From assembly GCA_965214875.1 (NCBI GenBank), contig OZ243980.1:2299058-2363057 (forward strand): a stretch of DNA of 64,000 nucleotides. Direction: 5' to 3'. Positions within the stretch are counted from its first letter, which is position 1. Each line of letters starts with the position of its first letter. Below are positions 1-64,000 of the stretch, one piece after another. The translations under genes were made by a program, and so were the position numbers. The notes beneath the pieces were generated by a model. That model saw only the letters and a program-made list of their open reading frames with translations. It had not been told where the DNA came from and did not search any database. The DNA is from Arenicellales bacterium (GTDB lineage: Bacteria; Pseudomonadota; Gammaproteobacteria; Arenicellales; JAJDZL01).

Positions 1-1
1 G

Positions 2-1081
2 CGCGTTATGCGAGCCGAAGGATCGGCATTTGCGGTATGGGCGAAATCCTATCGCAAACAAAAAAACGCCGAGCTTGAACACGGCGAGGCAACCGGACAT
101 GCGCAAGCATCTATCGTAGCGATGCCAATTGCTGGCGCGACTGTGTTGATAGGTGTGACTGCATACGAGCATCCATCGGCGTCAATCGGAGTATTTTTGT
201 TTGTATTTGCCTTTTTGATGGTCTTTTACAGCGAATTGGCAAGGCTGAGTAGCGCTCTGGAGTCGTTTATGGCGGCCCTGATCTCCCTCAACCCGATTCG
301 CCAGTTTCTCAAGGAGCCGGCGCAGACAAACTCAACAGCAAACCCGATAGAACACCTGACGGGGGATATTCATCTGGATCGAGTCAGTTTCCGCTACGAT
401 GCAGACGGTCCACTAATCCTTGACAATATATCGATTCGCACCCATCCAGGTGAATTCGTCGCAATCGCAGGCGAATCCGGCTCCGGCAAGAGCACCCTGT
501 TCAAGCTAATGCTTGGCATCAACGATCCGATCAGCGGCACCATCTATTACGACGGGTGCGACTTGCAGCAAATAAATAAAAGGCAGCTATACCGAAAGAT
601 CGGCACAATACCGCAGAATGTGCAACTATTTCCGGACGATATCTGGGATAACATAACAGCCGACAACATTCATGCTGATGCTGATCAAGTATGGAACGCT
701 GCGCGTCTGGCCAAAGTGGATCAGGATATCTATCCGATGCCAATGAGAATGATGACGCACGTCGGAGCAGGAGGAAGCGTGGTTTCCGGAGGCGAAGCTC
801 AGCGAATCATGATTGCCCGCGCCTTGTTGAAAAATTCAAGGATTCTGATTCTGGATGAAGCAACGAATTGGCTGGATAATGAAAATCAGGCAGCGATTAT
901 GGAAAATATCGCGAACTTGAATGTTACGCGCATTGTGATCGCTCACAGACTGTCCACACTGCGTCAGGCTGATCGCATCTACATACTTGATTCAGGGCAA
1001 ATTGCCGAGCAGGGAAGCTACGACGACTTGATGCAAGCGCAAGGAATATTCTATCGACTAGTTTGCCAGCAATTGGCTTAG
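2..1081 (+). CDS. ABC exporter, fused permease/ATPase, C-terminal part (5' end lies outside the window)
   Basis: The ORF is open from the window edge. A hydrophobic TM stretch (IAGATVLIGV..FLFVFAFLMVF) is followed by an NBD with Walker A GESGSGKST, a signature-like VSGGEAQR, Walker B ILILDEATNWLD and H-loop IAHR. Confidence 0.85.
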   Translation, partial: RVMRAEGSAFAVWAKSYRKQKNAELEHGEATGHAQASIVAMPIAGATVLIGVTAYEHPSASIGVFLFVFAFLMVFYSELARLSSALESFMAALISLNPIRQFLKEPAQTNSTANPIEHLTGDIHLDRVSFRYDADGPLILDNISIRTHPGEFVAIAGESGSGKSTLFKLMLGINDPISGTIYYDGCDLQQINKRQLYRKIGTIPQNVQLFPDDIWDNITADNIHADADQVWNAARLAKVDQDIYPMPMRMMTHVGAGGSVVSGGEAQRIMIARALLKNSRILILDEATNWLDNENQAAIMENIANLNVTRIVIAHRLSTLRQADRIYILDSGQIAEQGSYDDLMQAQGIFYRLVCQQLA

Positions 1082-1480
1082 CTTGAAGAAAGAGAACCCG
1101 TTTGCATTAATTTTGGAAAACCTAAAACCTTTACCCAGAAATACCGCCTTGCCCAGACCTCGGGCATCCTGGTCACTTTTGACCGTGATTGTCCAAGTTG
1201 CCGCTCAAAACCGCGGCTGTCGAACATGGCGGAAGCGACAAACGCACCATGATCCACGGTCAAGCCTATCCTGATTGATGACCCCGGAGGGCATAATGGC
1301 CCGGAATCCGGACCTTCGGCCTCTATGCCCATCCATTGAAACGGTCAGAAACACCTGAAAAAGGCGGAATTTTGCGAAAACCGGTCGTGTCTCAGTTTGA
1401 AAATCATCCCATTTTGCAGGTTGAAATGGGTATAATGTTCAATCATTCAACCCGGAGATGAAGAATGAGCGTCTTGCATA

Positions 1481-1490
1481 CCCCCCCCCC
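1481..1490. repeat. Homopolymeric C10 tract between two ATG codons and the downstream secreted-protein ORF
   Basis: Read directly: positions 1481-1490 are ten consecutive C. ATG1458 and ATG1465 both run into stops just after the tract (TAG 1497-1499, TAA 1492-1494). Confidence 0.95.
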
Positions 1491-1513
1491 ATAAGTTAGG
1501 AAACCTCCTGCTC

Positions 1514-2155
1514 TTGCTCCTGCTGCTGGCAGGGCTTGCGGTGCCGGCCGCAGCGCAGACGACCGTCACCAGCAGCGGCCGAGACGGTCCCACGGCTTGC
1601 CTGGATCAAACGCAGGTCAATGCTGGGAATCTCCCCATAACGGCCTTATCCACAACCAGCGTGACTTTCACTAATCCGACTATCACATGGAACCAGTACG
1701 TCGGGCGGCTCGGTGATGTGACACCGCCTGCAAAGGCGTTTGTGTCGTTTGGGGTTTACAACGCCGATACAGATTCATTAATAGGGAGAACATTCGTTAC
1801 CCTTAGAAGCGGTCAGTCGTTCAGTAGCCGGACCATAAACCGAAGTGGCTTGGCCGCGAAGACTGTTTATTATTTGGAAGCTACTGTGCAGGCACAAGAT
1901 GCAGACAGTAATCCAGTCCAGAGTATACCGGATCAGGTGTTTGCCCGGCGCTGCTTCATGACGGGCGGCACCTACACCATGAATAAAGCCCCTGGAACAA
2001 CTCATGAAAATAACTTTAACAGCGGGTGCTACTCGATCAGCCCCCTGACCCGGCAGCATGTCCTCAACTGCTGGTGCGGGCGCAAGACCACCCTGCCCCT
2101 GTTCAGCTTGCCCCAGAACAACACCGATTTCCTGAACAGGTGGGGATGCCGCTAG
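1514..2155 (+). CDS. Hypothetical secreted protein with a Cys-rich C-terminus; the true N-terminus is probably upstream, across the poly-C tract
   Basis: The 213-aa ORF begins at a TTG directly inside a signal-peptide h-region (LLLLAGLAVPAAAQ) and has 7 Cys in its last ~90 aa. I recognise no family. Confidence 0.5.
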   Translation: MLLLLAGLAVPAAAQTTVTSSGRDGPTACLDQTQVNAGNLPITALSTTSVTFTNPTITWNQYVGRLGDVTPPAKAFVSFGVYNADTDSLIGRTFVTLRSGQSFSSRTINRSGLAAKTVYYLEATVQAQDADSNPVQSIPDQVFARRCFMTGGTYTMNKAPGTTHENNFNSGCYSISPLTRQHVLNCWCGRKTTLPLFSLPQNNTDFLNRWGCR

Positions 2156-2688
2156 CGGCCATGACAGCCTGACGCGGGCGCGGCGGCATCCGGGCTGTCC
2201 CGGTCGTTGCGGACCGCAGGCGCCGCCATCTTCCGGATGCTGGCGGCGCCTGCGGGCGCATTCCTGGATGCGTCGAAACCTCGTCGGCAAAGCCTGCAAG
2301 GACATTTTCAAACTGAGACGCTATCCGAAAATCGTCAAATCCGGAGTAGTGAGAAGCCCCGTGAGCGCACTTCGGGAGGTGGTTGGCATTTGGGCCCACC
2401 AGCGAATGCTGGCCATGCGGTTCCTCCGGTCGCCCCCCTCTCCCGACTCTCATACTTATCTGGTTTTATACTGCCTCCTTCCCTGACCGGCTTTCATGCT
2501 TCCAGTCAGGGGACGCTGTCCTGGTAGCAGCGGCAACGCCGGTGTCAGGGGCCGAAAGCGCAGGATGCTTTGACATGCCTGATTTTCGGACGCGCGTCAT
2601 GGCGAAAATCCGACGGGGCCGCCCGGGGCGTACCGCGAATGAGGGTCGCTACACGGATGTTGAAACAATCACGGGGACCGAGACTGGA

Positions 2689-2979
2689 TCATCTGCAGGA
2701 GGATCGCCTGGATGCGCTAGCCATGATACGAAAGGATATCTGGCACCTTGCCGGTTGCGTCGCCAGCCGGCGGCTATGGAAGCTTGTGATCTCTCTAAGG
2801 GCAGAAGGTGTTCCGACCAGCGCCAGAAACGCAAAGCCCGCGGCTAGCACGGCTATCGTTATCGCGGTCTGGGCGATGCCGAATCCGACTGTCCAACGTT
2901 GATTGTCCTTGTCGCGCCTGGCCATCTGTTCGGCCAGCCGGGCGATATCGGTCTTGCATCCCTGCTTGCGGGTCTCCAT
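2689..2979 (-). CDS. Small hypothetical protein: charged helical N-terminus plus one TM segment
   Basis: GGAG lies 7 nt upstream of the ATG. The sequence METRKQGCKTDIARLAEQMARRDKDNQRW is followed by the hydrophobic GFGIAQTAITIAVLAAGFAFLALVG. The C-terminal ~40 aa look non-protein-like, so the 3' end is uncertain. Confidence 0.35.
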   Translation of the reverse strand: METRKQGCKTDIARLAEQMARRDKDNQRWTVGFGIAQTAITIAVLAAGFAFLALVGTPSALREITSFHSRRLATQPARCQISFRIMASASRRSSCR

Positions 2980-3075
2980 TTTCTACTCCATGATGGCAAT
3001 CCGTTCCGATAATTCATGGTTGGCGAACCTTATGATGCCGCACTAGTGAAGGCGTAGAATGCGCAATTCGCGGTG

Positions 3076-3873
3076 CTAATCAAGCTCAAGAACATCTTGC
3101 ATGTCATACAGCCCTGCCGACTTGCCGCTCAGCCACTTTGCGGCTCGCATTGCTCCCATGGCGTAATTCATGCGACTGTTCGAGCGGTGCGTTATCTCCA
3201 CTCGCTCCCCTTCCGAAGCATACATGACCGTATGGTCGCCAACAATGTCACCAGCTCGAATCGTCGCAAACCCGATCGACTTTCGATTTCGCGCGCCAGT
3301 CTGCCCATGACGCGCAAACACGCCATCGACATCAAGCCTGCGACCAAGCTCATGCGCAACAATCTCGCCGAATTTCAATGCGGTGCCCGACGGGGCATCC
3401 GCCTTTTTGCTATGATGCGCTTCAATCACCTCAACATCAACCGAATCGCCAAATGCTCGTGCGGCTTGACGAACTAGATTCATGCAGACATTAACGCCAA
3501 CACTCATATTTGGCGCATGTACAATCGGAATGGTTTCAGACGCTTGTTTGATTCGGTCCAGATGCGCGGCTGTAAATCCGGTTGTGCCGATAACCATATG
3601 CCTGCCCCTGTCGACGCAATGGCCAATATGGCGAATCGTGGCATCGGGCGTGGTGAATTCGATCAATGTGTCAAACTCGCACTCATCAATGGCACCGCTT
3701 ACCGCAACCTGATTGGGACCAATGCCGGCAATAGATCCAGAGTCGACACCGATCGCTTCGCTGCCGGCATGCTCCAAAGCAGATCCAAGGACAGCAAAGT
3801 CGGTTTGCTCGATCGCCTGGATCAATGTCTTGCCCATACGGCCTGCGCAGCCTGAAACACAAATCTTTATCAT
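3076..3873 (-). CDS. dapB: 4-hydroxy-tetrahydrodipicolinate reductase
   Basis: N-terminal Rossmann motif VSGCAGRMGK and the diagnostic EAHHSKKADAPSGTA motif, in a typical 265-aa length. Confidence 0.95.
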   Translation of the reverse strand: MIKICVSGCAGRMGKTLIQAIEQTDFAVLGSALEHAGSEAIGVDSGSIAGIGPNQVAVSGAIDECEFDTLIEFTTPDATIRHIGHCVDRGRHMVIGTTGFTAAHLDRIKQASETIPIVHAPNMSVGVNVCMNLVRQAARAFGDSVDVEVIEAHHSKKADAPSGTALKFGEIVAHELGRRLDVDGVFARHGQTGARNRKSIGFATIRAGDIVGDHTVMYASEGERVEITHRSNSRMNYAMGAMRAAKWLSGKSAGLYDMQDVLELD

Positions 3874-3907
3874 TTTGCTTTTCCTTCCACTTGATTAGAT
3901 TCTCGCA

Positions 3908-4591
3908 ATGCTCGAACATGATTGGAACGTTAGCATTGCGCAAGCTAAAGCGATTCAGCAAAGATTATCGCAAAAGATTACGTTGCAAGATGACTTCGGT
4001 GACATCCGGCACGTTGCCGGGACCGATGTCTCCATCGGTCGAAGCAAGAAATTTGCCTACGGCGTCGTGGTCGTTCTATCTTTTCCCGAACTTGAAATCG
4101 TTGATCGTGTTTGCGCCCGCCTGCCGCTCGAATTTCCCTATGTGCCTGGGTATCTATCGTTCCGCGAGGCACCTGCCTTGCTTGATGCATACGCCAAGCT
4201 CTCCATCATGCCCAATCTTCTGCTTTGCGACGGCCAAGGCATCGCGCATCCGCGCAGATTCGGTATCGCCTGCCATCTTGGGTTGCTGACCGACACCCCG
4301 GCAATCGGCATTGCAAAATCCAGGCTCATCGGCACCCACCAAGCACCCGGACCCGACAAAGGTTCAGCAGTCGCGCTTTATCACAACAATCAGCAGATCG
4401 GCAATGTGCTTCGTTCTCGAAAGTCGGTATCGCCCATCTACGTATCGCCTGGACACAAGATTTCCTGCGAATCTGCACTTCGGTTCGCACTTCAATGCTG
4501 CAGAAAATACCGCCTGCCAGAGACAACACGGCAAGCTCACAGATTTGCGACAAATGTCGCCAAACAGCGCACTACAAATCTTGACGCTTGA
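3908..4591 (+). CDS. nfi: Endonuclease V
   Basis: At 227 aa, the N-terminal A..Q..L and the HVAGTDVS, GYLSFRE and LCDGQGIAHPRRFGIA motifs are typical of Nfi. Confidence 0.9.
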   Translation: MLEHDWNVSIAQAKAIQQRLSQKITLQDDFGDIRHVAGTDVSIGRSKKFAYGVVVVLSFPELEIVDRVCARLPLEFPYVPGYLSFREAPALLDAYAKLSIMPNLLLCDGQGIAHPRRFGIACHLGLLTDTPAIGIAKSRLIGTHQAPGPDKGSAVALYHNNQQIGNVLRSRKSVSPIYVSPGHKISCESALRFALQCCRKYRLPETTRQAHRFATNVAKQRTTNLDA

Positions 4592-5291
4592 TGACCGACT
4601 TTGCCGGAGTCATGCGTATTTCATCGACGACCGTGCCGGCACGCAGCTTTAAAACGGAACAAGCCATCTCGGCAACATCGTCCGGTTCAACATAATTCTC
4701 CGGCTCGTCCCCGTGCGTGAATCCAGCCTTGTCGTAGAACGCAGTTCTCGCCATTCCAAGATTAATGATGCTCACCCGCACCCCGCTTGCAGCGCACTCT
4801 TGACGCAAAACCCTTGCCGCGCCAAGCAGGCCAGACTTCGCCGCAACATAGGCTGAACCGCGACGCCCGCCCGATAACGCCGACTCCGACCCGATAAAAA
4901 TCATATCTCCCCTGCCACTGCGTTTCATCGAAGGCATCAAAGCTTTGGCAAAGCACAGTTGCGCCGTCAAGTTGGTGTCGATTAAATCGCGCAGCTGCTC
5001 GTAGGAAAACTCCTCTAAATTGCCGAACCGGCCATACCCGGCGCAGAAAATCGCAGCACTGAAAATTGGCGCTCGTTCGAGCATCTCAGACAGGCAGCTG
5101 CCGAGTGAAGCCAAATCCGAAATATCAATCGTTTCGTGGACGTATTCGGGATGATCAAGCATCGCCTGAGCCGCCATTCGCCTCGAAACCCCGTAAACCC
5201 CATACTTGTCCGCAAGTAGCCGACTCGCAATCGCCAGCCCGATACCGGAACTTGAACCCGTCACAAGCGCATGATGTTTTGTATCGCTCAT
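4572..5291 (-). CDS. SDR-family oxidoreductase
   Basis: TGSSSGIGLAIA cofactor motif and a YVAAK (YxxxK) catalytic motif. The start overlaps the stop of the upstream radical SAM gene by 4 nt. Confidence 0.85.
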   Translation of the reverse strand: MSDTKHHALVTGSSSGIGLAIASRLLADKYGVYGVSRRMAAQAMLDHPEYVHETIDISDLASLGSCLSEMLERAPIFSAAIFCAGYGRFGNLEEFSYEQLRDLIDTNLTAQLCFAKALMPSMKRSGRGDMIFIGSESALSGGRRGSAYVAAKSGLLGAARVLRQECAASGVRVSIINLGMARTAFYDKAGFTHGDEPENYVEPDDVAEMACSVLKLRAGTVVDEIRMTPAKSVIKRQDL

Positions 5292-6289
5292 TGGACAATC
5301 GTCGCTTCGTATATCTTTTTTGAATCAATATATTGACTAAGCTTATTGATGCACCAGCTGAGCATTTCGCGCTCTATGGCTCGCGGATAGGACACCATGC
5401 CATCGGATTGCTCGAATGGCAAAGCAAGAAACTTGCTATCGGGATACAGATTCGCCATTTTCTTGTGAAACCCGCGCGGCAAGCGGAAAGCCCCAACACT
5501 CGCTGAGTGAATCAAGGCATGATCGAGATGCCCAAATACCATTTCGAACAATTTCCCGTAGGCTTCTCTGTATGAGCCTTGGTAGATCATCGGGTCAAAC
5601 CGCAGACCGATCTTCCATCCAGCACTTTGCAGACTGGCCATCGCTTCGATTCTTTTTTTTACACTCGGCACCTTATCCTCTAGCTCGCTAGAAACCTCCT
5701 GAGGCGTAAGGCTGAATGCGACGATCACATTTGAAGATGGCGCACGGCCAAGCAACGAGCGAATCTGGGTGCTTTTTGTACGAAGCTCCAGCATTGCACC
5801 GTGATAGCGCTCAAAAGCTTCGATAAAGTAGTTTGCAAGTCCCGCCACCGGCTCCATCGCAAGACTATCGCAGTCGTACCCCGAAAAGAAATGCACCTCA
5901 TCGGCATCATCATGCTTGTCGAGTGTCGTTTCAATGGATTTTCGAAATGCATCAAAGTTGACGAACAAGACGTGATTCGCCGACCGGTACATGCCCTGCA
6001 AGAAGCAGTACCGGCAATCGTAGACGCAGTTCAACATTGTCGAAAAATAATAGTTGTGCACACCGCCGACACCGTAGCCGCTCGGAGCCGGCAACACATG
6101 ATTCATTTTCTTTTGCGCTAGAATCAGCGCAGGCCGCCGCTTCTGCAATCTGAAATCTTGCGCATTTCGATTGAACACTTCGGTGTACGAGTCGCAAGGA
6201 ACAAGCCGTGCCTGCGGATATCGGTCAACGATACGCTCAACTTTAGGCAAAGAGCGAACACCGTTTTCGATGTAGATCGTTTGATACAT
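5288..6289 (-). CDS. Radical SAM protein, spore-photoproduct-lyase-like family
   Basis: CVYDCRYC (CxxxCxxC) cluster at aa ~88-95. Overall similarity to the SplB/COG1533-type family is recalled from memory, not searched. Confidence 0.75.
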   Translation of the reverse strand: MYQTIYIENGVRSLPKVERIVDRYPQARLVPCDSYTEVFNRNAQDFRLQKRRPALILAQKKMNHVLPAPSGYGVGGVHNYYFSTMLNCVYDCRYCFLQGMYRSANHVLFVNFDAFRKSIETTLDKHDDADEVHFFSGYDCDSLAMEPVAGLANYFIEAFERYHGAMLELRTKSTQIRSLLGRAPSSNVIVAFSLTPQEVSSELEDKVPSVKKRIEAMASLQSAGWKIGLRFDPMIYQGSYREAYGKLFEMVFGHLDHALIHSASVGAFRLPRGFHKKMANLYPDSKFLALPFEQSDGMVSYPRAIEREMLSWCINKLSQYIDSKKIYEATIVQ

Positions 6290-6291
6290 GA

Positions 6292-7113
6292 CTACCTTTT
6301 ATGCCAGATTGAGCAATGCGCGTCATTCATTGCCTTTAGCACGGATTTTGCCGAACCGAACTGTTCAAAACGCTCAAGATCAGACAGCAATGAAGGATCC
6401 AGCGTCGTCAGTTTTGTCAATCGATCACGAAGAATAGCGCGCTGAGTCGCAGAAAACTTCCATCGATCATGGAACCAGCGCTCAAGATCAGCTTGCGGTG
6501 CACGGCAATCCAACTCAACTGCAAGTGCAAGCAGCGCCTCGGCAAGCTCTTCAATTGCATCGAGCTGATCATCAATCAGCTCCCCGATCATGACATCGGC
6601 AACCTTGGAAGCGGCACTGTCTTTCGTATCGGAGACAACCTTGTAACTCTGCACAATCTCTGAAGTGGATGCACGGCTTGCAGCAGCATAAAAACCGGCG
6701 GCCTCCATGTCGTAGCCTGCATCCTGTCCATAGGCTGTTTCGACCGCATCGACCGTGATGAGTCGACTAGAGGACCACATCCGGTCGAATATCAAAGGCG
6801 GATGCCAAACACGACCCGTAGCGGATTCGCTGATGGAATGAGCGATAAACCCTTCGCCTACATCACGTGATCCATGCCCAGCCACACCGATGTTAAGCCA
6901 TGCGCTCGTTTCTTCGTTACGAGTGCGGCCATGGACATAGCCAACCGTTGCAGCGGAAGCGACACGACCGATACCGCTGACCGATAGACAGATCATGCCG
7001 GATTCATAGAGTACGCCAATCTGCGAGTTTCCATGCCGCCGCTTCAGACCAAATCTACCAATCAACGGTTGCGCTTCAGCCTGGAGCGCTACTACAAGGT
7101 TGATGCTGGTCAT
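6292..7113 (-). CDS. PNP/MTAN-superfamily phosphorylase/nucleosidase-like protein with a C-terminal helical extension
   Basis: The N-terminal INLVVALQAEAQPLIGRF and GIGRVASAA pattern is typical of phosphorylase family 1 (HpnG/MqnB-like). I chose the MTSINLVV start; the ORF-track start is 7143. It overlaps the GT2 3' end. Confidence 0.6.
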   Translation of the reverse strand: MTSINLVVALQAEAQPLIGRFGLKRRHGNSQIGVLYESGMICLSVSGIGRVASAATVGYVHGRTRNEETSAWLNIGVAGHGSRDVGEGFIAHSISESATGRVWHPPLIFDRMWSSSRLITVDAVETAYGQDAGYDMEAAGFYAAASRASTSEIVQSYKVVSDTKDSAASKVADVMIGELIDDQLDAIEELAEALLALAVELDCRAPQADLERWFHDRWKFSATQRAILRDRLTKLTTLDPSLLSDLERFEQFGSAKSVLKAMNDAHCSIWHKR

Positions 7114-7957
7114 TTTGCTGCAGGGATTGATACTCCGCTTCATAGCGCAAGGCGAGCTGCCTCAAATCGCGCAATTCGCTGTGCCGATTTCGTTTCAGAA
7201 CGCCATTGGCATAGATTTCAAGTTTGGCGAGCAGCGCTTTCAGCGTATGCAATCGGTCCTGCACCGTAAGAGCATTTGTATTCAGCACCTTCCGCAAAGC
7301 AGCTATGCGATAAAAATCCATCGCCGGATAGGCGCGAGACAGCTGATCATCGTGTCCTCCATGCTTGATGACAAGCGGTCTGTCGACATATTCGACCAGG
7401 TGACCGGCGCATATTCGAAGCCACATTTCATAGTCTTCACATACTGGCAAGGTTTCGTCAAACCCTCCCACTCGCTCGAAAATGGATCTGTGAATAACGA
7501 CAGCGGAGGGGGATATTGCGCAAAGCGGAAGACAGTACTGATAAATTGAACCGCCTCGCTTGCGGTGCTTGGCTTTGGGATTGACTCTGATGCCGTTTCT
7601 GAGCCAGACTTCGTCACAGTGGCAGATGTTCGATTCAGAATTGAGCGCTAGCATCTTTGCTTGCCAGCTCAACTTGTCCGGCATCCACTCATCGTCTGAA
7701 TCCAAAAATGCCACCCATTCACTTTGACTGAGCCTGATGCCAAGATTGCGGGCGCTGCTGACACCTGAATGGCCTTGACGGACAAACCCTACGGATGGAA
7801 ACTCCGCAACCACCATCGCTTCGGTGCCGTCGGTCGACCCGTCATCGATTACGACAATTTCATCAGGTTGCAAGCTCTGCGAAAAAACCGAAAGCAAAGC
7901 CCGCCGAAGGAAATTCTTTCGGTTATGCGTGGGAATGACAACCGAAACAGAGCGCAT
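7076..7957 (-). CDS. Family 2 glycosyltransferase
   Basis: VSVVIPTHNR, VIDDGSTDGT and LDSDDEW (DxD) motifs. I chose the MRSVSVV start, which lies immediately after the mdh stop; the ORF-track start is 8002. Confidence 0.85.
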   Translation of the reverse strand: MRSVSVVIPTHNRKNFLRRALLSVFSQSLQPDEIVVIDDGSTDGTEAMVVAEFPSVGFVRQGHSGVSSARNLGIRLSQSEWVAFLDSDDEWMPDKLSWQAKMLALNSESNICHCDEVWLRNGIRVNPKAKHRKRGGSIYQYCLPLCAISPSAVVIHRSIFERVGGFDETLPVCEDYEMWLRICAGHLVEYVDRPLVIKHGGHDDQLSRAYPAMDFYRIAALRKVLNTNALTVQDRLHTLKALLAKLEIYANGVLKRNRHSELRDLRQLALRYEAEYQSLQQNDQHQPCSSAPG

Positions 7958-7958
7958 C

Positions 7959-8942
7959 TTAAAGCATATGGCGAATGGCATCCCGCTCTGCGAGCAACTC
8001 ACCTTCGGTCATTTTCATCCGCCGCGCACTGAAATCGTTAATCTGAAGATTCTGTACGATATCGATACGGCCATCGGCGCATGTTGTCGGAAACGAATAC
8101 ACAATTCCCTCCTCTATTCCGTAAGAACCATCGCTGAACACGCCGGCGCTAGTCCAATCATCGGGCGGTGTCCCGTCAGTCCAGATTCGCATGTGGTCCA
8201 CGGCGGCGCTTCCCGCAGAAGCGGCGCTTGAAAGTCCGCGAGCGCCGATGATTTCCGCGCCACGCTTTTGCACACGCGGAATGAATTCGTTCTCCATCCA
8301 GCTAGCATCGACCATTTCGAGCGCCGAAACACCCTTTATCGTCGCATTATGGATGTCGGGATATTGCGTCGCTGAATGATTCCCCCAGATGCACGCATAA
8401 CGTATGTCAGTGGGCGCGCAACCAGTCTTGCCTGCCAGTTGGCTAAGTGCGCGGTTGTGATCAAGACGGGTCATCGCAGCCACCTGCGAGATCTCAAGCC
8501 GCTTGAAGCGACTCGCAGTAATCAATGCATTGGTATTCGCAGGATTTCCGACCACCAGAACCTTGCAATCCAAATGCGCACACCGATCAATCACTGCGCC
8601 TTGGTTGAGAAATATTTCCGCATTGGCTTGAAGCAGATCGCCGCGCTCCATGCCCGGGCCGCGTGGCCTAGCACCTACAAGCAAAATGTAGTCGGCATCA
8701 CCAAACGCTACCTCCGGGTCATCTGTTGTCAAATAGGAGCTGAGCGTCGGAAACGCGCAGTCGTCAAGTTCCATTGCTACGCCGTTTAATGCATTCATGG
8801 CCGGAGGGATTTCCAACAGCTGCAGAGCTACCGGTTGATCAGGTCCAAGCATGCTCCCCGAAGCGATGCGAAAGAGCAAGCTGTAGCTGATCTGTCCCGC
8901 AGCGCCCGTAACTGCGACACGAAGCGGATTTTTCATGTTCAT
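7959..8942 (-). CDS. mdh: Malate dehydrogenase
   Basis: [23 protein letters not shown] Rossmann motif, IWGNHS, 327 aa. Confidence 0.93.
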
Positions 8943-9001
8943 CTACCTGCCATCAAATGTTGTGAAGTGCCGAATTTCGACAGATTAGCCACGAAAAACA
9001 G

Positions 9002-9628
9002 CTACTTTTTTACCTGGCCGAATGTCTCTGCACCCGATTCGAGAAATTTGATCTCCTCATCGGTCGACTCCCGCTGAACAATGGCGTTTCGATGCGGAAA
9101 TCTGCCGAACTGCTCAATAATGCGCAAATGCATCACCGCGTAGTCGTATGATTCGACCATCACTTCTCCATAGGGAGTATCTTTGCTCTCGTCCGCAAGT
9201 TTCTTGTACAGTTCAACCGATCGTTGCTGTGCCTGAATGTCTTCGGCGTGTTCAAGCGGCAAATAGGCAAACAGCCGCTCAATCAGATTCCATTGCTGCT
9301 CCAGGCCGGATGCCAGTGCCAATTCTGTCGCGCGCAGCGCGATTGAATCATACTCGAATGCCTGGCTTGTTCCGCGATAGACATTTCGAGGAAACTGGTC
9401 GGCAACGACAATAAAGGCAAGAAGGCTGCGCGAATCTTGCAGCCAGCTGTCCAAGCGGCCGCTGCCTGCGGCTTGAATATAGGATTCGAACCGCTCCGAG
9501 ATGGCCGCATCGAATTCTTCGGATGACGTGAACCAGACATCTCGGAGCTTCAAAAAGGTTTCGACCGATTCACCGCTATCCTTGAACCAGAATTCCAAAA
9601 CGGATTGATGATCAAACTGCGCTTGCAT
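9002..9628 (-). CDS. DUF924-family protein
   Basis: VLEFWF.., DQFPRN..RG and PLEH motifs characteristic of DUF924, recalled from memory. Confidence 0.75.
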   Translation of the reverse strand: MQAQFDHQSVLEFWFKDSGESVETFLKLRDVWFTSSEEFDAAISERFESYIQAAGSGRLDSWLQDSRSLLAFIVVADQFPRNVYRGTSQAFEYDSIALRATELALASGLEQQWNLIERLFAYLPLEHAEDIQAQQRSVELYKKLADESKDTPYGEVMVESYDYAVMHLRIIEQFGRFPHRNAIVQRESTDEEIKFLESGAETFGQVKK

Positions 9629-9743
9629 GCCGCCTTATCAGCCTCGATAGATCATGGCCACTCATATGACGATTGCGGATCCGCCCGCAACCGACCATAA
9701 GCCCTTTATCGCCACGACGCGCCAGCTAAGCGAGAGTAGGAGA

Positions 9744-10124
9744 TTAAGCTTCTGGCTCAGCAAACTTGTCGGAGTCGACCAGCTGAATATAAGCCATCGG
9801 TGCCGAATCGCCGGCACGGTAGCCGCATTTAAGCACCCGCGTATAGCCGCCAGGGCGGTCCTTGTACCGTTCTGCCAGCGGTCCGAACAGCTTTTGCACC
9901 GCCTGCCGATCGCGTAATCGCGCAAAAGCGAGACGACGGTTCGCTACCGTCGGCGTTTTCCCAAGCGTAATCAGCGGCTCGGCATAGCGCCGCAACTCTT
10001 TCGCCTTTGCAAGCGTCGTCTTTATGTGCTCTTGTTCAACAAGAGCAATCGACAAGTTTCGCATGGTCGCTTTGCGGTGGCTAGGCGACCGATTAAGGTG
10101 CCGGCCGGATTTGCGATGTCGCAT
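9744..10124 (-). CDS. rplQ: 50S ribosomal protein L17
   Basis: [20 protein letters not shown]-terminus; last gene of the alpha operon order. Confidence 0.97.
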
Positions 10125-10138
10125 GATGATCGCTCCTG

Positions 10139-11188
10139 CTACCTGAGCCGGCTGAGCTCGAGCGCTTCTCGCTGCAGCGACTGGGGCGGCCAGTTTTCCA
10201 GTTCTTGTCCGAGCACCAAATCGCGCTCAGCAAGAACATTCTTGATCTCCGCAAGAGATTTCTTGCCCAAGTTTGGCGTTCGCAGCAAATCGACTTCCGT
10301 CTTTTGCACCAAGTCGCCAATGTAATGGATATCTTCGGCTTTCAGGCAGTTTGCAGAGCGAACCGTCAGTTCAAGTTCATCGAGCGGCTTCAGCAGGATC
10401 GGGTCGTATTCTGGCTCGACCACCACCTTAGGCTCTTCAATAATCTCTTCCAGGTTGACGAAATTGAATAGCTGATCATAAAGAATTTTCGATGCCTGGC
10501 GCACCGCCTCGTCCGGCTCTATCGTGCCGTTGGTTTCAATATCTATAATCAACCTGTCCAAGTCGGTGCGTTGCTCCACACGGGCGTTCTCGACCGAATA
10601 CGACACGCGTCGAATCGGAGTAAAGTATGCATCAACCTTCATCTCGCCGATGGTCGCCGACTCATCGAACTCCAGCTTGTCGATGGCAGCATCGCTATCG
10701 ATAACGCGAAAGCCGCGCCCGCGCGTAACCGTAATCTCCATATCGAGCTTGGCGCCTTCTTGAAGATGGGCGATGACGTGATCCCTGTCGTAGATCTCCA
10801 CATCGTGCGGCAACTGGATGTCGCCTGCTGTCACTATGCACGATCCTTCCTTTTTGACACTCAAAATCGCCTTGTCGCGTTCGTCGCCGACAATCGCAAC
10901 CGCAAGATTTTTCAGATTCATCAGAATCTCGATGACTTCTTCGCGAACACCTTCGATGACCGTGTATTCATGCAACGCGCCTTCGATGCGAACTTCCGTA
11001 ACCGCTGACCCAGGCATGGAAGAAAGAAGTACCCGGCGAAGCGCATTGCCGATTGTATGGCCGAAACCGCGCTCAAGCGGCTCGACAGTGATCTTGCACT
11101 GACGTTTGTCCTCAGACATGTCAAGAGACACGGCGCGCGGAATAAGAAATTCTGCAACTTCATTCATATTTTCAACAACCTGATCCAT
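10139..11188 (-). CDS. rpoA: DNA-directed RNA polymerase alpha subunit
   Basis: [20 protein letters not shown] in the NTD and [14 protein letters not shown] in the CTD. Confidence 0.97.
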
Positions 11189-11194
11189 TTTTAT

Positions 11195-11857
11195 CTACTT
11201 GGAGTAATAACCGATAACTAGGGTTTCGTTGATGTCTTCGGACAACTGATCGCGTTCTGGCAACTCTTTGAATAATCCTTTGAAATTATCCGTATCCATT
11301 TCAATCCAGTCTGGAAACCCTAATTGCTGAGCAATGTCCTGCGCGAAGATGATTCGCTCCTGCCCGCGAGACTTTTCCCGCACCTCGACAATATCGCCCG
11401 GTTTGATCTCATACGATGCGATATTCACTTTCCCGCCGTTGACGAGTATCGCATTGTGGTTGACCAACTGCCGGGCTTCTGCGCGAGTTGAACCAAAGCC
11501 CATGCGATAAACGACGTTATCCAGCCTTGATTCCAGAATCTGCAGCAAATTGATGCCGGTTGATCCTCTGCGGCGGGCCGCTTCGTCGTAATGGCGACGA
11601 AACTGCTTTTCAAGCACACCGTATATTCTTCGCAGCTTCTGCTTTTCGCGCAACATTTTTCCGTATACCGTCACCCTAGGGCGCCGTCCGCTCTGCTTTT
11701 GTCCCGGCACCTTGCCCCAGCGGCATTTCTGCTCAAGCGATTTGATGCTTATCTTGTCGCCGGTACTTGAGGCGACGCCGACACCGCGTCTCGTCAGTCC
11801 GAGATCGTAGCTCTCTCTGCGCGAGAGCTTGCAACGAGGTCCTGTGTATTTGGCCAT
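11195..11857 (-). CDS. rpsD: 30S ribosomal protein S4
   Basis: [16 protein letters not shown]-terminus. At 220 aa it carries a short insertion relative to the E. coli protein. Confidence 0.96.
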
Positions 11858-11873
11858 AGATCAATCCTTCCCA

Positions 11874-12266
11874 TTAGGCTCGGCGCCGCTTGCGCGGCCG
11901 ACAACCGTTATGCGGTATCGGGGTTACGTCGGTAATGCTGTTCACCTCAAGACCGGCCGCATTGAGCGCGCGAAGCGCCGAGTCGCGTCCAGGCCCCGGA
12001 CCGCGAACTTGCACATCGATCAATTTCATGCCCATATCTATTGCGGAGCGCGCGCAGTTTTCCGAAGCCATCTGGGCTGCGAACGGAGTGCTCTTGCGAG
12101 AACCTTTGAAATCCATCTTGCCCGCAGTCGACCAGCACAGAACATTGCCTTGCCGATCCGTAATCGTCACGATCGTATTGTTGAAAGACGCGTGAATATG
12201 CGCGATCCCCTCGTTTACAGTTCGCTTGACCTTTGCCTTGCGTTTTCGAGTCTTTGCTTTTGCCAC
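11874..12266 (-). CDS. rpsK: 30S ribosomal protein S11
   Basis: [21 protein letters not shown] and [10 protein letters not shown] motifs. Confidence 0.97.
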
Positions 12267-12276
12267 AGTCGTATTC

Positions 12277-12633
12277 CTATCTGCGTATCGGTTTTCTCGG
12301 GCCTTTTCGAGTCCGGGCGTTGGTCGATGTCCGCTGCCCTCTGACCGGCAGGCCGCGCCTATGTCGCAACCCGCGATAGCAACCCAGGTCCATAAGCCGT
12401 TTAATATTCATCGATGTCTCGCGGCGCAGATCGCCCTCGATGGTATAGTGCGCGACCACTGAGCGAAGCCGCTCGGCCTCTTCATCAGACAGTTCGCGAA
12501 CTTTCTTGGTGCGCTCCACATTCGCGGCATCGCAAATGCTTTCCGCGGTGCTGACCCCAATTCCCATGATGGAAGTCAGCCCAATGCGTACATGTTTCTG
12601 CATTGGCAGGTTGATGCCTGCGATACGAGCCAT
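12277..12633 (-). CDS. rpsM: 30S ribosomal protein S13
   Basis: The protein starts [10 protein letters not shown]. The ORF-track start at 12738 is a 35-codon upstream extension that overlaps rpmJ. Confidence 0.95.
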
Positions 12634-12682
12634 GCTGATTACTCCTTGATACCCACTAATGCGCCGGCGAGTCCCGCCAGCA

Positions 12683-12796
12683 TTACCCTTGCCGCTGCTT
12701 GTGCCGCGGATCCGTGCAGATGACGCGCAAAACGCCATGGCGCTTGATGATCTTGCAGTTACGGCATATTTTCTTTACTGAAGCTCTCACCTTCAT
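12683..12796 (-). CDS. rpmJ: 50S ribosomal protein L36
   Basis: Hand translation of the minus strand gives [37 protein letters not shown] followed by a stop. It is too short for the ORF track and sits in the canonical secY-rpmJ-rpsM position. Confidence 0.93.
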
Positions 12797-12812
12797 GATC
12801 AAACTCCTCCGC

Positions 12813-14156
12813 TTAGCGTGTCACGCCCAGCCCGCCTGAAATACTCGATTTTTTCAGCAAGCTCTCATACTGCCTTGACATCAGATGCGACTGCACCTGC
12901 GATATCAAATCTAGCATGACGACAACAATAATCAGCAGCGAAGTGCCGCCGAAATAAAATGGCACACTCCACTGCACCACGAGAAATTCCGGAATCATGC
13001 ACACCAGCACCAGATAAATCGCTCCGGCCAGCGTCAGCCTGGATACAACGGTATCAATGTAGCGTGTCGTCTGCGACCCAGGTCGGACACCCGGGATGAA
13101 TGCGCCAGATTTTTTAAGATTGTCCGCCATGTCCTTGGGACTGAATACCAATGCGGTATAGAAAAAGCAAAAGAAGACAATCAGCGCGGAATAAAGCACC
13201 ATGTAGATCGGCTGTCCTGGCCCGATGCTGGTTGCGATATCGCGCAGCCATCCCATGCCGTCGGTCTGTCCAAACCAGCTGCCGAGGCTCACCGGGAACA
13301 AAATGATGCTGGATGCGAAAATCGGAGGAATCACGCCAGACATATTGATCTTCAGCGGCAGATGGCTGGTTTGACCTGCAAGCATTCTGCGCCCTTGCTG
13401 GCGCTGAGCGTAGTTGACCGTGATTCGGCGCTGACCACGCTCGAAAAATACCACAAACCCGGTCACCGCAACTGCGCCGACGAACAAGGCCAGCACGCCG
13501 ATCGGCGTAAAGGCTCCCGTGCGAGCGAGCTCTAGCGTCCCTGCAACCGCTGAAGGCAAGCCGGCGACAATGCTCGCAAAAATTATGATCGAAATGCCGT
13601 TGCCAATTCCGCGCTCGGTCGTCTGTTCTCCAAGCCAGACCAGAAACATGGTTCCTGTAACCAATGCGGCAACCGTTGTAATCTTGAATCCAATCCCTGG
13701 GGCAAGGACCACATTGCTGCCGCCAGCAACCTGTCCCTCAATCGCAATGGCTATCCCAAGTCCTTGAAAAGTTGCCAGCAGCACCGTTCCATAGCGCGTA
13801 TATTCAGTGATCTTGCGCCGGCCGGCCTCACCCTCTTTTTTCAACTGCTCCAGCTGCGGGATGACTGCCGTCATCATCTGCATGATGATCGATGCCGAAA
13901 TATACGGCATCACGCCCAAGGCGAAAATCGAAAGGCGTGATAGCGCACCACCGGAAAACACGTTGAATATGTCTACAATCGATCCGCGCGTTTGCTCGAA
14001 CAGAGCTGCAACCGCCACCGGGTCAACCCCCGGCACCGGTACATGCGTGCCAAGGCGGAACACCACCATCGCACCGAGCACAAACAAGATGCGCATCCTT
14101 AGTTCGCTTAAGGTGCCCAAGCCCGGCAATCGCTTTGAAGGGTTGATTTTTGCCAT
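12813..14156 (-). CDS. secY: Preprotein translocase subunit SecY
   Basis: 447-aa polytopic membrane protein in the canonical position after rplO; the [23 protein letters not shown] motif is present. Confidence 0.97.
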
Positions 14157-14174
14157 GTTCAGTCCTGCTGATCT

Positions 14175-14612
14175 TTACTCTTGCACGCTGCCGCCGCACG
14201 CTTCAATCGCAGCCTTCGCCGATTCAGTAATGCGTATGCCCTTAAGATTGACCTTGCCGGTAATTTGACCGGAATTGATCACTTTGGCATGCTGCGCCGC
14301 TTTAGGAATCACGCGATGCTTTTTGAGCATATCGATATCCAGCGTCTGACCATCGAATTGCGACAGCTCGGACAAGCGAACTTCCGCGGTCTTATTGGGA
14401 GTCATCGACCTGAAGCCGCGCTTTGGCAGCCGTCGCTGCAAAGGCATTTGACCGCCTTCAAACTCCGCACTGACACCACCGCCCGACCGCGATTTCTGCC
14501 CTTTGTCTCCTCGCCCGCATGTGCTGCCGAACGTCGATCCGGCACCGCGGCCGACCCGCTTAGGCTTTTTACGCGCTCCAGCGGCGCTTCGGATATGCAA
14601 TCTTTCACTCAT
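14175..14612 (-). CDS. rplO: 50S ribosomal protein L15
   Basis: [33 protein letters not shown] chose the MSERLHIR start; the ORF-track start is 14630. Confidence 0.95.
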
Positions 14613-14797
14613 TCGCCGATTGCCTCCCATTCGACCAGATAGGACACTTTGCGAATCATGCCCCGGATTTCAGGAGTATCCTCCACTTCGCGAACATGAT
14701 TGATCCGGCGAAGTCCCAAGCCGCGAACGCATGCCTGGTGGCTTTTCAAGCGTCCGTTAAGACTTTTAACCAGTTTAACTTGCAACTTTTTGGACAT
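14609..14797 (-). CDS. rpmD: 50S ribosomal protein L30
   Basis: 62 aa with [26 protein letters not shown]. Confidence 0.95.
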
Positions 14798-14824
14798 ATC
14801 AAAAACTGCCGCCCGTTTCAGCGT

Positions 14825-15331
14825 CTAAAGCAATTCCTCGACTGTCTTGCCGCGCTTGGCGGCAATCTCTTTCGGACTTTTGATCGACTTAAGCCCGTCG
14901 ATCGTAGCACGCGCGACGTTAATCGGATTGGTCGTGCCGATAACTTTCGCAAGCACATCCTCCACGCCGGCGCATTCAAAAATCAGGCGCATCGTATCGC
15001 CAGCGATAATTCCGCTGCCGGTGGAAGCCGGCCGTATAACCACCTTCGCCGCACCATGCCGTCCAATGACCGGATACTGGATGGTTCCGCGATTCAGGCG
15101 TACGCTCGTCATGTTGCGTCGCGCCTGCTCCATGGACTTTTGCGCGGCGACCGGCACTTCCCGGGCCTTGCCGACCCCGATTCCGACCAGTCCTTTGCCA
15201 TTGCCGACCACGGACAATGCCGAGAAACCGAATATTCGCCCGCCCTTGACGACTTTCGCGACACGCCGCACGTTGATCAGCTCTTCGCGATTGCCATCGC
15301 TGGCAGAGTATTTTCCCTCTGTTGCAGCCAT
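14825..15331 (-). CDS. rpsE: 30S ribosomal protein S5
   Basis: [29 protein letters not shown] motif. Confidence 0.97.
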
Positions 15332-15347
15332 TTTCTAAATGCTTTCC

Positions 15348-15704
15348 TCAGATTCTTAAACCATTTTCTCTCGCTGCGTCTGCAAGCGCTTTGATACGAC
15401 CGTGATACCGATGACCCGACCGGTCGAACGCAAGATGCTCAACCTTTGCCTCAATCGCCTTTTTCGCGATCAAGGCCCCGACAACGCGCGCTGCTTCGGC
15501 ATTCCCGCCGTATGCAATTTGCTTTCGCACTTCAGGCTCAACAGTCGATGCGCTGGCAATCGTTTTGCTGCCATCTGGCGTAATGACCTGAGCATAGATG
15601 TGATTCGGCGTACGCTTGACGCAAAGGCGATGCCGACCCTGAATCCGAATCTGGTTGCGCGTCTTTTGCGCTCTGCGCAACCGATTTGCTTTTTTGCTCT
15701 TCAT
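15348..15704 (-). CDS. rplR: 50S ribosomal protein L18
   Basis: [16 protein letters not shown] and [21 protein letters not shown] motifs. Confidence 0.97.
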
Positions 15705-15710
15705 CGTTTA

Positions 15711-16259
15711 TCAGCCTACATTCTTGACCTGCTTACGACGGATCTGCTCGCCGGCATATCGAACGCCTTTGCCCTTGTAGGGTTCTGGCGGCCGCAAGCG
15801 GCGCAGATTCGCCGCAACCTGCCCGACAACCTGCTTTTCGATGCCGCGGACAACCAGATCAACCTGGCCGCTTGTCTCCGATGTCACTTCAAAGCTGACG
15901 CCCTCAGGCGCTGTGTATTCAATCGGATGTGAATAGCCAAGGCTCAAATTCAAGGTATTGCCGCTTGCCTTAGCGCGGTACCCTGTTCCAACGATCATGA
16001 TTCCTTTTTCAAATCCGGTAGTCACGCCTGTAACCATGTTCGCGATTAGCGAACGAAACGTGCCGGACATGGCGCGCGACTTCGCGCTCGAATTGCGAGC
16101 TTCAACTTTGAGGCTGTCTTCATTCACGCTGACTTTGACCGCTGGATGCAACTTCAAGCTCAAATCCCCCTTGGGACCGGCAACAGCAATCGAGATGCCG
16201 TCAACCGACACATTCACGCCGCTTGGCACAGCGACCGGCTCTTTTGCTATTCGTGACAT
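15711..16259 (-). CDS. rplF: 50S ribosomal protein L6
   Basis: MSRIAKEPV N-terminus and PPEPYKGKGVRY near the C-terminus. Confidence 0.97.
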   Translation of the reverse strand: MSRIAKEPVAVPSGVNVSVDGISIAVAGPKGDLSLKLHPAVKVSVNEDSLKVEARNSSAKSRAMSGTFRSLIANMVTGVTTGFEKGIMIVGTGYRAKASGNTLNLSLGYSHPIEYTAPEGVSFEVTSETSGQVDLVVRGIEKQVVGQVAANLRRLRPPEPYKGKGVRYAGEQIRRKQVKNVG

Positions 16260-16275
16260 CCTGCTTCTCTAATCA

Positions 16276-16671
16276 TCATGTAACTGTACAGATAATTTCG
16301 CCGCCGATGCCGCGCGCGCGCGCATCCTTAGCGGTCATGATTCCTTGAGATGTCGACACGACTGCAATGCCCAGACCGCCGTTGACCGACGGCAAATTCT
16401 TCGAATCGCAATACACCCGCCGCCCCGGCTTGCTGATGCGCTTGATCTTTTCGATCACGGGACCGCCGCGATAGTATTTCAACTTGATCACGAGATTTGA
16501 TTTGCCTTCCTCGCAATCGCGCCTAAATTCGGCAATATAGCCCTCTGCCTGCAGCACCGATGCGATTGTCTCCTTAACCTTGGAAGCGGGGACGGTCACA
16601 TCCGGATGCTCTGCATGCAAGGCATTGCGGATGCGAGTCAGCATGTCTGCGATTGGATCTGTCATTGGCAT
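16276..16671 (-). CDS. rpsH: 30S ribosomal protein S8
   Basis: The protein starts [17 protein letters not shown]. The ORF-track start at 16860 is an upstream extension that overlaps rpsN. Confidence 0.95.
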
Positions 16672-16676
16672 GTTTT

Positions 16677-16982
16677 TTACCAGCTTGCCTTGGTTACGCC
16701 TGGCGCTTCGCCGCGCATCACTATTTGACGCAGCTTGTTGCGCCCGAGACCGAACTTTCGATAATAGCCGCGCGGGCGTCCGGTCAAGCCGCAGCGGTTT
16801 CGCAAACGGCAGGAACTGCTGTCGCGCGGCAGCTTCTGCAAATTCATCATCGCATCCCACCGCTCCTCATACGAAAGCGACTCGTCGCTGATCTGTTTTT
16901 TGAGCGCCTGGCGACGCTGCGCGTACTGCTCAACAAGCCTTTCACGCTTGTGCTGCCGAGCGATTACCGATTTCTTTGCCAT
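16677..16982 (-). CDS. rpsN: 30S ribosomal protein S14
   Basis: [18 protein letters not shown]-terminus, [19 protein letters not shown] and a KASW C-terminus. Confidence 0.97.
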
Positions 16983-16983
16983 C

Positions 16984-17544
16984 TCAATTCTGCCGCAATG
17001 GAAAATTAAAGCCGGTCAGCAAGGCCCGCGCCTCATCATCGGTGTTGGCCGACGTCGTGATCGCGATGTCCAGACCGCGAATCGCATCGACTCGATCGTA
17101 GTCGATTTCCGGGAACACAATCTGCTCCTTGATGCCGAATGAATAGTTGCCTCGTCCGTCAAACGATTTATCGGATAGGCCGCGAAAATCGCGCACCCGC
17201 GGAATTGCTACCGAGATGAGGCGGTCTAAGAATTCATACATCGCCTGCCGCCGCAATGTCACCATGCAGCCGATCTCAAAGCCTTCTCGAATTTTGAATG
17301 CCGCAACTGCCCGACTTGCCTTTGTTACCACCGGCTTTTGACCAGCGATGAGCGTCATGTCGTTGACCGCATTGGCAACGATGTTCTTGTCCTTTTTAAG
17401 GACCGCATCGCCCAGCCCCATGTTCAGGGTAATCTTGAGCACTTTGGGAACCTGCATCGGGTTCGCGTAGCTGAACTGCCTGGTCAGCTTGCCGAACAGC
17501 TCTTCACGATAGAATTTTTCCAATCTGGTCAATTCAGCCATCAT
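16984..17544 (-). CDS. rplE: 50S ribosomal protein L5
   Basis: [18 protein letters not shown] and [20 protein letters not shown] motifs. Confidence 0.97.
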
Positions 17545-17551
17545 CAGTCAC

Positions 17552-17869
17552 CTAAACATCGACAACTTCGCCGTTCGACTTGAAGTAGCGGACTTTTCTG
17601 CCATCTTCCAAAAAACGATACCCGACGCGGTCGCCCTTGCCGGTGCTCGGGTTGAACAGGGCCAGATTCGACATCTGAATCGGCGCCTCTTTTGAGAGAA
17701 TGCCTCCGGTCTGCTGGCGCTGCGGGTTGCCCCGCGTGTGGCACCTGACCAGATTCACGTCGTTTACAAGCGCACGGCCATCATCGAGGATGGACAGCAC
17801 TGTACCGCGCTTGCCCTTGCTTTTGCCGGCAAGCACGATTACATCATCTCCTTTTCGCAGTCGGTTCAT
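17552..17869 (-). CDS. rplX: 50S ribosomal protein L24
   Basis: [23 protein letters not shown] motif. Confidence 0.97.
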
Positions 17870-17880
17870 GTTGGTTCAGC

Positions 17881-18249
17881 CTAAAGAACTTCAGGCGCCA
17901 GCGATACGATGCGCATGAATTTTTCACCTCTTAGCTCACGTGTCACCGGACCGAAGATTCGAGTTCCAAGCGGCTGGTGTTGCGCATTGAGCAACACGAC
18001 CGCATTGCGATCAAAGCGAATCAGCGATCCGTCAGTTCTACGTACGCCCTTTTTGGTCCGTACTACCACCGCGAACAGCACATCGCCCTTGCGCACGCGG
18101 CTATTCGGCACCGCTTCCTTGATTGTGATCCGTATGACATCGCCAATTCCAGCATAGCGCCGCTTAGACCCGCCAAGCACCTTGATGCATTGGACTCGCT
18201 TCGCGCCGCTATTATCGGCAACATCCAGCATGCTTTGCATTTGAATCAT
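17881..18249 (-). CDS. rplN: 50S ribosomal protein L14
   Basis: [28 protein letters not shown]-terminus. Confidence 0.98.
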
Positions 18250-18279
18250 TGCAACAGTTCCTCCTGCCTGCAGGCGGCA

Positions 18280-18552
18280 TCAGCTGGCGCGCTCTAAAAT
18301 CTTGACTAGCTGCCAACTCTTGGTCTTCGACAGCGGCCTGCATTCGCGGATAACAACCGAGTCATTCTCGTTGCAGGCATTTTCTTCGTCGTGCGCATGC
18401 AGCTTGGTATATCGCTTGACATACTTCCGGTACAGAGGGTGCGGAACCTTGCGCTCTACGACAACGGTGATCGTCTTGTCGCGCTTCGCGCTCGTCACAA
18501 CCCCTGCGACAGTGCGGCTGTTGCTGGTGCTCTCTTCGGTCATGCTATGCAT
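18280..18552 (-). CDS. rpsQ: 30S ribosomal protein S17
   Basis: [31 protein letters not shown] motif. Confidence 0.97.
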
Positions 18553-18739
18553 CCGTCATTTCGTTCAATACGGTTTTGATTCGTGCGACATCCCGCCGCA
18601 GTTCGCGAAACTTCTTGGTATTCGCAACCTGTTCATTGCTGCGATCAATGCGCAACTGAAGCTGTTCGTGACGCACATCGATCAGCGCCTTGGTCAGATT
18701 GTCTTTCGACATCTTGCGAAGCTCGCTGACCTTGTTCAT
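18545..18739 (-). CDS. rpmC: 50S ribosomal protein L29
   Basis: 64 aa, with [16 protein letters not shown]; canonical position between rplP and rpsQ. Confidence 0.95.
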
Positions 18740-19152
18740 AGCAACCCCTGGCGCTTTGCAAACGTTGTTCGTACCGAAATCTTGGCTCCGGCAAGACGAA
18801 AAGCCTCTCTGGCCATTTCCTCGCTGACCCCTTCAATCTCGTAGATCATATGGCCAGGCTTAGTCACAAAAACCCAGTACTCTGGATTGCCCTTGCCCTT
18901 GCCCATACGCACTTCGAGCGGCTTTTTCGAAACCGGCTTGTCAGGGAATATTCGTATCCATAATTTGCCGCCTCTGCGCACGTAGCGGTTGATCGCACGC
19001 CGCCCCGCTTCGATTTCGCGGGCGGTAATGCGCCCGCGAGTCGTGGCCTTCAGTCCGAAATCGCCGAAACTGACGTGATTGCCACGAGTCGCCATACCGC
19101 GATTTCGCCGCTTTTGCTGTTTACGGTATTTAGTTCGCTTCGGCTGCAGCAT
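18736..19152 (-). CDS. rplP: 50S ribosomal protein L16
   Basis: [20 protein letters not shown]-terminus. Confidence 0.98.
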
Positions 19153-19220
19153 AGTGGTTGCTATCGAATCCGGTTAACTTGATTGAGCATCTCATCATCG
19201 GGCATCTACACACTGGCAAA

Positions 19221-19910
19221 TCAACTCTCTGCCAATGCGGCCTCTTCAGGCTGCTCTTCGCGCGTCTTTTTCTTTGACTTGGCGGCAAACGTTTCACCGC
19301 GAAAGATCCAGACCTTTACGCCCAGCAATCCGTAAGTTGTTCTCGCTTCGGCAAATCCGTAATCCACATCCGCTCGCAACGTGTGCAATGGAACCCGGCC
19401 TTCCCGATACCACTCAGTACGGGCGATTTCAGCGCCGTTAAGGCGGCCCGAAATCATGACCTTGATCCCAAGCGCACCGATGCGAATGGAGTTTTGCACC
19501 GAACGCCTCATGGCGCGGCGAAACATGACCCTGTTCTCGAGCTGCTGGCAAATCGCTTCAGCGACTAGCCTTGCATCCATGTCCGGCTTGCGAATCTCTT
19601 CCACGCTAACCGAAACCGGCGCGCTGTTCATGGCAGAAAGATCTTTTCGCAACCTGGTGATGTCTTCGCCTTTCTTGCCGATAACGATTCCAGGACGCGC
19701 CGTATGGATTACGACTTTCATATTTTGCGCTGGACGGTCGATCGTTATCTTGCTCACCGAAGCATTGGCCAGCCGCTTGCTGACGAACTCGCGAACCTTC
19801 AAATCCTCTTTCAGGTTCTTCGCGTAATCTCTACCAGAAGCATACCAGCTGGAAGACCAGTTCTTCTTCAAGGCGAGCCGCATGCCGACCGGGTGTACTT
19901 TTTGGCCCAT
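19221..19910 (-). CDS. rpsC: 30S ribosomal protein S3
   Basis: [13 protein letters not shown]-terminus and the KH-domain motif [11 protein letters not shown]. Confidence 0.98.
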
Positions 19911-19920
19911 GTGTATTCTC

Positions 19921-20253
19921 CTAATCGTCCGAAAGCACGACCGTGATATGGCTCGTACGCTTAAATATCCGGTTGGCGCGCCCGCGCGCGCGCGCCCGCA
20001 AGCGCTTCATCGTCGGCCCCTCGTCAACATATGCGGCATGCACGCGCAATTCGTCGATATCCGCACTGTTGTTATTCTCGGCATTGGCAATCGCCGAGTC
20101 AAGCGTCTTCAACACCAAAGCCGCTGCTTTCTTGTTGCTATGCACCAGTATATCGCGCGCCTTCTCAACCTTGAGTCGCCGGATCTGCCCTGCAACCAGA
20201 CGGCACTTGAAAGCCGAGCTGCGAATGTTTCTTGAAACCGATCTAACCTGCAC
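19921..20253 (-). CDS. rplV: 50S ribosomal protein L22
   Basis: Contains [18 protein letters not shown] and [24 protein letters not shown]. Confidence 0.96.
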
Positions 20254-20273
20254 CTGACAACCTCCCGCCTTCG

Positions 20274-20546
20274 CTACTTCGCCTTGCGGTCGGCCGCATG
20301 GCCCTTGAATGTCCGTGTCGGCGCAAACTCGCCGAGCTTATGACCAACCATGTTCTCCGAAATCAGAACCGGCACATGCTGGCGTCCATTGTGCACGGCG
20401 ATCATCAAACCGACGAACTCCGGCATGATGGTCGACCGCCTGGACCATGTCTTGATCGGCGTACGCCGATTAGACTCTCGGGCTTTGACTACTTTGGCCC
20501 ACAGATGCTGGTCGACGAACGGCCCTTTCTTTACTGATCTTGGCAT
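20274..20546 (-). CDS. rpsS: 30S ribosomal protein S19
   Basis: [16 protein letters not shown]-terminus and HNGRQHVPV. Confidence 0.98.
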
Positions 20547-20552
20547 AGCACG

Positions 20553-21380
20553 CTACCTCTTCTTCGAGCGCCGCACAATCATCGAGTCGGTTCGGCGATT
20601 GCGCCGCGTACGGTATCCTTTTGTCGGCACTCCCCATGGCGTAACCGGATGGCGGCCGCCAGAGGTTCTGCCCTCGCCTCCGCCATGCGGATGATCCACC
20701 GGATTCATCGCAACGCCGCGCACAGTCGGTCTAATCCCGCGCCAGCGCTTGGCGCCAGCTTTTCCGAGCTTGCGCAACGAGTGCTCCTCGTTGCCGACCT
20801 CGCCAATGGCCGCCCGGCATTCCATGTGAATCTTGCGCATCTCGCCCGATCGCATGCGCATCAAGGCATACTTGCCTTCACGGCCCAGAAATTGCGCTGA
20901 CGTTCCAGCCGAACGGGCGATTTGAGCACCTTTTCCCGGCTTCATCTCAATGCAATGAACCACAGTTCCCTGCGGCACGTTTTTCAGCGGCATGACATTG
21001 CCGGGCGAGATTGGAACCTGCTCGCCCGATATTACCCTATTGCCCGCCTTGAGCCCCTTAGGCGCGATGATGTAGCGATACTCGCCATCCGCATAGGCCA
21101 CCAAAGCAATATTCGCACTGCGATTGGGATCGTATTCGATTCGCTCGACAGTTGCTGGCACCCCATCTTTTTCGCGACGAAAATCGATCACGCGGTAGCG
21201 GCGCTTATGCCCGCCGCCACGATGCCGGACTGTGATGCGCCCATCGTTGTTGCGTCCGCCGCTTGCGCGCGACGACTCGGTCAACGGCCGAAACGGCTTC
21301 CCGCGATGAAGATTCGGCGTCTTGACAACAACTGCGCCGCGCCTGCCCGGGGTAATCGGCTTTTGCTTAACTAGCGCCAC
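20553..21380 (-). CDS. rplB: 50S ribosomal protein L2
   Basis: A GTG start gives (M)[14 protein letters not shown], and [13 protein letters not shown] is present. The ORF-track start at 21473 is an extension that overlaps rplW. Confidence 0.95.
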
Positions 21381-21381
21381 T

Positions 21382-21678
21382 TCAGACCGCCTCATGAAAA
21401 CTGATGTCATCATCCTTGTGCAATCGGACGAAAGCTTTTCGCGTATCGACCCGCTTGCCAAGCGTACGGCCAAACCGCTTGGTTTTGCCGCGCCGGTTCA
21501 GAATTTGCACTGAAGTCACGCGCACATCGAAAACCGTCTGCACCGCCTCGCGTATCTCAGTCTTGGTGGCATCTCGCGCAACCTCGAATATGAACTGGTT
21601 GTTCAATTCCCCGATACGGGAACTTTTTTCCGAAATGATCGGCGCGATCAGAATGTTGTACATTCGTTCCTTTTTCAT
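21382..21678 (-). CDS. rplW: 50S ribosomal protein L23
   Basis: [20 protein letters not shown] aligns with the E. coli L23 N-terminus. I chose the start at 21678, just after the rplD stop; the ORF-track start is 21687. Confidence 0.93.
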
Positions 21679-22292
21679 GCTAGCCACTCATCGACTGATT
21701 TCACCGCGTTTTGCGTGATCAGCAGCGTTGCGCTATCGATCGCCAGCGCAGGATTCAGCATGGCGCTTGCCACGACCTGCACATTCGGCAGATTGCGCGA
21801 TGCCAAATCAAGGTTCTCGCCGACATTGTCGGCGACAATCAGTGTCGAGCGCCTATGAAAATTCTTCAAGCACTGCGCAAGATCACGAGTCTTGTGGCTT
21901 TCTAGTTCCATATCGGACACCACGATCAGCCGACCTCGCCTACGGAGCTCGGAAAGGATGCTGCGCATCGCGGCGCGAAACGACTTGCGATTGACTTTCT
22001 GCGCATAGCTTCGCGGCGATGCGGCAAAGGTCGCGCCGCCGCCTCTGAATACCGGACTGCTAGTGGTGCCCGCTCTAGCGCGGCCCATCCCTTTTTGCCG
22101 CCAAGGCTTGCGCCCGCCGCCTCTAACCGCAGAGCGATTCTTTTGCGCTTTGGTTCCTGCGCGCGCACTGGCCCGGCAGGCAATCGAAACCTGATGCACA
22201 AGCGCTTCGTTGAAGCCGGCATCGAAATTCTTTTCGTCCACCGCAACCGAACCGGACTTTCCGCCGCTTCTGTCAAATACATCAAGGTCCAT
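21675..22292 (-). CDS. rplD: 50S ribosomal protein L4
   Basis: GGGRKPWRQKGMGRARAGTTSSPVFRGGG motif. Confidence 0.97.
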   Translation of the reverse strand: MDLDVFDRSGGKSGSVAVDEKNFDAGFNEALVHQVSIACRASARAGTKAQKNRSAVRGGGRKPWRQKGMGRARAGTTSSPVFRGGGATFAASPRSYAQKVNRKSFRAAMRSILSELRRRGRLIVVSDMELESHKTRDLAQCLKNFHRRSTLIVADNVGENLDLASRNLPNVQVVASAMLNPALAIDSATLLITQNAVKSVDEWLA

Positions 22293-22315
22293 GATCGCTT
22301 AGCTCAAGTTCGATT

Positions 22316-22960
22316 CTATATTGCAGTTTTCGTGGCAGCCGTAACCACGATATCCGAATCGCGCGCTCCAGGCACAGATCCTTTGATCAGCAGCAACGAG
22401 CGGTCCTCATCGACTTTAACGATTTCCAGATTCTGCTGCACAGTTTTGGCATTGCCCGAATGCCCAGCCATCTTCTTGCCAGGAAATACACGGCTCGGAG
22501 TCTGATTCTGACCAATCGATCCTGGCTTGCGGTGCGCTTTGGAGTTTCCGTGCGTCGCGCGGCCTCCGCCGAACCCGTAGCGCTTCATGGAGCCGGTAAA
22601 CCCCATTCCGCGCGACACGCTTTTGACATCCACTTTCTGCCCATCGCTAAACAAGGCCACTCCGACCCGGTCGCCCGGCTTGTATTGCTCGGTTTCTTCC
22701 GCTTCAACACGAAACTCCCATAAGCCTCGGCCGGATTCTGTCTGCGCTTTCTCGAAATGCCCTCGCATCGGCGCGGTCACGCGACTGTCTCTGCGCGAAC
22801 CGGTCGTCATCTGCAAGGCGCAATAGCCGTCACGCGACAGGGTTTTGACCTGCGTGACGCGATTAGGCTGCACCTCGACAACCGTGACCGGAGTCGACAC
22901 GCCGTCGTCATTGAATACCCGGGTCATCCCCAGCTTTGTTCCAACCAGTCCAAGGCTCAT
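22316..22960 (-). CDS. rplC: 50S ribosomal protein L3
   Basis: MSLGLVGTKLGMTRVF N-terminus and FPGKKMAGHSG. Confidence 0.98.
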   Translation of the reverse strand: MSLGLVGTKLGMTRVFNDDGVSTPVTVVEVQPNRVTQVKTLSRDGYCALQMTTGSRRDSRVTAPMRGHFEKAQTESGRGLWEFRVEAEETEQYKPGDRVGVALFSDGQKVDVKSVSRGMGFTGSMKRYGFGGGRATHGNSKAHRKPGSIGQNQTPSRVFPGKKMAGHSGNAKTVQQNLEIVKVDEDRSLLLIKGSVPGARDSDIVVTAATKTAI

Positions 22961-22980
22961 GACAAAATCTTCTATTCGGG

Positions 22981-23310
22981 CTACTGAAGCTTGATTTCCA
23001 CATCGACCCCAGCAGGCAGGTCGAGCTTCATCAGCGCTTCGATGGTCTTGTCATTCGGCTCGACAAGGTCCATGATGCGCTTGTGCGTTCGAATCTCGAA
23101 CTGATCTCTGGATTTTTTATCCGCATTGGGAGACCGCAAAAGCGTAAACCGCTCCTTGCGCGTCGGAAGCGGTATGGGGCCAAGCACTCGCGCACCGGTC
23201 CGCTTGACGGTTTCCTTGATTTGCTCAGCCGACTGATCGATCACGCGATGATCGAACGCCTTAAGCCGAATTCGCATCCGCTGCTGCTGTTCTGGTGCTT
23301 TTGTAGCCAT
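22981..23310 (-). CDS. rpsJ: 30S ribosomal protein S10
   Basis: [15 protein letters not shown] and [18 protein letters not shown] motifs. Confidence 0.98.
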
Positions 23311-23344
23311 GGTGCTATCGCCGGTCTGAAGCGTTCAAATGGGT

Positions 23345-24535
<1,191 letters not shown>

Positions 24536-24610
24536 AACTGCTACCTATGCTTTCTAGTTGGATTGACTGCTATTGCGCAACTCGTCGATTCAGATCGCGA
24601 AACGCCCGAA

Positions 24611-26707
24611 TCAGCTCGCAAGCTTCATGACTACGCCCGCTTCCTGGCTCGAAACCGGCATATACGCATCGAACTCCATCGAATACGTCGCACGGCCCTG
24701 CGTCAGCGATCGCAGCGACGACACATAGCCGAACATCTCTTTTAGCGGAACGCGCACTCGAACCACCTTGCCGCTAGCCACATCTTCCACGCCTTCGATT
24801 ATGCCGCGCCGCGATTGCAGATCGCCAGTGACAACACCCATGTACTCCTTGGGCGTTACGACCTCTACCGACATGTAGGGCTGCAACAGTTGCGGCCCGC
24901 CCCGCTGGCAACCATCTCGAAGCGCTTGCATCGCGACCGCGCGGAACGCGTACTCCGAAGAATCGACCTCATGATGCGAACCGTCAAGCAGCACTGCCTT
25001 GATATCAACCATCGGATAGCCGGCGATGATGCCGGTTCCAATGCCGTCTTCAAGCCCACGCCTGACGGCCGGGATGTATTCTTTCGGCACTGCGCCACCG
25101 ACAATTTCGTCCTCGAAGACGAAACCGCTGCCGCGCTCCAGCGGCTCGAAGCGCATCAAGACATGCGCATACTGTCCGCGACCGCCGGACTGCTTGACAT
25201 GCTTGCTTTCCTGCTCGACACGCTTGGTAATGGTTTCGCGATATGCAACCTGCGGCTGGCCGATGTTGGCATTAACATCGAACTCGCGACGCAAGCGGTC
25301 AATGATGATCTCCAAATGAAGCTCGCCCATCCCTGAAATAATCGTCTGGCCAGACTCTGAGTCGGTCTTGACCCGAAACGACGGATCCTCGGCCGAAAGC
25401 TTGTGCAAAGCGGCCGACAGGCGATCTTCGTCGATCCGGGTCTTGGGCTCGACTGCCTGCGACACGACAGGCTCTGGAAATTCCATGCGTTCGAGCATGA
25501 TTTCCTCGCCTTTAAGGCAAATGGTGTCGCCGGTCGTCACCGTCTTAAGACCGACGGCGCCAACAATATCGCCAGTCCGAACTTCCTTGATATCCTCGCG
25601 CGAATTGGCATGCATGTGCAGCAAACGCCCGATACGCTCTTTCTTGCCCTTGGAAACGTTGGCAACCATGTCTCCCGATTTCAGAACACCCGAATAAACT
25701 CTCAGAAAAACTAGCTGCCCCACAAACGGATCAGACATGATCTTGAACGCCAGCGCCGCAAATTTCTCCTCGTCGTCAGCTGCGCGAACCTCTGAATGGC
25801 CGGTTCGCTTGTCAATGCCTTCTACCGGCGGGACATCGGCGGGAGTCGGCAAATAGTCGATGACTCCATCAAGCAGCGTCTGTATGCCCTTGTTCTTGAA
25901 AGCAGAACCGCAAAACACTGGCACCATGGCATTGGCAAGCGTGAGTTTTCGCAGGCCCTTGCGAATCTGATTTTCATCAAGTGTGCCATGCTCAAGCCAT
26001 AGCTCGCCAAGCTCATCGTCTGCATCAGCCGCCACGCCGACAAGGTGCTCGCGCATCTGCTCTGCTCGCTCGCGAAGTTCTTCAGGCACTTCGCGGATAT
26101 CGAAATTTGCGCCCAGCGTGCGCTCATCCCAGTACCATGCCTTCATGGTGACGAGATCGACAACGCCGACAAAGTTCTCTTCACTGCCAATCGGCATCTG
26201 CACCGGCACTGTGTCGCAGCCCAGATATCGCGTGATCTGCCCCAGCACGCGCTCAAAGTCTGCGCCTGCGCGGTCCATCTTATTGATGAAAATAAGCCTT
26301 GGCACACCATAGCGGTCGGCCTGTCGCCATACCGTCTCAGTTTGAGGCTCGACACCGCCGACCGCGCACATGACCGCGACCGCGCCATCCAGCACACGCA
26401 GCGAGCGCTCGACCTCAATGGTGAAATCGACATGCCCCGGCGTGTCGATAATGTTGATGCGATGCTCGCTCAACGCTTCACGCGCACCGTTCCAGAAACA
26501 GGTGGTGGCTGCCGAGGTGATAGTGATGCCTCGCTCCTGCTCTTGCTCCATCCAGTCCATTACCGCATTGCCTTCATGCACTTCGCCCAGCTTGTGCGAG
26601 ATACCTGCGTAGAACAGTATCCGCTCCGTGGTCGTCGTCTTTCCAGCATCAATATGCGCCATGATGCCAATGTTGCGATAACGAGATAATGGCGTCTTTC
26701 TAGCCAT
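24611..26707 (-). CDS. fusA: Elongation factor G
   Basis: [23 protein letters not shown] and NKMDR motifs; 698 aa. Confidence 0.98.
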
Positions 26708-26733
26708 CGTCCAAACCTGCTTTTTCCGACTAT

Positions 26734-27249
<516 letters not shown>

Positions 27250-27262
27250 TCAAAATTCGATA

Positions 27263-27637
27263 TCAGCCGCGCGGCCGCTTCGCTCCGTATTTGGAACGAC
27301 CTTGCCGACGATCCTCGACGCCTAAGGTGTCGAGCGCGCCACGCACAGTATGGTATCTGACACCAGGCAAATCTTTAACTCGACCGCCCCGAATCAGCAC
27401 CACCGAGTGCTCCTGCAAGTTATGCCCTTCGCCGCCAATGTAGGTGGTCACTTCGTAGCCGTTCGTCAATCGCACCCTAGCAATTTTTCTCATCGCGGAA
27501 TTCGGCTTTTTCGGCGTTGTCGTATACACGCGAGTGCAAACCCCGCGCTTTTGCGGACAAGCTTCCAGTGCCGGAACATTGGTTTTTTTAACCTGCTTTT
27601 TCCGCGGCTTGTTGACCAGCTGATTAATTGTCGGCAT
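27263..27637 (-). CDS. rpsL: 30S ribosomal protein S12
   Basis: [15 protein letters not shown]-terminus and [10 protein letters not shown]. Confidence 0.98.
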
Positions 27638-27666
27638 GTTTTGCCACCATCATTCAATAAATAAGA

Positions 27667-27716
27667 CAGGCCACAACAGGCCTGCCCCACTGAAACGGCG
27701 AGAGAACAACCTCTCG
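27667..27716 (-). promoter_or_regulatory. Structured rpsL leader: two 6-bp GC-rich hairpins with near-identical pyrimidine-rich loops
   Basis: On the plus strand the two hairpins are cgagag-aacaac-ctctcg (27699-27716) and caggcc-acaaca-ggcctg (27667-27684). On the transcript the second is followed by UCUUAUUUAUU, 30 nt before the rpsL ATG. Confidence 0.4.
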
Positions 27717-27735
27717 GGTACGCATCAAAGGGGAA

Positions 27736-27764
27736 ATAATAAAGAAATATAGAAAAAATATCAA
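27736..27764 (-). promoter_or_regulatory. Putative sigma70 promoter of the str operon
   Basis: The minus strand reads TTGATA, a 17-nt spacer, then TATTAT (-35 at 27759-27764, -10 at 27736-27741), ~100 nt upstream of rpsL. Confidence 0.45.
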
Positions 27765-27826
27765 GTTAAAAATGCGTATTGCCCGAGATGGTCAATTTCG
27801 TGTTGCAGCATGACTTTTGGCATTGC

Positions 27827-30800
27827 TTAGCGGCTGTCGCCGCCGGCGAGCGCTCCCGCTGTAAATTCGATCGCTTCGGAATCCTGCTCAACTGATTTGC
27901 CAGGCATGTCTTCAAGCCTGATGAATTCGTCAGATTCGTCAGCTTTCTGTCGATGATGAATTTCTTGAAATTTCGCAGATTCGCCACGACTGACTTCACG
28001 CAGCCGGCGCCGCTCATCATGATGGTAGAGTCCGGTTCCAGCAGGGATCAGCCGTCCGACAATGACATTCTCCTTAAGCCCTCTGAGGTGGTCGACCTTG
28101 CCGCTCACCGACGCATCGGTCAAGACGCGTGTCGTCTCCTGGAACGAAGCAGCCGAAACGAAAGATTCAGTCATCAGCGATGCCTTGGTGATTCCAAGCA
28201 GGATTCGGACAGCCTCCGGCTCGACTTTCTGCTCTGTCTCGTCATGGCTTTCGTTGTGCTGGCGAATTTCTTCCACCACATTGAGGAAGCGCGAATATTC
28301 GACATTCTCACCCGGCAGGAAGTGGGTTGAGCCGGCAGATTCGACTCGAACTTTGCGCAGCATTTGCCGCACAATCACCTCGATGTGCTTGTCGTTGATG
28401 GTGACTCCCTGCAACCGGTAGACTTCCTGAACCTCGCGCACGATGTAGGCGGTCAATTCCTCTACTCCGCGCAACTCAAGAATTTCGGTAGCAACAGGCG
28501 AACCGTCGACGATCTGGTCGCCACGCTCGACGTGCTCGTTTTCAAACACCATGAATGTTCGGCCCTTGGGAATCAGCTCCTTGTGCTCGGTGCCGTCGGC
28601 TTCTGTGATGATCAGCCTTATCTTGCCTTTGGTTTCGTCGCCAAAGCTCACAACGCCGGTATGCCGCGCGTAGATCGCCGGATCTTTTGGCTTCCTCGCT
28701 TCAAACAACTCTGCAACCCGAGGCAGTCCGCCGGTAATGTCCCGCGTCGAAAGCTCTTCATGCGGGATTCTCGCCAGCACATCGCCAACGCGCACTTTTT
28801 GACGATCTTGCGCTAGAATCTGCGCTCCTGAAGGAAGCGGGTAGCGCACCTCGCGATTGGTGCCCGGCAGTTTCATCAACTCGCCCGCTTCGTCAACCAG
28901 AACAATCGTCGGACGTTCATCCATCGTCGCTCCAGCCCACTTTTTGGTATCCAAGACGGTATAGAAAATGTTCGGCCCCTTAAGATCGGATTCGTACGAA
29001 TCATCCGTGAACTCAGATACGGTGATGCCGGGAGTGATGTTCTCCAGCCTCACCATTCCCTCCACCTCGTTGATCACCGGGTGAACATGCATGTCCCAAG
29101 TGGCGATCATCTGTCCTGGCAACACCTCGCCGCCGTCTTTGACGGTAATAACTGCGCCATACGGCACCGGGTAGCGCTCAACCACAGCGCCTGTCGAGTC
29201 ATAGATGTTCAACTCCCCTGAGCGCGTCATCACCACATAGTTTCCATCTGCATTTTCAAGCTCGTTGATGCGATCGTAGCGGGCAATCCCTTTGGTGCGC
29301 ACAACCACGTTAGAAGTCGATTGCTCACGTTCGGCGACACCGCCCATATGGAACGTCCGCATCGTTAGCTGCGTGCCCGGCTCGCCAATGCTTTGCGCCG
29401 CGATCACCCCCACCGCTTCGCCGCGGTTGACCAGATGGCCCCGGCCGAGATCGCGTCCATAGCACTTGGCGCAAATGCCGTATCGGGTTTCGCAAGTGAC
29501 CGGCGACCGGACCCGCACGCGCTGAATCGCAAACCGCTCGATCTTCTGAAGATGAAATTCGTTGATCACCTCGCCCGCCTCCACGATCACTTCACCGGTC
29601 GCTGGCGATTTAACCGCTTCGGCAACGGTCCGTCCCAGGATCCGCTTGGTCAGCTCTACCACGACATCGCCGCCTTTGACCAGCGCCTCCATGGTGATGC
29701 CGCGCTCGGTGCCGCAGTCGGACTCAGTCACGACCAGATCCTGGCAAACATCGATGAGCCGTCGCGTCAGGTAGCCGGAGTTGGCAGTCTTAAGCGCCGT
29801 ATCGGCCAGCCCTTTTCGCGCGCCGTGTGTGGAAATGAAGTATTGCAGCACATCGAGACCTTCGCGGAAATTCGCCTTGATCGGCGTCTCGATGATGGTG
29901 CCGTCCGGCTTTGACATCAATCCTCGCATGCCGGCAAGCTGGCGAATCTGCGCATACGAGCCTCGCGCGCCTGAATCCGCCATGATGTGAACCGGATTGA
30001 ACGAAGCCTGCTCCACTTGATCGCCCTTGGAGTTGGTCACGGTCTCGGTGCGCAGATTCTTCATCATGGATTCTGCGACCTGATCGCTGGCGTGACTCCA
30101 AATATCTACAACCTTGTTGTAGCGCTCTCCATCGGTCAGCAAACCGGAACGGGCCTGCCTTTGAACTTCTTCGACCTGGCGGTCGGCTTGATCGAGAATC
30201 TCTTGCTTGTTCGAGGGGATCTCAATATCGTTGACGCAGATCGATATGCCGCCCTTGGCCGCAAAGTCGAAGCCCCAATACATCAGCTGGTCGGCCAGCA
30301 CAACGGTCTCTTTCAGGCCGACGTGGCGATAGCACTCATTGACAATGTCAGAAATCGCCTTTTTATTCAAATCCCGGTTGATGAACGAAAAATCAATGCC
30401 GCGCGGCAAGATTTCCGACAGCAAGGCGCGTCCGACAGTCGTGTTGTAGAACTTGTGCGAGATCGATGCATCTTCACTTTTGTCTTCGTACTCGGTAATT
30501 CGCACACGGATGCTCGCATGAATGCCAACTGCGCCGATTTCATAAGCGCGCCGCACCTCTGAAACATCGGCAAACACCTTGCCGTTGCCTTTGGCCGTAG
30601 CTGATTCGCGCGTCAGATAGTAAAGGCCCAGCACGATATCTTGCGACGGCACAATGATCGGCTCGCCATTAGCGGGCGACAAGATGTTGTTGGTCGACAT
30701 CATCAAGGTTCGCGCTTCGATCTGAGATTCGACTGTCAGCGGGATGTGCACTGCCATTTGATCGCCGTCAAAGTCGGCGTTATACGGTGTGCATACAAGC

Positions 30801-32155
30801 GGATGCAGCTGGATGGCCTTGCCTTCAACGAGCAAAGGCTCGAATGCCTGAATGCCGAGACGGTGCAGCGTAGGCGCCCGGTTCAACAGCACCGGATGCT
30901 CGCGAATGACCTCTTCTAAAATGTCCCATACTTCGGCCCGTTCATTTTCGACATAGACTTTTGCCTTCTTGATGCTGTTTCGAGACGGGTCTCGAAGCTT
31001 CAATTTGTGAAACACGAACGGCTTGAACAGCTCAAGCGCCATGCGCTTGGGTATGCCGCACTGGTGCAATTTCAAAGTGGGGCCAACAACGATGACTGAA
31101 CGGCCGGAGTAGTCGACCCGCTTGCCAAGCAGGTTTTGGCGAAAACGCCCCTGCTTGCCCTTGATCATGTCGGCAAGGGACTTGAGTTTCTGCTTGTTCG
31201 GTCCGGTAATGGTCTTGCCGCGGCGGCCATTGTCAAGCAACGCGTCGACCGCTTCTTGAAGCATGCGCTTTTCGTTGCGCACCACAATGTCCGGAGCGCG
31301 CAAGTCCAAAAGACGCTTCAAACGATTGTTGCGATTGATCACCCGCCGGTAAAGATCGTTCAGATCCGATGTGGCGAACCGTCCTGCGTCAAGCGGCACG
31401 AGCGGCCGCAAGTCCGGCGGCAAGATCGGCAGCATCTGCAGAATCATCCACTCCGGCTTGTTTTTCGAATCGATGAACGATTCGATAAGCTTCAAACGCT
31501 TGGTCAGCTTCTTGATTTTAGTCTCCGACTTGGCATCTTCAAGCTCGCCGCGAAGCTTTTTAGCTTCTTGCTCAAGATCAATCTTGCGTACCAGGTCGCG
31601 TATTGCTTCGGCACCCATTCTGGCATCGAATTCGTCGCCGAATTCTTCGACCGCTTCATAATAGGCTTCCTCACTGAGCAAAAAGCCGCGCTCAAGGTAG
31701 GTAAGACCCGGGTCAACCACTACATAGGCTTCAAAGTACAGGACCCGCTCAATCTCGCGCACCGTCAAATCCAGCAGCAGGCCGAGTCGGGAAGGCAAGC
31801 TTTTCAGAAACCATATGTGCGCAACCGGGCTAGCCAGCTGCACATGCCCCATGCGCTCACGACGAACTTTCGCCTGCGTGACTTCGACGCCGCACTTTTC
31901 GCATACCACCCCGTGGTGCTTCAGTCGCTTGTATTTTCCGCATTGGCACTCGTTGTCCTTTGTCGGTCCGAACAGTTTTGCGCAAAACAGCCCTCCGCGC
32001 TCCGGCTTGAATGTGCGGTAGTTGATCGTTTCAGGCTTGGTCACTTCGCCGAACGACCACGAGTGGACCCGCTCAGGCGATGCAAGACCAATTTGAATTT
32101 CATCAAAATCTTCCGAGCGACCTGAAGGCTTCATTAAGCGTGTGTAATTGTTCAT
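27827..32155 (-). CDS. rpoC: DNA-directed RNA polymerase beta' subunit
   Basis: [38 protein letters not shown] catalytic motif; 1442 aa. Confidence 0.98.
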
Positions 32156-32213
32156 TGCTAGCTATATCTCTAATTTCGTTCTATGTTCGTTACGCTATTG
32201 AACTAGGAGAAGG

Positions 32214-36442
<4,229 letters not shown>

Positions 36443-36587
36443 GAATGGTTGCACCGGCTTGATTTCAAGTCAGACGCGTACACGCAAATGCGGACTCTAC
36501 CCTGAGAGGATAGAGCTCGACCGAACAGTGCGGCAGAATGCTTGATAAAGTGATCAAATGGAGTCTTAAAGTCCGTGAAACTGAGAA

Positions 36588-36977
36588 CTACTTTATCTCC
36601 ACAGTTCCTCCGGCCGACTCGATCTCTTCTTTCATTTGATCGGCTTCTTCCTTGCTCAATCCGTCTTTGACGGTGCACGGCGCACTTTCGACAAGTTTTT
36701 TGGATTCGACTAGTCCCAAGCCTGTGATGCCTCGCACCGCCTTGATGACGCCGACTTTCTTATCGCCGAATTCCTTAAGCACTAGCTCGAATTCGGTTTG
36801 CTCTTCAGCCACTTCGGACGCATCTTCGGCTCCGCCGGCAGCGGCCATCGGCATCGCGACCGCGGGCGCGGCGGCGGAAACGCCGAATTTTTCTTCCATG
36901 GCTTTGACTAGTTCCGATAAATCGAGCACTGACATATTTGAAATGGCATCAAGTATTTCTTGGTTCGATAGCGACAT
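36588..36977 (-). CDS. rplL: 50S ribosomal protein L7/L12
   Basis: Ala-rich hinge ([17 protein letters not shown]) and [24 protein letters not shown]. Confidence 0.98.
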
Positions 36978-37028
36978 TGAAGTTTCCTCTAATTTGGATG
37001 ATTCTGCGAATTGATGTTTATGTTTGAG

Positions 37029-37559
37029 CTACTGCCCATCTTGGGCTTTGGCATCGCGAACAGCAGCGAGGGTCCTCACGAACGAGGCGGGGATCTGGTT
37101 AAGCGCACTGACAAAGTTTGCAATCGGGGCGGCTGCAGTGCCGGCAAGCATCGCAAGCAGTATTTCACGGCTCGGCAACTTGGCAATATGCCTGAACTGC
37201 TCATCAACGAGCAGCTTGCCATTTACCGCGCCCGAATGAAATCGAAACGCTTCATGATCTTTCGAAAAATCGGCAACGACTTTTGCGCCAGTTACTGGAT
37301 CATCGGCAAGCGCTATGGCGATGGGACCTTGAAACGAGTCTTTCAGACATTCAAACTCGGTTCCTTCGACCGCTCGTCGCGCCAGCGTGTTTTTTACGAT
37401 TCTGACATCCACATTCGATGCCCTCGCCTGGCGGCGCAGTTCGCTCATGCCGGCAACATCAATGCCCCGATACTCCGCAAGCACTGCAAAATTGGCCCAT
37501 TCGAACTTGCCTTTGACTTCCTCTACAATCTCTTGCTTGCGCTGCAAATTTGCGTTCAT
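37029..37559 (-). CDS. rplJ: 50S ribosomal protein L10
   Basis: 176 aa in the canonical rplJ position, with VAGMSELRRQAR. Confidence 0.95.
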   Translation of the reverse strand: MNANLQRKQEIVEEVKGKFEWANFAVLAEYRGIDVAGMSELRRQARASNVDVRIVKNTLARRAVEGTEFECLKDSFQGPIAIALADDPVTGAKVVADFSKDHEAFRFHSGAVNGKLLVDEQFRHIAKLPSREILLAMLAGTAAAPIANFVSALNQIPASFVRTLAAVRDAKAQDGQ

Positions 37560-37604
37560 TGGTGATGTCCTGCCTGTTTATTCCGCACTCGGCTACTGAG
37601 CGCG

Positions 37605-38303
37605 CTATGCGCGCGCCAGTTCAATCGTATCGACTTTGACACCCGGCCCCATGGTTGTCGATAGCGACACATTCTTGATGAATTGGCCTTTCGCTGCCGG
37701 CGGCTGCGCACGCTTTAGCGATCGAATCAACTCTACGATATTCTCGGACAGCGCTGCTGCATCGAAAGACGCTTTGCCGACCGGGCAATGCACGATTCCA
37801 GCGCGGTCAATCCGAAATGACACTTTGCCGTTCTTGGCTTCCTTAACCGCATCGGATATGTCTTCGCGAACGGTTCCATTTTTAGGGTTGGGCATCAAAT
37901 CTCTCGGTCCAAGCTTCTTGCCGACTGCCGCAACCTTGCGCATGGCATCGGGTTCTGCGACAACGGCATCGAAGTCGATCTTGCCTTTTCGAATGTCGTC
38001 AATCAGATCCTCAAGCCCCACAAGGTCGGCACCGGCCGCCAGCGCCTCTTCCGCCTTCTCGCCGGCCGCGAATACCGCGACGCGGATATTTTTACCATGA
38101 CCTTTCGGCAGCAGTGCAAATCCTCGCACATTCTGATCCGATTTTTTGGGATCGATGCCTAGCATGATCGCCGCTTCGACCGTCTCGTCAAACTTGGCTG
38201 AAGCCGTGCTTTTGACCAATCCTATCGCTTCTTCAAGCGGGTAGACTTTGGTCCGGTCGACTTCGGACTTCACTTTATCGTAGCGCTTTCCACGTTTTGA
38301 CAT
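37605..38303 (-). CDS. rplA: 50S ribosomal protein L1
   Basis: FDETVEAAIMLGIDPKKSDQNVRG and LGPRDLMPNPK motifs. Confidence 0.97.
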   Translation of the reverse strand: MSKRGKRYDKVKSEVDRTKVYPLEEAIGLVKSTASAKFDETVEAAIMLGIDPKKSDQNVRGFALLPKGHGKNIRVAVFAAGEKAEEALAAGADLVGLEDLIDDIRKGKIDFDAVVAEPDAMRKVAAVGKKLGPRDLMPNPKNGTVREDISDAVKEAKNGKVSFRIDRAGIVHCPVGKASFDAAALSENIVELIRSLKRAQPPAAKGQFIKNVSLSTTMGPGVKVDTIELARA

Positions 38304-38333
38304 CTTAAGCTCCTATTCTGTTCCTGTCCGAGA

Positions 38334-38762
38334 CTAGTCGGCGACTTCCAATCCCATGCTGCGAGCGCTGCCAGCGATGATTCGCGCGCCCTGCTCAACT
38401 TCGTAGCTGCTCAGGTCCGGCTGCTTGGTCTTGACAATTTCTTCGATCTGGCTGCGTGTGACCTTGCCGACTTTTTCACGATTAGGCTCGGCGCTTCCTT
38501 TATCGACACCGGCAGCCTTTTTCAGCAGGTACGATACCGGCGGCGTCTTCGTTTCAAAAGAAAAGCTCTTGTCTGCATAGACGGTAATCACAACCGGAAC
38601 CGGCATCCCGGTCTCCATCGCCTGCGTCTTGGCGTTGAATGCCTTGCAAAACTCCATCAGATTCAAGCCATGCTGTCCGAGTGCTGGTCCCACAGGCGGT
38701 CCAGGCTTGGCATCGCCGGCCGGAACGTTCATCTTGATGTAGGCGGTAATTTTCTTGGCCAT
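38334..38762 (-). CDS. rplK: 50S ribosomal protein L11
   Basis: [28 protein letters not shown] motif. Confidence 0.98.
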
Positions 38763-38832
38763 AGCGGGTTATTCGCGATCTTTGAGGTTGCTGTGTAAAT
38801 TGCTTTGCTTGCAGGAATTCGCCGAACGGCAA

Positions 38833-39438
38833 TCAGCTTTTTGCCACCTGACCGAAATCCAGCTCGATGGGCGTCGATCGCCCGAAGATGGAGACCGATA
38901 CCCGTAATTTGTTTTTTTCGTAGTTGACATCTTCGACGGTGCCGTTGAAGTCCTCGAATGGGCCTTCGATCACGCGGATCAGCTCGCCTGGCGCGAACAG
39001 CACCTTCGGCTTGAGCCTGCTAGCTCCGTCTTCGATGCGGTCGAGAATAGCCTTGGCCTCATCCTCGCTGATCGGCGACGGCGTATTGCCACCGATAAAA
39101 CTGCAGATATGCGGGATGCTGTTTACAAGATGCCAAGTGTCGGCTGTCATTTCCATCTCGATGAAGACGTAGCCCGGATAGAAGTTTCGCTCTGTGGTTC
39201 GCTTCTGCCCCCCGCGCACTTCAATGACCCGCTCAGTCGGCACCACGATCCCGCCGAAATGAACGCCAAGGCGGGATCGCGCGATGTACTCATCCAGCGT
39301 GCGCTTGACGCGCTGTTCATGGCCCGAATAGGTATGCAGAACGTACCACTTCTTTTCAGCGCTGGCAGCCGACTCGTCGATTGGCTCGACTGATGAGCCA
39401 TCGGGTTCGGAAATCTGCATCATTTCATCTGAATTCAT
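38833..39438 (-). CDS. nusG: Transcription termination/antitermination factor NusG
   Basis: KKWYVLHTYSGHE in the NGN domain and a C-terminal KOW (GPFEDFNGTVEDV). Confidence 0.96.
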   Translation of the reverse strand: MNSDEMMQISEPDGSSVEPIDESAASAEKKWYVLHTYSGHEQRVKRTLDEYIARSRLGVHFGGIVVPTERVIEVRGGQKRTTERNFYPGYVFIEMEMTADTWHLVNSIPHICSFIGGNTPSPISEDEAKAILDRIEDGASRLKPKVLFAPGELIRVIEGPFEDFNGTVEDVNYEKNKLRVSVSIFGRSTPIELDFGQVAKS

Positions 39439-39441
39439 CTG

Positions 39442-39801
39442 TCACGCTCCAATTTGCAACAGCATGTCGTAGATCACCCAAAAGGAGATGGTGTCGAGCA
39501 TCCAAAGAAACAAGCCGATCAAGACAACCATCACGATCACGATCAATGTGCTCGTCACCGTATCTTTTCGAGTCGGCCAGACAATTCTGCGAAATTCTCC
39601 GCGAGCGCCTTTGGCAAAAGCCCATGCTTCGCGCCCGTACGCCGAAGTCAATGCAACCGCGACGGCGACAATCAAACCCAGAATCAGCAATGAAACGCGC
39701 AAAAGCTGCGAATCGGTTTCCAGCGCATAAAATGCGGCCAAGCCTGCCACTACCAGAGTGACAGACATGGCAATCTTGACTTTGTCTAGAATTTCAGGCA
39801 T
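39442..39801 (-). CDS. secE: Preprotein translocase subunit SecE
   Basis: 119 aa with three hydrophobic segments and EFRRIVWPTRKDT; canonical position upstream of nusG. Confidence 0.93.
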   Translation of the reverse strand: MPEILDKVKIAMSVTLVVAGLAAFYALETDSQLLRVSLLILGLIVAVAVALTSAYGREAWAFAKGARGEFRRIVWPTRKDTVTSTLIVIVMVVLIGLFLWMLDTISFWVIYDMLLQIGA

Positions 39802-39824
39802 GGGATCTTATCGCATATGGGCAA

Positions 39825-39901
<77 letters not shown>

Positions 39902-39927
39902 TCGCTAATGTGCAACCGCTGGACTAT

Positions 39928-41118
<1,191 letters not shown>

Positions 41119-41201
41119 TGCCCTGTCCCTCTGATCTTATCGATAGTGTGTTAAGTGATGCAAATTACAGGAATCGAATAACTGCCCCGATTGATGATGC
41201 C

Positions 41202-41277
41202 TGGAGCCCACAACCGGATTTGAACCGGTGACCTCTTCCTTACCAAGGAAGTGCTCTGCCGACTGAGCTATGTGGGC
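41202..41277 (-). tRNA. tRNA-Thr (anticodon GGT)
   Basis: The reverse complement is GCCCACATAGCTCAGTCGGCAGAGCACTTCCTTGGTAAGGAAGAGGTCACCGGTTCAAATCCGGTTGTGGGCTCCA, with the anticodon arm CTTCC-TTGGTAA-GGAAG. Confidence 0.93.
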
Positions 41278-41330
41278 GCATGATCAAAAAACCGACCCGA
41301 CTCCTCGATATTCTGAGCTCTCTTCCGGTA

Positions 41331-41404
<74 letters not shown>

Positions 41405-41460
41405 ACTAGCGCACCCGGTTCCCGCTCAAGTAAAAAAATCGCCGCTTAAGTCGCTCGCGG

Positions 41461-41542
41461 TGGAGGGGGGAGGATTCGAACCTCCGAAGGCTGAGCCAAC
41501 AGATTTACAGTCTGCCCCCTTTGGCCGCTCGGGAACCCCTCC
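41461..41542 (-). tRNA. tRNA-Tyr (anticodon GTA), long variable arm
   Basis: The reverse complement is GGAGGGGTTCCCGAGCGGCCAAAGGGGGCAGACTGTAAATCTGTTGGCTCAGCCTTCGGAGGTTCGAATCCTCCCCCCTCCA, with the anticodon loop CTGTAAA. After the discriminator A the genome encodes CCG, so the terminal CCA is only partly templated. Confidence 0.9.
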
Positions 41543-41565
41543 GGCACAAATAGTGTAAGTTTTCA

Positions 41566-41594
41566 ATGGTAAACGAGTTATTTTATTTTGTCAA
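41566..41594 (-). promoter_or_regulatory. Putative sigma70 promoter in the 110-nt AT-rich spacer upstream of tRNA-Tyr
   Basis: The minus strand reads TTGACA (41589-41594), a 17-nt spacer, then TACCAT (41566-41571), ~24 nt before the tRNA-Tyr 5' end. Confidence 0.45.
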
Positions 41595-41652
41595 ACCATA
41601 TCCTGGCAAAAATACGAATAGTTTTGCTGAAAGATATGATTTGCAACATTTC

Positions 41653-41728
41653 TGGAGCCCGCAGAGGGATTCGAACCCACGACCTGCTGATTACAAATCA
41701 GCTGCTCTTCCGTCTGAGCTATGCGGGC
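41653..41728 (-). tRNA. tRNA-Thr (anticodon TGT)
   Basis: The reverse complement is GCCCGCATAGCTCAGACGGAAGAGCAGCTGATTTGTAATCAGCAGGTCGTGGGTTCGAATCCCTCTGCGGGCTCCA, with the anticodon arm GCTGA-TTTGTAA-TCAGC. Confidence 0.92.
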
Positions 41729-42021
41729 ACGATTCAGCAGCGGCAACTTCACGACCGCAACTTCAAGCGCACTGTTAGGCGAAACGAGAGCGAATTGTAC
41801 AATGAATCGAAAGTCGATGCCTTGATTTTTTCCATTATCTTGCGGCATCAAATATGCTTCGAACACTTCGCGGCCGAGTGAAACATGAGCAGAATCTCAA
41901 TTTGCGATTTTGCCAATTCCGCAGTTCTAACTTTGGAATCTTGATTGCAATCGCCCCTCAAGGCTGAGCTCTCAAGCCACTTGAATTTAATCCAAATCAA
42001 TCGGCATTAGGGTTCTACGCC

Positions 42022-43224
42022 TTAAGCAAGCAGCCGTATTTTGAATCGCTCGTCAAGCTCGATTAGATCAGGCTCTGTGCCGTTATGCTCTCTCATACCT
42101 TTGACGATTTTCCGGGGGATTCCCATTCCCATGTGTTCCAAGTAACGGTAGTCGCGCATAATGTCTTTTATAAGCTCGTTTCGTGAAGCGCGTGTTCCGA
42201 CTCGCATTCGATCCGGGGTAATCCCGTTTGGCAATCGGCCCGGCGAGACAACTTCTATGCGATCACTGTAAACCGTCAACTGAACATCCGTACTAGTGAG
42301 CATATAATCTCGGTGAATAAGAGCATTAACTATGCTCTCGCGGAGCGCATCGCTGGGATAGGCAGATCGCTCCACCCGTCTTCCGCCAATTTCTTCTACA
42401 TCCACACAGGTGTTGCGTTCAATGAAATTTAGGGCTTGCTCAACGAGTCCGTTGTCAACGATATCGCCACTTTGATTGAACAATGGGACCATAGGCCCGC
42501 GAAGCGTTGCGCGTTCCCGAGCGCCATAATCCTGCTCAGTTCCAGGATATGCGACAGCATCGATGCCCGCTTGAGGCAGGAACCGGTTTGGCGTACTGCC
42601 GAATAACACCATGCCCCCGACGCTTACACCTCCTTCGGTCATGATATCAGTGTTCACTAGAAGCGACTGCCACGCCGATACATTTTCTTCAGCAGGCACA
42701 TCCTGCTGTCGGATTTGGCCAAAGTAGTTTTGCAACCGTCTCTGATCAAGATGTTCAAAAGCGCTTCCCGATACTGGTTGCAGTTCGGTTCGCAAGGAAC
42801 CCCGCTGCTGGAATAGCCGCGCAAGTTCTTCAGTGCTCGCTTCTCGACTCTGCGAGCCAACACGAATCAGGTATTTGCTGCTATTGTTGTGCCAAAGCGA
42901 ATGCACACCATAACCACGGGGCACGTAAACAATAGCAATATCCTTGCCCCCTTCGATATTCTGCACTAATTCGAAGTGCGGAAGGATGGCGGGCCTTATT
43001 TTGTCTCGGCACACACTCATAACCCATTCTTCCAGACTTTTGCGCGTTAGGCCTGCAATTCTTCCATCATCCTCGACCCCTAAGAGAACTATGCCGCCTT
43101 GCAGGTTGGAAAATGCGACCAGTTCCTTAGCAAGATCTTGCGTACGCAAATCATCTCTTTTGAATTCCATTGCAGAATTTTCTCCGTTCTTTATGAATTC
43201 TCGCAATTCGCTATGCGTATACAT
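42022..43224 (-). CDS. Schlafen/AlbA_2-domain protein with a C-terminal HATPase_c_4-like domain (COG2865-type)
   Basis: The N-terminus ELREFIKNGENSAMEFKRD..LAKELVAFSNLQGGIVLLGVEDDG is typical of AlbA_2/Schlafen-type domains. The C-terminal RESIVNALIHRDY (aa 295-307, nt 42304-42342) plus GMGIPR is typical of the RecG-C-terminal-like ATPase fold. The ATG lies 3 nt after the upstream gene's stop. Confidence 0.75.
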   Translation of the reverse strand: MYTHSELREFIKNGENSAMEFKRDDLRTQDLAKELVAFSNLQGGIVLLGVEDDGRIAGLTRKSLEEWVMSVCRDKIRPAILPHFELVQNIEGGKDIAIVYVPRGYGVHSLWHNNSSKYLIRVGSQSREASTEELARLFQQRGSLRTELQPVSGSAFEHLDQRRLQNYFGQIRQQDVPAEENVSAWQSLLVNTDIMTEGGVSVGGMVLFGSTPNRFLPQAGIDAVAYPGTEQDYGARERATLRGPMVPLFNQSGDIVDNGLVEQALNFIERNTCVDVEEIGGRRVERSAYPSDALRESIVNALIHRDYMLTSTDVQLTVYSDRIEVVSPGRLPNGITPDRMRVGTRASRNELIKDIMRDYRYLEHMGMGIPRKIVKGMREHNGTEPDLIELDERFKIRLLA

Positions 43225-43227
43225 GCT

Positions 43228-45924
43228 TCAGAATCCATATTTTGAACGACGCATCTCGAACGCAGCCTTGCCGCCTTCGAGAATTTCCTCGACTAGTTCG
43301 CGTACAGAAATGGAGTCAATCGAGGCCATATGCTCTCGAGCAATTCGCGCTTTCCCTTCTATGACTTCGCCCGCCGAAGTGAGGCCGAGAATAAGTTCGG
43401 CATCGCCGAGAACCGGAATATTCGCATTGTGCGTAGAAAACACGAACTGACGATTGCGCTTTTCCTGCCGCATAATCGGCACCACGCCCTCCGTAATGAA
43501 GCGGTTATCGAGATCATCTTCTGGCTGATCGATGACTAGCGGCACTGTCGATTCAAGCAGTAGAAGCAGCAATACGGCTGTTGCCTTTTGCCCGGTCGAG
43601 AGAGCTTGCAGCCTACGCCAGCTAGCAGGTGCTCCATCGTGTGCCGTATTTAGCTCGATATCGGTCGTTGCAGGCAATTCAAGCTCTTCTATGCGCATGA
43701 AGAAATCTAAATCGGCACCGGCGATTCGTTCTGCCGCACCAGGTGGCAGGTTGTAGTGTGCAATTAGAGATTCCCTGCCTTCCCGGCACCGTTGCGCGAG
43801 TTCTGCCAAAGACAGATTCGCATGCTTTCGCAAGCGTTCCAGCGCAGGAGAAAGATTACCGCCCAACTCGCGCAAGAGTTCTTCGAGAGGGTCGCGATTT
43901 CCAGCCATCGCAACTGCAACCCGCACACGCTCTCCAAGTTTCTTGCTCACCCTCTTTGCTGCGTTATCGAGTCGCCTGTATTCAGTGGACTTGATATCTT
44001 CCCACTCAGCCAAGAAGTTTCGGCGCTCGGCTTCGTGCGCATCCAGTTCCTGATTTAAACTTTGCATCCGGTCAGTTAGCGGACGCAACTCTTCGATCTG
44101 TTGGCGAAGTTGAATGAACTCTGCACCGTCAATATTAGACTTTTGAAGTTCGCGCAGGAGCTTTTCATAGTTTTGCTCGATTGTTTTCTTCCGCTCGCTC
44201 CAATGCAACTTAGTGTTGGCAATTGCTTCATCCGCTTGGGTAAAGATTGTGCCCAACTGCTCGTACAGAGCAACCAAGTTCTCGCTAAGTGTCGTTAGAA
44301 TTCCTTCAAGATTAGATAGAACATCAGCATTGGGCAACGTTTGAAGAGCTTTATAGGAAACGAAGGCTGTATCCACAGGCAATCCTTCTTTGAGTTCGTT
44401 ATGGATAGCGCGGTAGTAATCAAGCCGTTCATCCAGACTGGCAAATAGTCGCTCCTCGCGCAAGAGCCAGCTTTTTTCCTTTAGTCGCTCTTCAATGCCA
44501 GCCTGCTGAAATCTTCTATGCGTCTCCTCGAGACCGGGTAACGCCGCAAGCTGCTCATCAAGAATTCTCAACTGCCGGCGCACATCAACAATGCGAATCC
44601 GTGAGCGTTCCAATCCCTGGCTTACCCGCAACTTCCGTACTGAAAGAGCCGGATCCGATTCCGTGAACCGCCTCAGCAGAAGCGTTAGTTTTTCCGGGCT
44701 CTTTGTAAGTTCGGAGATCTCGTGCTGCCCATAAATTTCAACGCCAGGCATCACATCTTGAGGCGACAAGTCCAAGACTTTCCTCGCCTCATCCCTTACC
44801 ACTGGCGGATTCGGCACAGTCCTCTCAATCGTGTAATAACGCTCTGACGGTTTGTATGATCGTACCCTCAAAGAAATTTTCGTGCCGGGTCGCAAAACAT
44901 GGCGAATCACTCCTTCATGGCTCCGTTTGACATCCTCGCCTAGTGGGGTGAGATCAAGAGCATAGCGTATGCTTTCAATCATCGTCGACTTGCCGGTACC
45001 TCGTCCCCCTATAAGCACATTCAGGTTTTCGTTGAAATGTACAGCCGTGTCGCTAAGAAACCCACCTTCCCAAGTAATTGCTAATAACTCGGCATGGCTT
45101 TCGGGCCGCTCATCGCTATGCAGACGGACTCGTGACCCTGGGTCGAGAAATGCTTGTCGAAAAGCCTCTATCGATACTTTGGACATCTTGATAAAACATG
45201 AGGCACTTTGCTTTTTCAGATCTTCTGGATCATTCACGTCCGAAGCATTAAGAATCGCTACGGGGTGGTCGCGCTTGTGCTGGGCATCCTTATTCTCAAG
45301 AATCTGCCTAATGCCATCGGGCGCATCGCCGACAGGTCCTGGCAACGCACAAGCAATAAGTGCCGGATCTCTCCAGACATTGATTCGTGATTGCCCCGAA
45401 AGTTTTCTCAATAGCCCGCCTTCGGAAGCAACATGAGCGGCGATGCAAACTGCGCCCCAAGTCTTTGAGGATTCGAGCAGCTCGAGTGAATCCAATTTGC
45501 CTGTTGGGGGCGGTTGGTCGGCATCGAGGATTCCGCACTCGCCGATGAAACGTTCCAAAGATTCTTCCTTATCGGGGTCAAACAGGCATAGAAAGTGAAC
45601 GCCATCTTTCGCAACGGCTTCGAAACCGCTGAATGCGTGGATTTTCGCCTTGCGCGCGGCTCGCACAAGGCCTGCCGAATACGCTACACGGTAGTGATCC
45701 GTCACGGCAATGACTTCAATTTCATTTTCGAGACAAGCGTCGACTATCGCAGAATTGTATTCATCCTCCGACTTGAAGGGTGTTTTCTTGTTGTGAGTTC
45801 CAAGATAGGCGAATGGATTAACCTGCAAAGCGCAACGACGGAACCGCGCACCATTTGGCAGATCCAGCGTAGCCTGCATCTGGTCAGGAAGTGCGCGCGC
45901 AGAGTTCATGGATGCCGCATTCAT
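43228..45924 (-). CDS. PHP-phosphoesterase / SMC-Rad50-like ABC ATPase fusion protein (TrlF/Ppl-like architecture)
   Basis: PHP-like N-domain with VIAVTDHYRV (nt 45685-45714), GFEAV..GVHFLCLF and IAAHV. Walker A GGRGTGKST (aa 306-314, nt 44983-45009) is followed by a long charged helical region (aa ~430-660). The signature LSTGQK plus Walker B LVIDQPEDDLD (aa 775-806, nt 43507-43602) and STHN complete the ATPase. Confidence 0.75.
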   Translation of the reverse strand: MNAASMNSARALPDQMQATLDLPNGARFRRCALQVNPFAYLGTHNKKTPFKSEDEYNSAIVDACLENEIEVIAVTDHYRVAYSAGLVRAARKAKIHAFSGFEAVAKDGVHFLCLFDPDKEESLERFIGECGILDADQPPPTGKLDSLELLESSKTWGAVCIAAHVASEGGLLRKLSGQSRINVWRDPALIACALPGPVGDAPDGIRQILENKDAQHKRDHPVAILNASDVNDPEDLKKQSASCFIKMSKVSIEAFRQAFLDPGSRVRLHSDERPESHAELLAITWEGGFLSDTAVHFNENLNVLIGGRGTGKSTMIESIRYALDLTPLGEDVKRSHEGVIRHVLRPGTKISLRVRSYKPSERYYTIERTVPNPPVVRDEARKVLDLSPQDVMPGVEIYGQHEISELTKSPEKLTLLLRRFTESDPALSVRKLRVSQGLERSRIRIVDVRRQLRILDEQLAALPGLEETHRRFQQAGIEERLKEKSWLLREERLFASLDERLDYYRAIHNELKEGLPVDTAFVSYKALQTLPNADVLSNLEGILTTLSENLVALYEQLGTIFTQADEAIANTKLHWSERKKTIEQNYEKLLRELQKSNIDGAEFIQLRQQIEELRPLTDRMQSLNQELDAHEAERRNFLAEWEDIKSTEYRRLDNAAKRVSKKLGERVRVAVAMAGNRDPLEELLRELGGNLSPALERLRKHANLSLAELAQRCREGRESLIAHYNLPPGAAERIAGADLDFFMRIEELELPATTDIELNTAHDGAPASWRRLQALSTGQKATAVLLLLLLESTVPLVIDQPEDDLDNRFITEGVVPIMRQEKRNRQFVFSTHNANIPVLGDAELILGLTSAGEVIEGKARIAREHMASIDSISVRELVEEILEGGKAAFEMRRSKYGF

Positions 45925-46003
45925 CTCTGTTTTTCTGTCAACTCCGACATCTTGAACCTCGTTTCTGCCTTAATAGACTTCCTTGTCCGGCGATGTATTT
46001 GTA

Positions 46004-46135
46004 TTAGTCGACTGCATCTCGCACGAACCAAGCCAAGGCAACTGTCTTCTCCATAGCGAGTTATTGCAGAACCTCATAAGCGTCCGGTGAAAAGCTAATC
46101 AGCACCCGCACCGACGGCATCTGTTCAGATTTCAT
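46004..46135 (-). pseudogene. Ribbon-helix-helix (CopG-like) gene remnant with an internal stop
   Basis: Hand translation gives MKSEQMPSVRVLISFSPDAYEVLQ, a TAA at 46061-46063, then LAMEKTVALAWFVRDAVD and a second stop. The RVxISFSPxxYExL..LA....VSLAWVVRDA pattern matches RHH regulators as I recall them. It lies 80 nt upstream of the 898-aa gene. Confidence 0.5.
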
Positions 46136-46585
46136 TTTCTGCCTCCCTTTCCATTCGCTTATCACTTCGAGATTCATAATCGGCAAATCACTTCACCATA
46201 CCACACCATGCTGGCACACAAAATCGTCCCACATTCCCATGAAAGGTAACGGGCTGTAGATGCGATGACGATGCAAAGTTTCTTTTGATGTGCCGAGCAG
46301 GTGCACTAGCGACCAGCATCGTTCCGCAAATTGGCCGAGATGGCTGCCTTAGTCAATTTGCGGATAAAGCGAGACGCGTTGCGATTAACCACAAGCTCTT
46401 AGCAATCCAAATCACGGAGACAACACTCCGTTCAGGGGCAAAACAAGAATATCATCCTGAATGGATGGTGAACGACCACGACCATGGCGCTTGTAGCCGC
46501 ATACACTCAAAATCAACTTGCGGCATGCGAAAAACTTCTCTGCGGAACGTAGGATTCGATTTGCTTCAACTTGAATCATCGAGGA

Positions 46586-47097
46586 CTATCTCCAATTTTC
46601 TGCAGTCAAGGGCAACTCGTCAAGTTCCGCCCGAGCTTCTCGCCATGCTGGAAAATGATCAGTGAGCAATGAGATAAAACGATCGATATGAGTAGGCTCT
46701 TGCAAGTAGAGCATCTCATGCACAACAACCTATTCGATCAAATCCTCAGGCTTTTTCACAAGTTCAGCGTTCAACCTGATATGCCCTACCTCGTGATTGC
46801 AACTTCCCCATTTAGTCTTCATTCACTGAAGGAAATAAGCTTTAACCTTCGCATCGAGTTTCGGTTCCCACTTTCTGATCAGGATAGGGATGAACTTATC
46901 CAAGAGAGACTTGCGCCATTCATGGATAATTTTCGCTCGTTCAGCATAGTCACTGCCTGTGGACGCACAGTCAACGTGAACCTTCTATGGTCAGCTGTTA
47001 CGTATGGCTTGGCATCACGTTCTATAGCGGTTAGCAAATGTAGGCGGTCCCAAAGAACTTGCCAGTATCTTCGCCACTGTCCGCCAAACTGTGCCAT
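46586..47097 (-). pseudogene. DUF45/YgjP-type (M48-like) metal-dependent hydrolase pseudogene
   Basis: Hand translation gives ..AKIIHEWRKSLLDKFIPILIRKWEPKLDAKVKAYFLQ, then TGA, MKTKWGSCNHEVGHIRLNAELVKKPEDLIE, TAG, and VVVHEMLYLQEPTHIDRFISLLTDHFPAWREARAELDEL. There are two in-frame stops and one frameshift relative to the N-terminal piece (ORF 46879-47097). The HExxH motif reads HEMLY. Confidence 0.7.
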
Positions 47098-47250
47098 CTG
47101 CCGATATGCGCAGGTGTTGTCGGTGCCAATGCAAAACCGCCCGACACTTGCGCCTGAGCGGGCAAGGTCGGGTCATGGCGGCTAGAGAGAACGGGGAGTA
47201 CCCGAAAATTCTCTGTGAATTTTTGCGTCTTTTTCGGGTTTGTAGATTGT

Positions 47251-47427
47251 CTATGGCGAGGGTATTCCGGCGATCAGCACACCCAAGGTCGCAGTAGCCA
47301 CTGCATAGCCGCCAAGTATCGCAAGAAGCAGCCGGTTTTCACGCTTGGCCATGTCGGCTTTCCAGTCAGCCATATCGGCTCGAAAACGCTCAAGCGTTCC
47401 TTGAAGGTCAGACTGCAACGTTTTCAT
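47251..47427 (-). CDS. Small tail-anchored coiled-coil membrane protein (hypothetical)
   Basis: GGAGGA lies 4 nt upstream of the ATG at 47427. The sequence is MKTLQSDLQGTLERFRADMADWKADMAKRENR followed by the TM segment LLLAILGGYAVATATLGVLIAG. The ORF track starts it at a TTG at 47460. Confidence 0.5.
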   Translation of the reverse strand: MKTLQSDLQGTLERFRADMADWKADMAKRENRLLLAILGGYAVATATLGVLIAGIPSP

Positions 47428-48025
47428 GCGTTCCTCCAGCACGGCATGCTGTTTTGCCAACTCATAGACATGTCTCTGTAGATTTTGATCGACGGGTTCA
47501 TTTATGCTTTATTCCATTACGCCAACATTTTAGGATTTTTCAAGCTTGACGAATGCCCTTTCGGGCTGATTTTTTGTTCACGTCAATCTGCCGCACCGGA
47601 TTGATTTATCCGTGAAAGCTGAACCTTCGCAAGCATTTCGTGCAGGATTCATCGGCATTGAACCGGTTTGAAACGGGATGCAATAGATATGTCGAAGCTT
47701 GTTAGGATTGCAACGGCCGGGCGCGACCATAGGAGGCGCACTTCAACACGCTGATCGGCAGAATGCATTCCGCGCCTTAGTCATCGGGCAGGCGCACCTG
47801 ATTGCCAGCCGCACTTCGATAAGCTTGATGCCATATTCTTGGAATTCATCATCTTTGCACTGATCACCGATGCACGGCCTAGAGTTAACATGCCACATAG
47901 ATCCAACGCATTGAAGTTCGCTCTGCCGTGTTCCCCGTATAACGCGTTAAACATACGACCAATTCCTGCAACTCATTGGCTGAGTCAAATCGTGTCCGCA
48001 CCGACTTCTACCTGATAACGCCGTG

Positions 48026-48808
48026 TCAATGGAACGTCACTGTCGCTTGCATGCCAGGAAATAGCAACAACTCGCGCTCGGTGAATTTCACAAATACGGG
48101 AAAATTGCCGGCTTGATCAGGCTTAAGGGAACCAAAGGCGATCTTGCCATCATAGTTCCGACCTTCAACTGCAATCGCCGCATCGCCGTCTCCCTGAAGC
48201 GAAGTCCGCAAACTCAATGGCACCTCCAATCGAACGATGAACTCGCCCGCAGACACCAAAGTCATCAAGCGCTGCGTCTCATCCATCATCCGCACCGCCA
48301 TCCCCTCTTCGACATTCCGATTTTCAACCATCGCATCAAACGGGGCTCTCAACTTCGTCTGGTCAACCGCATGCTGCGCCGCAATCAGCCTGCCCTGCGC
48401 GACTACCAACTCGGCACGCGCACGCTTCAAATTGTCGACCGCCTTATCGTAGGCTGTCAACGACAGCGAACCCTGTTCAAACAGCGCCTCCTGGCGTTCG
48501 AGCTCTTCTTCCAATTCTTTTACCGCAATCGATGCCACCTCGACATTGCTGGCACTTATCCTTTCATCAGCATCTTGCCTAGTGGAGTCGAGCTCTACAA
48601 GAACTGTTCCCGACATGACAACATCGCCTACTTCAGCACGAACAGCTTCCACTCTCCCGTCCGTTAGCGCGACCAAATCCACTCGCACTCTGAAATCAAC
48701 GACACCTTGAAAATCTTCCGCATATAGATCATCCCCCATAAACGAATTTCCCAAGCAAATCGCTATCGCCAGCACAACCGACTTCAACTTGACTGATTCA
48801 GTTCTCAT
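48026..48808 (-). CDS. Periplasmic adaptor (HlyD/MFP family), short form
   Basis: Signal/anchor segment, a lipoyl-like DGRVEAVRAEVGDVVMSGTVLVELD, a coiled-coil hairpin region and KLRAPFDAMV. At 260 aa it is shorter than typical RND/ABC adaptors. Confidence 0.8.
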   Translation of the reverse strand: MRTESVKLKSVVLAIAICLGNSFMGDDLYAEDFQGVVDFRVRVDLVALTDGRVEAVRAEVGDVVMSGTVLVELDSTRQDADERISASNVEVASIAVKELEEELERQEALFEQGSLSLTAYDKAVDNLKRARAELVVAQGRLIAAQHAVDQTKLRAPFDAMVENRNVEEGMAVRMMDETQRLMTLVSAGEFIVRLEVPLSLRTSLQGDGDAAIAVEGRNYDGKIAFGSLKPDQAGNFPVFVKFTERELLLFPGMQATVTFH

Positions 48809-50132
48809 CCGAAACCACCTCTTTTCCCATCAACATGTCCAGTCGCAGCCACGTCATAACGACTTGATACTTTGCCTTGATCGACCGGTACTGGGCATTG
48901 AGCAGTTGCGCCTGCGCATCGCCCAAGTCTGAACGAACTTCAAGTTCATACAGCAGTCTGCTTCTATCCATGTAATGATCGCGATATCTGGAATGCACAT
49001 CGGCCGCGTTGCTCTCGACTCGAAGCGTTCGCAGCTGATGCCATAAGGCAAATGCTTGCTCGCGCAAACGCAGTTCAACCGCCTTGGCGCGCGCTTGCGC
49101 CTTTTCGATTTCGATTCTTCCGAGCCTTTGCGTTCGGCGCTTTTGCGCACCAGCATGGACCGGAATCTGAAACTGAACCGCTACCGATGCCTCATTTCGA
49201 CTGCCGGTTTTCTGAGCCCAGTCTTCGCCCTCAATAACACCATCCACCCTCAGCTTGTACTTCGCATCTTCGCTATCCGCATGGTGTTCCGCCTGACTGA
49301 CTTGAATCTTGGCACTTTCAAGCTCGATGTTTGATCTCAAAACAAGCTCGATCAAATCGTCAAATTCGGGCAATTCCCGATTCGCGATGAAATCTATATC
49401 AGGCGCCGCCAAATCGCGCGGAACATAGTTGTCCAATCCCATCGCGGATGCAAGCCGACGCCTTGCCGCCTGCGGCTCCAAGCCGGCTTGCTGGCGGACC
49501 ACGAAAGCATCCATATACTTCGATTGTGCGGCAAGTACTTCGACTTCGGCGGGATGGGAGAATTCATCAAAGCTCTGCTGAAGCCTGTTGTAGTGCAAAA
49601 ATTCAATGGTCATGAGCTCATTTTTGATTGCATAATCTAAATCAGCCAGTAAAACGCTAAAAAAGCGCTCCGCAATGAGGACTCTTTGCTGCTGAACCTG
49701 CAATCGCAATCGACGCTCTGCGTAATCGACCCCCGACATGCCAGCCAAATTCCTGCTCTGCCTTTGCCCAGAATCGAACAGGTTCTGCGTCAATCGCAAG
49801 CGCGACACGCTATCGTCAATGGAGCTTGAAGCAGTGTGGTCGGCCCTGTCAGCGCGCTCACCAATGACGTGCAAGTCGATCAACGGGCTGTACGAACTTG
49901 ATGCCGAGTCGACTTCGGCCTGAGCGCTCTGGAGGTCGAGCTCTGCGAGCTTCAACACCGGATTGGAGGGTGTGGCGTAACTGAGCGCTTCTGAAAGAGT
50001 TAGAGGCTCGGAAAGTGATTCGATCGCTACAGCAAAACTCGCCAAGCCAGCCAATAGCCAGCCGGCGACAATGGCGGCGATCAGCCGGATGCGGTATGTC
50101 GCAGCACTGCTTAATACCGCACTCGCTAGCAT
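48798..50132 (-). CDS. TolC-family outer membrane factor
   Basis: At 444 aa it has a signal-like N-terminus, LTLSEALSYATPSNPVLKLAELDLQSAQAEV, and the two-repeat helical/beta pattern typical of OMF proteins. Confidence 0.8.
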   Translation of the reverse strand: MLASAVLSSAATYRIRLIAAIVAGWLLAGLASFAVAIESLSEPLTLSEALSYATPSNPVLKLAELDLQSAQAEVDSASSSYSPLIDLHVIGERADRADHTASSSIDDSVSRLRLTQNLFDSGQRQSRNLAGMSGVDYAERRLRLQVQQQRVLIAERFFSVLLADLDYAIKNELMTIEFLHYNRLQQSFDEFSHPAEVEVLAAQSKYMDAFVVRQQAGLEPQAARRRLASAMGLDNYVPRDLAAPDIDFIANRELPEFDDLIELVLRSNIELESAKIQVSQAEHHADSEDAKYKLRVDGVIEGEDWAQKTGSRNEASVAVQFQIPVHAGAQKRRTQRLGRIEIEKAQARAKAVELRLREQAFALWHQLRTLRVESNAADVHSRYRDHYMDRSRLLYELEVRSDLGDAQAQLLNAQYRSIKAKYQVVMTWLRLDMLMGKEVVSDEN

Positions 50133-50141
50133 TGCGACGGG

Positions 50142-50687
50142 CTATTGCTTGCGATTTGCACGCTTGTATTTGACAAAGTTGGAATTCTCGTAATGCCGTT
50201 CGGCAACGAATTTACCAAGAAGCATGAACTCCTCGATGTCTTTGGTCGCGCCGGTATAGCGCATCACGCGATTGCCCTCAAGATCCAGAAACAAGAATAC
50301 CGGTGTCGCTCGAATCCGATTGTGCCTCAAGGCGAATTCCTTCTCGGGGATATCCGTGCCGTCGAAATCAACAATCAGGTTGTCGCCTTCGACGTTCATC
50401 GTCAAAATACGAAAGTGCTTACGGTAAAATTCCTGCACTTCGGGCTGGTTCAGCACCATCTGCTTCATTCTATCGCACCAGGGACAATCATTTAGCTCAA
50501 ACATGATCATGATTGAACGTTGCCCCTCCTCAAGCGCCGTATCGACCTCTTCTTGCAAATCTCCGAAGGTCTGATGGAAGAAAAACTCTTCGGGATCCCT
50601 AGTTTCAGCTAGTGCCAACTGAGCGAACAGCAGCAACACGGCACCTATAATCAGTATCAATGCGGCAGTGAGCGCTCTAGTTCTCAT
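50142..50687 (-). CDS. Periplasmic thioredoxin-fold protein (SoxW-like by position)
   Basis: Signal peptide and a CPWC redox motif in ELNDCPWCDRMK. It lies 23 nt downstream of soxB, the position occupied by soxW in soxJXYZAKBW-type clusters (recalled). Confidence 0.6.
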   Translation of the reverse strand: MRTRALTAALILIIGAVLLLFAQLALAETRDPEEFFFHQTFGDLQEEVDTALEEGQRSIMIMFELNDCPWCDRMKQMVLNQPEVQEFYRKHFRILTMNVEGDNLIVDFDGTDIPEKEFALRHNRIRATPVFLFLDLEGNRVMRYTGATKDIEEFMLLGKFVAERHYENSNFVKYKRANRKQ

Positions 50688-50710
50688 CAGGTTTTGTCTG
50701 GATGCGATCT

Positions 50711-52465
50711 TCAGGCGCCAACCCCGGGATTCGAGCCGTTCAAAACCAATCTAGGCTCATTAACGCGCGGCACTTCAATCGTGCCTGCATTCCTCAAGTA
50801 GTCCGCTACCACGTCCCAAACCGGAGGCCCCGGCGAAATCTCGCCGACAGTAGCCCATCCACTGACCAGGTAGATTTTGCTCGCTTCGATCAAGTCGCCA
50901 TTGTCGAGGCGAATGTCAGAAATTCGGTTGCCGAAATCCTTAAGCGGATCAATCGCATAGGTAAAGCCTCCGACCCGAACCATATCGCCGCCTTGTTGGA
51001 AAAACGGATCCGGGTTGAACGCATTGTCCGCGACATCCTCCAGTATCAGCTTGATCGTTTCGCCGGTCATTTCCCGCACATAGGTTTCAGGATAGGTCAT
51101 CGCGGTTTGACTAAGCACATCTTCCATCGTGACGGTGTGCTTCGGCAACACTGACGTACCCCAGCGAAAGCCCGGAGAAAGCGCAATTTCAGAGCCGCCA
51201 TGCTCAATCAAGGCATCACAAATCACTTGATCAAACGAGCCGCTGAAATTGCCTCGGCGATACAGCAGCGATTCAGACACCGCAAGCTGCTCTGCGAGTC
51301 GATCAGCATAAGGCTCGCGCGTGCGCGCAATCAGTTCATCCATGTCCCGGTCGGGCTCAATCAGGTTGCTGAACACCGGCACCAATCTATAGCGCGCCTC
51401 TTTAACGCCGCTGCTGCCGATATCCAAATCAAGCACGCCAAGAAACTTGCCGCTGGAACCAGCATTGGTCACCAAAGTGCTTCCGCCGTCGTTTTCGACC
51501 CGCACCGGTTGCGGCACCGCATCGTGGGTATGTCCGCCTAGAATCGCATCCAGTCCTGATACCTGGCTTGCGAGTTTCTTGTCGACATCCATGCCGTTGT
51601 GAGAGAGCAGCACGACGGCATCCGGACGATCCTCAGCGCGAATCTTGTCAATCAGATCCTGCAGCTCGCCCGACCGAATCCCAAACGTCCAATCCGGCAC
51701 GTTGCGCCTCGGATTGGCGATCGGGGTATACGGAAACGCTTGCCCGATGATGGCAATGTCGAACCCGCCCAGAGTGCGCATGGCGTACGGAGGAAACGCA
51801 TGCCCCGTAAATTCATCATGAACCGGCTTTTCGTCGAACAGCGCATCTTCGGTCAAAAAAATGTTTTGAGCAACAAAATCGCCGTTCGAAGCTTCGATGT
51901 TGCGGCGAAATTCTTCTGGCGTATAGGTAAACTCCCAATGGCCAGTGAACACATCGATGCCGAGAAGATTGCTTGCCTCGACCATATCCATGCCCCGCGT
52001 CCACAGCGATGTGCCGCTACCCTGCCAGGTGTCGCCGCCGTCAAGCAACAACGTACGGTCGCGACCATAGCTTTGCCGAAGTCTGTCGGCTAATGACTTG
52101 AGGTGCGCATAGCCGCCAAGCTTGCCGTACTTTTCTGCCAGCTCAGCGAAATCAAGGTAGGTGAATGCGTAGGCGGATGGCGAGCCGGCTTCAATGCCAT
52201 AATAGTCGAAAAACGATTTTCCGACCAGATGCGGAGGCGCTCCCCAAGCATCGCCGATGCCTATATTGATTCGCGGTTCGCGGTAGTAGACCGGATTGAG
52301 CTGGGCGTGAGAGTCGGTGATATGAATAAGCCGAACATTGCCAAATCCTTCAAAGTCGTAGAGTGAATCGCTCGCGCTTGCCGAAGCAGATGCATACGGC
52401 ATGGCAATGCCGGATGCAAACGCAGCCGACAAAGTTTGAAGAAATTCGCGGCGATCAATATTCAA
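50711..52465 (-). CDS. soxB: Thiosulfohydrolase SoxB
   Basis: Tat motif RREFLQ, a HITDSHAQ metallophosphoesterase motif and a 5'-nucleotidase-like C-terminus; 584 aa. Confidence 0.93.
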   Translation of the reverse strand: MNIDRREFLQTLSAAFASGIAMPYASASASASDSLYDFEGFGNVRLIHITDSHAQLNPVYYREPRINIGIGDAWGAPPHLVGKSFFDYYGIEAGSPSAYAFTYLDFAELAEKYGKLGGYAHLKSLADRLRQSYGRDRTLLLDGGDTWQGSGTSLWTRGMDMVEASNLLGIDVFTGHWEFTYTPEEFRRNIEASNGDFVAQNIFLTEDALFDEKPVHDEFTGHAFPPYAMRTLGGFDIAIIGQAFPYTPIANPRRNVPDWTFGIRSGELQDLIDKIRAEDRPDAVVLLSHNGMDVDKKLASQVSGLDAILGGHTHDAVPQPVRVENDGGSTLVTNAGSSGKFLGVLDLDIGSSGVKEARYRLVPVFSNLIEPDRDMDELIARTREPYADRLAEQLAVSESLLYRRGNFSGSFDQVICDALIEHGGSEIALSPGFRWGTSVLPKHTVTMEDVLSQTAMTYPETYVREMTGETIKLILEDVADNAFNPDPFFQQGGDMVRVGGFTYAIDPLKDFGNRISDIRLDNGDLIEASKIYLVSGWATVGEISPGPPVWDVVADYLRNAGTIEVPRVNEPRLVLNGSNPGVGA

Positions 52466-52568
52466 TTTCGACCTGCATGCGAGAAACCAGAATGCAGATC
52501 AGCCCGACCTTGCAAGATCGCGGTGGGTGGCTAATAAATTCACCTACCGCAATACCGAGATTGCTTCG

Positions 52569-52880
52569 CTACCGAAGAACTCGACTTTCCCACAGTGTAG
52601 CTTCGCGGTCGGCTTGAACGATCGCCTGATCGCTTTGTAGCTGCGCTTCGGCAACCAGAGCCGTCGCCTTTCCTAGATCTCCTTCCTCAGCTGCTTTTTG
52701 CGCATTTTTCAGAATCTTGGCTGTATCGCGCCACTCGTGACTGAGTTCGCCAGCCTGCTTTCGCGTTTCGTTCGCTTTGGCTAGCGCGGTGTTGAACGCT
52801 TCCACATCCGCATAAGCGGCCGAGCCCGCCGCAGCGAGCGCGGCCACCAAAAAAACACTTACAAGATTTCCTGTCTTCAT
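52569..52880 (-). CDS. Small periplasmic helical protein between soxA and soxB (possible SoxK/SoxAX-binding protein)
   Basis: The start MKTGNLVSVFLVAALAAAGSAAYA is a signal peptide, leaving a ~80-aa helical mature part. The SoxK assignment rests only on synteny. Confidence 0.4.
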   Translation of the reverse strand: MKTGNLVSVFLVAALAAAGSAAYADVEAFNTALAKANETRKQAGELSHEWRDTAKILKNAQKAAEEGDLGKATALVAEAQLQSDQAIVQADREATLWESRVLR

Positions 52881-52893
52881 CGTCTTCCTCCCA

Positions 52894-53742
52894 TCAGCGC
52901 CGCACGCCCGGACCATTGAATTCCAGACCATTGCTCATGTAGGTCAAGAAGTACTCCAGATTGCGGTACTCTTCGCTTTGCGCGGCAAAAGGCTTGGCCC
53001 GCACCTGCGAATTGCACCCGCCAATTCTGCGATGCAACGTTCCGATCTCGCCCCACTTGAGCCGATAGACAGGGAAATGGCTTGGGTGCCCCAGCGCAGG
53101 ACTCAGCATTTCGGTCCGGATCGCTCCGCCTGAACCGCCGACGTGGCAATCCGAACAGGCGAAATTCAATTGACCGCGCTTGGTATAGTAAAATTGCTTG
53201 CCCATTTCGTAGGCTGCCATGGCCCGCGGGTCATCCGGCACGACGACATTGATTACCTTGCCGCGAGTCGTATACGCCATGTAGGCTGAAATCGCGGCGA
53301 TATCGCCTTTCTTGTACTTCAGCGGCTTTTCGCCATTGGCTTCGCGGCATTGATTGATCGCAAGTTCTGCGGTGATCACCATCCCTTGCTCAACATCGAA
53401 ATATGGGTACATGTGCCGAACGCCAATACCTCCGTTTTCGAAGCAATCGGCATAAGACTTGCCATTGGCGAACGGCGTTTCAAACAGCTCCTGGCCTTTG
53501 TCAACCGCGATTTCATAAGGCGGAAACTCTTCAAGATCGTTCCATTGATCTCGCGCATTGGTATCGATAGAATAGATTCCGTTGATGAAGTCATCTTTCG
53601 GCGTATCCGGAAACTTCGTCAAGTAGTAGTTCTGAAACGCTGCTCGATCGACCTCGGGATCGGCAAACAGAGCAGCCGATGCCGCAGCCGCTACGCCGGC
53701 CGCGACAACATACGACAACAGTTTTTTCATAGCAATTTGCAC
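52894..53742 (-). CDS. soxA: Cytochrome c SoxA (single CxxCH)
   Basis: One heme motif CSDCH and a conserved downstream IGGCNSQVRAKP (distal Cys ligand region). Only one CxxCH is present, so it is the monoheme type. An alternative start, MKKLLS, lies at 53730. Confidence 0.9.
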   Translation of the reverse strand: MQIAMKKLLSYVVAAGVAAAASAALFADPEVDRAAFQNYYLTKFPDTPKDDFINGIYSIDTNARDQWNDLEEFPPYEIAVDKGQELFETPFANGKSYADCFENGGIGVRHMYPYFDVEQGMVITAELAINQCREANGEKPLKYKKGDIAAISAYMAYTTRGKVINVVVPDDPRAMAAYEMGKQFYYTKRGQLNFACSDCHVGGSGGAIRTEMLSPALGHPSHFPVYRLKWGEIGTLHRRIGGCNSQVRAKPFAAQSEEYRNLEYFLTYMSNGLEFNGPGVRR

Positions 53743-53774
53743 TCCTCAGTTTTATTCTCTGGGCTAGGCGCGCC

Positions 53775-54083
53775 TTAAGCGATGGTGTATTCCTTATCTC
53801 CAGATCCGCCCATGTTGTCGTGCCAATGGATCGCAACCGTGTCCCCGCTTTGCGGCCCGCGGAGCTTGAACGACAGATAGGGATTCTTTGAAATGGCCGG
53901 GCCCCAGTGGGCGCGAATCATTTCCTGCCCCTTCCAGTTGCAGGTCACCGCTTCAATGTAGTGAGCGGGAATCGGCTCGCCGGTCTTTTGATCCTTGCGC
54001 TGGCCGGTTTCCATCGGATGCTTGATCAGCACCTTGACTTCAGCGTCTTCGCCGAGCATCCGGACTTTTGCCTTGATGGACAT
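53775..54083 (-). CDS. soxZ: Sulfur carrier complex subunit SoxZ
   Basis: 102 aa with KHPMETGQRKD and NPYLSF motifs. Confidence 0.92.
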   Translation of the reverse strand: MSIKAKVRMLGEDAEVKVLIKHPMETGQRKDQKTGEPIPAHYIEAVTCNWKGQEMIRAHWGPAISKNPYLSFKLRGPQSGDTVAIHWHDNMGGSGDKEYTIA

Positions 54084-54107
54084 ATCAAAACCTCCTTTCG
54101 TCTTGCC

Positions 54108-54581
54108 TTAGCCGCCGCAGCCGCCAATGGTAACTTTGACTTCACTTGCACCGCGGTAGACGCTGCCATTGGATTTGACGAGGGCAATGACATCGGATGT
54201 CTTGCCCATCTTGATCCGCATCGACACCTCGGGCACTACTCCTGGCTGCAAGTCGAACGACGCAACCATCGGAGCAGGATTATTCGGAACCAGAACGGCG
54301 ATTGATTCGACATTGTCGATATTCGCCGTCACCTTGATCGGAACAACGGCTCCGTTTTCGGCAATTTCCGGACCTTTGACAACAATGTTGGCGGCCGCAT
54401 CGGCAACGCTTTGATCGCCGAACAAGGCATCTAGCGCAGCATCCAGCTCTTCAGCGTCAAACGCTGCCTGGGGGCGCGCCGCAAAAGCTGCGGTGGAAAA
54501 GCCCCACGATGCCGCAAGACCGACCAGACTGGCTGCGGCAGCACCTTTGAGCACTACCCGTCTTTGCTGATTTACTTTCAT
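54108..54581 (-). CDS. soxY: Sulfur carrier protein SoxY
   Basis: Tat signal QQRRVVLKGAAA and the diagnostic C-terminus VKVTIGGCGG. The ORF-track start at 54824 is an upstream extension. Confidence 0.93.
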   Translation of the reverse strand: MKVNQQRRVVLKGAAAASLVGLAASWGFSTAAFAARPQAAFDAEELDAALDALFGDQSVADAAANIVVKGPEIAENGAVVPIKVTANIDNVESIAVLVPNNPAPMVASFDLQPGVVPEVSMRIKMGKTSDVIALVKSNGSVYRGASEVKVTIGGCGG

Positions 54582-54601
54582 CGTACTTTCCCTCTTTCGT
54601 C

Positions 54602-54979
54602 TTATAGTGTGTGCACGTATGCCGTGATCTTGTCGATTTCCTCGTCGGTCAGAATCCCATGACGGCCAAACGGGGGCATCATCGTATTGGGGTTGGCAGC
54701 TGTCGCATCGTAGATTCGCGCTCGAAGCTTCGCTATGTCGGGAAATCGCTGCTGCATGAAAATTAGCGGCGGTCCATGCGTTCCGGGCATCAAGCCGTCC
54801 TCCATGATGTGGCACGAAAGGCAATTGCCTTTTCGACGATCAAATGCAATCTTTTTCCCTTCGGCAATGATGTCCGCCGCCGCGTCGGCATGGCCGACCT
54901 GCGGCTGGACCGCCAAAAATCCGAAAACGACCGCCAGCGTCGCCAGACCAAACGCTAAAGTTCCAATCAGTTTCTTCAT
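54602..54979 (-). CDS. soxX: Cytochrome c SoxX
   Basis: Signal peptide, a CLSCH heme motif and MPPFG. The ORF-track start at 55111 is an extension. Confidence 0.9.
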   Translation of the reverse strand: MKKLIGTLAFGLATLAVVFGFLAVQPQVGHADAAADIIAEGKKIAFDRRKGNCLSCHIMEDGLMPGTHGPPLIFMQQRFPDIAKLRARIYDATAANPNTMMPPFGRHGILTDEEIDKITAYVHTL

Positions 54980-55019
54980 TTTCCTTTTTCCTTTGACTGC
55001 GGTTATCGTTTTTTGTTCC

Positions 55020-55052
55020 AAACCGCATCGCCTAACCGTTAACATGCGGTTT
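55020..55052. promoter_or_regulatory. Perfect 9-bp inverted repeat in the soxX/arsR divergent intergenic region (candidate operator)
   Basis: AAACCGCAT (55020-55028), a 15-nt spacer, then ATGCGGTTT (55044-55052). A second, weaker IR, TGTGC-n9-GCACA, lies at 55092-55110. Confidence 0.4.
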
Positions 55053-55185
55053 GCAGTTTTGATGTCGATTATACTAAATGCCTTATCTGTGTGTGCAAAT
55101 TTTAGGCACAATTTTCTGTTCGGTTGCTGAGCTATCCCAAATCAAGCCTAGTTATACAGTTAAATCATTGAATGCAAATAAACCA

Positions 55186-55524
55186 ATGGATGCTGTCGAG
55201 TTGCAAGGAATGCAGAATCGCATTCCGCCGGCGACGCTTCGCGAGTTGGCGGATGAAGCCTGCGGCGTACTCAAACAGCTTGCAAACGCACTGCGGCTTA
55301 TGGCGCTATGCCATCTGGCAGAAGGCGAGAAAACGGTGGGCGAATTGCAAGCTCTCATCGGGCTTGAGCAGTCTTCGCCGCCTCAGCATCTCGCCAAACT
55401 TCGAAACGAAGGAATAATCCGCGCAAGGCGGAACTCCCGGTTGAAGCGCTGCTCGATCGTTGACGAAAAGATATTTCGGATCATTGAGTCGCCGCATTCA
55501 ATCTATTGCGTCCCAGCCGAGTAG
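55186..55524 (+). CDS. ArsR-family transcriptional regulator (SoxR-like by position)
   Basis: The pattern LKQLANALRLMALCHLAEGEKTVGELQALIGLEQSSPPQHLAKLRNEGII is an ArsR/SmtB wHTH, and the gene is divergent from soxX. I chose the MDAVELQ start; the ORF-track start is 55078. Confidence 0.8.
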   Translation: MDAVELQGMQNRIPPATLRELADEACGVLKQLANALRLMALCHLAEGEKTVGELQALIGLEQSSPPQHLAKLRNEGIIRARRNSRLKRCSIVDEKIFRIIESPHSIYCVPAE

Positions 55525-55640
55525 AATCCGCTTGTTCGCCGTCGCAGAAAGCGACAATCGACAACCGGCCCACAGTCACGCATTGAGCGTTTTCGTTCTG
55601 CCAATGCCATGCGCACAACAGAACGCTCCTGCAATCTGGC

Positions 55641-58600
55641 GTGATTGATTTTCCACCAATCGCGATTGTCGGCACGGCTTGCCGCTTTCCGGGCGATGCC
55701 GACTCGCCGCAACAGCTGTGGCAAAACCTGACAGAAGGCAAGGATTCTATCGGTCCGGTTCCTGACGATCGCTGGCCTACAGGCTTTTTCGACTTATCGG
55801 GACCGGAAACAACAGCATTCGCCAAAGTTGGAGGCTTTGTAAACGGAATATTCGACTTCGATCCGGTATTTTTCGGCATATCCCCGAGGGAAGCGGACAG
55901 CATTGATCCGCAGCAGCGAATGCTGCTTGAGCTTGCGCACCGGTCTATGGAAGATGCCTGCGTCGACAATCGCTCATTAAGCGAATGCCGCACCGGCGTA
56001 TTCGTCGGCATCATCAACCACGACTACGCCCGGCTGCTTCTCTCCAATACCATGCACATCAGCGCTCACACCGGCTTGGGCCGTTCGGGCAGCATCGCCG
56101 CGAATCGGATTTCGTACGTTTTCAACCTCACAGGACCAAGCATCGCGATCGATACGGCGTGCTCGTCATCGCTTGTCGCGGTGGATGCCGCCTGCAGATC
56201 GCTGAATCATGACGAATGCGATGTCGCGCTTGCTGGCGGGGTCAATGCTGTTTTGCTTCCGGAGAGCTATCTTGAATTCGGACGAGCGCAAATGCTTTCC
56301 GTCTCCGGTCGCTGTCGCGCTTTCGATGCGAAAGCCGACGGTTTCGTGCGGGCAGAAGGCGGCGGCCTGATCCTTTTGAAGCGCTTATCCGATGCGCTGG
56401 CAGACAGGGACCGCATCCGCGCAATCATCGCGGCAACGGCGGTCAATCAGGATGGGCGAACCGCAGGCATCATGTCTCCCAGCATCGATGCGCAAGTTTG
56501 CATGATGCGAAAAGCTTTACAGCGAGCCGATCTTCAGCCATCAGCGATTGGGTATGTCGAAGCGCACGGCACCGGCACGCAGTCAGGCGACACCGCCGAA
56601 GCCGAATCGATCGGAACGGCATACGGACGAAGCGCACGGCACCGAACGCTGCCGGTCGGTTCTGTCAAGACGAATATCGGGCATACCGAAAGCGCTGCCG
56701 GCATTGCCGGCCTGATCAAGGCGCAACTGTCAATTGAGCACAATGCCATTGTGCCGAATCTTCACTTCGGCACGCCAAATCCGGCGATCGATTTCAATGG
56801 GCTGGGCTTGCGCGTTCCGAGTAAAGTGGAGTTGCGGGATGGCGGCACCGACAGGCTGCGAGCAGCTGCGGTCAATTCATTCGGTTTCGGGGGCACCAAT
56901 GCGCACGTCATTTTGCGTCAAGCGCCTGCGCCGCAAATCAACCGCAAAAACAAAAGCGCCGCCTACGTGCTGCCGGTGGCAGCCCCGTCAGAGGAATTGC
57001 TCGAAAACCGAATATCCTCTATCAGCGAGCTTGCGCAAAGCAGTACGCCAATTCAAAACATCTACAGTTCAGCAGCGCGACAGCATGGCGGACGCTACAG
57101 AAAGACAGTGCTGATCCAGGAAGAGGCCGCTGACCACATAGATAGCCGCGTAGATTTTTCAAATACTCCAGCCGCACTGGAAGAACTGGGCGAGCCGCCT
57201 CATCTTTGCTTTGTCTTTAGCGGGATCGGAAGAAACTGGGGCAGCGCCGGCAGACAGCTCTATTCCTGCGAACCGCAGTTTAAGTCAGCCATCGACGATT
57301 GCGATGCGCTTTTCCGACAGCAATTCGACAACTCCATCATTCGCGGTGTGCTCGAACGCGGCAAGTCCCCCGAATCTGTAATCAGGGATCTGCACCCATT
57401 GCTGTTCGCGATACAGATCGGACTTTATCAGCTGTGGCATTCTTGGCACATTGTGCCTCAGTCGGTGCTCGGGCACAGCATCGGCGAAGCCGCGGCAGCA
57501 TGGGCATCCGGTGCGCTTACAATGCCCGAAGCGGTGCAAATCATCGGCGAGCGCTACCATGCATTCGAGCCGTTGGAGCATCAAGGTAAAATGCTCGCTG
57601 CCGCACTGGATGAGCAAACTGCGGCAGACATGGCGCGCGCATTCTCAGGCGAACTGCATCTTGCATCCGTCAACAGCCCAGCCTCGATTACTTTCTCGGG
57701 TTCGAAACAGGCTATTGAAGCGGTTGGCAAACAATTGCATGCAGCCGGAACGCGCCACCGGATGCTGGATATTAATGTGCCATTTCACTGCCCCTTGATC
57801 GAGTCGGTGCAGGGCGATGCATTGCAAGCTATCGACCGAAGCGGGGAACGGCAACAGGACATCCGATGGTTTTCCTCATTCGGCAAGCATATTGCCGGGG
57901 ATATCGTGCCGACAGGCGAGTTTTGGTGGCAAAACTTCAGCGCACCTGCCAATTTTCAACACGCTTTCGAACAGACGCACAGCGCCGGGTGCCGGACGTT
58001 TGTGGAAATCAGCCCCATACCCGCTCTGCTCACGGCGATTCATGAGAATCTCGATGCTTTGAAGTTCAAGGCAACGGTGCTGCCTTCCCTAATGCCTCAT
58101 GCTTGCGAGCGAACTTCAATGCTTCGTTCTGCCGGCAGACTGTTCGAGCTTGGCTCGGAGCCAGCTTGGCCGCGCCTGTGCCCTTTGTCAACACCCTGCA
58201 ACCTTGCGCCACTGCATTTTGAACGCCGCACCTATGCGAAGCAAGCGCCGCAACTCAACCATCGCAAGCAAAATGCCTTTACTTCCAAAATAGCCGCCAT
58301 TTATGATGAAAGCAGCGGATGCCGCAGCTATCGTTTCGATATCGAAAAATCCCATTGGCTCAAATCACATACCCTGCACGGGAAAATCGTTTTTCCTGCG
58401 GCCGGGTTCATCGCTGTCATTCTGGACACGCTAAATGAGCGGTGGCTTCAAGCGACAATGCAAGTCAGCAAAATCGGGTTCCATCGGCTGCTTGAAGTCG
58501 CAGAAAGCAAGTCGCACACTCAGGTGCGTGTGCTGATTTGCGAAAACTCATTGGATAGCGGACTCGAGTTGTCGATCGCCGATGCGGACGAGCCTGAATT

Positions 58601-61600
58601 GACGTGCGCTACCGCCACCGCCGACTGCGCCCTGCCGCCGGACATAAGCATCCGTAGCGAGGAGTCATTTGACAGCTGCACGATACCGCTCGCACCAGAT
58701 GAGATTGCCGCAAGCATGGAGCGGGCAGGATTTGCTGCGACAGACTTAGGCATTCCATTCAACGAAACATATCATGATGGCTCGCGTCTACTTAAGGCAC
58801 GGATTGAATTCGATGACTCCAAGCAAGATCATGCTGATCGATTGACACTAGATCCTGCCAAACTGGATGCCGTCTTGCGGATTGCCGGGGCGGCCTTCCT
58901 GCGCGGCGACCCCTTTATGCCCATATCAATCGGAAAGATCTGGATTGCATCATGCGAACTCGGCTCGTTCAACTGCCATGCGCGAAAAAGCAGTGAAATG
59001 GATTCCCGCATTCATCTAGATTTGGATTTGATGTCGGATGATGGCGATACCATTGCACAAATCAGAGAATTCGCGATCAAGCAAACCAGCACGCCTACGG
59101 CGGTGCGCGATTTTCAGGTTCGCACCCTCGTCCGAGTTTCGAAGACCATTGAACCGGCCGGCACAACGCCTCAGATTCACTCGGAGAACTACTTGGCCCA
59201 GCTGCAAACTTGCATTGGCGAGTTGTCAAAGAAGCATCAGCGCGAGCAATACTATTCGAAGGTGCGCCCAGTTCTCGACAGGTTAACGCTTTATCACACA
59301 GCCAAGTCGTTGCAACGATTGAAAGTGGATTTATCAAGCGCAAGCGAATTCAGCATTTTCGACTGCGCATTAGAACGCGGCATCACCGGCCTGCAGCGCG
59401 ATATTTTGCAAGGGCTGATCAATCTTCTAGCTGAGCATGGGGTGATTGAAATCGTATCTGAGCGATGCCGCGTTCTTAAAGAGATTGACACAAATCACCC
59501 TCCGCTCGCCGGAGAAGATTTTTTTGCGCGAAGCGAGAACGCAGGCTACATTTACGAATATCTGCTCGCGAACCAATGCGGGCGATTGCTGCCTGGGGTC
59601 CTTCAAGGCAAGATACAGGGCAACGAGGTGCTTTTTGACAAAGCCGGTCTTCAGCTACTTGAAAATCTCTACTCCCGCTCGCCAACCTGCAGAATCTACA
59701 ACGAGATTCTCGCCGAATCGATCAAGCTGGCGTTGCGCGGATGGGAGCTAGCCCGACCGATGCGCATACTAGAGCTTGGCGGCGGCACCGGCGCTTTGCT
59801 CGCGCGAATCGAACCGTTTCTGACCTCATCAGCGCAATACGTCTTCACCGATATCTCTTCGCATTTTGTATCCAAAGCCAAAGAACGATACAAAACATTG
59901 GAAAATCTTGAATTCAAAACACTGGATTTCGATGCGTCACCACATATCCAGGGATTTAAGCATGGCTCATTCGATCTTGTCGTGGCAACCGACGCTCTTC
60001 ATTGCGCTAGATTTCTTGATGCCACTTTGAAGGCGATCTGGAAATTGCTCCGTCCTGGAGGGATGCTTCATTTTGTCGAGCTGACAGATGAGCCAAGCTG
60101 GGCGAGGATCAGTTTTGCGATGCTGCCTGGCTGGCAGCAAGATATCGACGATGACAGGCGCGTTGACTCACCATGCAGAACAAGCTTGCAATGGCGAATG
60201 CTGCTTGAAAGCAATGGATTCAGCCTATCTGCCGCATATGGCGATCGAGAAGATAGCGGCGAATCGCTGCACACGGTGTTTATCGCTCAAAAGGTTCAAA
60301 ACGACCAGGTAGAGCCGAGCAAGATTGTGACAGAGCAAAATCGTCGCCACTGGCTGATATTTCAACACAGCGACATGGATATGCAGAAATTGATTGCGTC
60401 GCAGTCCCATGATCAGTTTGCCTGGGTGGGGTCGGCACCGAGTTTCACTGCCAGCGATCAAAGCTACCAAATCGATACGCAATGCCCAGAGCACTACCTT
60501 TTGATGCTGCAGGACCTGGACCGTAAAGGCTGTGCGCCGGATGCCGCTTTGTTCTTGGCACCCGACCTTGATTATTGCGACGAAAATCAGCCCATCGACC
60601 TTGATCGCTCGATTGCTTGCGCCATGATGCCGGTCCGCTTGCTGCAAACCTTAGACCGGCAGCCTGGCTCGCTACGCCATGTTGTGTTTGCCAGAATGCA
60701 GATCGGCGATCCAAGTTCCGAGCAAGCAGCCTATGCGCATTGCTTTGATTCGATCGTCAGCGGGCTCTTGCGCAGTGCCCGTAGCGAATACCCATCAATC
60801 AAATTTCACGCCGTCAGCATCCAGCGTGGCAAGAATGTCATGAAACAGATTGTCGACAGCATCTCAAGCAAGGATGCCGGTTTTGAAGTTTCAGTCGCAG
60901 GTGGCAAAATCACCACCATGCGACTGGAGCCCGCTCGCGTCTCGGCTTCGCAGCTAAGTGAGCCATTTATAGCTGCCTTGCGCCTCTCCAAAGGCAAAGG
61001 ATTGGAAAGGATCAAGTTCATCGTCACGCCTCGACCAGCTTTAGCTGACAAGCAAATCAGGATATCGGTTGCAGCCGCATCGCTCAACTTTCGCGACATC
61101 ATGGTCGCACTGGACGCGCTGCCTGAGCATTCAGTCATTAGCGGAAGAGCCGGGCGCACCTTAGGCATCGAATGCGCAGGAACGGTGATTGAATGCGGCA
61201 AGTCGGTTTCCCGATTCTCACCCGGCGACCAAGTCGCAGCGCTTGTTGCGGGCAGCTTGGCGACCTCAGTCGTAGCGGAGGAAAACTTCTGCGTGCGACT
61301 GCCTGATTCCCTCTCTTTCGAGTACGCAGCCGCATGGCCGGCGGCCTACATTACTGCGCATCTTTGCCTGCGAGAATTTCCGGTTTCGGACAAACCTTTG
61401 AACGTGCTGGTCCATACGGCATCTGGCGGCGTAGGGCTTGCCTTGGTTGGAATGCTTTGCAAATGTGATACGAGAATCTACTGCACTGCCGGCTCTGAAG
61501 CGAAGCGGGCATTCTTGCAAAACTATGTCCATTGCGAGACCTTCGATTCGCGTTCGTCCAGTTTCGCCGAGGAAATCTTGACACAAACCGACGGGGCCGG

Positions 61601-63017
61601 CATCCATGTCCTGATCAATACGCTGGGGACCAGTGCGGCAAAAGCCAACAGCCGGGTTCTTGCAGATGGCGGAACATTTATTGAATTGGGCAAATATGCC
61701 GGCGCGAACGATGCGAAACAGCTGATCCTTGATGCAAAACCGAAGATCAGACACGTTACGGTCGATTTGGATGCCCGCTGGCAATCCCACCCCGCAGACA
61801 TTGAGGATGCGCTCAATCAAGCCATTGCGCATATTCAATCAGATCAACATCGCGCCCTGCCTTTCACAGCGTTCCCCGCATCGAATGCGGCAAGAGCGTT
61901 CAAGCACTTGGCGGCAGCCAAGCAAATCGGAAAAGTGATCGTAGACTTTGATTGCGACTTGGGCAGTATTGAGCGCATCGAGCTGGACAAATCCTACTAT
62001 TCCAATGGATCCTGGCTGATCGCAGGCGGTACGCGCGGATTCGGCATGGCAACTGCCCTGTGGCTCGCACGACGCGGTGCAAAGTCCATGTTGCTCATCG
62101 GTCGTTCAGAGCATGTCCATCAGGAACTTTCAAAAGCGAGAGATGAGCTTCACGAGCGAGGCGCATCAATATCGGTGGCATCAGTAGACATCACCGATCT
62201 CGCCGATCTGCAAAAGTGTGTTCAGGAATTTGAAATGAAAAACCCGCCCATTCGCTTTGTCCTGCAATGCGCCATGCAGATCGAGGACCGTATGATTTCC
62301 AAGCTAAGCGGCGATACCTTGTCGAAAGTGCTGAAACCAAAAGTGATCGGAACATGGAATCTGCATAAAGTGACGAGTGATAGAATGCTGCAAAAGTTTG
62401 TCGTGTATTCATCTGTCACGTCATTGATCGGGCCCGCTGGCCAGTCGGCCTACACGGCAGCGAATTCGTTCCAAGATTCGTTTGCGGTGTATCTTCGCAA
62501 AGTCGGCATTCCGGCCGTATCAGTCAACTGGGGGGCGGTTTCGGACTACGGCTACATCTCCGACCATCCCGAGTCCGATTTGGCAGTGGGGACTCACGGC
62601 ATCGAACCGACGACTGCCGAATCGCTACTTGAGAAGCTTCCCGACATATTGGTAAAAACTGCTTCACCATGCATCGCGGTTGCTAGCGGTCCATGGGCAG
62701 AAAATGCTTGGCTGCCGGACGCATACTTTGATGCTGAACGCCGACCAGGGGTTGGCAGACGCGATGAGATCGGCCGATCAGATGGCGATGGCCTAGCAAA
62801 CAAAATCGAATCCTGCATTGCCAGAGTACTGGAGCTCGGAAGCGATTCAATTGACCGCAAAAGACCGATCGTTGACTATGGCATGGACAGTCTTTTGGCA
62901 GTCGAGCTAGCCCACCTGATCGAGGTGGAGTGCGATATCACCATCACCCCCTATCAGCTGATCGATCAAACCACAATTGAGCAAATTGCAAAAATCGGAG
63001 CGAACCAGAATCCGTAA
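55641..63017 (+). CDS. Single-module type I polyketide/fatty-acid synthase: KS-AT-DH-cMT-(psiKR)-ER-KR-ACP
   Basis: GTG start. KS: DTACSSS (Cys174, nt 56160-56162), EAHGTGT and NIGHTESAAG. AT: GHSIGE (Ser613, nt 57477-57479). DH: HTLHGKIVFP (His910, nt 58368-58370). cMT: LELGGGTG (nt 59769-59792). ER: HTASGGVG (nt 61413-61436). KR: GGTRGFG (nt 62025-62045) and Tyr2271 in SAYTAAN. ACP: GMDSL (Ser2417, nt 62889-62891). The protein ends ~40 aa after the ACP serine, with no TE, R or C domain. Confidence 0.9.
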   Translation: MIDFPPIAIVGTACRFPGDADSPQQLWQNLTEGKDSIGPVPDDRWPTGFFDLSGPETTAFAKVGGFVNGIFDFDPVFFGISPREADSIDPQQRMLLELAHRSMEDACVDNRSLSECRTGVFVGIINHDYARLLLSNTMHISAHTGLGRSGSIAANRISYVFNLTGPSIAIDTACSSSLVAVDAACRSLNHDECDVALAGGVNAVLLPESYLEFGRAQMLSVSGRCRAFDAKADGFVRAEGGGLILLKRLSDALADRDRIRAIIAATAVNQDGRTAGIMSPSIDAQVCMMRKALQRADLQPSAIGYVEAHGTGTQSGDTAEAESIGTAYGRSARHRTLPVGSVKTNIGHTESAAGIAGLIKAQLSIEHNAIVPNLHFGTPNPAIDFNGLGLRVPSKVELRDGGTDRLRAAAVNSFGFGGTNAHVILRQAPAPQINRKNKSAAYVLPVAAPSEELLENRISSISELAQSSTPIQNIYSSAARQHGGRYRKTVLIQEEAADHIDSRVDFSNTPAALEELGEPPHLCFVFSGIGRNWGSAGRQLYSCEPQFKSAIDDCDALFRQQFDNSIIRGVLERGKSPESVIRDLHPLLFAIQIGLYQLWHSWHIVPQSVLGHSIGEAAAAWASGALTMPEAVQIIGERYHAFEPLEHQGKMLAAALDEQTAADMARAFSGELHLASVNSPASITFSGSKQAIEAVGKQLHAAGTRHRMLDINVPFHCPLIESVQGDALQAIDRSGERQQDIRWFSSFGKHIAGDIVPTGEFWWQNFSAPANFQHAFEQTHSAGCRTFVEISPIPALLTAIHENLDALKFKATVLPSLMPHACERTSMLRSAGRLFELGSEPAWPRLCPLSTPCNLAPLHFERRTYAKQAPQLNHRKQNAFTSKIAAIYDESSGCRSYRFDIEKSHWLKSHTLHGKIVFPAAGFIAVILDTLNERWLQATMQVSKIGFHRLLEVAESKSHTQVRVLICENSLDSGLELSIADADEPELTCATATADCALPPDISIRSEESFDSCTIPLAPDEIAASMERAGFAATDLGIPFNETYHDGSRLLKARIEFDDSKQDHADRLTLDPAKLDAVLRIAGAAFLRGDPFMPISIGKIWIASCELGSFNCHARKSSEMDSRIHLDLDLMSDDGDTIAQIREFAIKQTSTPTAVRDFQVRTLVRVSKTIEPAGTTPQIHSENYLAQLQTCIGELSKKHQREQYYSKVRPVLDRLTLYHTAKSLQRLKVDLSSASEFSIFDCALERGITGLQRDILQGLINLLAEHGVIEIVSERCRVLKEIDTNHPPLAGEDFFARSENAGYIYEYLLANQCGRLLPGVLQGKIQGNEVLFDKAGLQLLENLYSRSPTCRIYNEILAESIKLALRGWELARPMRILELGGGTGALLARIEPFLTSSAQYVFTDISSHFVSKAKERYKTLENLEFKTLDFDASPHIQGFKHGSFDLVVATDALHCARFLDATLKAIWKLLRPGGMLHFVELTDEPSWARISFAMLPGWQQDIDDDRRVDSPCRTSLQWRMLLESNGFSLSAAYGDREDSGESLHTVFIAQKVQNDQVEPSKIVTEQNRRHWLIFQHSDMDMQKLIASQSHDQFAWVGSAPSFTASDQSYQIDTQCPEHYLLMLQDLDRKGCAPDAALFLAPDLDYCDENQPIDLDRSIACAMMPVRLLQTLDRQPGSLRHVVFARMQIGDPSSEQAAYAHCFDSIVSGLLRSARSEYPSIKFHAVSIQRGKNVMKQIVDSISSKDAGFEVSVAGGKITTMRLEPARVSASQLSEPFIAALRLSKGKGLERIKFIVTPRPALADKQIRISVAAASLNFRDIMVALDALPEHSVISGRAGRTLGIECAGTVIECGKSVSRFSPGDQVAALVAGSLATSVVAEENFCVRLPDSLSFEYAAAWPAAYITAHLCLREFPVSDKPLNVLVHTASGGVGLALVGMLCKCDTRIYCTAGSEAKRAFLQNYVHCETFDSRSSSFAEEILTQTDGAGIHVLINTLGTSAAKANSRVLADGGTFIELGKYAGANDAKQLILDAKPKIRHVTVDLDARWQSHPADIEDALNQAIAHIQSDQHRALPFTAFPASNAARAFKHLAAAKQIGKVIVDFDCDLGSIERIELDKSYYSNGSWLIAGGTRGFGMATALWLARRGAKSMLLIGRSEHVHQELSKARDELHERGASISVASVDITDLADLQKCVQEFEMKNPPIRFVLQCAMQIEDRMISKLSGDTLSKVLKPKVIGTWNLHKVTSDRMLQKFVVYSSVTSLIGPAGQSAYTAANSFQDSFAVYLRKVGIPAVSVNWGAVSDYGYISDHPESDLAVGTHGIEPTTAESLLEKLPDILVKTASPCIAVASGPWAENAWLPDAYFDAERRPGVGRRDEIGRSDGDGLANKIESCIARVLELGSDSIDRKRPIVDYGMDSLLAVELAHLIEVECDITITPYQLIDQTTIEQIAKIGANQNP

Positions 63018-63018
63018 C

Positions 63019-64000
63019 TCAATTCCAGATATCGACATCTATGCCTTGCTCAATGAAGTGATCGGCACGATTGGATAGATATCGTTGAAAGTTCGGCTGT
63101 GCACGAAACGCTTCGCTTGAAACATAGGCAAAGAGCGACTGCGTGTGGAATATCTTAAACCATGCCTCAGAACGAATCACCTCGTTGCCATCTGCATCGA
63201 AAAATATGATCGTCGGAGCATAAGAAACCCCTAAGTCGGAAGCCCATTGCCGCGCTGTTGAAGCGGCACCCGAAGGCGTTACAAGTTCCTTGGTCGACCA
63301 CATGTCAAGCTGCGCCACATCGAACTTTTGGATCTCGTCCACAGTCCTCTGGTCGACTAGGACGCTGTCATGCAATGTTTCGCAGTTAGGGCAATCTCCT
63401 TGTTCGAAGAATACCGCCAGCGGCTTGCCGGACCGATTGCTCAGATCGTATGGGGGCAGCATGAAGAAATCCTTTGAAATGAGTTTACGGGACGAAGCGG
63501 ATTCAGGCGCGTTTTGCTGAACATATTCGCGGTATGCCAGCCGATCTTCCTGCCGCATCGACACGTAGTCGAGAGCGAGGCGAAACTGTTGCGGCGGGAC
63601 GTAGCCATTGAGGCGAAGCACCTTGTCCGCGCGCTCGTCGTAGAAAATCATCGTCGGGGTGAATTGCACCGCGAGGTCTGAGGAAAAGATTTTCTCAGTC
63701 GTCGAGCTTCCGTCTACGCTGATCACTTCCCGGTCGCCCCAAATGTTCAGCTCCACAACATCGAAATGCTCTTGAATCGTTTCGACGATATCTTTCTGGC
63801 TCAAGTTCCGCTCCACGAGTGCGTTGCAGTAGGGACATCCATCCTGATGAAAGAAATAGATCAAACGCTTGCCGTGCTCGGCCGCTTCTGCGGCATCTTC
63901 TCGAACATCCAGAAAACTTTCCTTGAACCATTGCGGATAGGTGGTTTCTTTGGCGCCCATGAACGCTCCTTGGGTTGCGGAGCTTTGCGCCAAGGCCATG
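63019..64000 (-). CDS. Tandem thioredoxin-fold protein (5' end probably outside the window)
   Basis: Two repeats each carry a CxxC motif (HQDGCPYCNAL and EQGDCPNCETL) with similar surrounding sequence. The family resembles the 181-aa protein at 50142-50687. The ORF reaches the window edge. Confidence 0.7.
   Translation of the reverse strand, partial: MALAQSSATQGAFMGAKETTYPQWFKESFLDVREDAAEAAEHGKRLIYFFHQDGCPYCNALVERNLSQKDIVETIQEHFDVVELNIWGDREVISVDGSSTTEKIFSSDLAVQFTPTMIFYDERADKVLRLNGYVPPQQFRLALDYVSMRQEDRLAYREYVQQNAPESASSRKLISKDFFMLPPYDLSNRSGKPLAVFFEQGDCPNCETLHDSVLVDQRTVDEIQKFDVAQLDMWSTKELVTPSGAASTARQWASDLGVSYAPTIIFFDADGNEVIRSEAWFKIFHTQSLFAYVSSEAFRAQPNFQRYLSNRADHFIEQGIDVDIWN

Follow-up and report, generated by a model that had tools for sequence, protein, structure and literature searches.

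Two minus-strand genes separated by three nucleotides raise the question of whether they act as a single unit and, if they do, what that unit is for. They lie in the window analyzed here, a 64,000-nucleotide stretch of an Arenicellales bacterium genome, and an earlier note on this DNA had proposed that they form a defense module, an interpretation that as a whole is partly supported by our analysis. The two open reading frames it described, of 898 and 400 amino acids, are confirmed by the list of reading frames and by the junction sequence (...tat gga ttc TGA agc ATG tat...), and every motif that it quoted is found in the two translations. Its domain calls and the family name that it gave, TrlF, are also correct, as the larger protein scores 500.5 bits against the curated NCBIfam model NF045780 (cutoff 350). 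The residues that it named for TrlF mutants, D75/H76, exist as a pair but were misnumbered and should read D76/H77. The features are as follows:

42022..43224, minus strand: trlG, 400 aa, ATG start; a stand-alone Schlafen-GHKL ("Schlatpase") protein
43222..43230, minus strand: trlF stop, 3-nt spacer and trlG start (TGA agc ATG), a tight junction kept in the family
43228..45924, minus strand: trlF, 898 aa, ATG start; a TrlF-family protein matching NF045780 over its full length
45938..46135, minus strand: pseudogene of a ribbon-helix-helix (RHH, CopG-like) regulator (tblastn 59 % identity, E 1e-16, two stops)

The window also holds a YgjP/SprT remnant upstream of the pair.

A member of the TrlF-TrlG operon family

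The pairing itself is not new. The earlier note named no described system that joins a TrlF protein to a COG2865/Schlafen-like one, but the trlR-trlF-trlG operon of Photorhabdus laumondii is such a system (PMC7554251), and the locus is a member of this already named TrlF-TrlG (TRL, "temperature restriction") operon family. The TrlF family takes its name from the TRL operon of P. laumondii DJC/TT01 (Hapeshi et al. 2020, Front Microbiol 11:548800, PMC7554251). That operon is patchily distributed among strains, is induced by a temperature up-shift and restricts growth at 36 °C; its deletion relieves the arrest with no harm to Photorhabdus, and more than 20 independent suppressors of the arrest fell in trlG and none in trlF, which is 2.2 times larger (PMC7554251). 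Both loci share the same two-gene core, a "histidinol phosphatase" (PHP + ATPase) followed by a protein with AlbA_2 (aa 14-128) and HATPase_c_4 domains, and in both a small putative regulator lies upstream. The window pair differs in coming from a distinct clade of 898-aa proteins, in which Q-x-N stands where the PHP motif has H-x-H; the upstream gene is a dead RHH gene here and the 79-aa TrlR in Photorhabdus. The published role is a temperature phenotype only, with no molecular mechanism and no phage link proposed; Hapeshi et al. make no mention of phage, and temperature restriction is the only phenotype on record for TRL (PMC7554251). What is new here are the pairing counts, the co-inheritance, the unconserved flanks, the embedding in BREX-1 and R-M operons, the motif conservation in TrlG and, for TrlF, the head that it has in common with Ppl and the invariant Q-x-N.

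Homologues 77 % identical to the window TrlF carry the PGAP name "TrlF family AAA-like ATPase". The protein begins with a PHP-like domain (about aa 25-270) with the motifs LQVN 33-36, VIAVTDHYRV 71-80, GFEAV 100-104, GVHFLCLF 108-115 and IAAHV 161-165. A split ABC/SMC-type head follows, with Walker A GGRGTGKST 306-314, Q-loop G399-Q-H-E, signature LSTGQK 775-780, LVIDQPEDDLD 796-806 (DQPEDDLD 799-806) and STHN 830-833 (H832), and Pfam places AAA_21 and AAA_23 on it above cutoff. Between the half-heads sits an insert of about 250 aa (~420-670) that is 34 % charged, predicted to be all-helical and entirely free of Cys, and hence has no zinc hook of the Rad50 type. AlphaFold2 models of both proteins have a pLDDT too low to lend structural support (47.8 and 50.8).

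Pfam picks up the PHP domain only weakly and below cutoff (E 0.022, 15.5 bits vs 26.4). An atypical N-terminal metal motif had been suspected, and it is indeed a property of the clade: Q-x-N (Q34-V-N36 in the window) invariably replaces H-x-H and D-V-N replaces D-x-H, leaving the site without three canonical His ligands. These replacements make PHP catalysis doubtful and undercut the proposal that TrlF carries its nuclease in cis; judging from the ligand residues, TrlF of this clade is probably not the main nuclease.

TrlG retains both the Schlafen tRNase motif and GHKL ATP-binding residues at the level of sequence. Pfam assigns SLFN_AlbA_2 (PF04326) to aa 15-129 (7e-19) and HATPase_c_4 (PF13749) to aa 312-398 (3.5e-21), and structure 3lmm is among the evidence for the Schlafen-GHKL assignment. 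The motifs are ENSAMEFKRD 15-24, GGIVLLGVEDDG 43-54 and RESIVNALIHRDY 295-307; within and beyond them we recognize the Slfn nuclease motif E15-x4-E20-x-K22, the Schlafen box VAFSN 36-40, and the GHKL-type residues E296, N300, H304-R-D-Y, S327-P-G and G366-x-G368. Across the clade E15, E/D20, K22, S17, E296, N300 and the G-boxes are kept in 73/73 or at least 97 % of members. When the Photorhabdus suppressor sites are mapped to the window TrlG through plasmid TrlGs with shared numbering, several of them fall on conserved residues (S16 on S17, V35/A36 on V36/A37, R126 on R127).

Inheritance and genomic context

Pairing of the two genes is obligate. Our tabulation of the immediate neighbors of homologues covers 80 related loci in more than 10 phyla, and in 78 of them trlG is the next gene downstream of trlF; TrlF occurs without TrlG in only 1 of the 79 informative loci, and both genes are intact in 68/80. 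Where the ends are clean the spacer is 3 nt (n=51), 2 nt (n=17) or 8 nt (n=2), and this recurrence of a 2-3 nt spacer in 68 of 70 loci means that the tight junction is not due to chance. Less closely related pairs, found on plasmids of Pseudomonas, Klebsiella and Yersinia, have reading frames that overlap by 19-22 nt. The two proteins also co-diverge (Mantel r 0.85, a value reached by 0 of 999 permutations) at equal rates. Together with the lack of conservation around them, this adjacency and co-inheritance uphold the earlier claim that the genes are one unit. In some related loci one partner is broken and the other intact, in both directions; trlF is disrupted beside an intact trlG in five, with the caveat that a lone frameshift in a long-read MAG may reflect a sequencing error.

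The unit is mobile. Flanking ORFs of the related loci (447) fall into 401 clusters, 368 of them singletons, while identity among homologues, whose sources include marine, sponge-associated and soil MAGs, is maintained at 60-78 % across phyla. TrlF-family genes are found on 1132 plasmids and in some temperate phages, and solo copies occur on E. coli pMAR2, on Listeria pLM6179 and in Yersinia and Vibrio phages. On plasmids the pair is embedded in a BREX-1 operon (pglX|trlF trlG|pglZ brxL) and in type I R-M operons (hsdM hsdS|trlF trlG|hsdR SprT; hsdR|trlF trlG|hsdS AAA hsdM), and in a sister contig a full-length DISARM DrmD (E 2.9e-280) directly follows trlG, a context that fits the defense role previously claimed. 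Among the genes nearest to chromosomal copies are TIR, HEPN, short-pAgo partners, methyltransferases, DUF499 and integrases, but many other chromosomal neighbors are housekeeping genes, which speaks against a defense role.

Ppl, prokaryotic Schlafens and PARIS

Three known systems help to place the pair. Rousset et al. reportedly described Ppl in 2022 as a single-gene anti-phage protein. According to the summaries of Xu et al. (Mol Cell 2026;86:180) in PMC12904381 and PMC13434339, Ppl is a 3'-5' exonuclease of ssDNA that is inhibited by NTPs and recognizes 3'-OH overhangs. At 891 aa it is about as long as TrlF (898 aa) and is built alike, a PHP domain being followed by an ABC-type ATPase that bears a helical insert, and the two have in common the whole ATPase head (SxGQ, DQPEDDLD, H-loop, GDAE, EGG..AF) and five PHP ligand positions (H77, E102, H110, H164, D229). 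However, the two align over just part of their length, at only about 27 % identity, Ppl keeps the H-x-H and D-x-H that read Q-V-N and D-V-N in the window TrlF, and Ppl acts alone, whereas TrlF of the window clade is paired with a downstream TrlG. The window TrlF matches the PADLOC Ppl model at E 1.8e-33 and 114 bits, compared with 1826 bits for true Ppl, and the NCBIfam Ppl model at 152 bits vs a cutoff of 1000.

Prokaryotic Schlafens are phage-activated tRNases with an Ex4(E/D)xK motif (PMC13056530). TrlG has this motif, a Schlafen box and the Glu/Asn pair of GHKL domains, which in RzAgo binds Mg-ATP, and the PF04326 + PF13749 arrangement that it shows is the one most often met among prokaryotic Schlafens (34 % "HisKinase" fusions; 58.6 % Schlatpase) (Perez Taboada et al., Nat Microbiol 2026; SLFN-pAgo preprint 10.64898/2026.05.29.728809). 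TrlG differs in having no fused sensor (such as Ig-like, DUF262, pAgo, NACHT or HTH) and in being constantly accompanied by a separately encoded Ppl-like protein, an association absent from both Perez Taboada et al. 2026 and the preprint. HisKinase-type Slfn fusions, which may or may not have been of the TrlG type or accompanied by a TrlF, gave no protection in E. coli tests (Perez Taboada et al., Nat Microbiol 2026), a result that weighs against a defense role. The likeness to PARIS is a functional analogy only: a coiled-coil ABC/SMC-like ATPase, AriA, sequesters a separately encoded nuclease, the Toprim tRNase AriB, until a trigger releases the enzyme, which then cuts tRNA. Matches between the TrlF head and AriA models are weak (E 1.9e-9) and confined to generic ATPase motifs, AriA has no PHP domain, and trlFG has no AriB, Toprim or DUF4435 protein.

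Proposed function and rival readings

We propose that trlFG is a self-contained, horizontally mobile two-gene cassette, most likely an anti-phage module of the abortive-infection type, a reading that we hold with slightly better than even confidence. The searchable literature yielded no experiment in which a TrlFG pair had been challenged with phage or plasmid, and we infer the anti-phage role, the tRNA target, the division into sensor and effector, and a physical TrlF-TrlG complex. TrlF would act as sensor and controller, keeping watch on DNA 3' ends and/or NTP status in the way described for Ppl, and oligomerization of TrlG would yield an active Ex4(E/D)xK nuclease that cleaves tRNA and so arrests growth. 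TrlF more likely restrains or licenses TrlG, perhaps sequestering it by analogy with the hold of AriA over AriB, than activates it, because the Photorhabdus arrest is caused by TrlG and TrlF is dispensable for it. The loci with a broken trlF and an intact trlG, subject to the caveat of sequencing error, argue against TrlF as an indispensable restraint. The small RHH gene upstream could encode a transcriptional autorepressor.

It is possible, if unlikely, that two independent defense genes simply travel together under a common promoter, TrlF working alone like Ppl and TrlG alone like other Schlatpases, the proteins being coupled neither physically nor in regulation. Solo TrlF genes, the single-gene nature of Ppl, the lack of a TrlF partner for most Schlatpases and the singly broken loci would all fit, but such genes would hardly be expected to keep a 2-3 nt spacer or overlapping frames across clades of only ~25-40 % identity, to co-diverge so closely or to be so rarely parted, and the degenerate PHP site of the clade fits an effector role shifted to TrlG. 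A toxin-antitoxin-like role, with TrlG as toxin, TrlF and/or the RHH protein as neutralizer, and upkeep of plasmids or islands rather than phage defense as the outcome, seems to us a shade less probable again. Conjugative plasmids carry many members of the family, often beside genes for partition, TA systems and recombinases, TA operons typically have RHH autorepressors, and in Photorhabdus TrlG arrests growth and zero trlF loss-of-function mutants were recovered (PMC7554251). Yet an 898-aa ATPase is unlike known antitoxins, the whole Photorhabdus operon is deletable without harm (PMC7554251), trlG stays intact in loci where trlF is broken, the pair is embedded in BREX and R-M operons, and both protein families have validated anti-phage relatives.

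The original TRL reading, an adaptive limit on growth at high temperature unrelated to foreign DNA, accounts for the sole experimental phenotype, that is, induction on up-shift and restriction of P. laumondii at 36 °C (PMC7554251). We regard it as improbable for the family: 36 °C is irrelevant to homologues from marine, sponge-associated and soil MAGs, their identity over more than 10 phyla, taken with unconserved flanks and a patchy occurrence among strains, marks a mobile accessory cassette and not a physiological regulator, the context is one of BREX, R-M and DISARM, and heat-triggered arrest is readily explained by autoimmunity of a defense system. Least probable of all is a DNA-repair machine in which TrlF, an ATPase like SbcCD/Rad50 but with the nuclease in cis, would process ends together with a COG2865 transcription factor. 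Weak Rad50/SMC/RecN/RecF matches and the PGAP GO term "double-strand break repair" on some TrlF proteins point that way, but the matches are limited to the P-loop/Walker A and signature segments and fall far short of family cutoffs (Rad50, 32.6 bits vs a cutoff of 1000), the helical insert has neither zinc hook nor Cys, a partner of the Mre11/SbcD kind is missing, the metal site of the PHP domain is degenerate and the distribution is patchy. A core-genome repair context, named beforehand as counting against a defense role, was looked for, and this alternative is refuted by the variable flanks.

Whatever the family does, the anti-phage module that we favor may be on its way out at this locus, given a dead regulator here and the loss of trlG in a sister strain. 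The pair had been called the only intact unit of a decaying patch, which was taken to suggest selection, an argument that is not supported. An RHH gene precedes trlF in 34 of the 80 related loci, and the intact homologue of the window pseudogene matches RHH_5/RHH_1, but in the window copy TAA codons interrupt the frame at 46061-46063 and 46004-46006. In the sister contig, which is 99.76 % identical, trlG carries a frameshift and a Y233-to-stop change.

A named gene pair

The two genes studied here lie head to tail on one strand:

43228..45924, minus strand: trlF, 898 aa, ATG start (ORF list)
42022..43224, minus strand: trlG, 400 aa, ATG start (ORF list)

Both ORFs, the TGA-agc-ATG junction between them and all the motifs quoted in the earlier note were found at essentially the positions claimed, the one correction being that its PHP residues D75/H76 should read D76/H77. 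In Pfam, the 898-aa protein gives AAA_21, AAA_23 and SMC_N-type ATPase segments together with a weak PHP signal (E 0.022). It also matches NF045780, the NCBIfam model for the 'TrlF family AAA-like ATPase', over the full length of the model (residues 24-897 against positions 1-944 of 944; 500.5 bits vs a cutoff of 350, E 1.6e-149), and NCBI homologues 77 % identical to it bear that same name. The NCBIfam model for Spaf_1101 scores far below its cutoff (201 bits vs 475). The 400-aa partner carries SLFN_AlbA_2 at aa 15-129 (PF04326; E 7.3e-19) and HATPase_c_4 at aa 312-398 (PF13749; E 3.5e-21). Sequence searches of the PDB returned generic SMC/Rad50 P-loop matches only for TrlF, with no Ppl structure found, and for TrlG only 3lmm, an uncharacterised COG2865 protein. 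AlphaFold2 models, built on alignments whose members were all relatives 72-78 % identical, were too poor to use: mean pLDDT was 47.8 in the TrlG model (31 sequences) and 50.8 in that of TrlF (13 sequences).

The earlier note took the pairing to be undescribed, and in this it was wrong, because a TrlF followed by an AlbA_2/HATPase_c_4 gene is the named TRL operon of Photorhabdus laumondii (Hapeshi et al. 2020, PMC7554251). The order of that putative operon is trlR, trlF, trlG, where trlR encodes a 79-aa putative regulator, trlF is annotated 'histidinol phosphatase' and trlG (AlbA_2 at aa 14-128 plus HATPase_c_4) is mis-annotated recG (PMC7554251). The window has the same trlF-then-trlG order on the same strand; upstream, where Photorhabdus has trlR, it has a ribbon-helix-helix (RHH) gene with two in-frame stops. 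By domain content and gene order, the window pair belongs to the TrlF family and to the TRL operon type, both already named. In the literature searched we found no later paper on TRL, and none in which a protein of the Ppl or TrlF type is linked to a Schlafen partner.

The best PADLOC match of TrlF is Ppl (E 1.8e-33), a single-gene anti-phage protein described by two secondary sources as an NTP-inhibited 3'-5' ssDNA exonuclease switched on by 3'-OH overhangs (PMC12904381, PMC13434339). Judged by score, motif and gene number, however, the window TrlF is not a Ppl: it reaches 152.5 bits on NF042955 against a cutoff of 1000 and 113.7 bits on PADLOC PDLC02208 against 1826 for true Ppl, it is without the complete H-x-H ... 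D-x-H set of Ppl, and TrlFs of the window type have a constant downstream TrlG. Nor, by similar measures, is it a Rad50/SbcC, since the best Rad50 model gives 32.6 bits against a cutoff of 1000, the CxxC zinc hook is missing (aa 420-670 contain no Cys at all) and there is no Mre11/SbcD partner gene near trlFG in the window. Matches to the ATPases of PARIS, Lamassu, Gabija and Septu are partial and cover the P-loop and signature only (AriA 1.9e-9, LmuB 2.8e-14, GajA 7e-6, PtuA 4e-5), and where those systems have AriB, LmuA, GajB or PtuB as partner, TrlF has a Schlafen protein instead. Neither PADLOC nor the NCBIfam models place the two genes together in a characterised defence system, and the component families of TrlF and TrlG are each validated in defence.

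Pairing and mobility across relatives

TrlF relatives at E <= 1e-10 number more than 4000 in the protein database, which is a lower bound, and nearly all of the best 120 of these have a length of exactly 898 aa and share 72-78 % identity with the window protein. Scanning one genome per species yielded 80 loci with TrlF identities of 51-78 %, from Alpha- and Gammaproteobacteria, Acidobacteriota, Binatia, Latescibacterota, Rhodothermales, Nitrospinota, Thermodesulfobacteriota, Chloroflexota, Bacillota, Verrucomicrobiota, Acidimicrobiales and a spirochaete; many of them come from marine or sponge-associated MAGs. A TrlG homologue (48-76 % identity) lies directly 3' of TrlF in 78 of the 80; of the remaining two, one is a contig ending inside trlF and the other, L061, is the sole true absence. 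Between the trlF stop and the trlG start, 51 loci have a spacer of 3 nt, 17 one of 2 nt and 2 one of 8 nt, and both genes are intact in 68/80. Pairwise identities of TrlF and TrlG are correlated (r = 0.85, reached by 0/999 permutations) and their means are equal (70 % for TrlF, 71 % for TrlG). Co-localisation, which the earlier note proposed to check, is more than chance. A conserved core-genome DNA-repair context, the alternative it raised against itself, is ruled out because the flanks are not conserved: the 447 ORFs nearest to the pair, three per side, fall into 401 clusters, 368 of them singletons. This shows that trlFG is a self-contained, horizontally moving cassette.

TrlF-family genes were also found on 1132 PLSDB plasmids, all less than 60 % identical to the window TrlF. 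Some are solo (E. coli pMAR2, Listeria pLM6179 and true Ppl), and in the other kind TrlF is followed by an 'RNA-binding domain-containing protein' that is TrlG, 29-41 % identical to the window TrlG over its full length. The trlF-trlG arrangement is present on plasmids of Pseudomonas, Klebsiella, Yersinia, Vibrio and Citrobacter, in three cases inside other defence operons, in the following gene orders:

Plasmid trlFG pairs and their neighbours
Vibrio parahaemolyticus pLH80-1: pglX, trlF trlG, pglZ brxL
Citrobacter IncC plasmid: hsdM hsdS, trlF trlG, hsdR SprT
Klebsiella IncC plasmid: hsdR, trlF trlG, hsdS AAA hsdM

When the plasmid Hsd, Pgl and Brx proteins were searched against the 80 chromosomal loci (tblastn), matches were found in 2 loci only, so embedding in BREX or type I restriction-modification (R-M) operons is a trait of the plasmid clades and not of the window clade. 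The neighbours of chromosomal trlFG are, on a qualitative reading, a mixture, in which integrases, TIR, HEPN_Swt1, DUF499, type I and II methyltransferases, short-pAgo TIR-APAZ partners and transposases stand alongside plain housekeeping genes. The defence context, for which the evidence is qualitative, is clearer on plasmids than in chromosomal loci. Solo TrlF-like genes are carried by a P2-like Yersinia phage and adjoin the integrase of a small Vibrio prophage. Separately, TrlF has genes for small serine recombinases beside it on the Pseudomonas, Listeria and Yersinia plasmids.

The window locus and its sister contig

In the window, trlFG sits between a Sox/efflux/PKS region and the tRNA-Thr/Tyr/Gly/Thr-tufB-secE-nusG-rplKAJL-rpoBC cluster. 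We rejected a model of integration at a tRNA 3' end, as the tRNA-Thr/Tyr/Gly/Thr-tufB cluster has the islet on its 5' side. The features that bear on its condition are these:

45938-46135, minus strand: RHH regulator pseudogene, with in-frame TAA at 46061-46063 and 46004-46006
46586-46822, minus strand: YgjP/SprT-like metallopeptidase in two ORF fragments, C-terminal part, PF01863
32214-36454, minus strand: rpoB in two overlapping frames, with the shift at ~33100-33140 in a short A run (caaaag)
23345-24535 and 39928-41118, minus strand: tuf copies, 396 aa

An RHH gene (CopG-like; 56-66 aa) ending 35 nt upstream of trlF accompanies the pair in 34 of the 80 loci, and an intact homologue matches RHH_5 and RHH_1. 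In the window its frame, from 46135 down to ~45938, reads …YEVLQ, stop, LAMEKTVALAWFVRDAVD, stop, YKY…, and the gene is a pseudogene created by substitutions. The YgjP/SprT fragments are probably the remnant of a lost R-M system, since on the Citrobacter plasmid a YgjP/SprT gene stands with type I R-M, after hsdR. Caution is needed with window pseudogenes that rest on a frameshift alone, because the shift in rpoB is more likely an assembly homopolymer indel error than a real pseudogene. Scanning the sequence upstream of trlF for promoters, terminators and inverted repeats turned up no more than chance would; at 46323-46364, ~190 nt upstream of the dead RHH gene, there is a perfect 11-nt inverted repeat (TCCGCAAATTG / CAATTTGCGGA) whose arms are 20 nt apart. 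Two ORFs considered as IS elements, at 23339-24745 (plus strand, 468 aa) and 39817-41154 (plus strand, 445 aa), were rejected as being antisense inside tufA and tufB.

A sister contig, L088 (ENA ERZ25072143 contig_114), shares 99.76 % identity with the window across 13.9 kb. Its TrlF has two residue differences (A569V and K700R), and its trlG is broken: besides a +1 frameshift it has a nonsense change (Y233 to TAG) and also P290L; both Y233 and P290 are invariant in the clade. Comparison of L088 12686-18983 with window 41832-43224 shows 5.07 kb of additional sequence in L088 separating trlG from the tRNAs, where the window has 161 unrelated bases. This extra stretch encodes a full-length DISARM DrmD, an SNF2 helicase (PADLOC E 2.9e-280), and a 477-aa protein for which we found no family match. 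The window site is a small defence islet in flux, and the earlier note was right to describe a decaying patch. Its companion claim, that selection keeps trlFG intact here, is not supported, given the dead RHH regulator and the broken trlG of the sister contig. The window copies themselves look healthy by their departures from the >=90 % consensus (8 of 196 columns for TrlG, 14 of 416 for TrlF), at about the 75th percentile of the family.

Of the wider surroundings we note an efflux pair, OEP/HlyD, at 48026-50132, a SoxYZA/cytochrome c sulfur-oxidation cluster at 50711-55130 and, adjoining it, a 2458-aa single-module polyketide synthase (KS-AT-DH-MT...) at 55641-63017 (plus strand). The host is an uncultured bacterium known from metagenome assembly only; these three regions, together with the sponge and marine MAG relatives, suggest a sulfur-oxidising, host-associated or marine bacterium.

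Active sites and a possible division of labour

TrlG retains the Schlafen motif Ex4(E/D)xK as E15-NSAM-E20-F-K22, conserved in the clade at all three positions (E in 73/73, E or D in 73/73, K in 73/73), and has a Schlafen-box-like VAFSN at aa 36-40. Its GHKL-type residues, E296, N300, HRDY 304-307, SPG 327-329 and G366-x-G368, are each at least 97 % conserved in the clade, and the RzAgo counterparts of E296/N300, E314/N318, form a Mg-ATP-binding Glu/Asn pair (SLFN-pAgo preprint 10.64898/2026.05.29.728809). Prokaryotic Schlafens are phage-activated tRNases that depend on Ex4(E/D)xK, and their top architecture (34 %) is a 'HisKinase' fusion (Perez Taboada et al., PMC13056530); the pair of Slfn and GHKL domains has been named the 'Schlatpase' supradomain and occurs in 58.6 % of prokaryotic Schlafen proteins (SLFN-pAgo preprint 10.64898/2026.05.29.728809). 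With PF04326 plus Ex4(E/D)xK and PF13749 plus the Glu/Asn pair, TrlG is by its motifs a stand-alone Schlatpase.

The ATPase head of TrlF (SxGQ, DQPEDDLD, H-N/S-A, GDAE, EGG..AF) is the same in an alignment of the window protein with Ppl and the plasmid TrlFs, so the Q after the Walker B aspartate is characteristic of the family and no sign of decay. In the PHP domain, H77, E102, H110, H164 and D229 are common to all groups, and the first and last motifs differ between them:

First and last PHP motifs in Ppl and TrlF groups
Ppl: first H-x-H, last D-x-H
Group B TrlFs (Klebsiella, Pseudomonas, Yersinia; solo E. coli, Listeria): first H-x-H, last D-x-K
Group A TrlFs (window; also Vibrio, Citrobacter): first Q-V-N (Q34 and N36 invariant), last D-V-N

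In the window protein Q34-V-N36 replaces H-x-H and D229-V-N231 replaces D-x-H. Because three His ligands have been exchanged, the PHP domain of group A probably has little or no nuclease activity, and it may have been kept as a pocket that binds a ligand or DNA ends, or as a docking module. Group B TrlFs are found both solo and paired with TrlG, and all group A examples seen are paired.

We offer a joint reading of these observations, tentatively and as somewhat less than probable, in which TrlFG is a widespread two-component immune system. TrlF, its PHP pocket having lost catalytic histidines, would sense DNA ends and nucleotide state and would gate the separately encoded Schlafen-GHKL tRNase TrlG. 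Solo Ppl/TrlF and paired TrlFG would then be two stages by which the effector role passed from a PHP nuclease to a Schlafen partner, and the 'temperature restriction' of Photorhabdus would be heat-triggered autoimmunity. Both the immune system and the autoimmunity are testable. If TrlFG is confirmed as defence, a common cassette is added to the catalogue, with thousands of homologues in more than 10 phyla and a family that is abundant both on IncC/IncF plasmids of clinical origin and within BREX and R-M operons. In that case, too, the commonest prokaryotic Schlafen architecture gains a defined partner and trigger pathway, two separately described 2026 mechanisms (DNA-end/NTP sensing by Ppl and tRNA cleavage by Schlafens) are joined, and there is a molecular reason why many Photorhabdus strains fail to grow at human body temperature. 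For the window the message is modest: it has an ordinary representative of a named family, within a defence islet that is small and partly decayed.

The TRL operon restricts growth of P. laumondii at 36 °C, and in more than 20 independently obtained temperature-tolerant mutants the lesions (missense, nonsense or IS) were in trlG, with none in trlF; deletion of the operon gave equal tolerance, and the whole operon in trans brought restriction back (PMC7554251). Phage, nucleases and abortive infection are nowhere mentioned in that paper. In our main model TrlF would sense and TrlG would execute, and the 2-3 nt spacing would keep the two stoichiometric. None of the suppressors fell in trlF although it is a 2.2-fold larger target than trlG, so TrlF is not required for TrlG toxicity, and it may restrain or license TrlG, by analogy with PARIS, in which AriA holds the AriB tRNase. 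A strict form of restraint sits poorly with the harmless deletion of the whole operon (PMC7554251) and with five related loci in which trlF is disrupted and trlG intact, although single frameshifts in long-read MAGs may be errors, as the apparent one in the window rpoB illustrates. Mapping of the N-terminal domain, with plasmid homologues as a numbering proxy, aligns the Photorhabdus suppressor positions S16, V35, A36 and R126 with the conserved window TrlG residues S17, V36, A37 and R127.

Follow-up and report, generated by a model that had tools for sequence, protein, structure and literature searches.

SupA, as reportedly described by Fieseler in 2007, is one small module of the order KS-AT-DH-MT-ER-KR-ACP that has no release domain. 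Mid-chain methyl-branched fatty acids are abundant in sponges and their producers have never been pinned down. The Sup enzymes, which are small monomodular polyketide synthases (PKSs), have been proposed as makers of methyl-branched fatty acids in sponge microbiomes (PMC4245539, PMC3908369), and their original attribution to Poribacteria was questioned (PMC4245539). Sup-type single-module PKSs dominate sponge PKS surveys, with both the producers and the products unsettled. Mycocerosic acid synthase (MAS) is an iterative, fully reducing and ACP-terminal enzyme, the methyl-branched product of which is offloaded by a separate acyltransferase; its branches are derived from methylmalonyl-CoA and it has no MT domain. 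ArsR-family repressors typically head the operon under their control. The known regulons of SqrR (Rhodobacter capsulatus) and BigR (Xylella, Agrobacterium) consist of sulfide-detoxification genes (sqr, blh) and not of PKS genes, and in Paracoccus pantotrophus an ArsR-type repressor and a periplasmic thioredoxin, SoxR and SoxS, are encoded beside the sox genes.

The window analysed here is a stretch of 64,000 nucleotides from an Arenicellales bacterium, in which a PKS gene follows an ArsR-family regulator gene (arsR). The gene product is probably a functional and self-contained, FAS-like, fully reducing PKS that would operate iteratively, form a methyl-branched acyl product in a sulfur-responsive manner and have it released in trans. 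The enzyme type itself is known; the conserved pairing of a PKS with the gene for a reactive-sulfur sensor has not been noted previously, and no description of the arrangement was found in the literature on the PKSs of Arenicellales and sulfur-oxidising symbionts or on SqrR in connection with PKSs. The features of the locus are given below with their basis.

50711..54980, minus strand: soxX-soxY-soxZ-soxA-(SoxAX-binding protein)-soxB operon, divergent from arsR-PKS (Pfam/NCBIfam)
54981..55185, no strand: divergent intergenic region (promoter scan and sequence reading)
55186..55524, plus strand: ArsR-family regulator, putatively of SqrR/BigR type, 112 aa (HTH_5, NF033788, PDB matches)
55641..63017, plus strand: type I PKS gene, GTG start, 2458 aa (ORF and translation, Pfam)
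55656..57077, plus strand: KS with C-terminal extension, aa 6-479 (PF00109, PF02801, PF16197)
57210..58142, plus strand: AT, aa 524-834 (PF00698, E 1e-45)
58329..59087, plus strand: DH, aa 897-1149 (PF21089 (PKS_DH_N), PF14765 (PS-DH))
59268..60290, plus strand: C-methyltransferase (cMT), aa about 1210-1550 (CurJ PDB 5thy match; Methyltransf_12)
60354..60866, plus strand: structural pseudo-KR (psiKR), aa 1572-1742 (PF21394 Beta-ketacyl_N)
60978..61943, plus strand: ER, aa 1780-2101 (ADH_N, ADH_zinc_N, ADH_zinc_N_2; TIGR02824)
62007..62543, plus strand: KR, aa 2123-2301 (PF08659, E 2e-54)
62802..62993, plus strand: ACP, aa 2388-2451 (PF00550, PF23297)
63019..63999, minus strand: double thioredoxin-fold periplasmic-type protein (CPYC, CPNC), convergent with the PKS gene (Thioredoxin_2 twice)

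The PKS gene is a single reading frame with no internal stops, in which Pfam places one module of the order KS-AT-DH-cMT-psiKR-ER-KR-ACP, and a protein identical to its product (P0001) is encoded on a 3.79-Mb contig. A 7.4-kb reading frame with seven ordered domain matches cannot be a chance product at such E-values. The borders are those given in an earlier sequence-only reading of this DNA: the arsR stop (55524) and the PKS start (55641) are separated by 116 nt on the same strand, the PKS stop codon (TAA, 63015-63017) lies 1 nt from that of the convergent gene (63019-63021), and the protein ends 41 aa (about 40 in that reading) past the ACP serine, Ser2417; 5 aa lie ahead of the KS. A scan of the arsR-PKS gap found no terminator-like site. 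The motifs DTACSSS, EAHGTGT, NIGH, GHSIGE, VPFH, HTLHGKIVFP, ILELGGGTG and GMDSL can be read in the protein.

Every checkable catalytic residue is intact and does not vary across 21 homologues, although these have no more than 35-47% identity. These residues comprise Cys174, His309 and His348 of the KS (core aa 6-376, E 1e-85, extended to aa 479 by KAsynt_C_assoc); Ser613 (GHSIGE), Arg638 and His716 (VPFH) of the AT; H910, P919, G922 and D1076 of the DH, the motif of which is H910xxxGxxxxP919 with D1076; E1378, G1380, G1382, D1404, H1454 and E1480 of the cMT; the NADPH motif H1925xxxGGVG1932 of the ER (aa 1803-2101 by Pfam, aa 1780-2101 by TIGR02824); GGxxGFG, K2234, S2257, Y2271 and N2275 of the KR; and G2414, D2416, S2417 and L2418 of the ACP (GMDS2417L). 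The psiKR is matched at 27.3 bits, the PF21394 cut-off being 26.9, and the KR is predicted to be B-type from the 'IED' that occupies the LDD position.

Degeneracy of the methyltransferase had been raised earlier as a matter for domain HMMs; Methyltransf_12 matches it at aa 1368-1527 with 72 bits against a cut-off of 30, and the domain does not look degenerate. The SAM motif I seen earlier as LELGGGTG is present (ILELGGGTG) and invariant in the clade. The cMT matches CurJ (5thy) over the whole domain (E 2e-44, query 10-350 on chain 61-402) and shares with CurJ-type C-MTs the lid, the Rossmann core, SAM motif I, the His and the Glu; the CurJ C-MT has its conserved His and Glu opposite His1454 and Glu1480 (ALH/VLH, vEl/yEa), positions which we take to be those of its His/Glu dyad. 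In an alignment to DEBS and other ATs, VPFH stands opposite YASH and GHSIGE opposite GHSQGE; the malonyl-type motifs pointed out earlier are borne out by the F of xxFH where the DEBS ATs show YASH, and malonyl specificity may be predicted for the AT. Its first motif is GIGRNW, not GQGSQW, and the DH, the most divergent domain of the PKS (19-35% identity inside the clade), shows DxxxR where DxxxQ/H is expected. For this reason the PKS may be unusual in the substrate that it selects or in its dehydration step.

For the close pair L002 and L003, dN/dS is 0.22 over the whole PKS, at most 0.35 in every 250-codon block and 0.18 in the MT block, and dS is 0.20, the neighbouring genes having values of 0.08-0.30. 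The low dN/dS and a dS close to that of the neighbours point to function and co-inheritance; with the invariance of the residues, the former leads us to regard the gene as functional. The seven domains named in the sequence-only reading are real and, by their appearance, catalytically competent. It is extremely improbable that either the gene or the MT domain is decaying into a relic like the inactive pseudo-methyltransferase of animal FAS. Identity of the PKS among relatives (35-47%) is far below that of the neighbouring genes (52-90%) and the DH is very divergent, as decay might predict, but no relative has a disrupted copy of the 2458-codon ORF, and such a reading is already contradicted by the dN/dS values and by the invariance of the SAM motif and the His and Glu residues.

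The PKS belongs to a monophyletic clade of about 47 protein clusters, the KSs of which are 58-70% identical to one another and share no more than 52% identity with the other KSs in the comparison. A neighbour-joining tree of 166 KS sequences places other single-module reducing PKSs as its sister group. Members of the clade sit on Mb-size contigs, one of which is labelled 'MAG: Arenicellales bacterium'. A scan of genome contigs with the single PKS protein as query gave no match, and a contig search with the 21-sequence alignment, which holds generic KS motifs, had one clade member, L012 (Arenicellales), in the best 80 of at least 600 matches.

The best solved relative of the PKS is MAS (PDB 9d2z, 685 bits), in agreement with the MAS-type likeness proposed earlier, and the psiKR-ER-KR-ACP order and closest similarity to MAS that characterise a MAS-like enzyme are both found. 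The two differ in that the methylmalonyl AT of MAS (GHSQGE/YASH) is replaced by one with GHSIGE/VPFH, along with an intact cMT; FadD/PapA neighbours of the MAS type are missing near the PKS, and the Pks2 model NF041183 gives 845 against a cut-off of 2400. The architecture, one polypeptide without a TE, also matches that reported for SupA, and the assemblies behind the clade are of a type made for sponge metagenomes. Published sup/swf AT primers target FPGQGSQW and QGEIAAA (PMC3908369), whereas the clade has F[SN]GIGxxW at the former site. No named Sup protein came out of a homologue search with the KS alone, which gave only short, mostly unnamed fragments of 50-63% identity, and the Sup literature searched makes no mention of a link of sup genes to sox or to a SqrR-like regulator. 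Animal FAS and LovB, both among the PDB matches, share the domain order, including the MT between DH and psiKR, and an active-looking MT is shared with HR-PKSs. However, animal FAS has a TE and the PKS none, the C-domain/trans-ER arrangement of LovB is missing, and the gene comes from a bacterium, its KS falling among those of bacterial single-module PKSs.

Pfam detected no release domain in the PKS, and a hidden TE, R or C domain is absent because the unassigned stretches never exceed about 90 aa. The 29 other window ORFs scanned gave no match to PPTase, TE, condensation or acyltransferase families, and no PKS, NRPS or FAAL gene flanks the PKS in the window. Ten distinct related loci were covered for up to 10 kb on each side; they hold no PKS, NRPS, Pfa, TE, C-domain, FAAL or PPTase gene, and neither they nor the window hold a FadD-type loader or a PapA-type acyltransferase. 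The lack of a release domain or partner, described earlier for the window, thus extends to the relatives. Modules of the same order occur in Trueperaceae, Rhodobium, Streptomyces, Planctomycetaceae, Bacteroidota and cyanobacteria, some of them forming the sister group in the KS tree; in all nine that were examined outside the clade, the module carries or is followed by a TE or C domain, an NRPS module, a further KS or an AONS-like aminotransferase, whereas clade members never have a TE, C domain, NRPS module or aminotransferase.

The fusion of same-order modules in other phyla to TE, C, NRPS or KS genes, or their position ahead of these, and the end of the window 1 kb past the PKS stop would agree with a larger assembly line (modular cis-AT, trans-AT or PUFA-type) in which the PKS is a single module and the partners lie just beyond the window. 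This is nevertheless very unlikely in view of the 10 related loci, where no PKS, NRPS or Pfa gene is found. Unlike PUFA PfaA and trans-AT PKSs, the PKS has its own cis-AT and a single ACP and no Pfa partner genes; docking domains have no room in the 5 aa before the KS and the 41 aa after the ACP serine, and the PfaA model TIGR02813 gives 294 against a cut-off of 1010.

A PKS without a release domain requires that the chain be removed by a protein encoded elsewhere. In the proposed iterative scheme, malonyl units would be loaded by the AT and condensed by the KS, the cMT would, in some rounds or in all, methylate the beta-ketoacyl-ACP at its alpha carbon with a SAM-derived group, and full reduction would fall to the KR (B-type), DH and ER. 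Over repeated rounds the PKS would build up, on its own ACP, a fatty acyl chain that is saturated and methyl-branched, to be offloaded by a PapA5-like or glycerolipid acyltransferase or by a free thioesterase encoded elsewhere; the most likely destination of the product is a membrane or envelope lipid. The product, its chain length, the number of methylations and iteration itself cannot be read from sequence.

Alternatively, the PKS might act as an elongase that extends an acyl primer of type II FAS by one or a few methylated C2 units, giving 2-methyl acids or, upon further elongation, mid-chain methyl-branched ones; we consider this rather unlikely, though sequence cannot discriminate between elongation and de novo synthesis. 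The closest relative with a solved structure, MAS, elongates long acyl primers, and the unusual GIG motif of the AT leaves the loading behaviour open. Stage-specific methylation would be required for the mid-chain branched acids that Sup PKSs have been proposed to make (PMC4245539), a requirement that suits an elongase; yet a FAAL/FadD-type loader and an N-terminal loading ACP are absent in the window and the 10 relatives.

The sox operon of the window was recognised from Pfam SoxY, SoxZ, SoxA and 5_nucleotid_C, TIGR04488 SoxY, SAXB and, for soxX, cytochrome c, soxB matching TIGR04486 SoxB at 819 bits. The PKS adjoins soxXYZAB in eight of the 10 distinct relatives, and arsR lies directly upstream on the same strand, at 26-116 nt, in nine, so the sulfur linkage noticed earlier is not an accident of one genome. 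The flanks outside the block vary among the relatives, arsR and the PKS staying contiguous even where there has been insertion (L002), inversion (L092) or relocation (L093). At L092 the sox genes are inverted away with arsR still attached to the PKS; at L093-95 arsR and the PKS stand together with no sox gene in the 2.2 kb visible beyond arsR; at L086 both the regulator and the thioredoxin gene are lost and the PKS is kept. Since arsR keeps its place beside the PKS at loci where sox has been inverted away or is missing, the regulator appears to belong to the PKS more than to sox. A PKS lineage of Thiotrichaceae (L027), the second with a sox link (soxYZ about 6 kb from the PKS), was set aside, its PKS being multi-gene and of different architecture.

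The start of arsR is most likely the ATG at 55186 rather than 55078, the resulting 112 aa being in keeping with orthologues of 103-122 aa. With 57.8 bits in NF033788 (cut-off 55) the protein is an ArsR/SmtB winged helix regulator; its top NCBIfam match is the BigR model NF040642 at 59.3 bits, under the cut-off of 155. The best PDB matches by phmmer are SqrR (6o8k) and BigR (3pqj), with both sensing cysteines aligned, at what are presumably the positions of SqrR C41 and C107, and both are kept in all eight regulator orthologues. Sharing the sensing cysteines and scoring below the BigR equivalog cut-off, the regulator is, from its sequence alone, best described as a SqrR/BigR-type persulfide sensor. 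The family assigned in the sequence-only reading (ArsR/SoxR-like) stands in its ArsR part; the designation 'sox regulator' is not borne out, as the protein resembles SqrR/BigR and travels with the PKS.

We propose that arsR and the PKS gene form a two-gene unit, with the PKS second, transcribed divergently from soxXYZAB in most relatives, in which the first gene product would sense persulfide or polysulfide through its two cysteines. With a putative persulfide-sensing repressor heading the unit, the PKS is probably on when reactive sulfur rises, together with sulfur oxidation. It is possible, if somewhat improbable, that the enzymology is the same but that the sulfur linkage is inherited gene order, the PKS being constitutive or otherwise controlled, the ArsR protein regulating something else or itself, and the sox and thioredoxin adjacency being without functional meaning. 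With SoxA 74-89% identical, all the relatives are of a single lineage, and the gene order they share could therefore be ancestral; in L092 and L093-95 the PKS is no longer next to sox, and L086 lacks arsR.

The intergenic region bears on the same question. A promoter scan of the sox/arsR intergenic region placed a sigma-70-like promoter on the minus strand at 55097-55068, and a perfect 9-bp inverted repeat, AAACCGCAT-N15-ATGCGGTTT, lies at 55021-55053; the sequence of the repeat is not conserved in relatives, and no operator conserved upstream of arsR was found across them, only weak shared 9-mers, as inherited order would predict. The window regulator also departs from its orthologues at six of the 37 positions invariant in all eight, including S66P, which falls in the recognition helix, and Y89C, which falls in the wing; with DNA-binding positions altered, control may be weakened in the window's own genome. 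Against inherited order stand the varying flanks, through which arsR and the PKS stay contiguous with short gaps (L002, L092, L093), and the habit of ArsR-family repressors of heading the operon that they control.

As in the SoxR/SoxS system, ArsR-family and thioredoxin-fold genes stand beside soxXYZAB in the window; the difference is that the regulator remains beside the PKS where the two have parted from sox, and that the 326-aa double-CxxC protein is not sox-linked elsewhere in Gammaproteobacteria. The 5' end of the thioredoxin-like gene is at the window edge, and the signal-peptide region lies outside the visible part; the orthologues have the signal peptide, and both CxxC motifs are invariant. 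The protein is conserved widely in sulfur-oxidising Gammaproteobacteria, and outside the clade its orthologues (Sedimenticola and another gammaproteobacterium) have no PKS or sox neighbours. The thioredoxin gene reported earlier beside the PKS is hence upheld as to its fold, with a double CxxC, and not as to a tie with PKS or sox outside the clade; its unrelated neighbours there also accord with the inherited order considered above. Insertion of the PKS into a soxR-soxS pair was rejected, the orthologues elsewhere having neither sox nor arsR neighbours.

The host is probably a sponge-associated sulfur-oxidising bacterium, the sponge origin being circumstantial; Arenicellales/LS-SOB include sponge sulfur oxidisers (PMC10356861), and the names of the contigs agree with those given by the sponge-metagenome pipeline. 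It may be speculated, with considerable doubt, that in sponge sulfur oxidisers a persulfide sensor gates a PKS to give SAM-methylated branched envelope lipids during sulfur oxidation, and that Sup-type genes, as well as the mid-chain methyl-branched fatty acids of sponges, have one of their sources in the clade. The locus offers a complete and apparently functional gene on a closed 3.8-Mb contig, that is, in a defined genome, with about 47 related clusters for comparison, and the persulfide-sensor hypothesis names a condition under which the product may be sought. If the regulatory hypothesis is true, sulfur oxidation would be linked to lipid remodelling in animal symbionts; if false, the PKS would still be a clean example of a MAS-like enzyme with branches from SAM and not from methylmalonyl-CoA.

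The remaining window is a ribosomal-protein/rpoBC/tuf region, in which L17 and rpoB were confirmed and the others are assigned from order and size. An ankyrin gene is present at one related locus (L004).

As proposed in the sequence-only reading, the PKS reading frame occupies window positions 55641-63017; it is on the plus strand, opens with a GTG codon and codes for 2458 aa. All the domains claimed there were recovered with Pfam in the same order, together with a structural pseudo-KR:

KS, residues 6-376, with an extension to 479
AT, residues 524-834
DH, residues 897-1149
Methyltransferase (cMT), residues 1368-1527
Structural pseudo-KR, residues 1572-1742
ER, residues 1803-2101
KR, residues 2123-2301
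ACP, residues 2388-2451

The protein ends 41 aa past the ACP serine and no unassigned stretch in this map is longer than about 90 aa; therefore, it holds no hidden release domain. The junctions described earlier are exact, with 116 nt between arsR and the PKS gene and 1 nt between the PKS stop and that of the convergent thioredoxin-like gene, and the G+C content of the PKS gene (0.52-0.57) is like that of the whole window. The 29 other window ORFs scanned gave no PPTase, thioesterase, condensation or acyltransferase family match, in agreement with the earlier claim that release and PPTase partners are absent from the window; the leftover ORFs are read as a ribosomal-protein/rpoBC/tuf block.

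Catalytic residues were assessed in an alignment of 21 homologues with the same architecture, which are only 35-47% identical to the window protein. Invariant residues include Cys174, His309 and His348 of the KS; Ser613, Arg638 and His716 of the AT; His910 and Pro919 of the HxxxGxxxxP motif and Asp1076 of the DH; motif I (ExGxG), Asp1404, His1454 and Glu1480 of the methyltransferase; the GGVG motif of the ER; Lys2234, Ser2257, Tyr2271 and Asn2275 of the KR; and the DSL motif with Ser2417 of the ACP. The CurJ C-methyltransferase structure 5thy can be aligned with the methyltransferase region end to end, including the lid (E 2e-44). His1454 and Glu1480 fall at the positions of the conserved CurJ His and Glu, which we take to be the catalytic dyad of that enzyme. 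The cMT, described earlier as intact, looks competent for catalysis.

For L002 and L003, two loci from other genomes that form a 91% identical pair, dN/dS is 0.22 over the whole PKS, at most 0.35 in each 250-codon block and 0.18 across the methyltransferase block; PKS dS is 0.20, within the span of 0.08-0.30 given by its sox and arsR neighbours. Purifying selection acts on the PKS gene, which has been inherited together with its neighbours, and it is extremely improbable that it is a decaying gene. These analyses show a fully reducing module that is intact, selected and self-contained and has an active-looking cMT. Divergence is by far the greatest in the DH (within the clade of about 47 protein clusters sharing the architecture, its identity is 19-35%), which reads DAVLR (window 58866-58880), with the Arg invariant in the clade, as against the usual DxxxQ/H; the first AT motif (window 57210-57260) is GIGRNW, with the clade consensus GIGxxW, as against the near-universal GQGSQW.

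In an alignment with the methylmalonyl-specific DEBS ATs, the AT motif GHSIGE takes the place of GHSQGE, and VPFH that of YASH. Phe at the third position of the xxFH-type motif is a malonyl signature, and the malonyl-type assignment made earlier is supported by the Phe of VPFH opposite YASH; therefore, the methyl branches would derive from the cMT, in line with the first proposal. Arg638 indicates a probable carboxylated extender. The KR has IED where LDD is expected, which indicates a putative B-type KR, consistent with the DH acting next, and the ER has Leu at the position where Tyr would mark 2S methyl stereochemistry, a weak hint that the methyl configuration may be other than 2S.

Among solved structures the PKS matches mycocerosic acid synthase (MAS) best (685 bits), followed by Dictyostelium Pks16, DEBS modules, CurL, animal FAS and LovB, and the NCBIfam models Pks2, Pks13 and PfaA all score far under their cut-offs. 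In a homologue search of a collection of 5.8 billion proteins, an identical protein turned up on a 3.79-Mb contig. The search also returned one homologue that is 47% identical and some 45 more clusters (2452-2499 aa, 35-38% identity) with the same domains; many of these lie on megabase-size contigs. Compared by KS alone, identity to the query is 58-70% for the 47 clusters and no higher than 52% for every other KS compared, these being taken from species-representative genomes. In a neighbour-joining tree of 166 KS sequences, which carries no bootstrap and is indicative only, the 26 clade members form a single group with no intruders, and their sister group comprises other single-module reducing PKSs (from Trueperaceae, Rhodobium, Streptomyces, Chthoniobacterales and others).

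The enzyme appears to work like a hybrid of the MAS type and the HR-PKS/CurJ type. It would share with MAS iterative use, a terminal ACP and release in trans, and with fungal HR-PKSs and CurJ-type modules the origin of branches from SAM; two defining MAS features, a methylmalonyl-specific AT and the lack of an MT domain, are missing. The same architecture was reportedly described in 2007 for SupA, the 'sponge symbiont ubiquitous' PKS, from sponge metagenomes.

One clade member lies in an Arenicellales MAG. Arenicellales include the LS-SOB family as well as the Candidatus families Spongiicolonaceae and Poriferihabitaceae, sulfur-oxidising symbionts of sponges. The metaMDBG-style contig names are like those from the pipeline behind sponge genome notes, and since an ankyrin-repeat gene also lies beside the PKS in one relative, a sponge-associated source for the window is plausible.

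The gene neighbourhood of the window was compared with that of 10 distinct related loci:

Window: soxB, SoxAX-binding protein gene, soxA, soxZ, soxY, soxX (minus strand), arsR (plus), PKS (plus), double-thioredoxin gene (minus)
L001, L085, L087: block as in the window
L002: sox and arsR separated by inserted transposase and defence genes
L003: arsR present though not called as a gene; thioredoxin gene fragmented
L004: ankyrin-repeat gene inserted between the PKS and thioredoxin genes
L086: soxX and PKS directly divergent, without arsR and thioredoxin gene
L092: entire arsR-PKS-trx-UDG-LplA-SDR-aminotransferase-APH block inverted relative to sox
L093-95 (one locus type): arsR-PKS-trx adjoins leuCD; the 2.2 kb seen on the far side of arsR holds no sox gene

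The PKS follows arsR in nine of the 10 loci, with gaps of 26-116 nt, and the convergent thioredoxin gene usually lies 0-4 nt from the PKS stop or overlaps it. Adjacency to sox is frequent (8/10), so the linkage to sulfur genes noted earlier holds, but not as an obligatory one, given L092 and L093-95. Since arsR and the downstream PKS stay together through the separation of sox, this pair is the constant element of the locus. That the sox/arsR-PKS linkage is inherited gene order only is somewhat unlikely, though it carries appreciable weight. Identity to the window copies is 74-89% for SoxA, 65-76% for SoxB, 52-72% for the thioredoxin protein, 56-68% for ArsR and 35-47% for the PKS, which is far less conserved than its neighbours. 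The searchable literature yielded no mention of a conserved pairing of a persulfide-sensor gene with a PKS, or of a position beside soxXYZAB; this pairing and usual placement are new here, the kind of enzyme being already known. The effects of sulfane sulfur on actinorhodin production in Streptomyces (PMC7533328) are a loose precedent.

A larger block, trx-UDG-LplA-SDR (adh_short)-class III aminotransferase-APH kinase, recurs in L092, L093-95, L003, L004 and L085 and travels with arsR-PKS through one inversion and one relocation; its genes look housekeeping. Defence or mobile genes (transposase, GmrSD_N, AAA_15/AAA_21 ATPases, Schlafen/AlbA_2 with HATPase_c_4) recur near the locus (L002 3629-9076, L086 20171-25814, window 42025-45924). 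In L001, the closest relative, a 1134-aa fusion of squalene epoxidase (FAD_binding_3/SE) and squalene-hopene/oxidosqualene cyclase domains lies about 1.4 kb past the thioredoxin gene (19931-23335, minus strand), possibly reflecting a gammaproteobacterial symbiont with a sterol-type pathway; the equivalent position would lie past the end of the window.

No TE, C domain, FAAL, PPTase or further PKS gene occurs in the related loci compared. All nine same-order modules examined from other phyla carry, or are followed by, a release or continuation function, such as a C domain (L007), a TE (L011, L020), an NRPS module (L013, L017, L037), an AONS-like aminotransferase (L080) or a further KS (L010). 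It is thus a conserved property of the clade to have no release function in cis. The SqrR-like gene upstream is conserved too. It is very improbable that the PKS is one module of a larger assembly line. In a Thiotrichaceae MAG (L027), soxYZ (1168-1968) lies about 6 kb from a multi-gene PKS (7937-19286) with KS domains 52% and 48% identical to the query; it was rejected as a second sox-linked case, since the PKS architecture differs and the proximity is probably coincidence.

ArsR (gene 55186-55524, plus strand; 112 aa from the ATG at 55186) is matched best, among solved structures, by two persulfide sensors, SqrR (6o8k and related entries) and BigR (3pqj). Its top NCBIfam match is the BigR model, with a score under the cut-off. 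The Cys of LMALCHL and that of the C-terminal SIYC align with the two sensing cysteines of SqrR/BigR and are kept in the window copy and all eight orthologues. No terminator-like site was found between arsR and the PKS. The gene had been labelled a sox regulator; the ArsR family holds, and because arsR goes with the PKS and not with sox where PKS and sox are separated, its product is read as a putative regulator of the arsR-PKS unit, which may or may not control sox as well. The window copy departs from its eight orthologues at 6 of the 37 positions that are invariant among them; these changes include S66P, which lies in the SQHL recognition helix, Y89C in the wing and LL to SP in the last helix, and in this genome binding to DNA may be weakened. 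Just downstream of a sigma-70-like soxX promoter (55097-55068, minus strand) lies a perfect 9-bp inverted repeat, AAACCGCAT-N15-ATGCGGTTT (window 55021-55053), which may be an operator or a hairpin in the 5'-UTR; an analogous repeat of different sequence is present in L001.

In the proposed mechanism, malonyl-CoA would be used iteratively with SAM-dependent alpha-methylation to give a saturated methyl-branched acyl-ACP, the chain being removed by an unlinked acyltransferase or thioesterase to yield an envelope lipid; elongation of FAS-derived primers, with no de novo chain synthesis, is an unlikely alternative. Persulfide or polysulfide would derepress the arsR-PKS unit, hence its predicted co-expression with sulfur oxidation. 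The locus offers a defined genome, a comparator family and a testable inducing condition for a sponge-associated PKS class whose product is so far hypothetical.

The thioredoxin-like protein (gene 63019-63999, minus strand) has invariant CPYC and CPNC motifs, and its orthologues have a signal peptide. Many sulfur-oxidising Gammaproteobacteria, among them Sedimenticola, Acidiferrobacterales and Thioalkalispiraceae, have proteins 55-60% identical to it. In two of these genomes the gene has unrelated neighbours, so only in this clade is it linked to the PKS, and the protein need not take part in the pathway.

Elsewhere in the window, rpoB (32214-36454, minus strand) is broken near 33110-33125 into two ORFs that overlap in different frames. 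One base is missing there in 'gtc aag g(g)c gat gag', and adding it would restore the protein reading; the most likely cause is a homopolymer indel error in the long-read assembly, not biology. The tuf gene occurs twice (23345-24535 and 39928-41118), either side of the rpoBC/ribosomal block, an ordinary layout, and tRNA-Trp, Thr, Gly, Tyr and Thr genes lie at 39825-41728.
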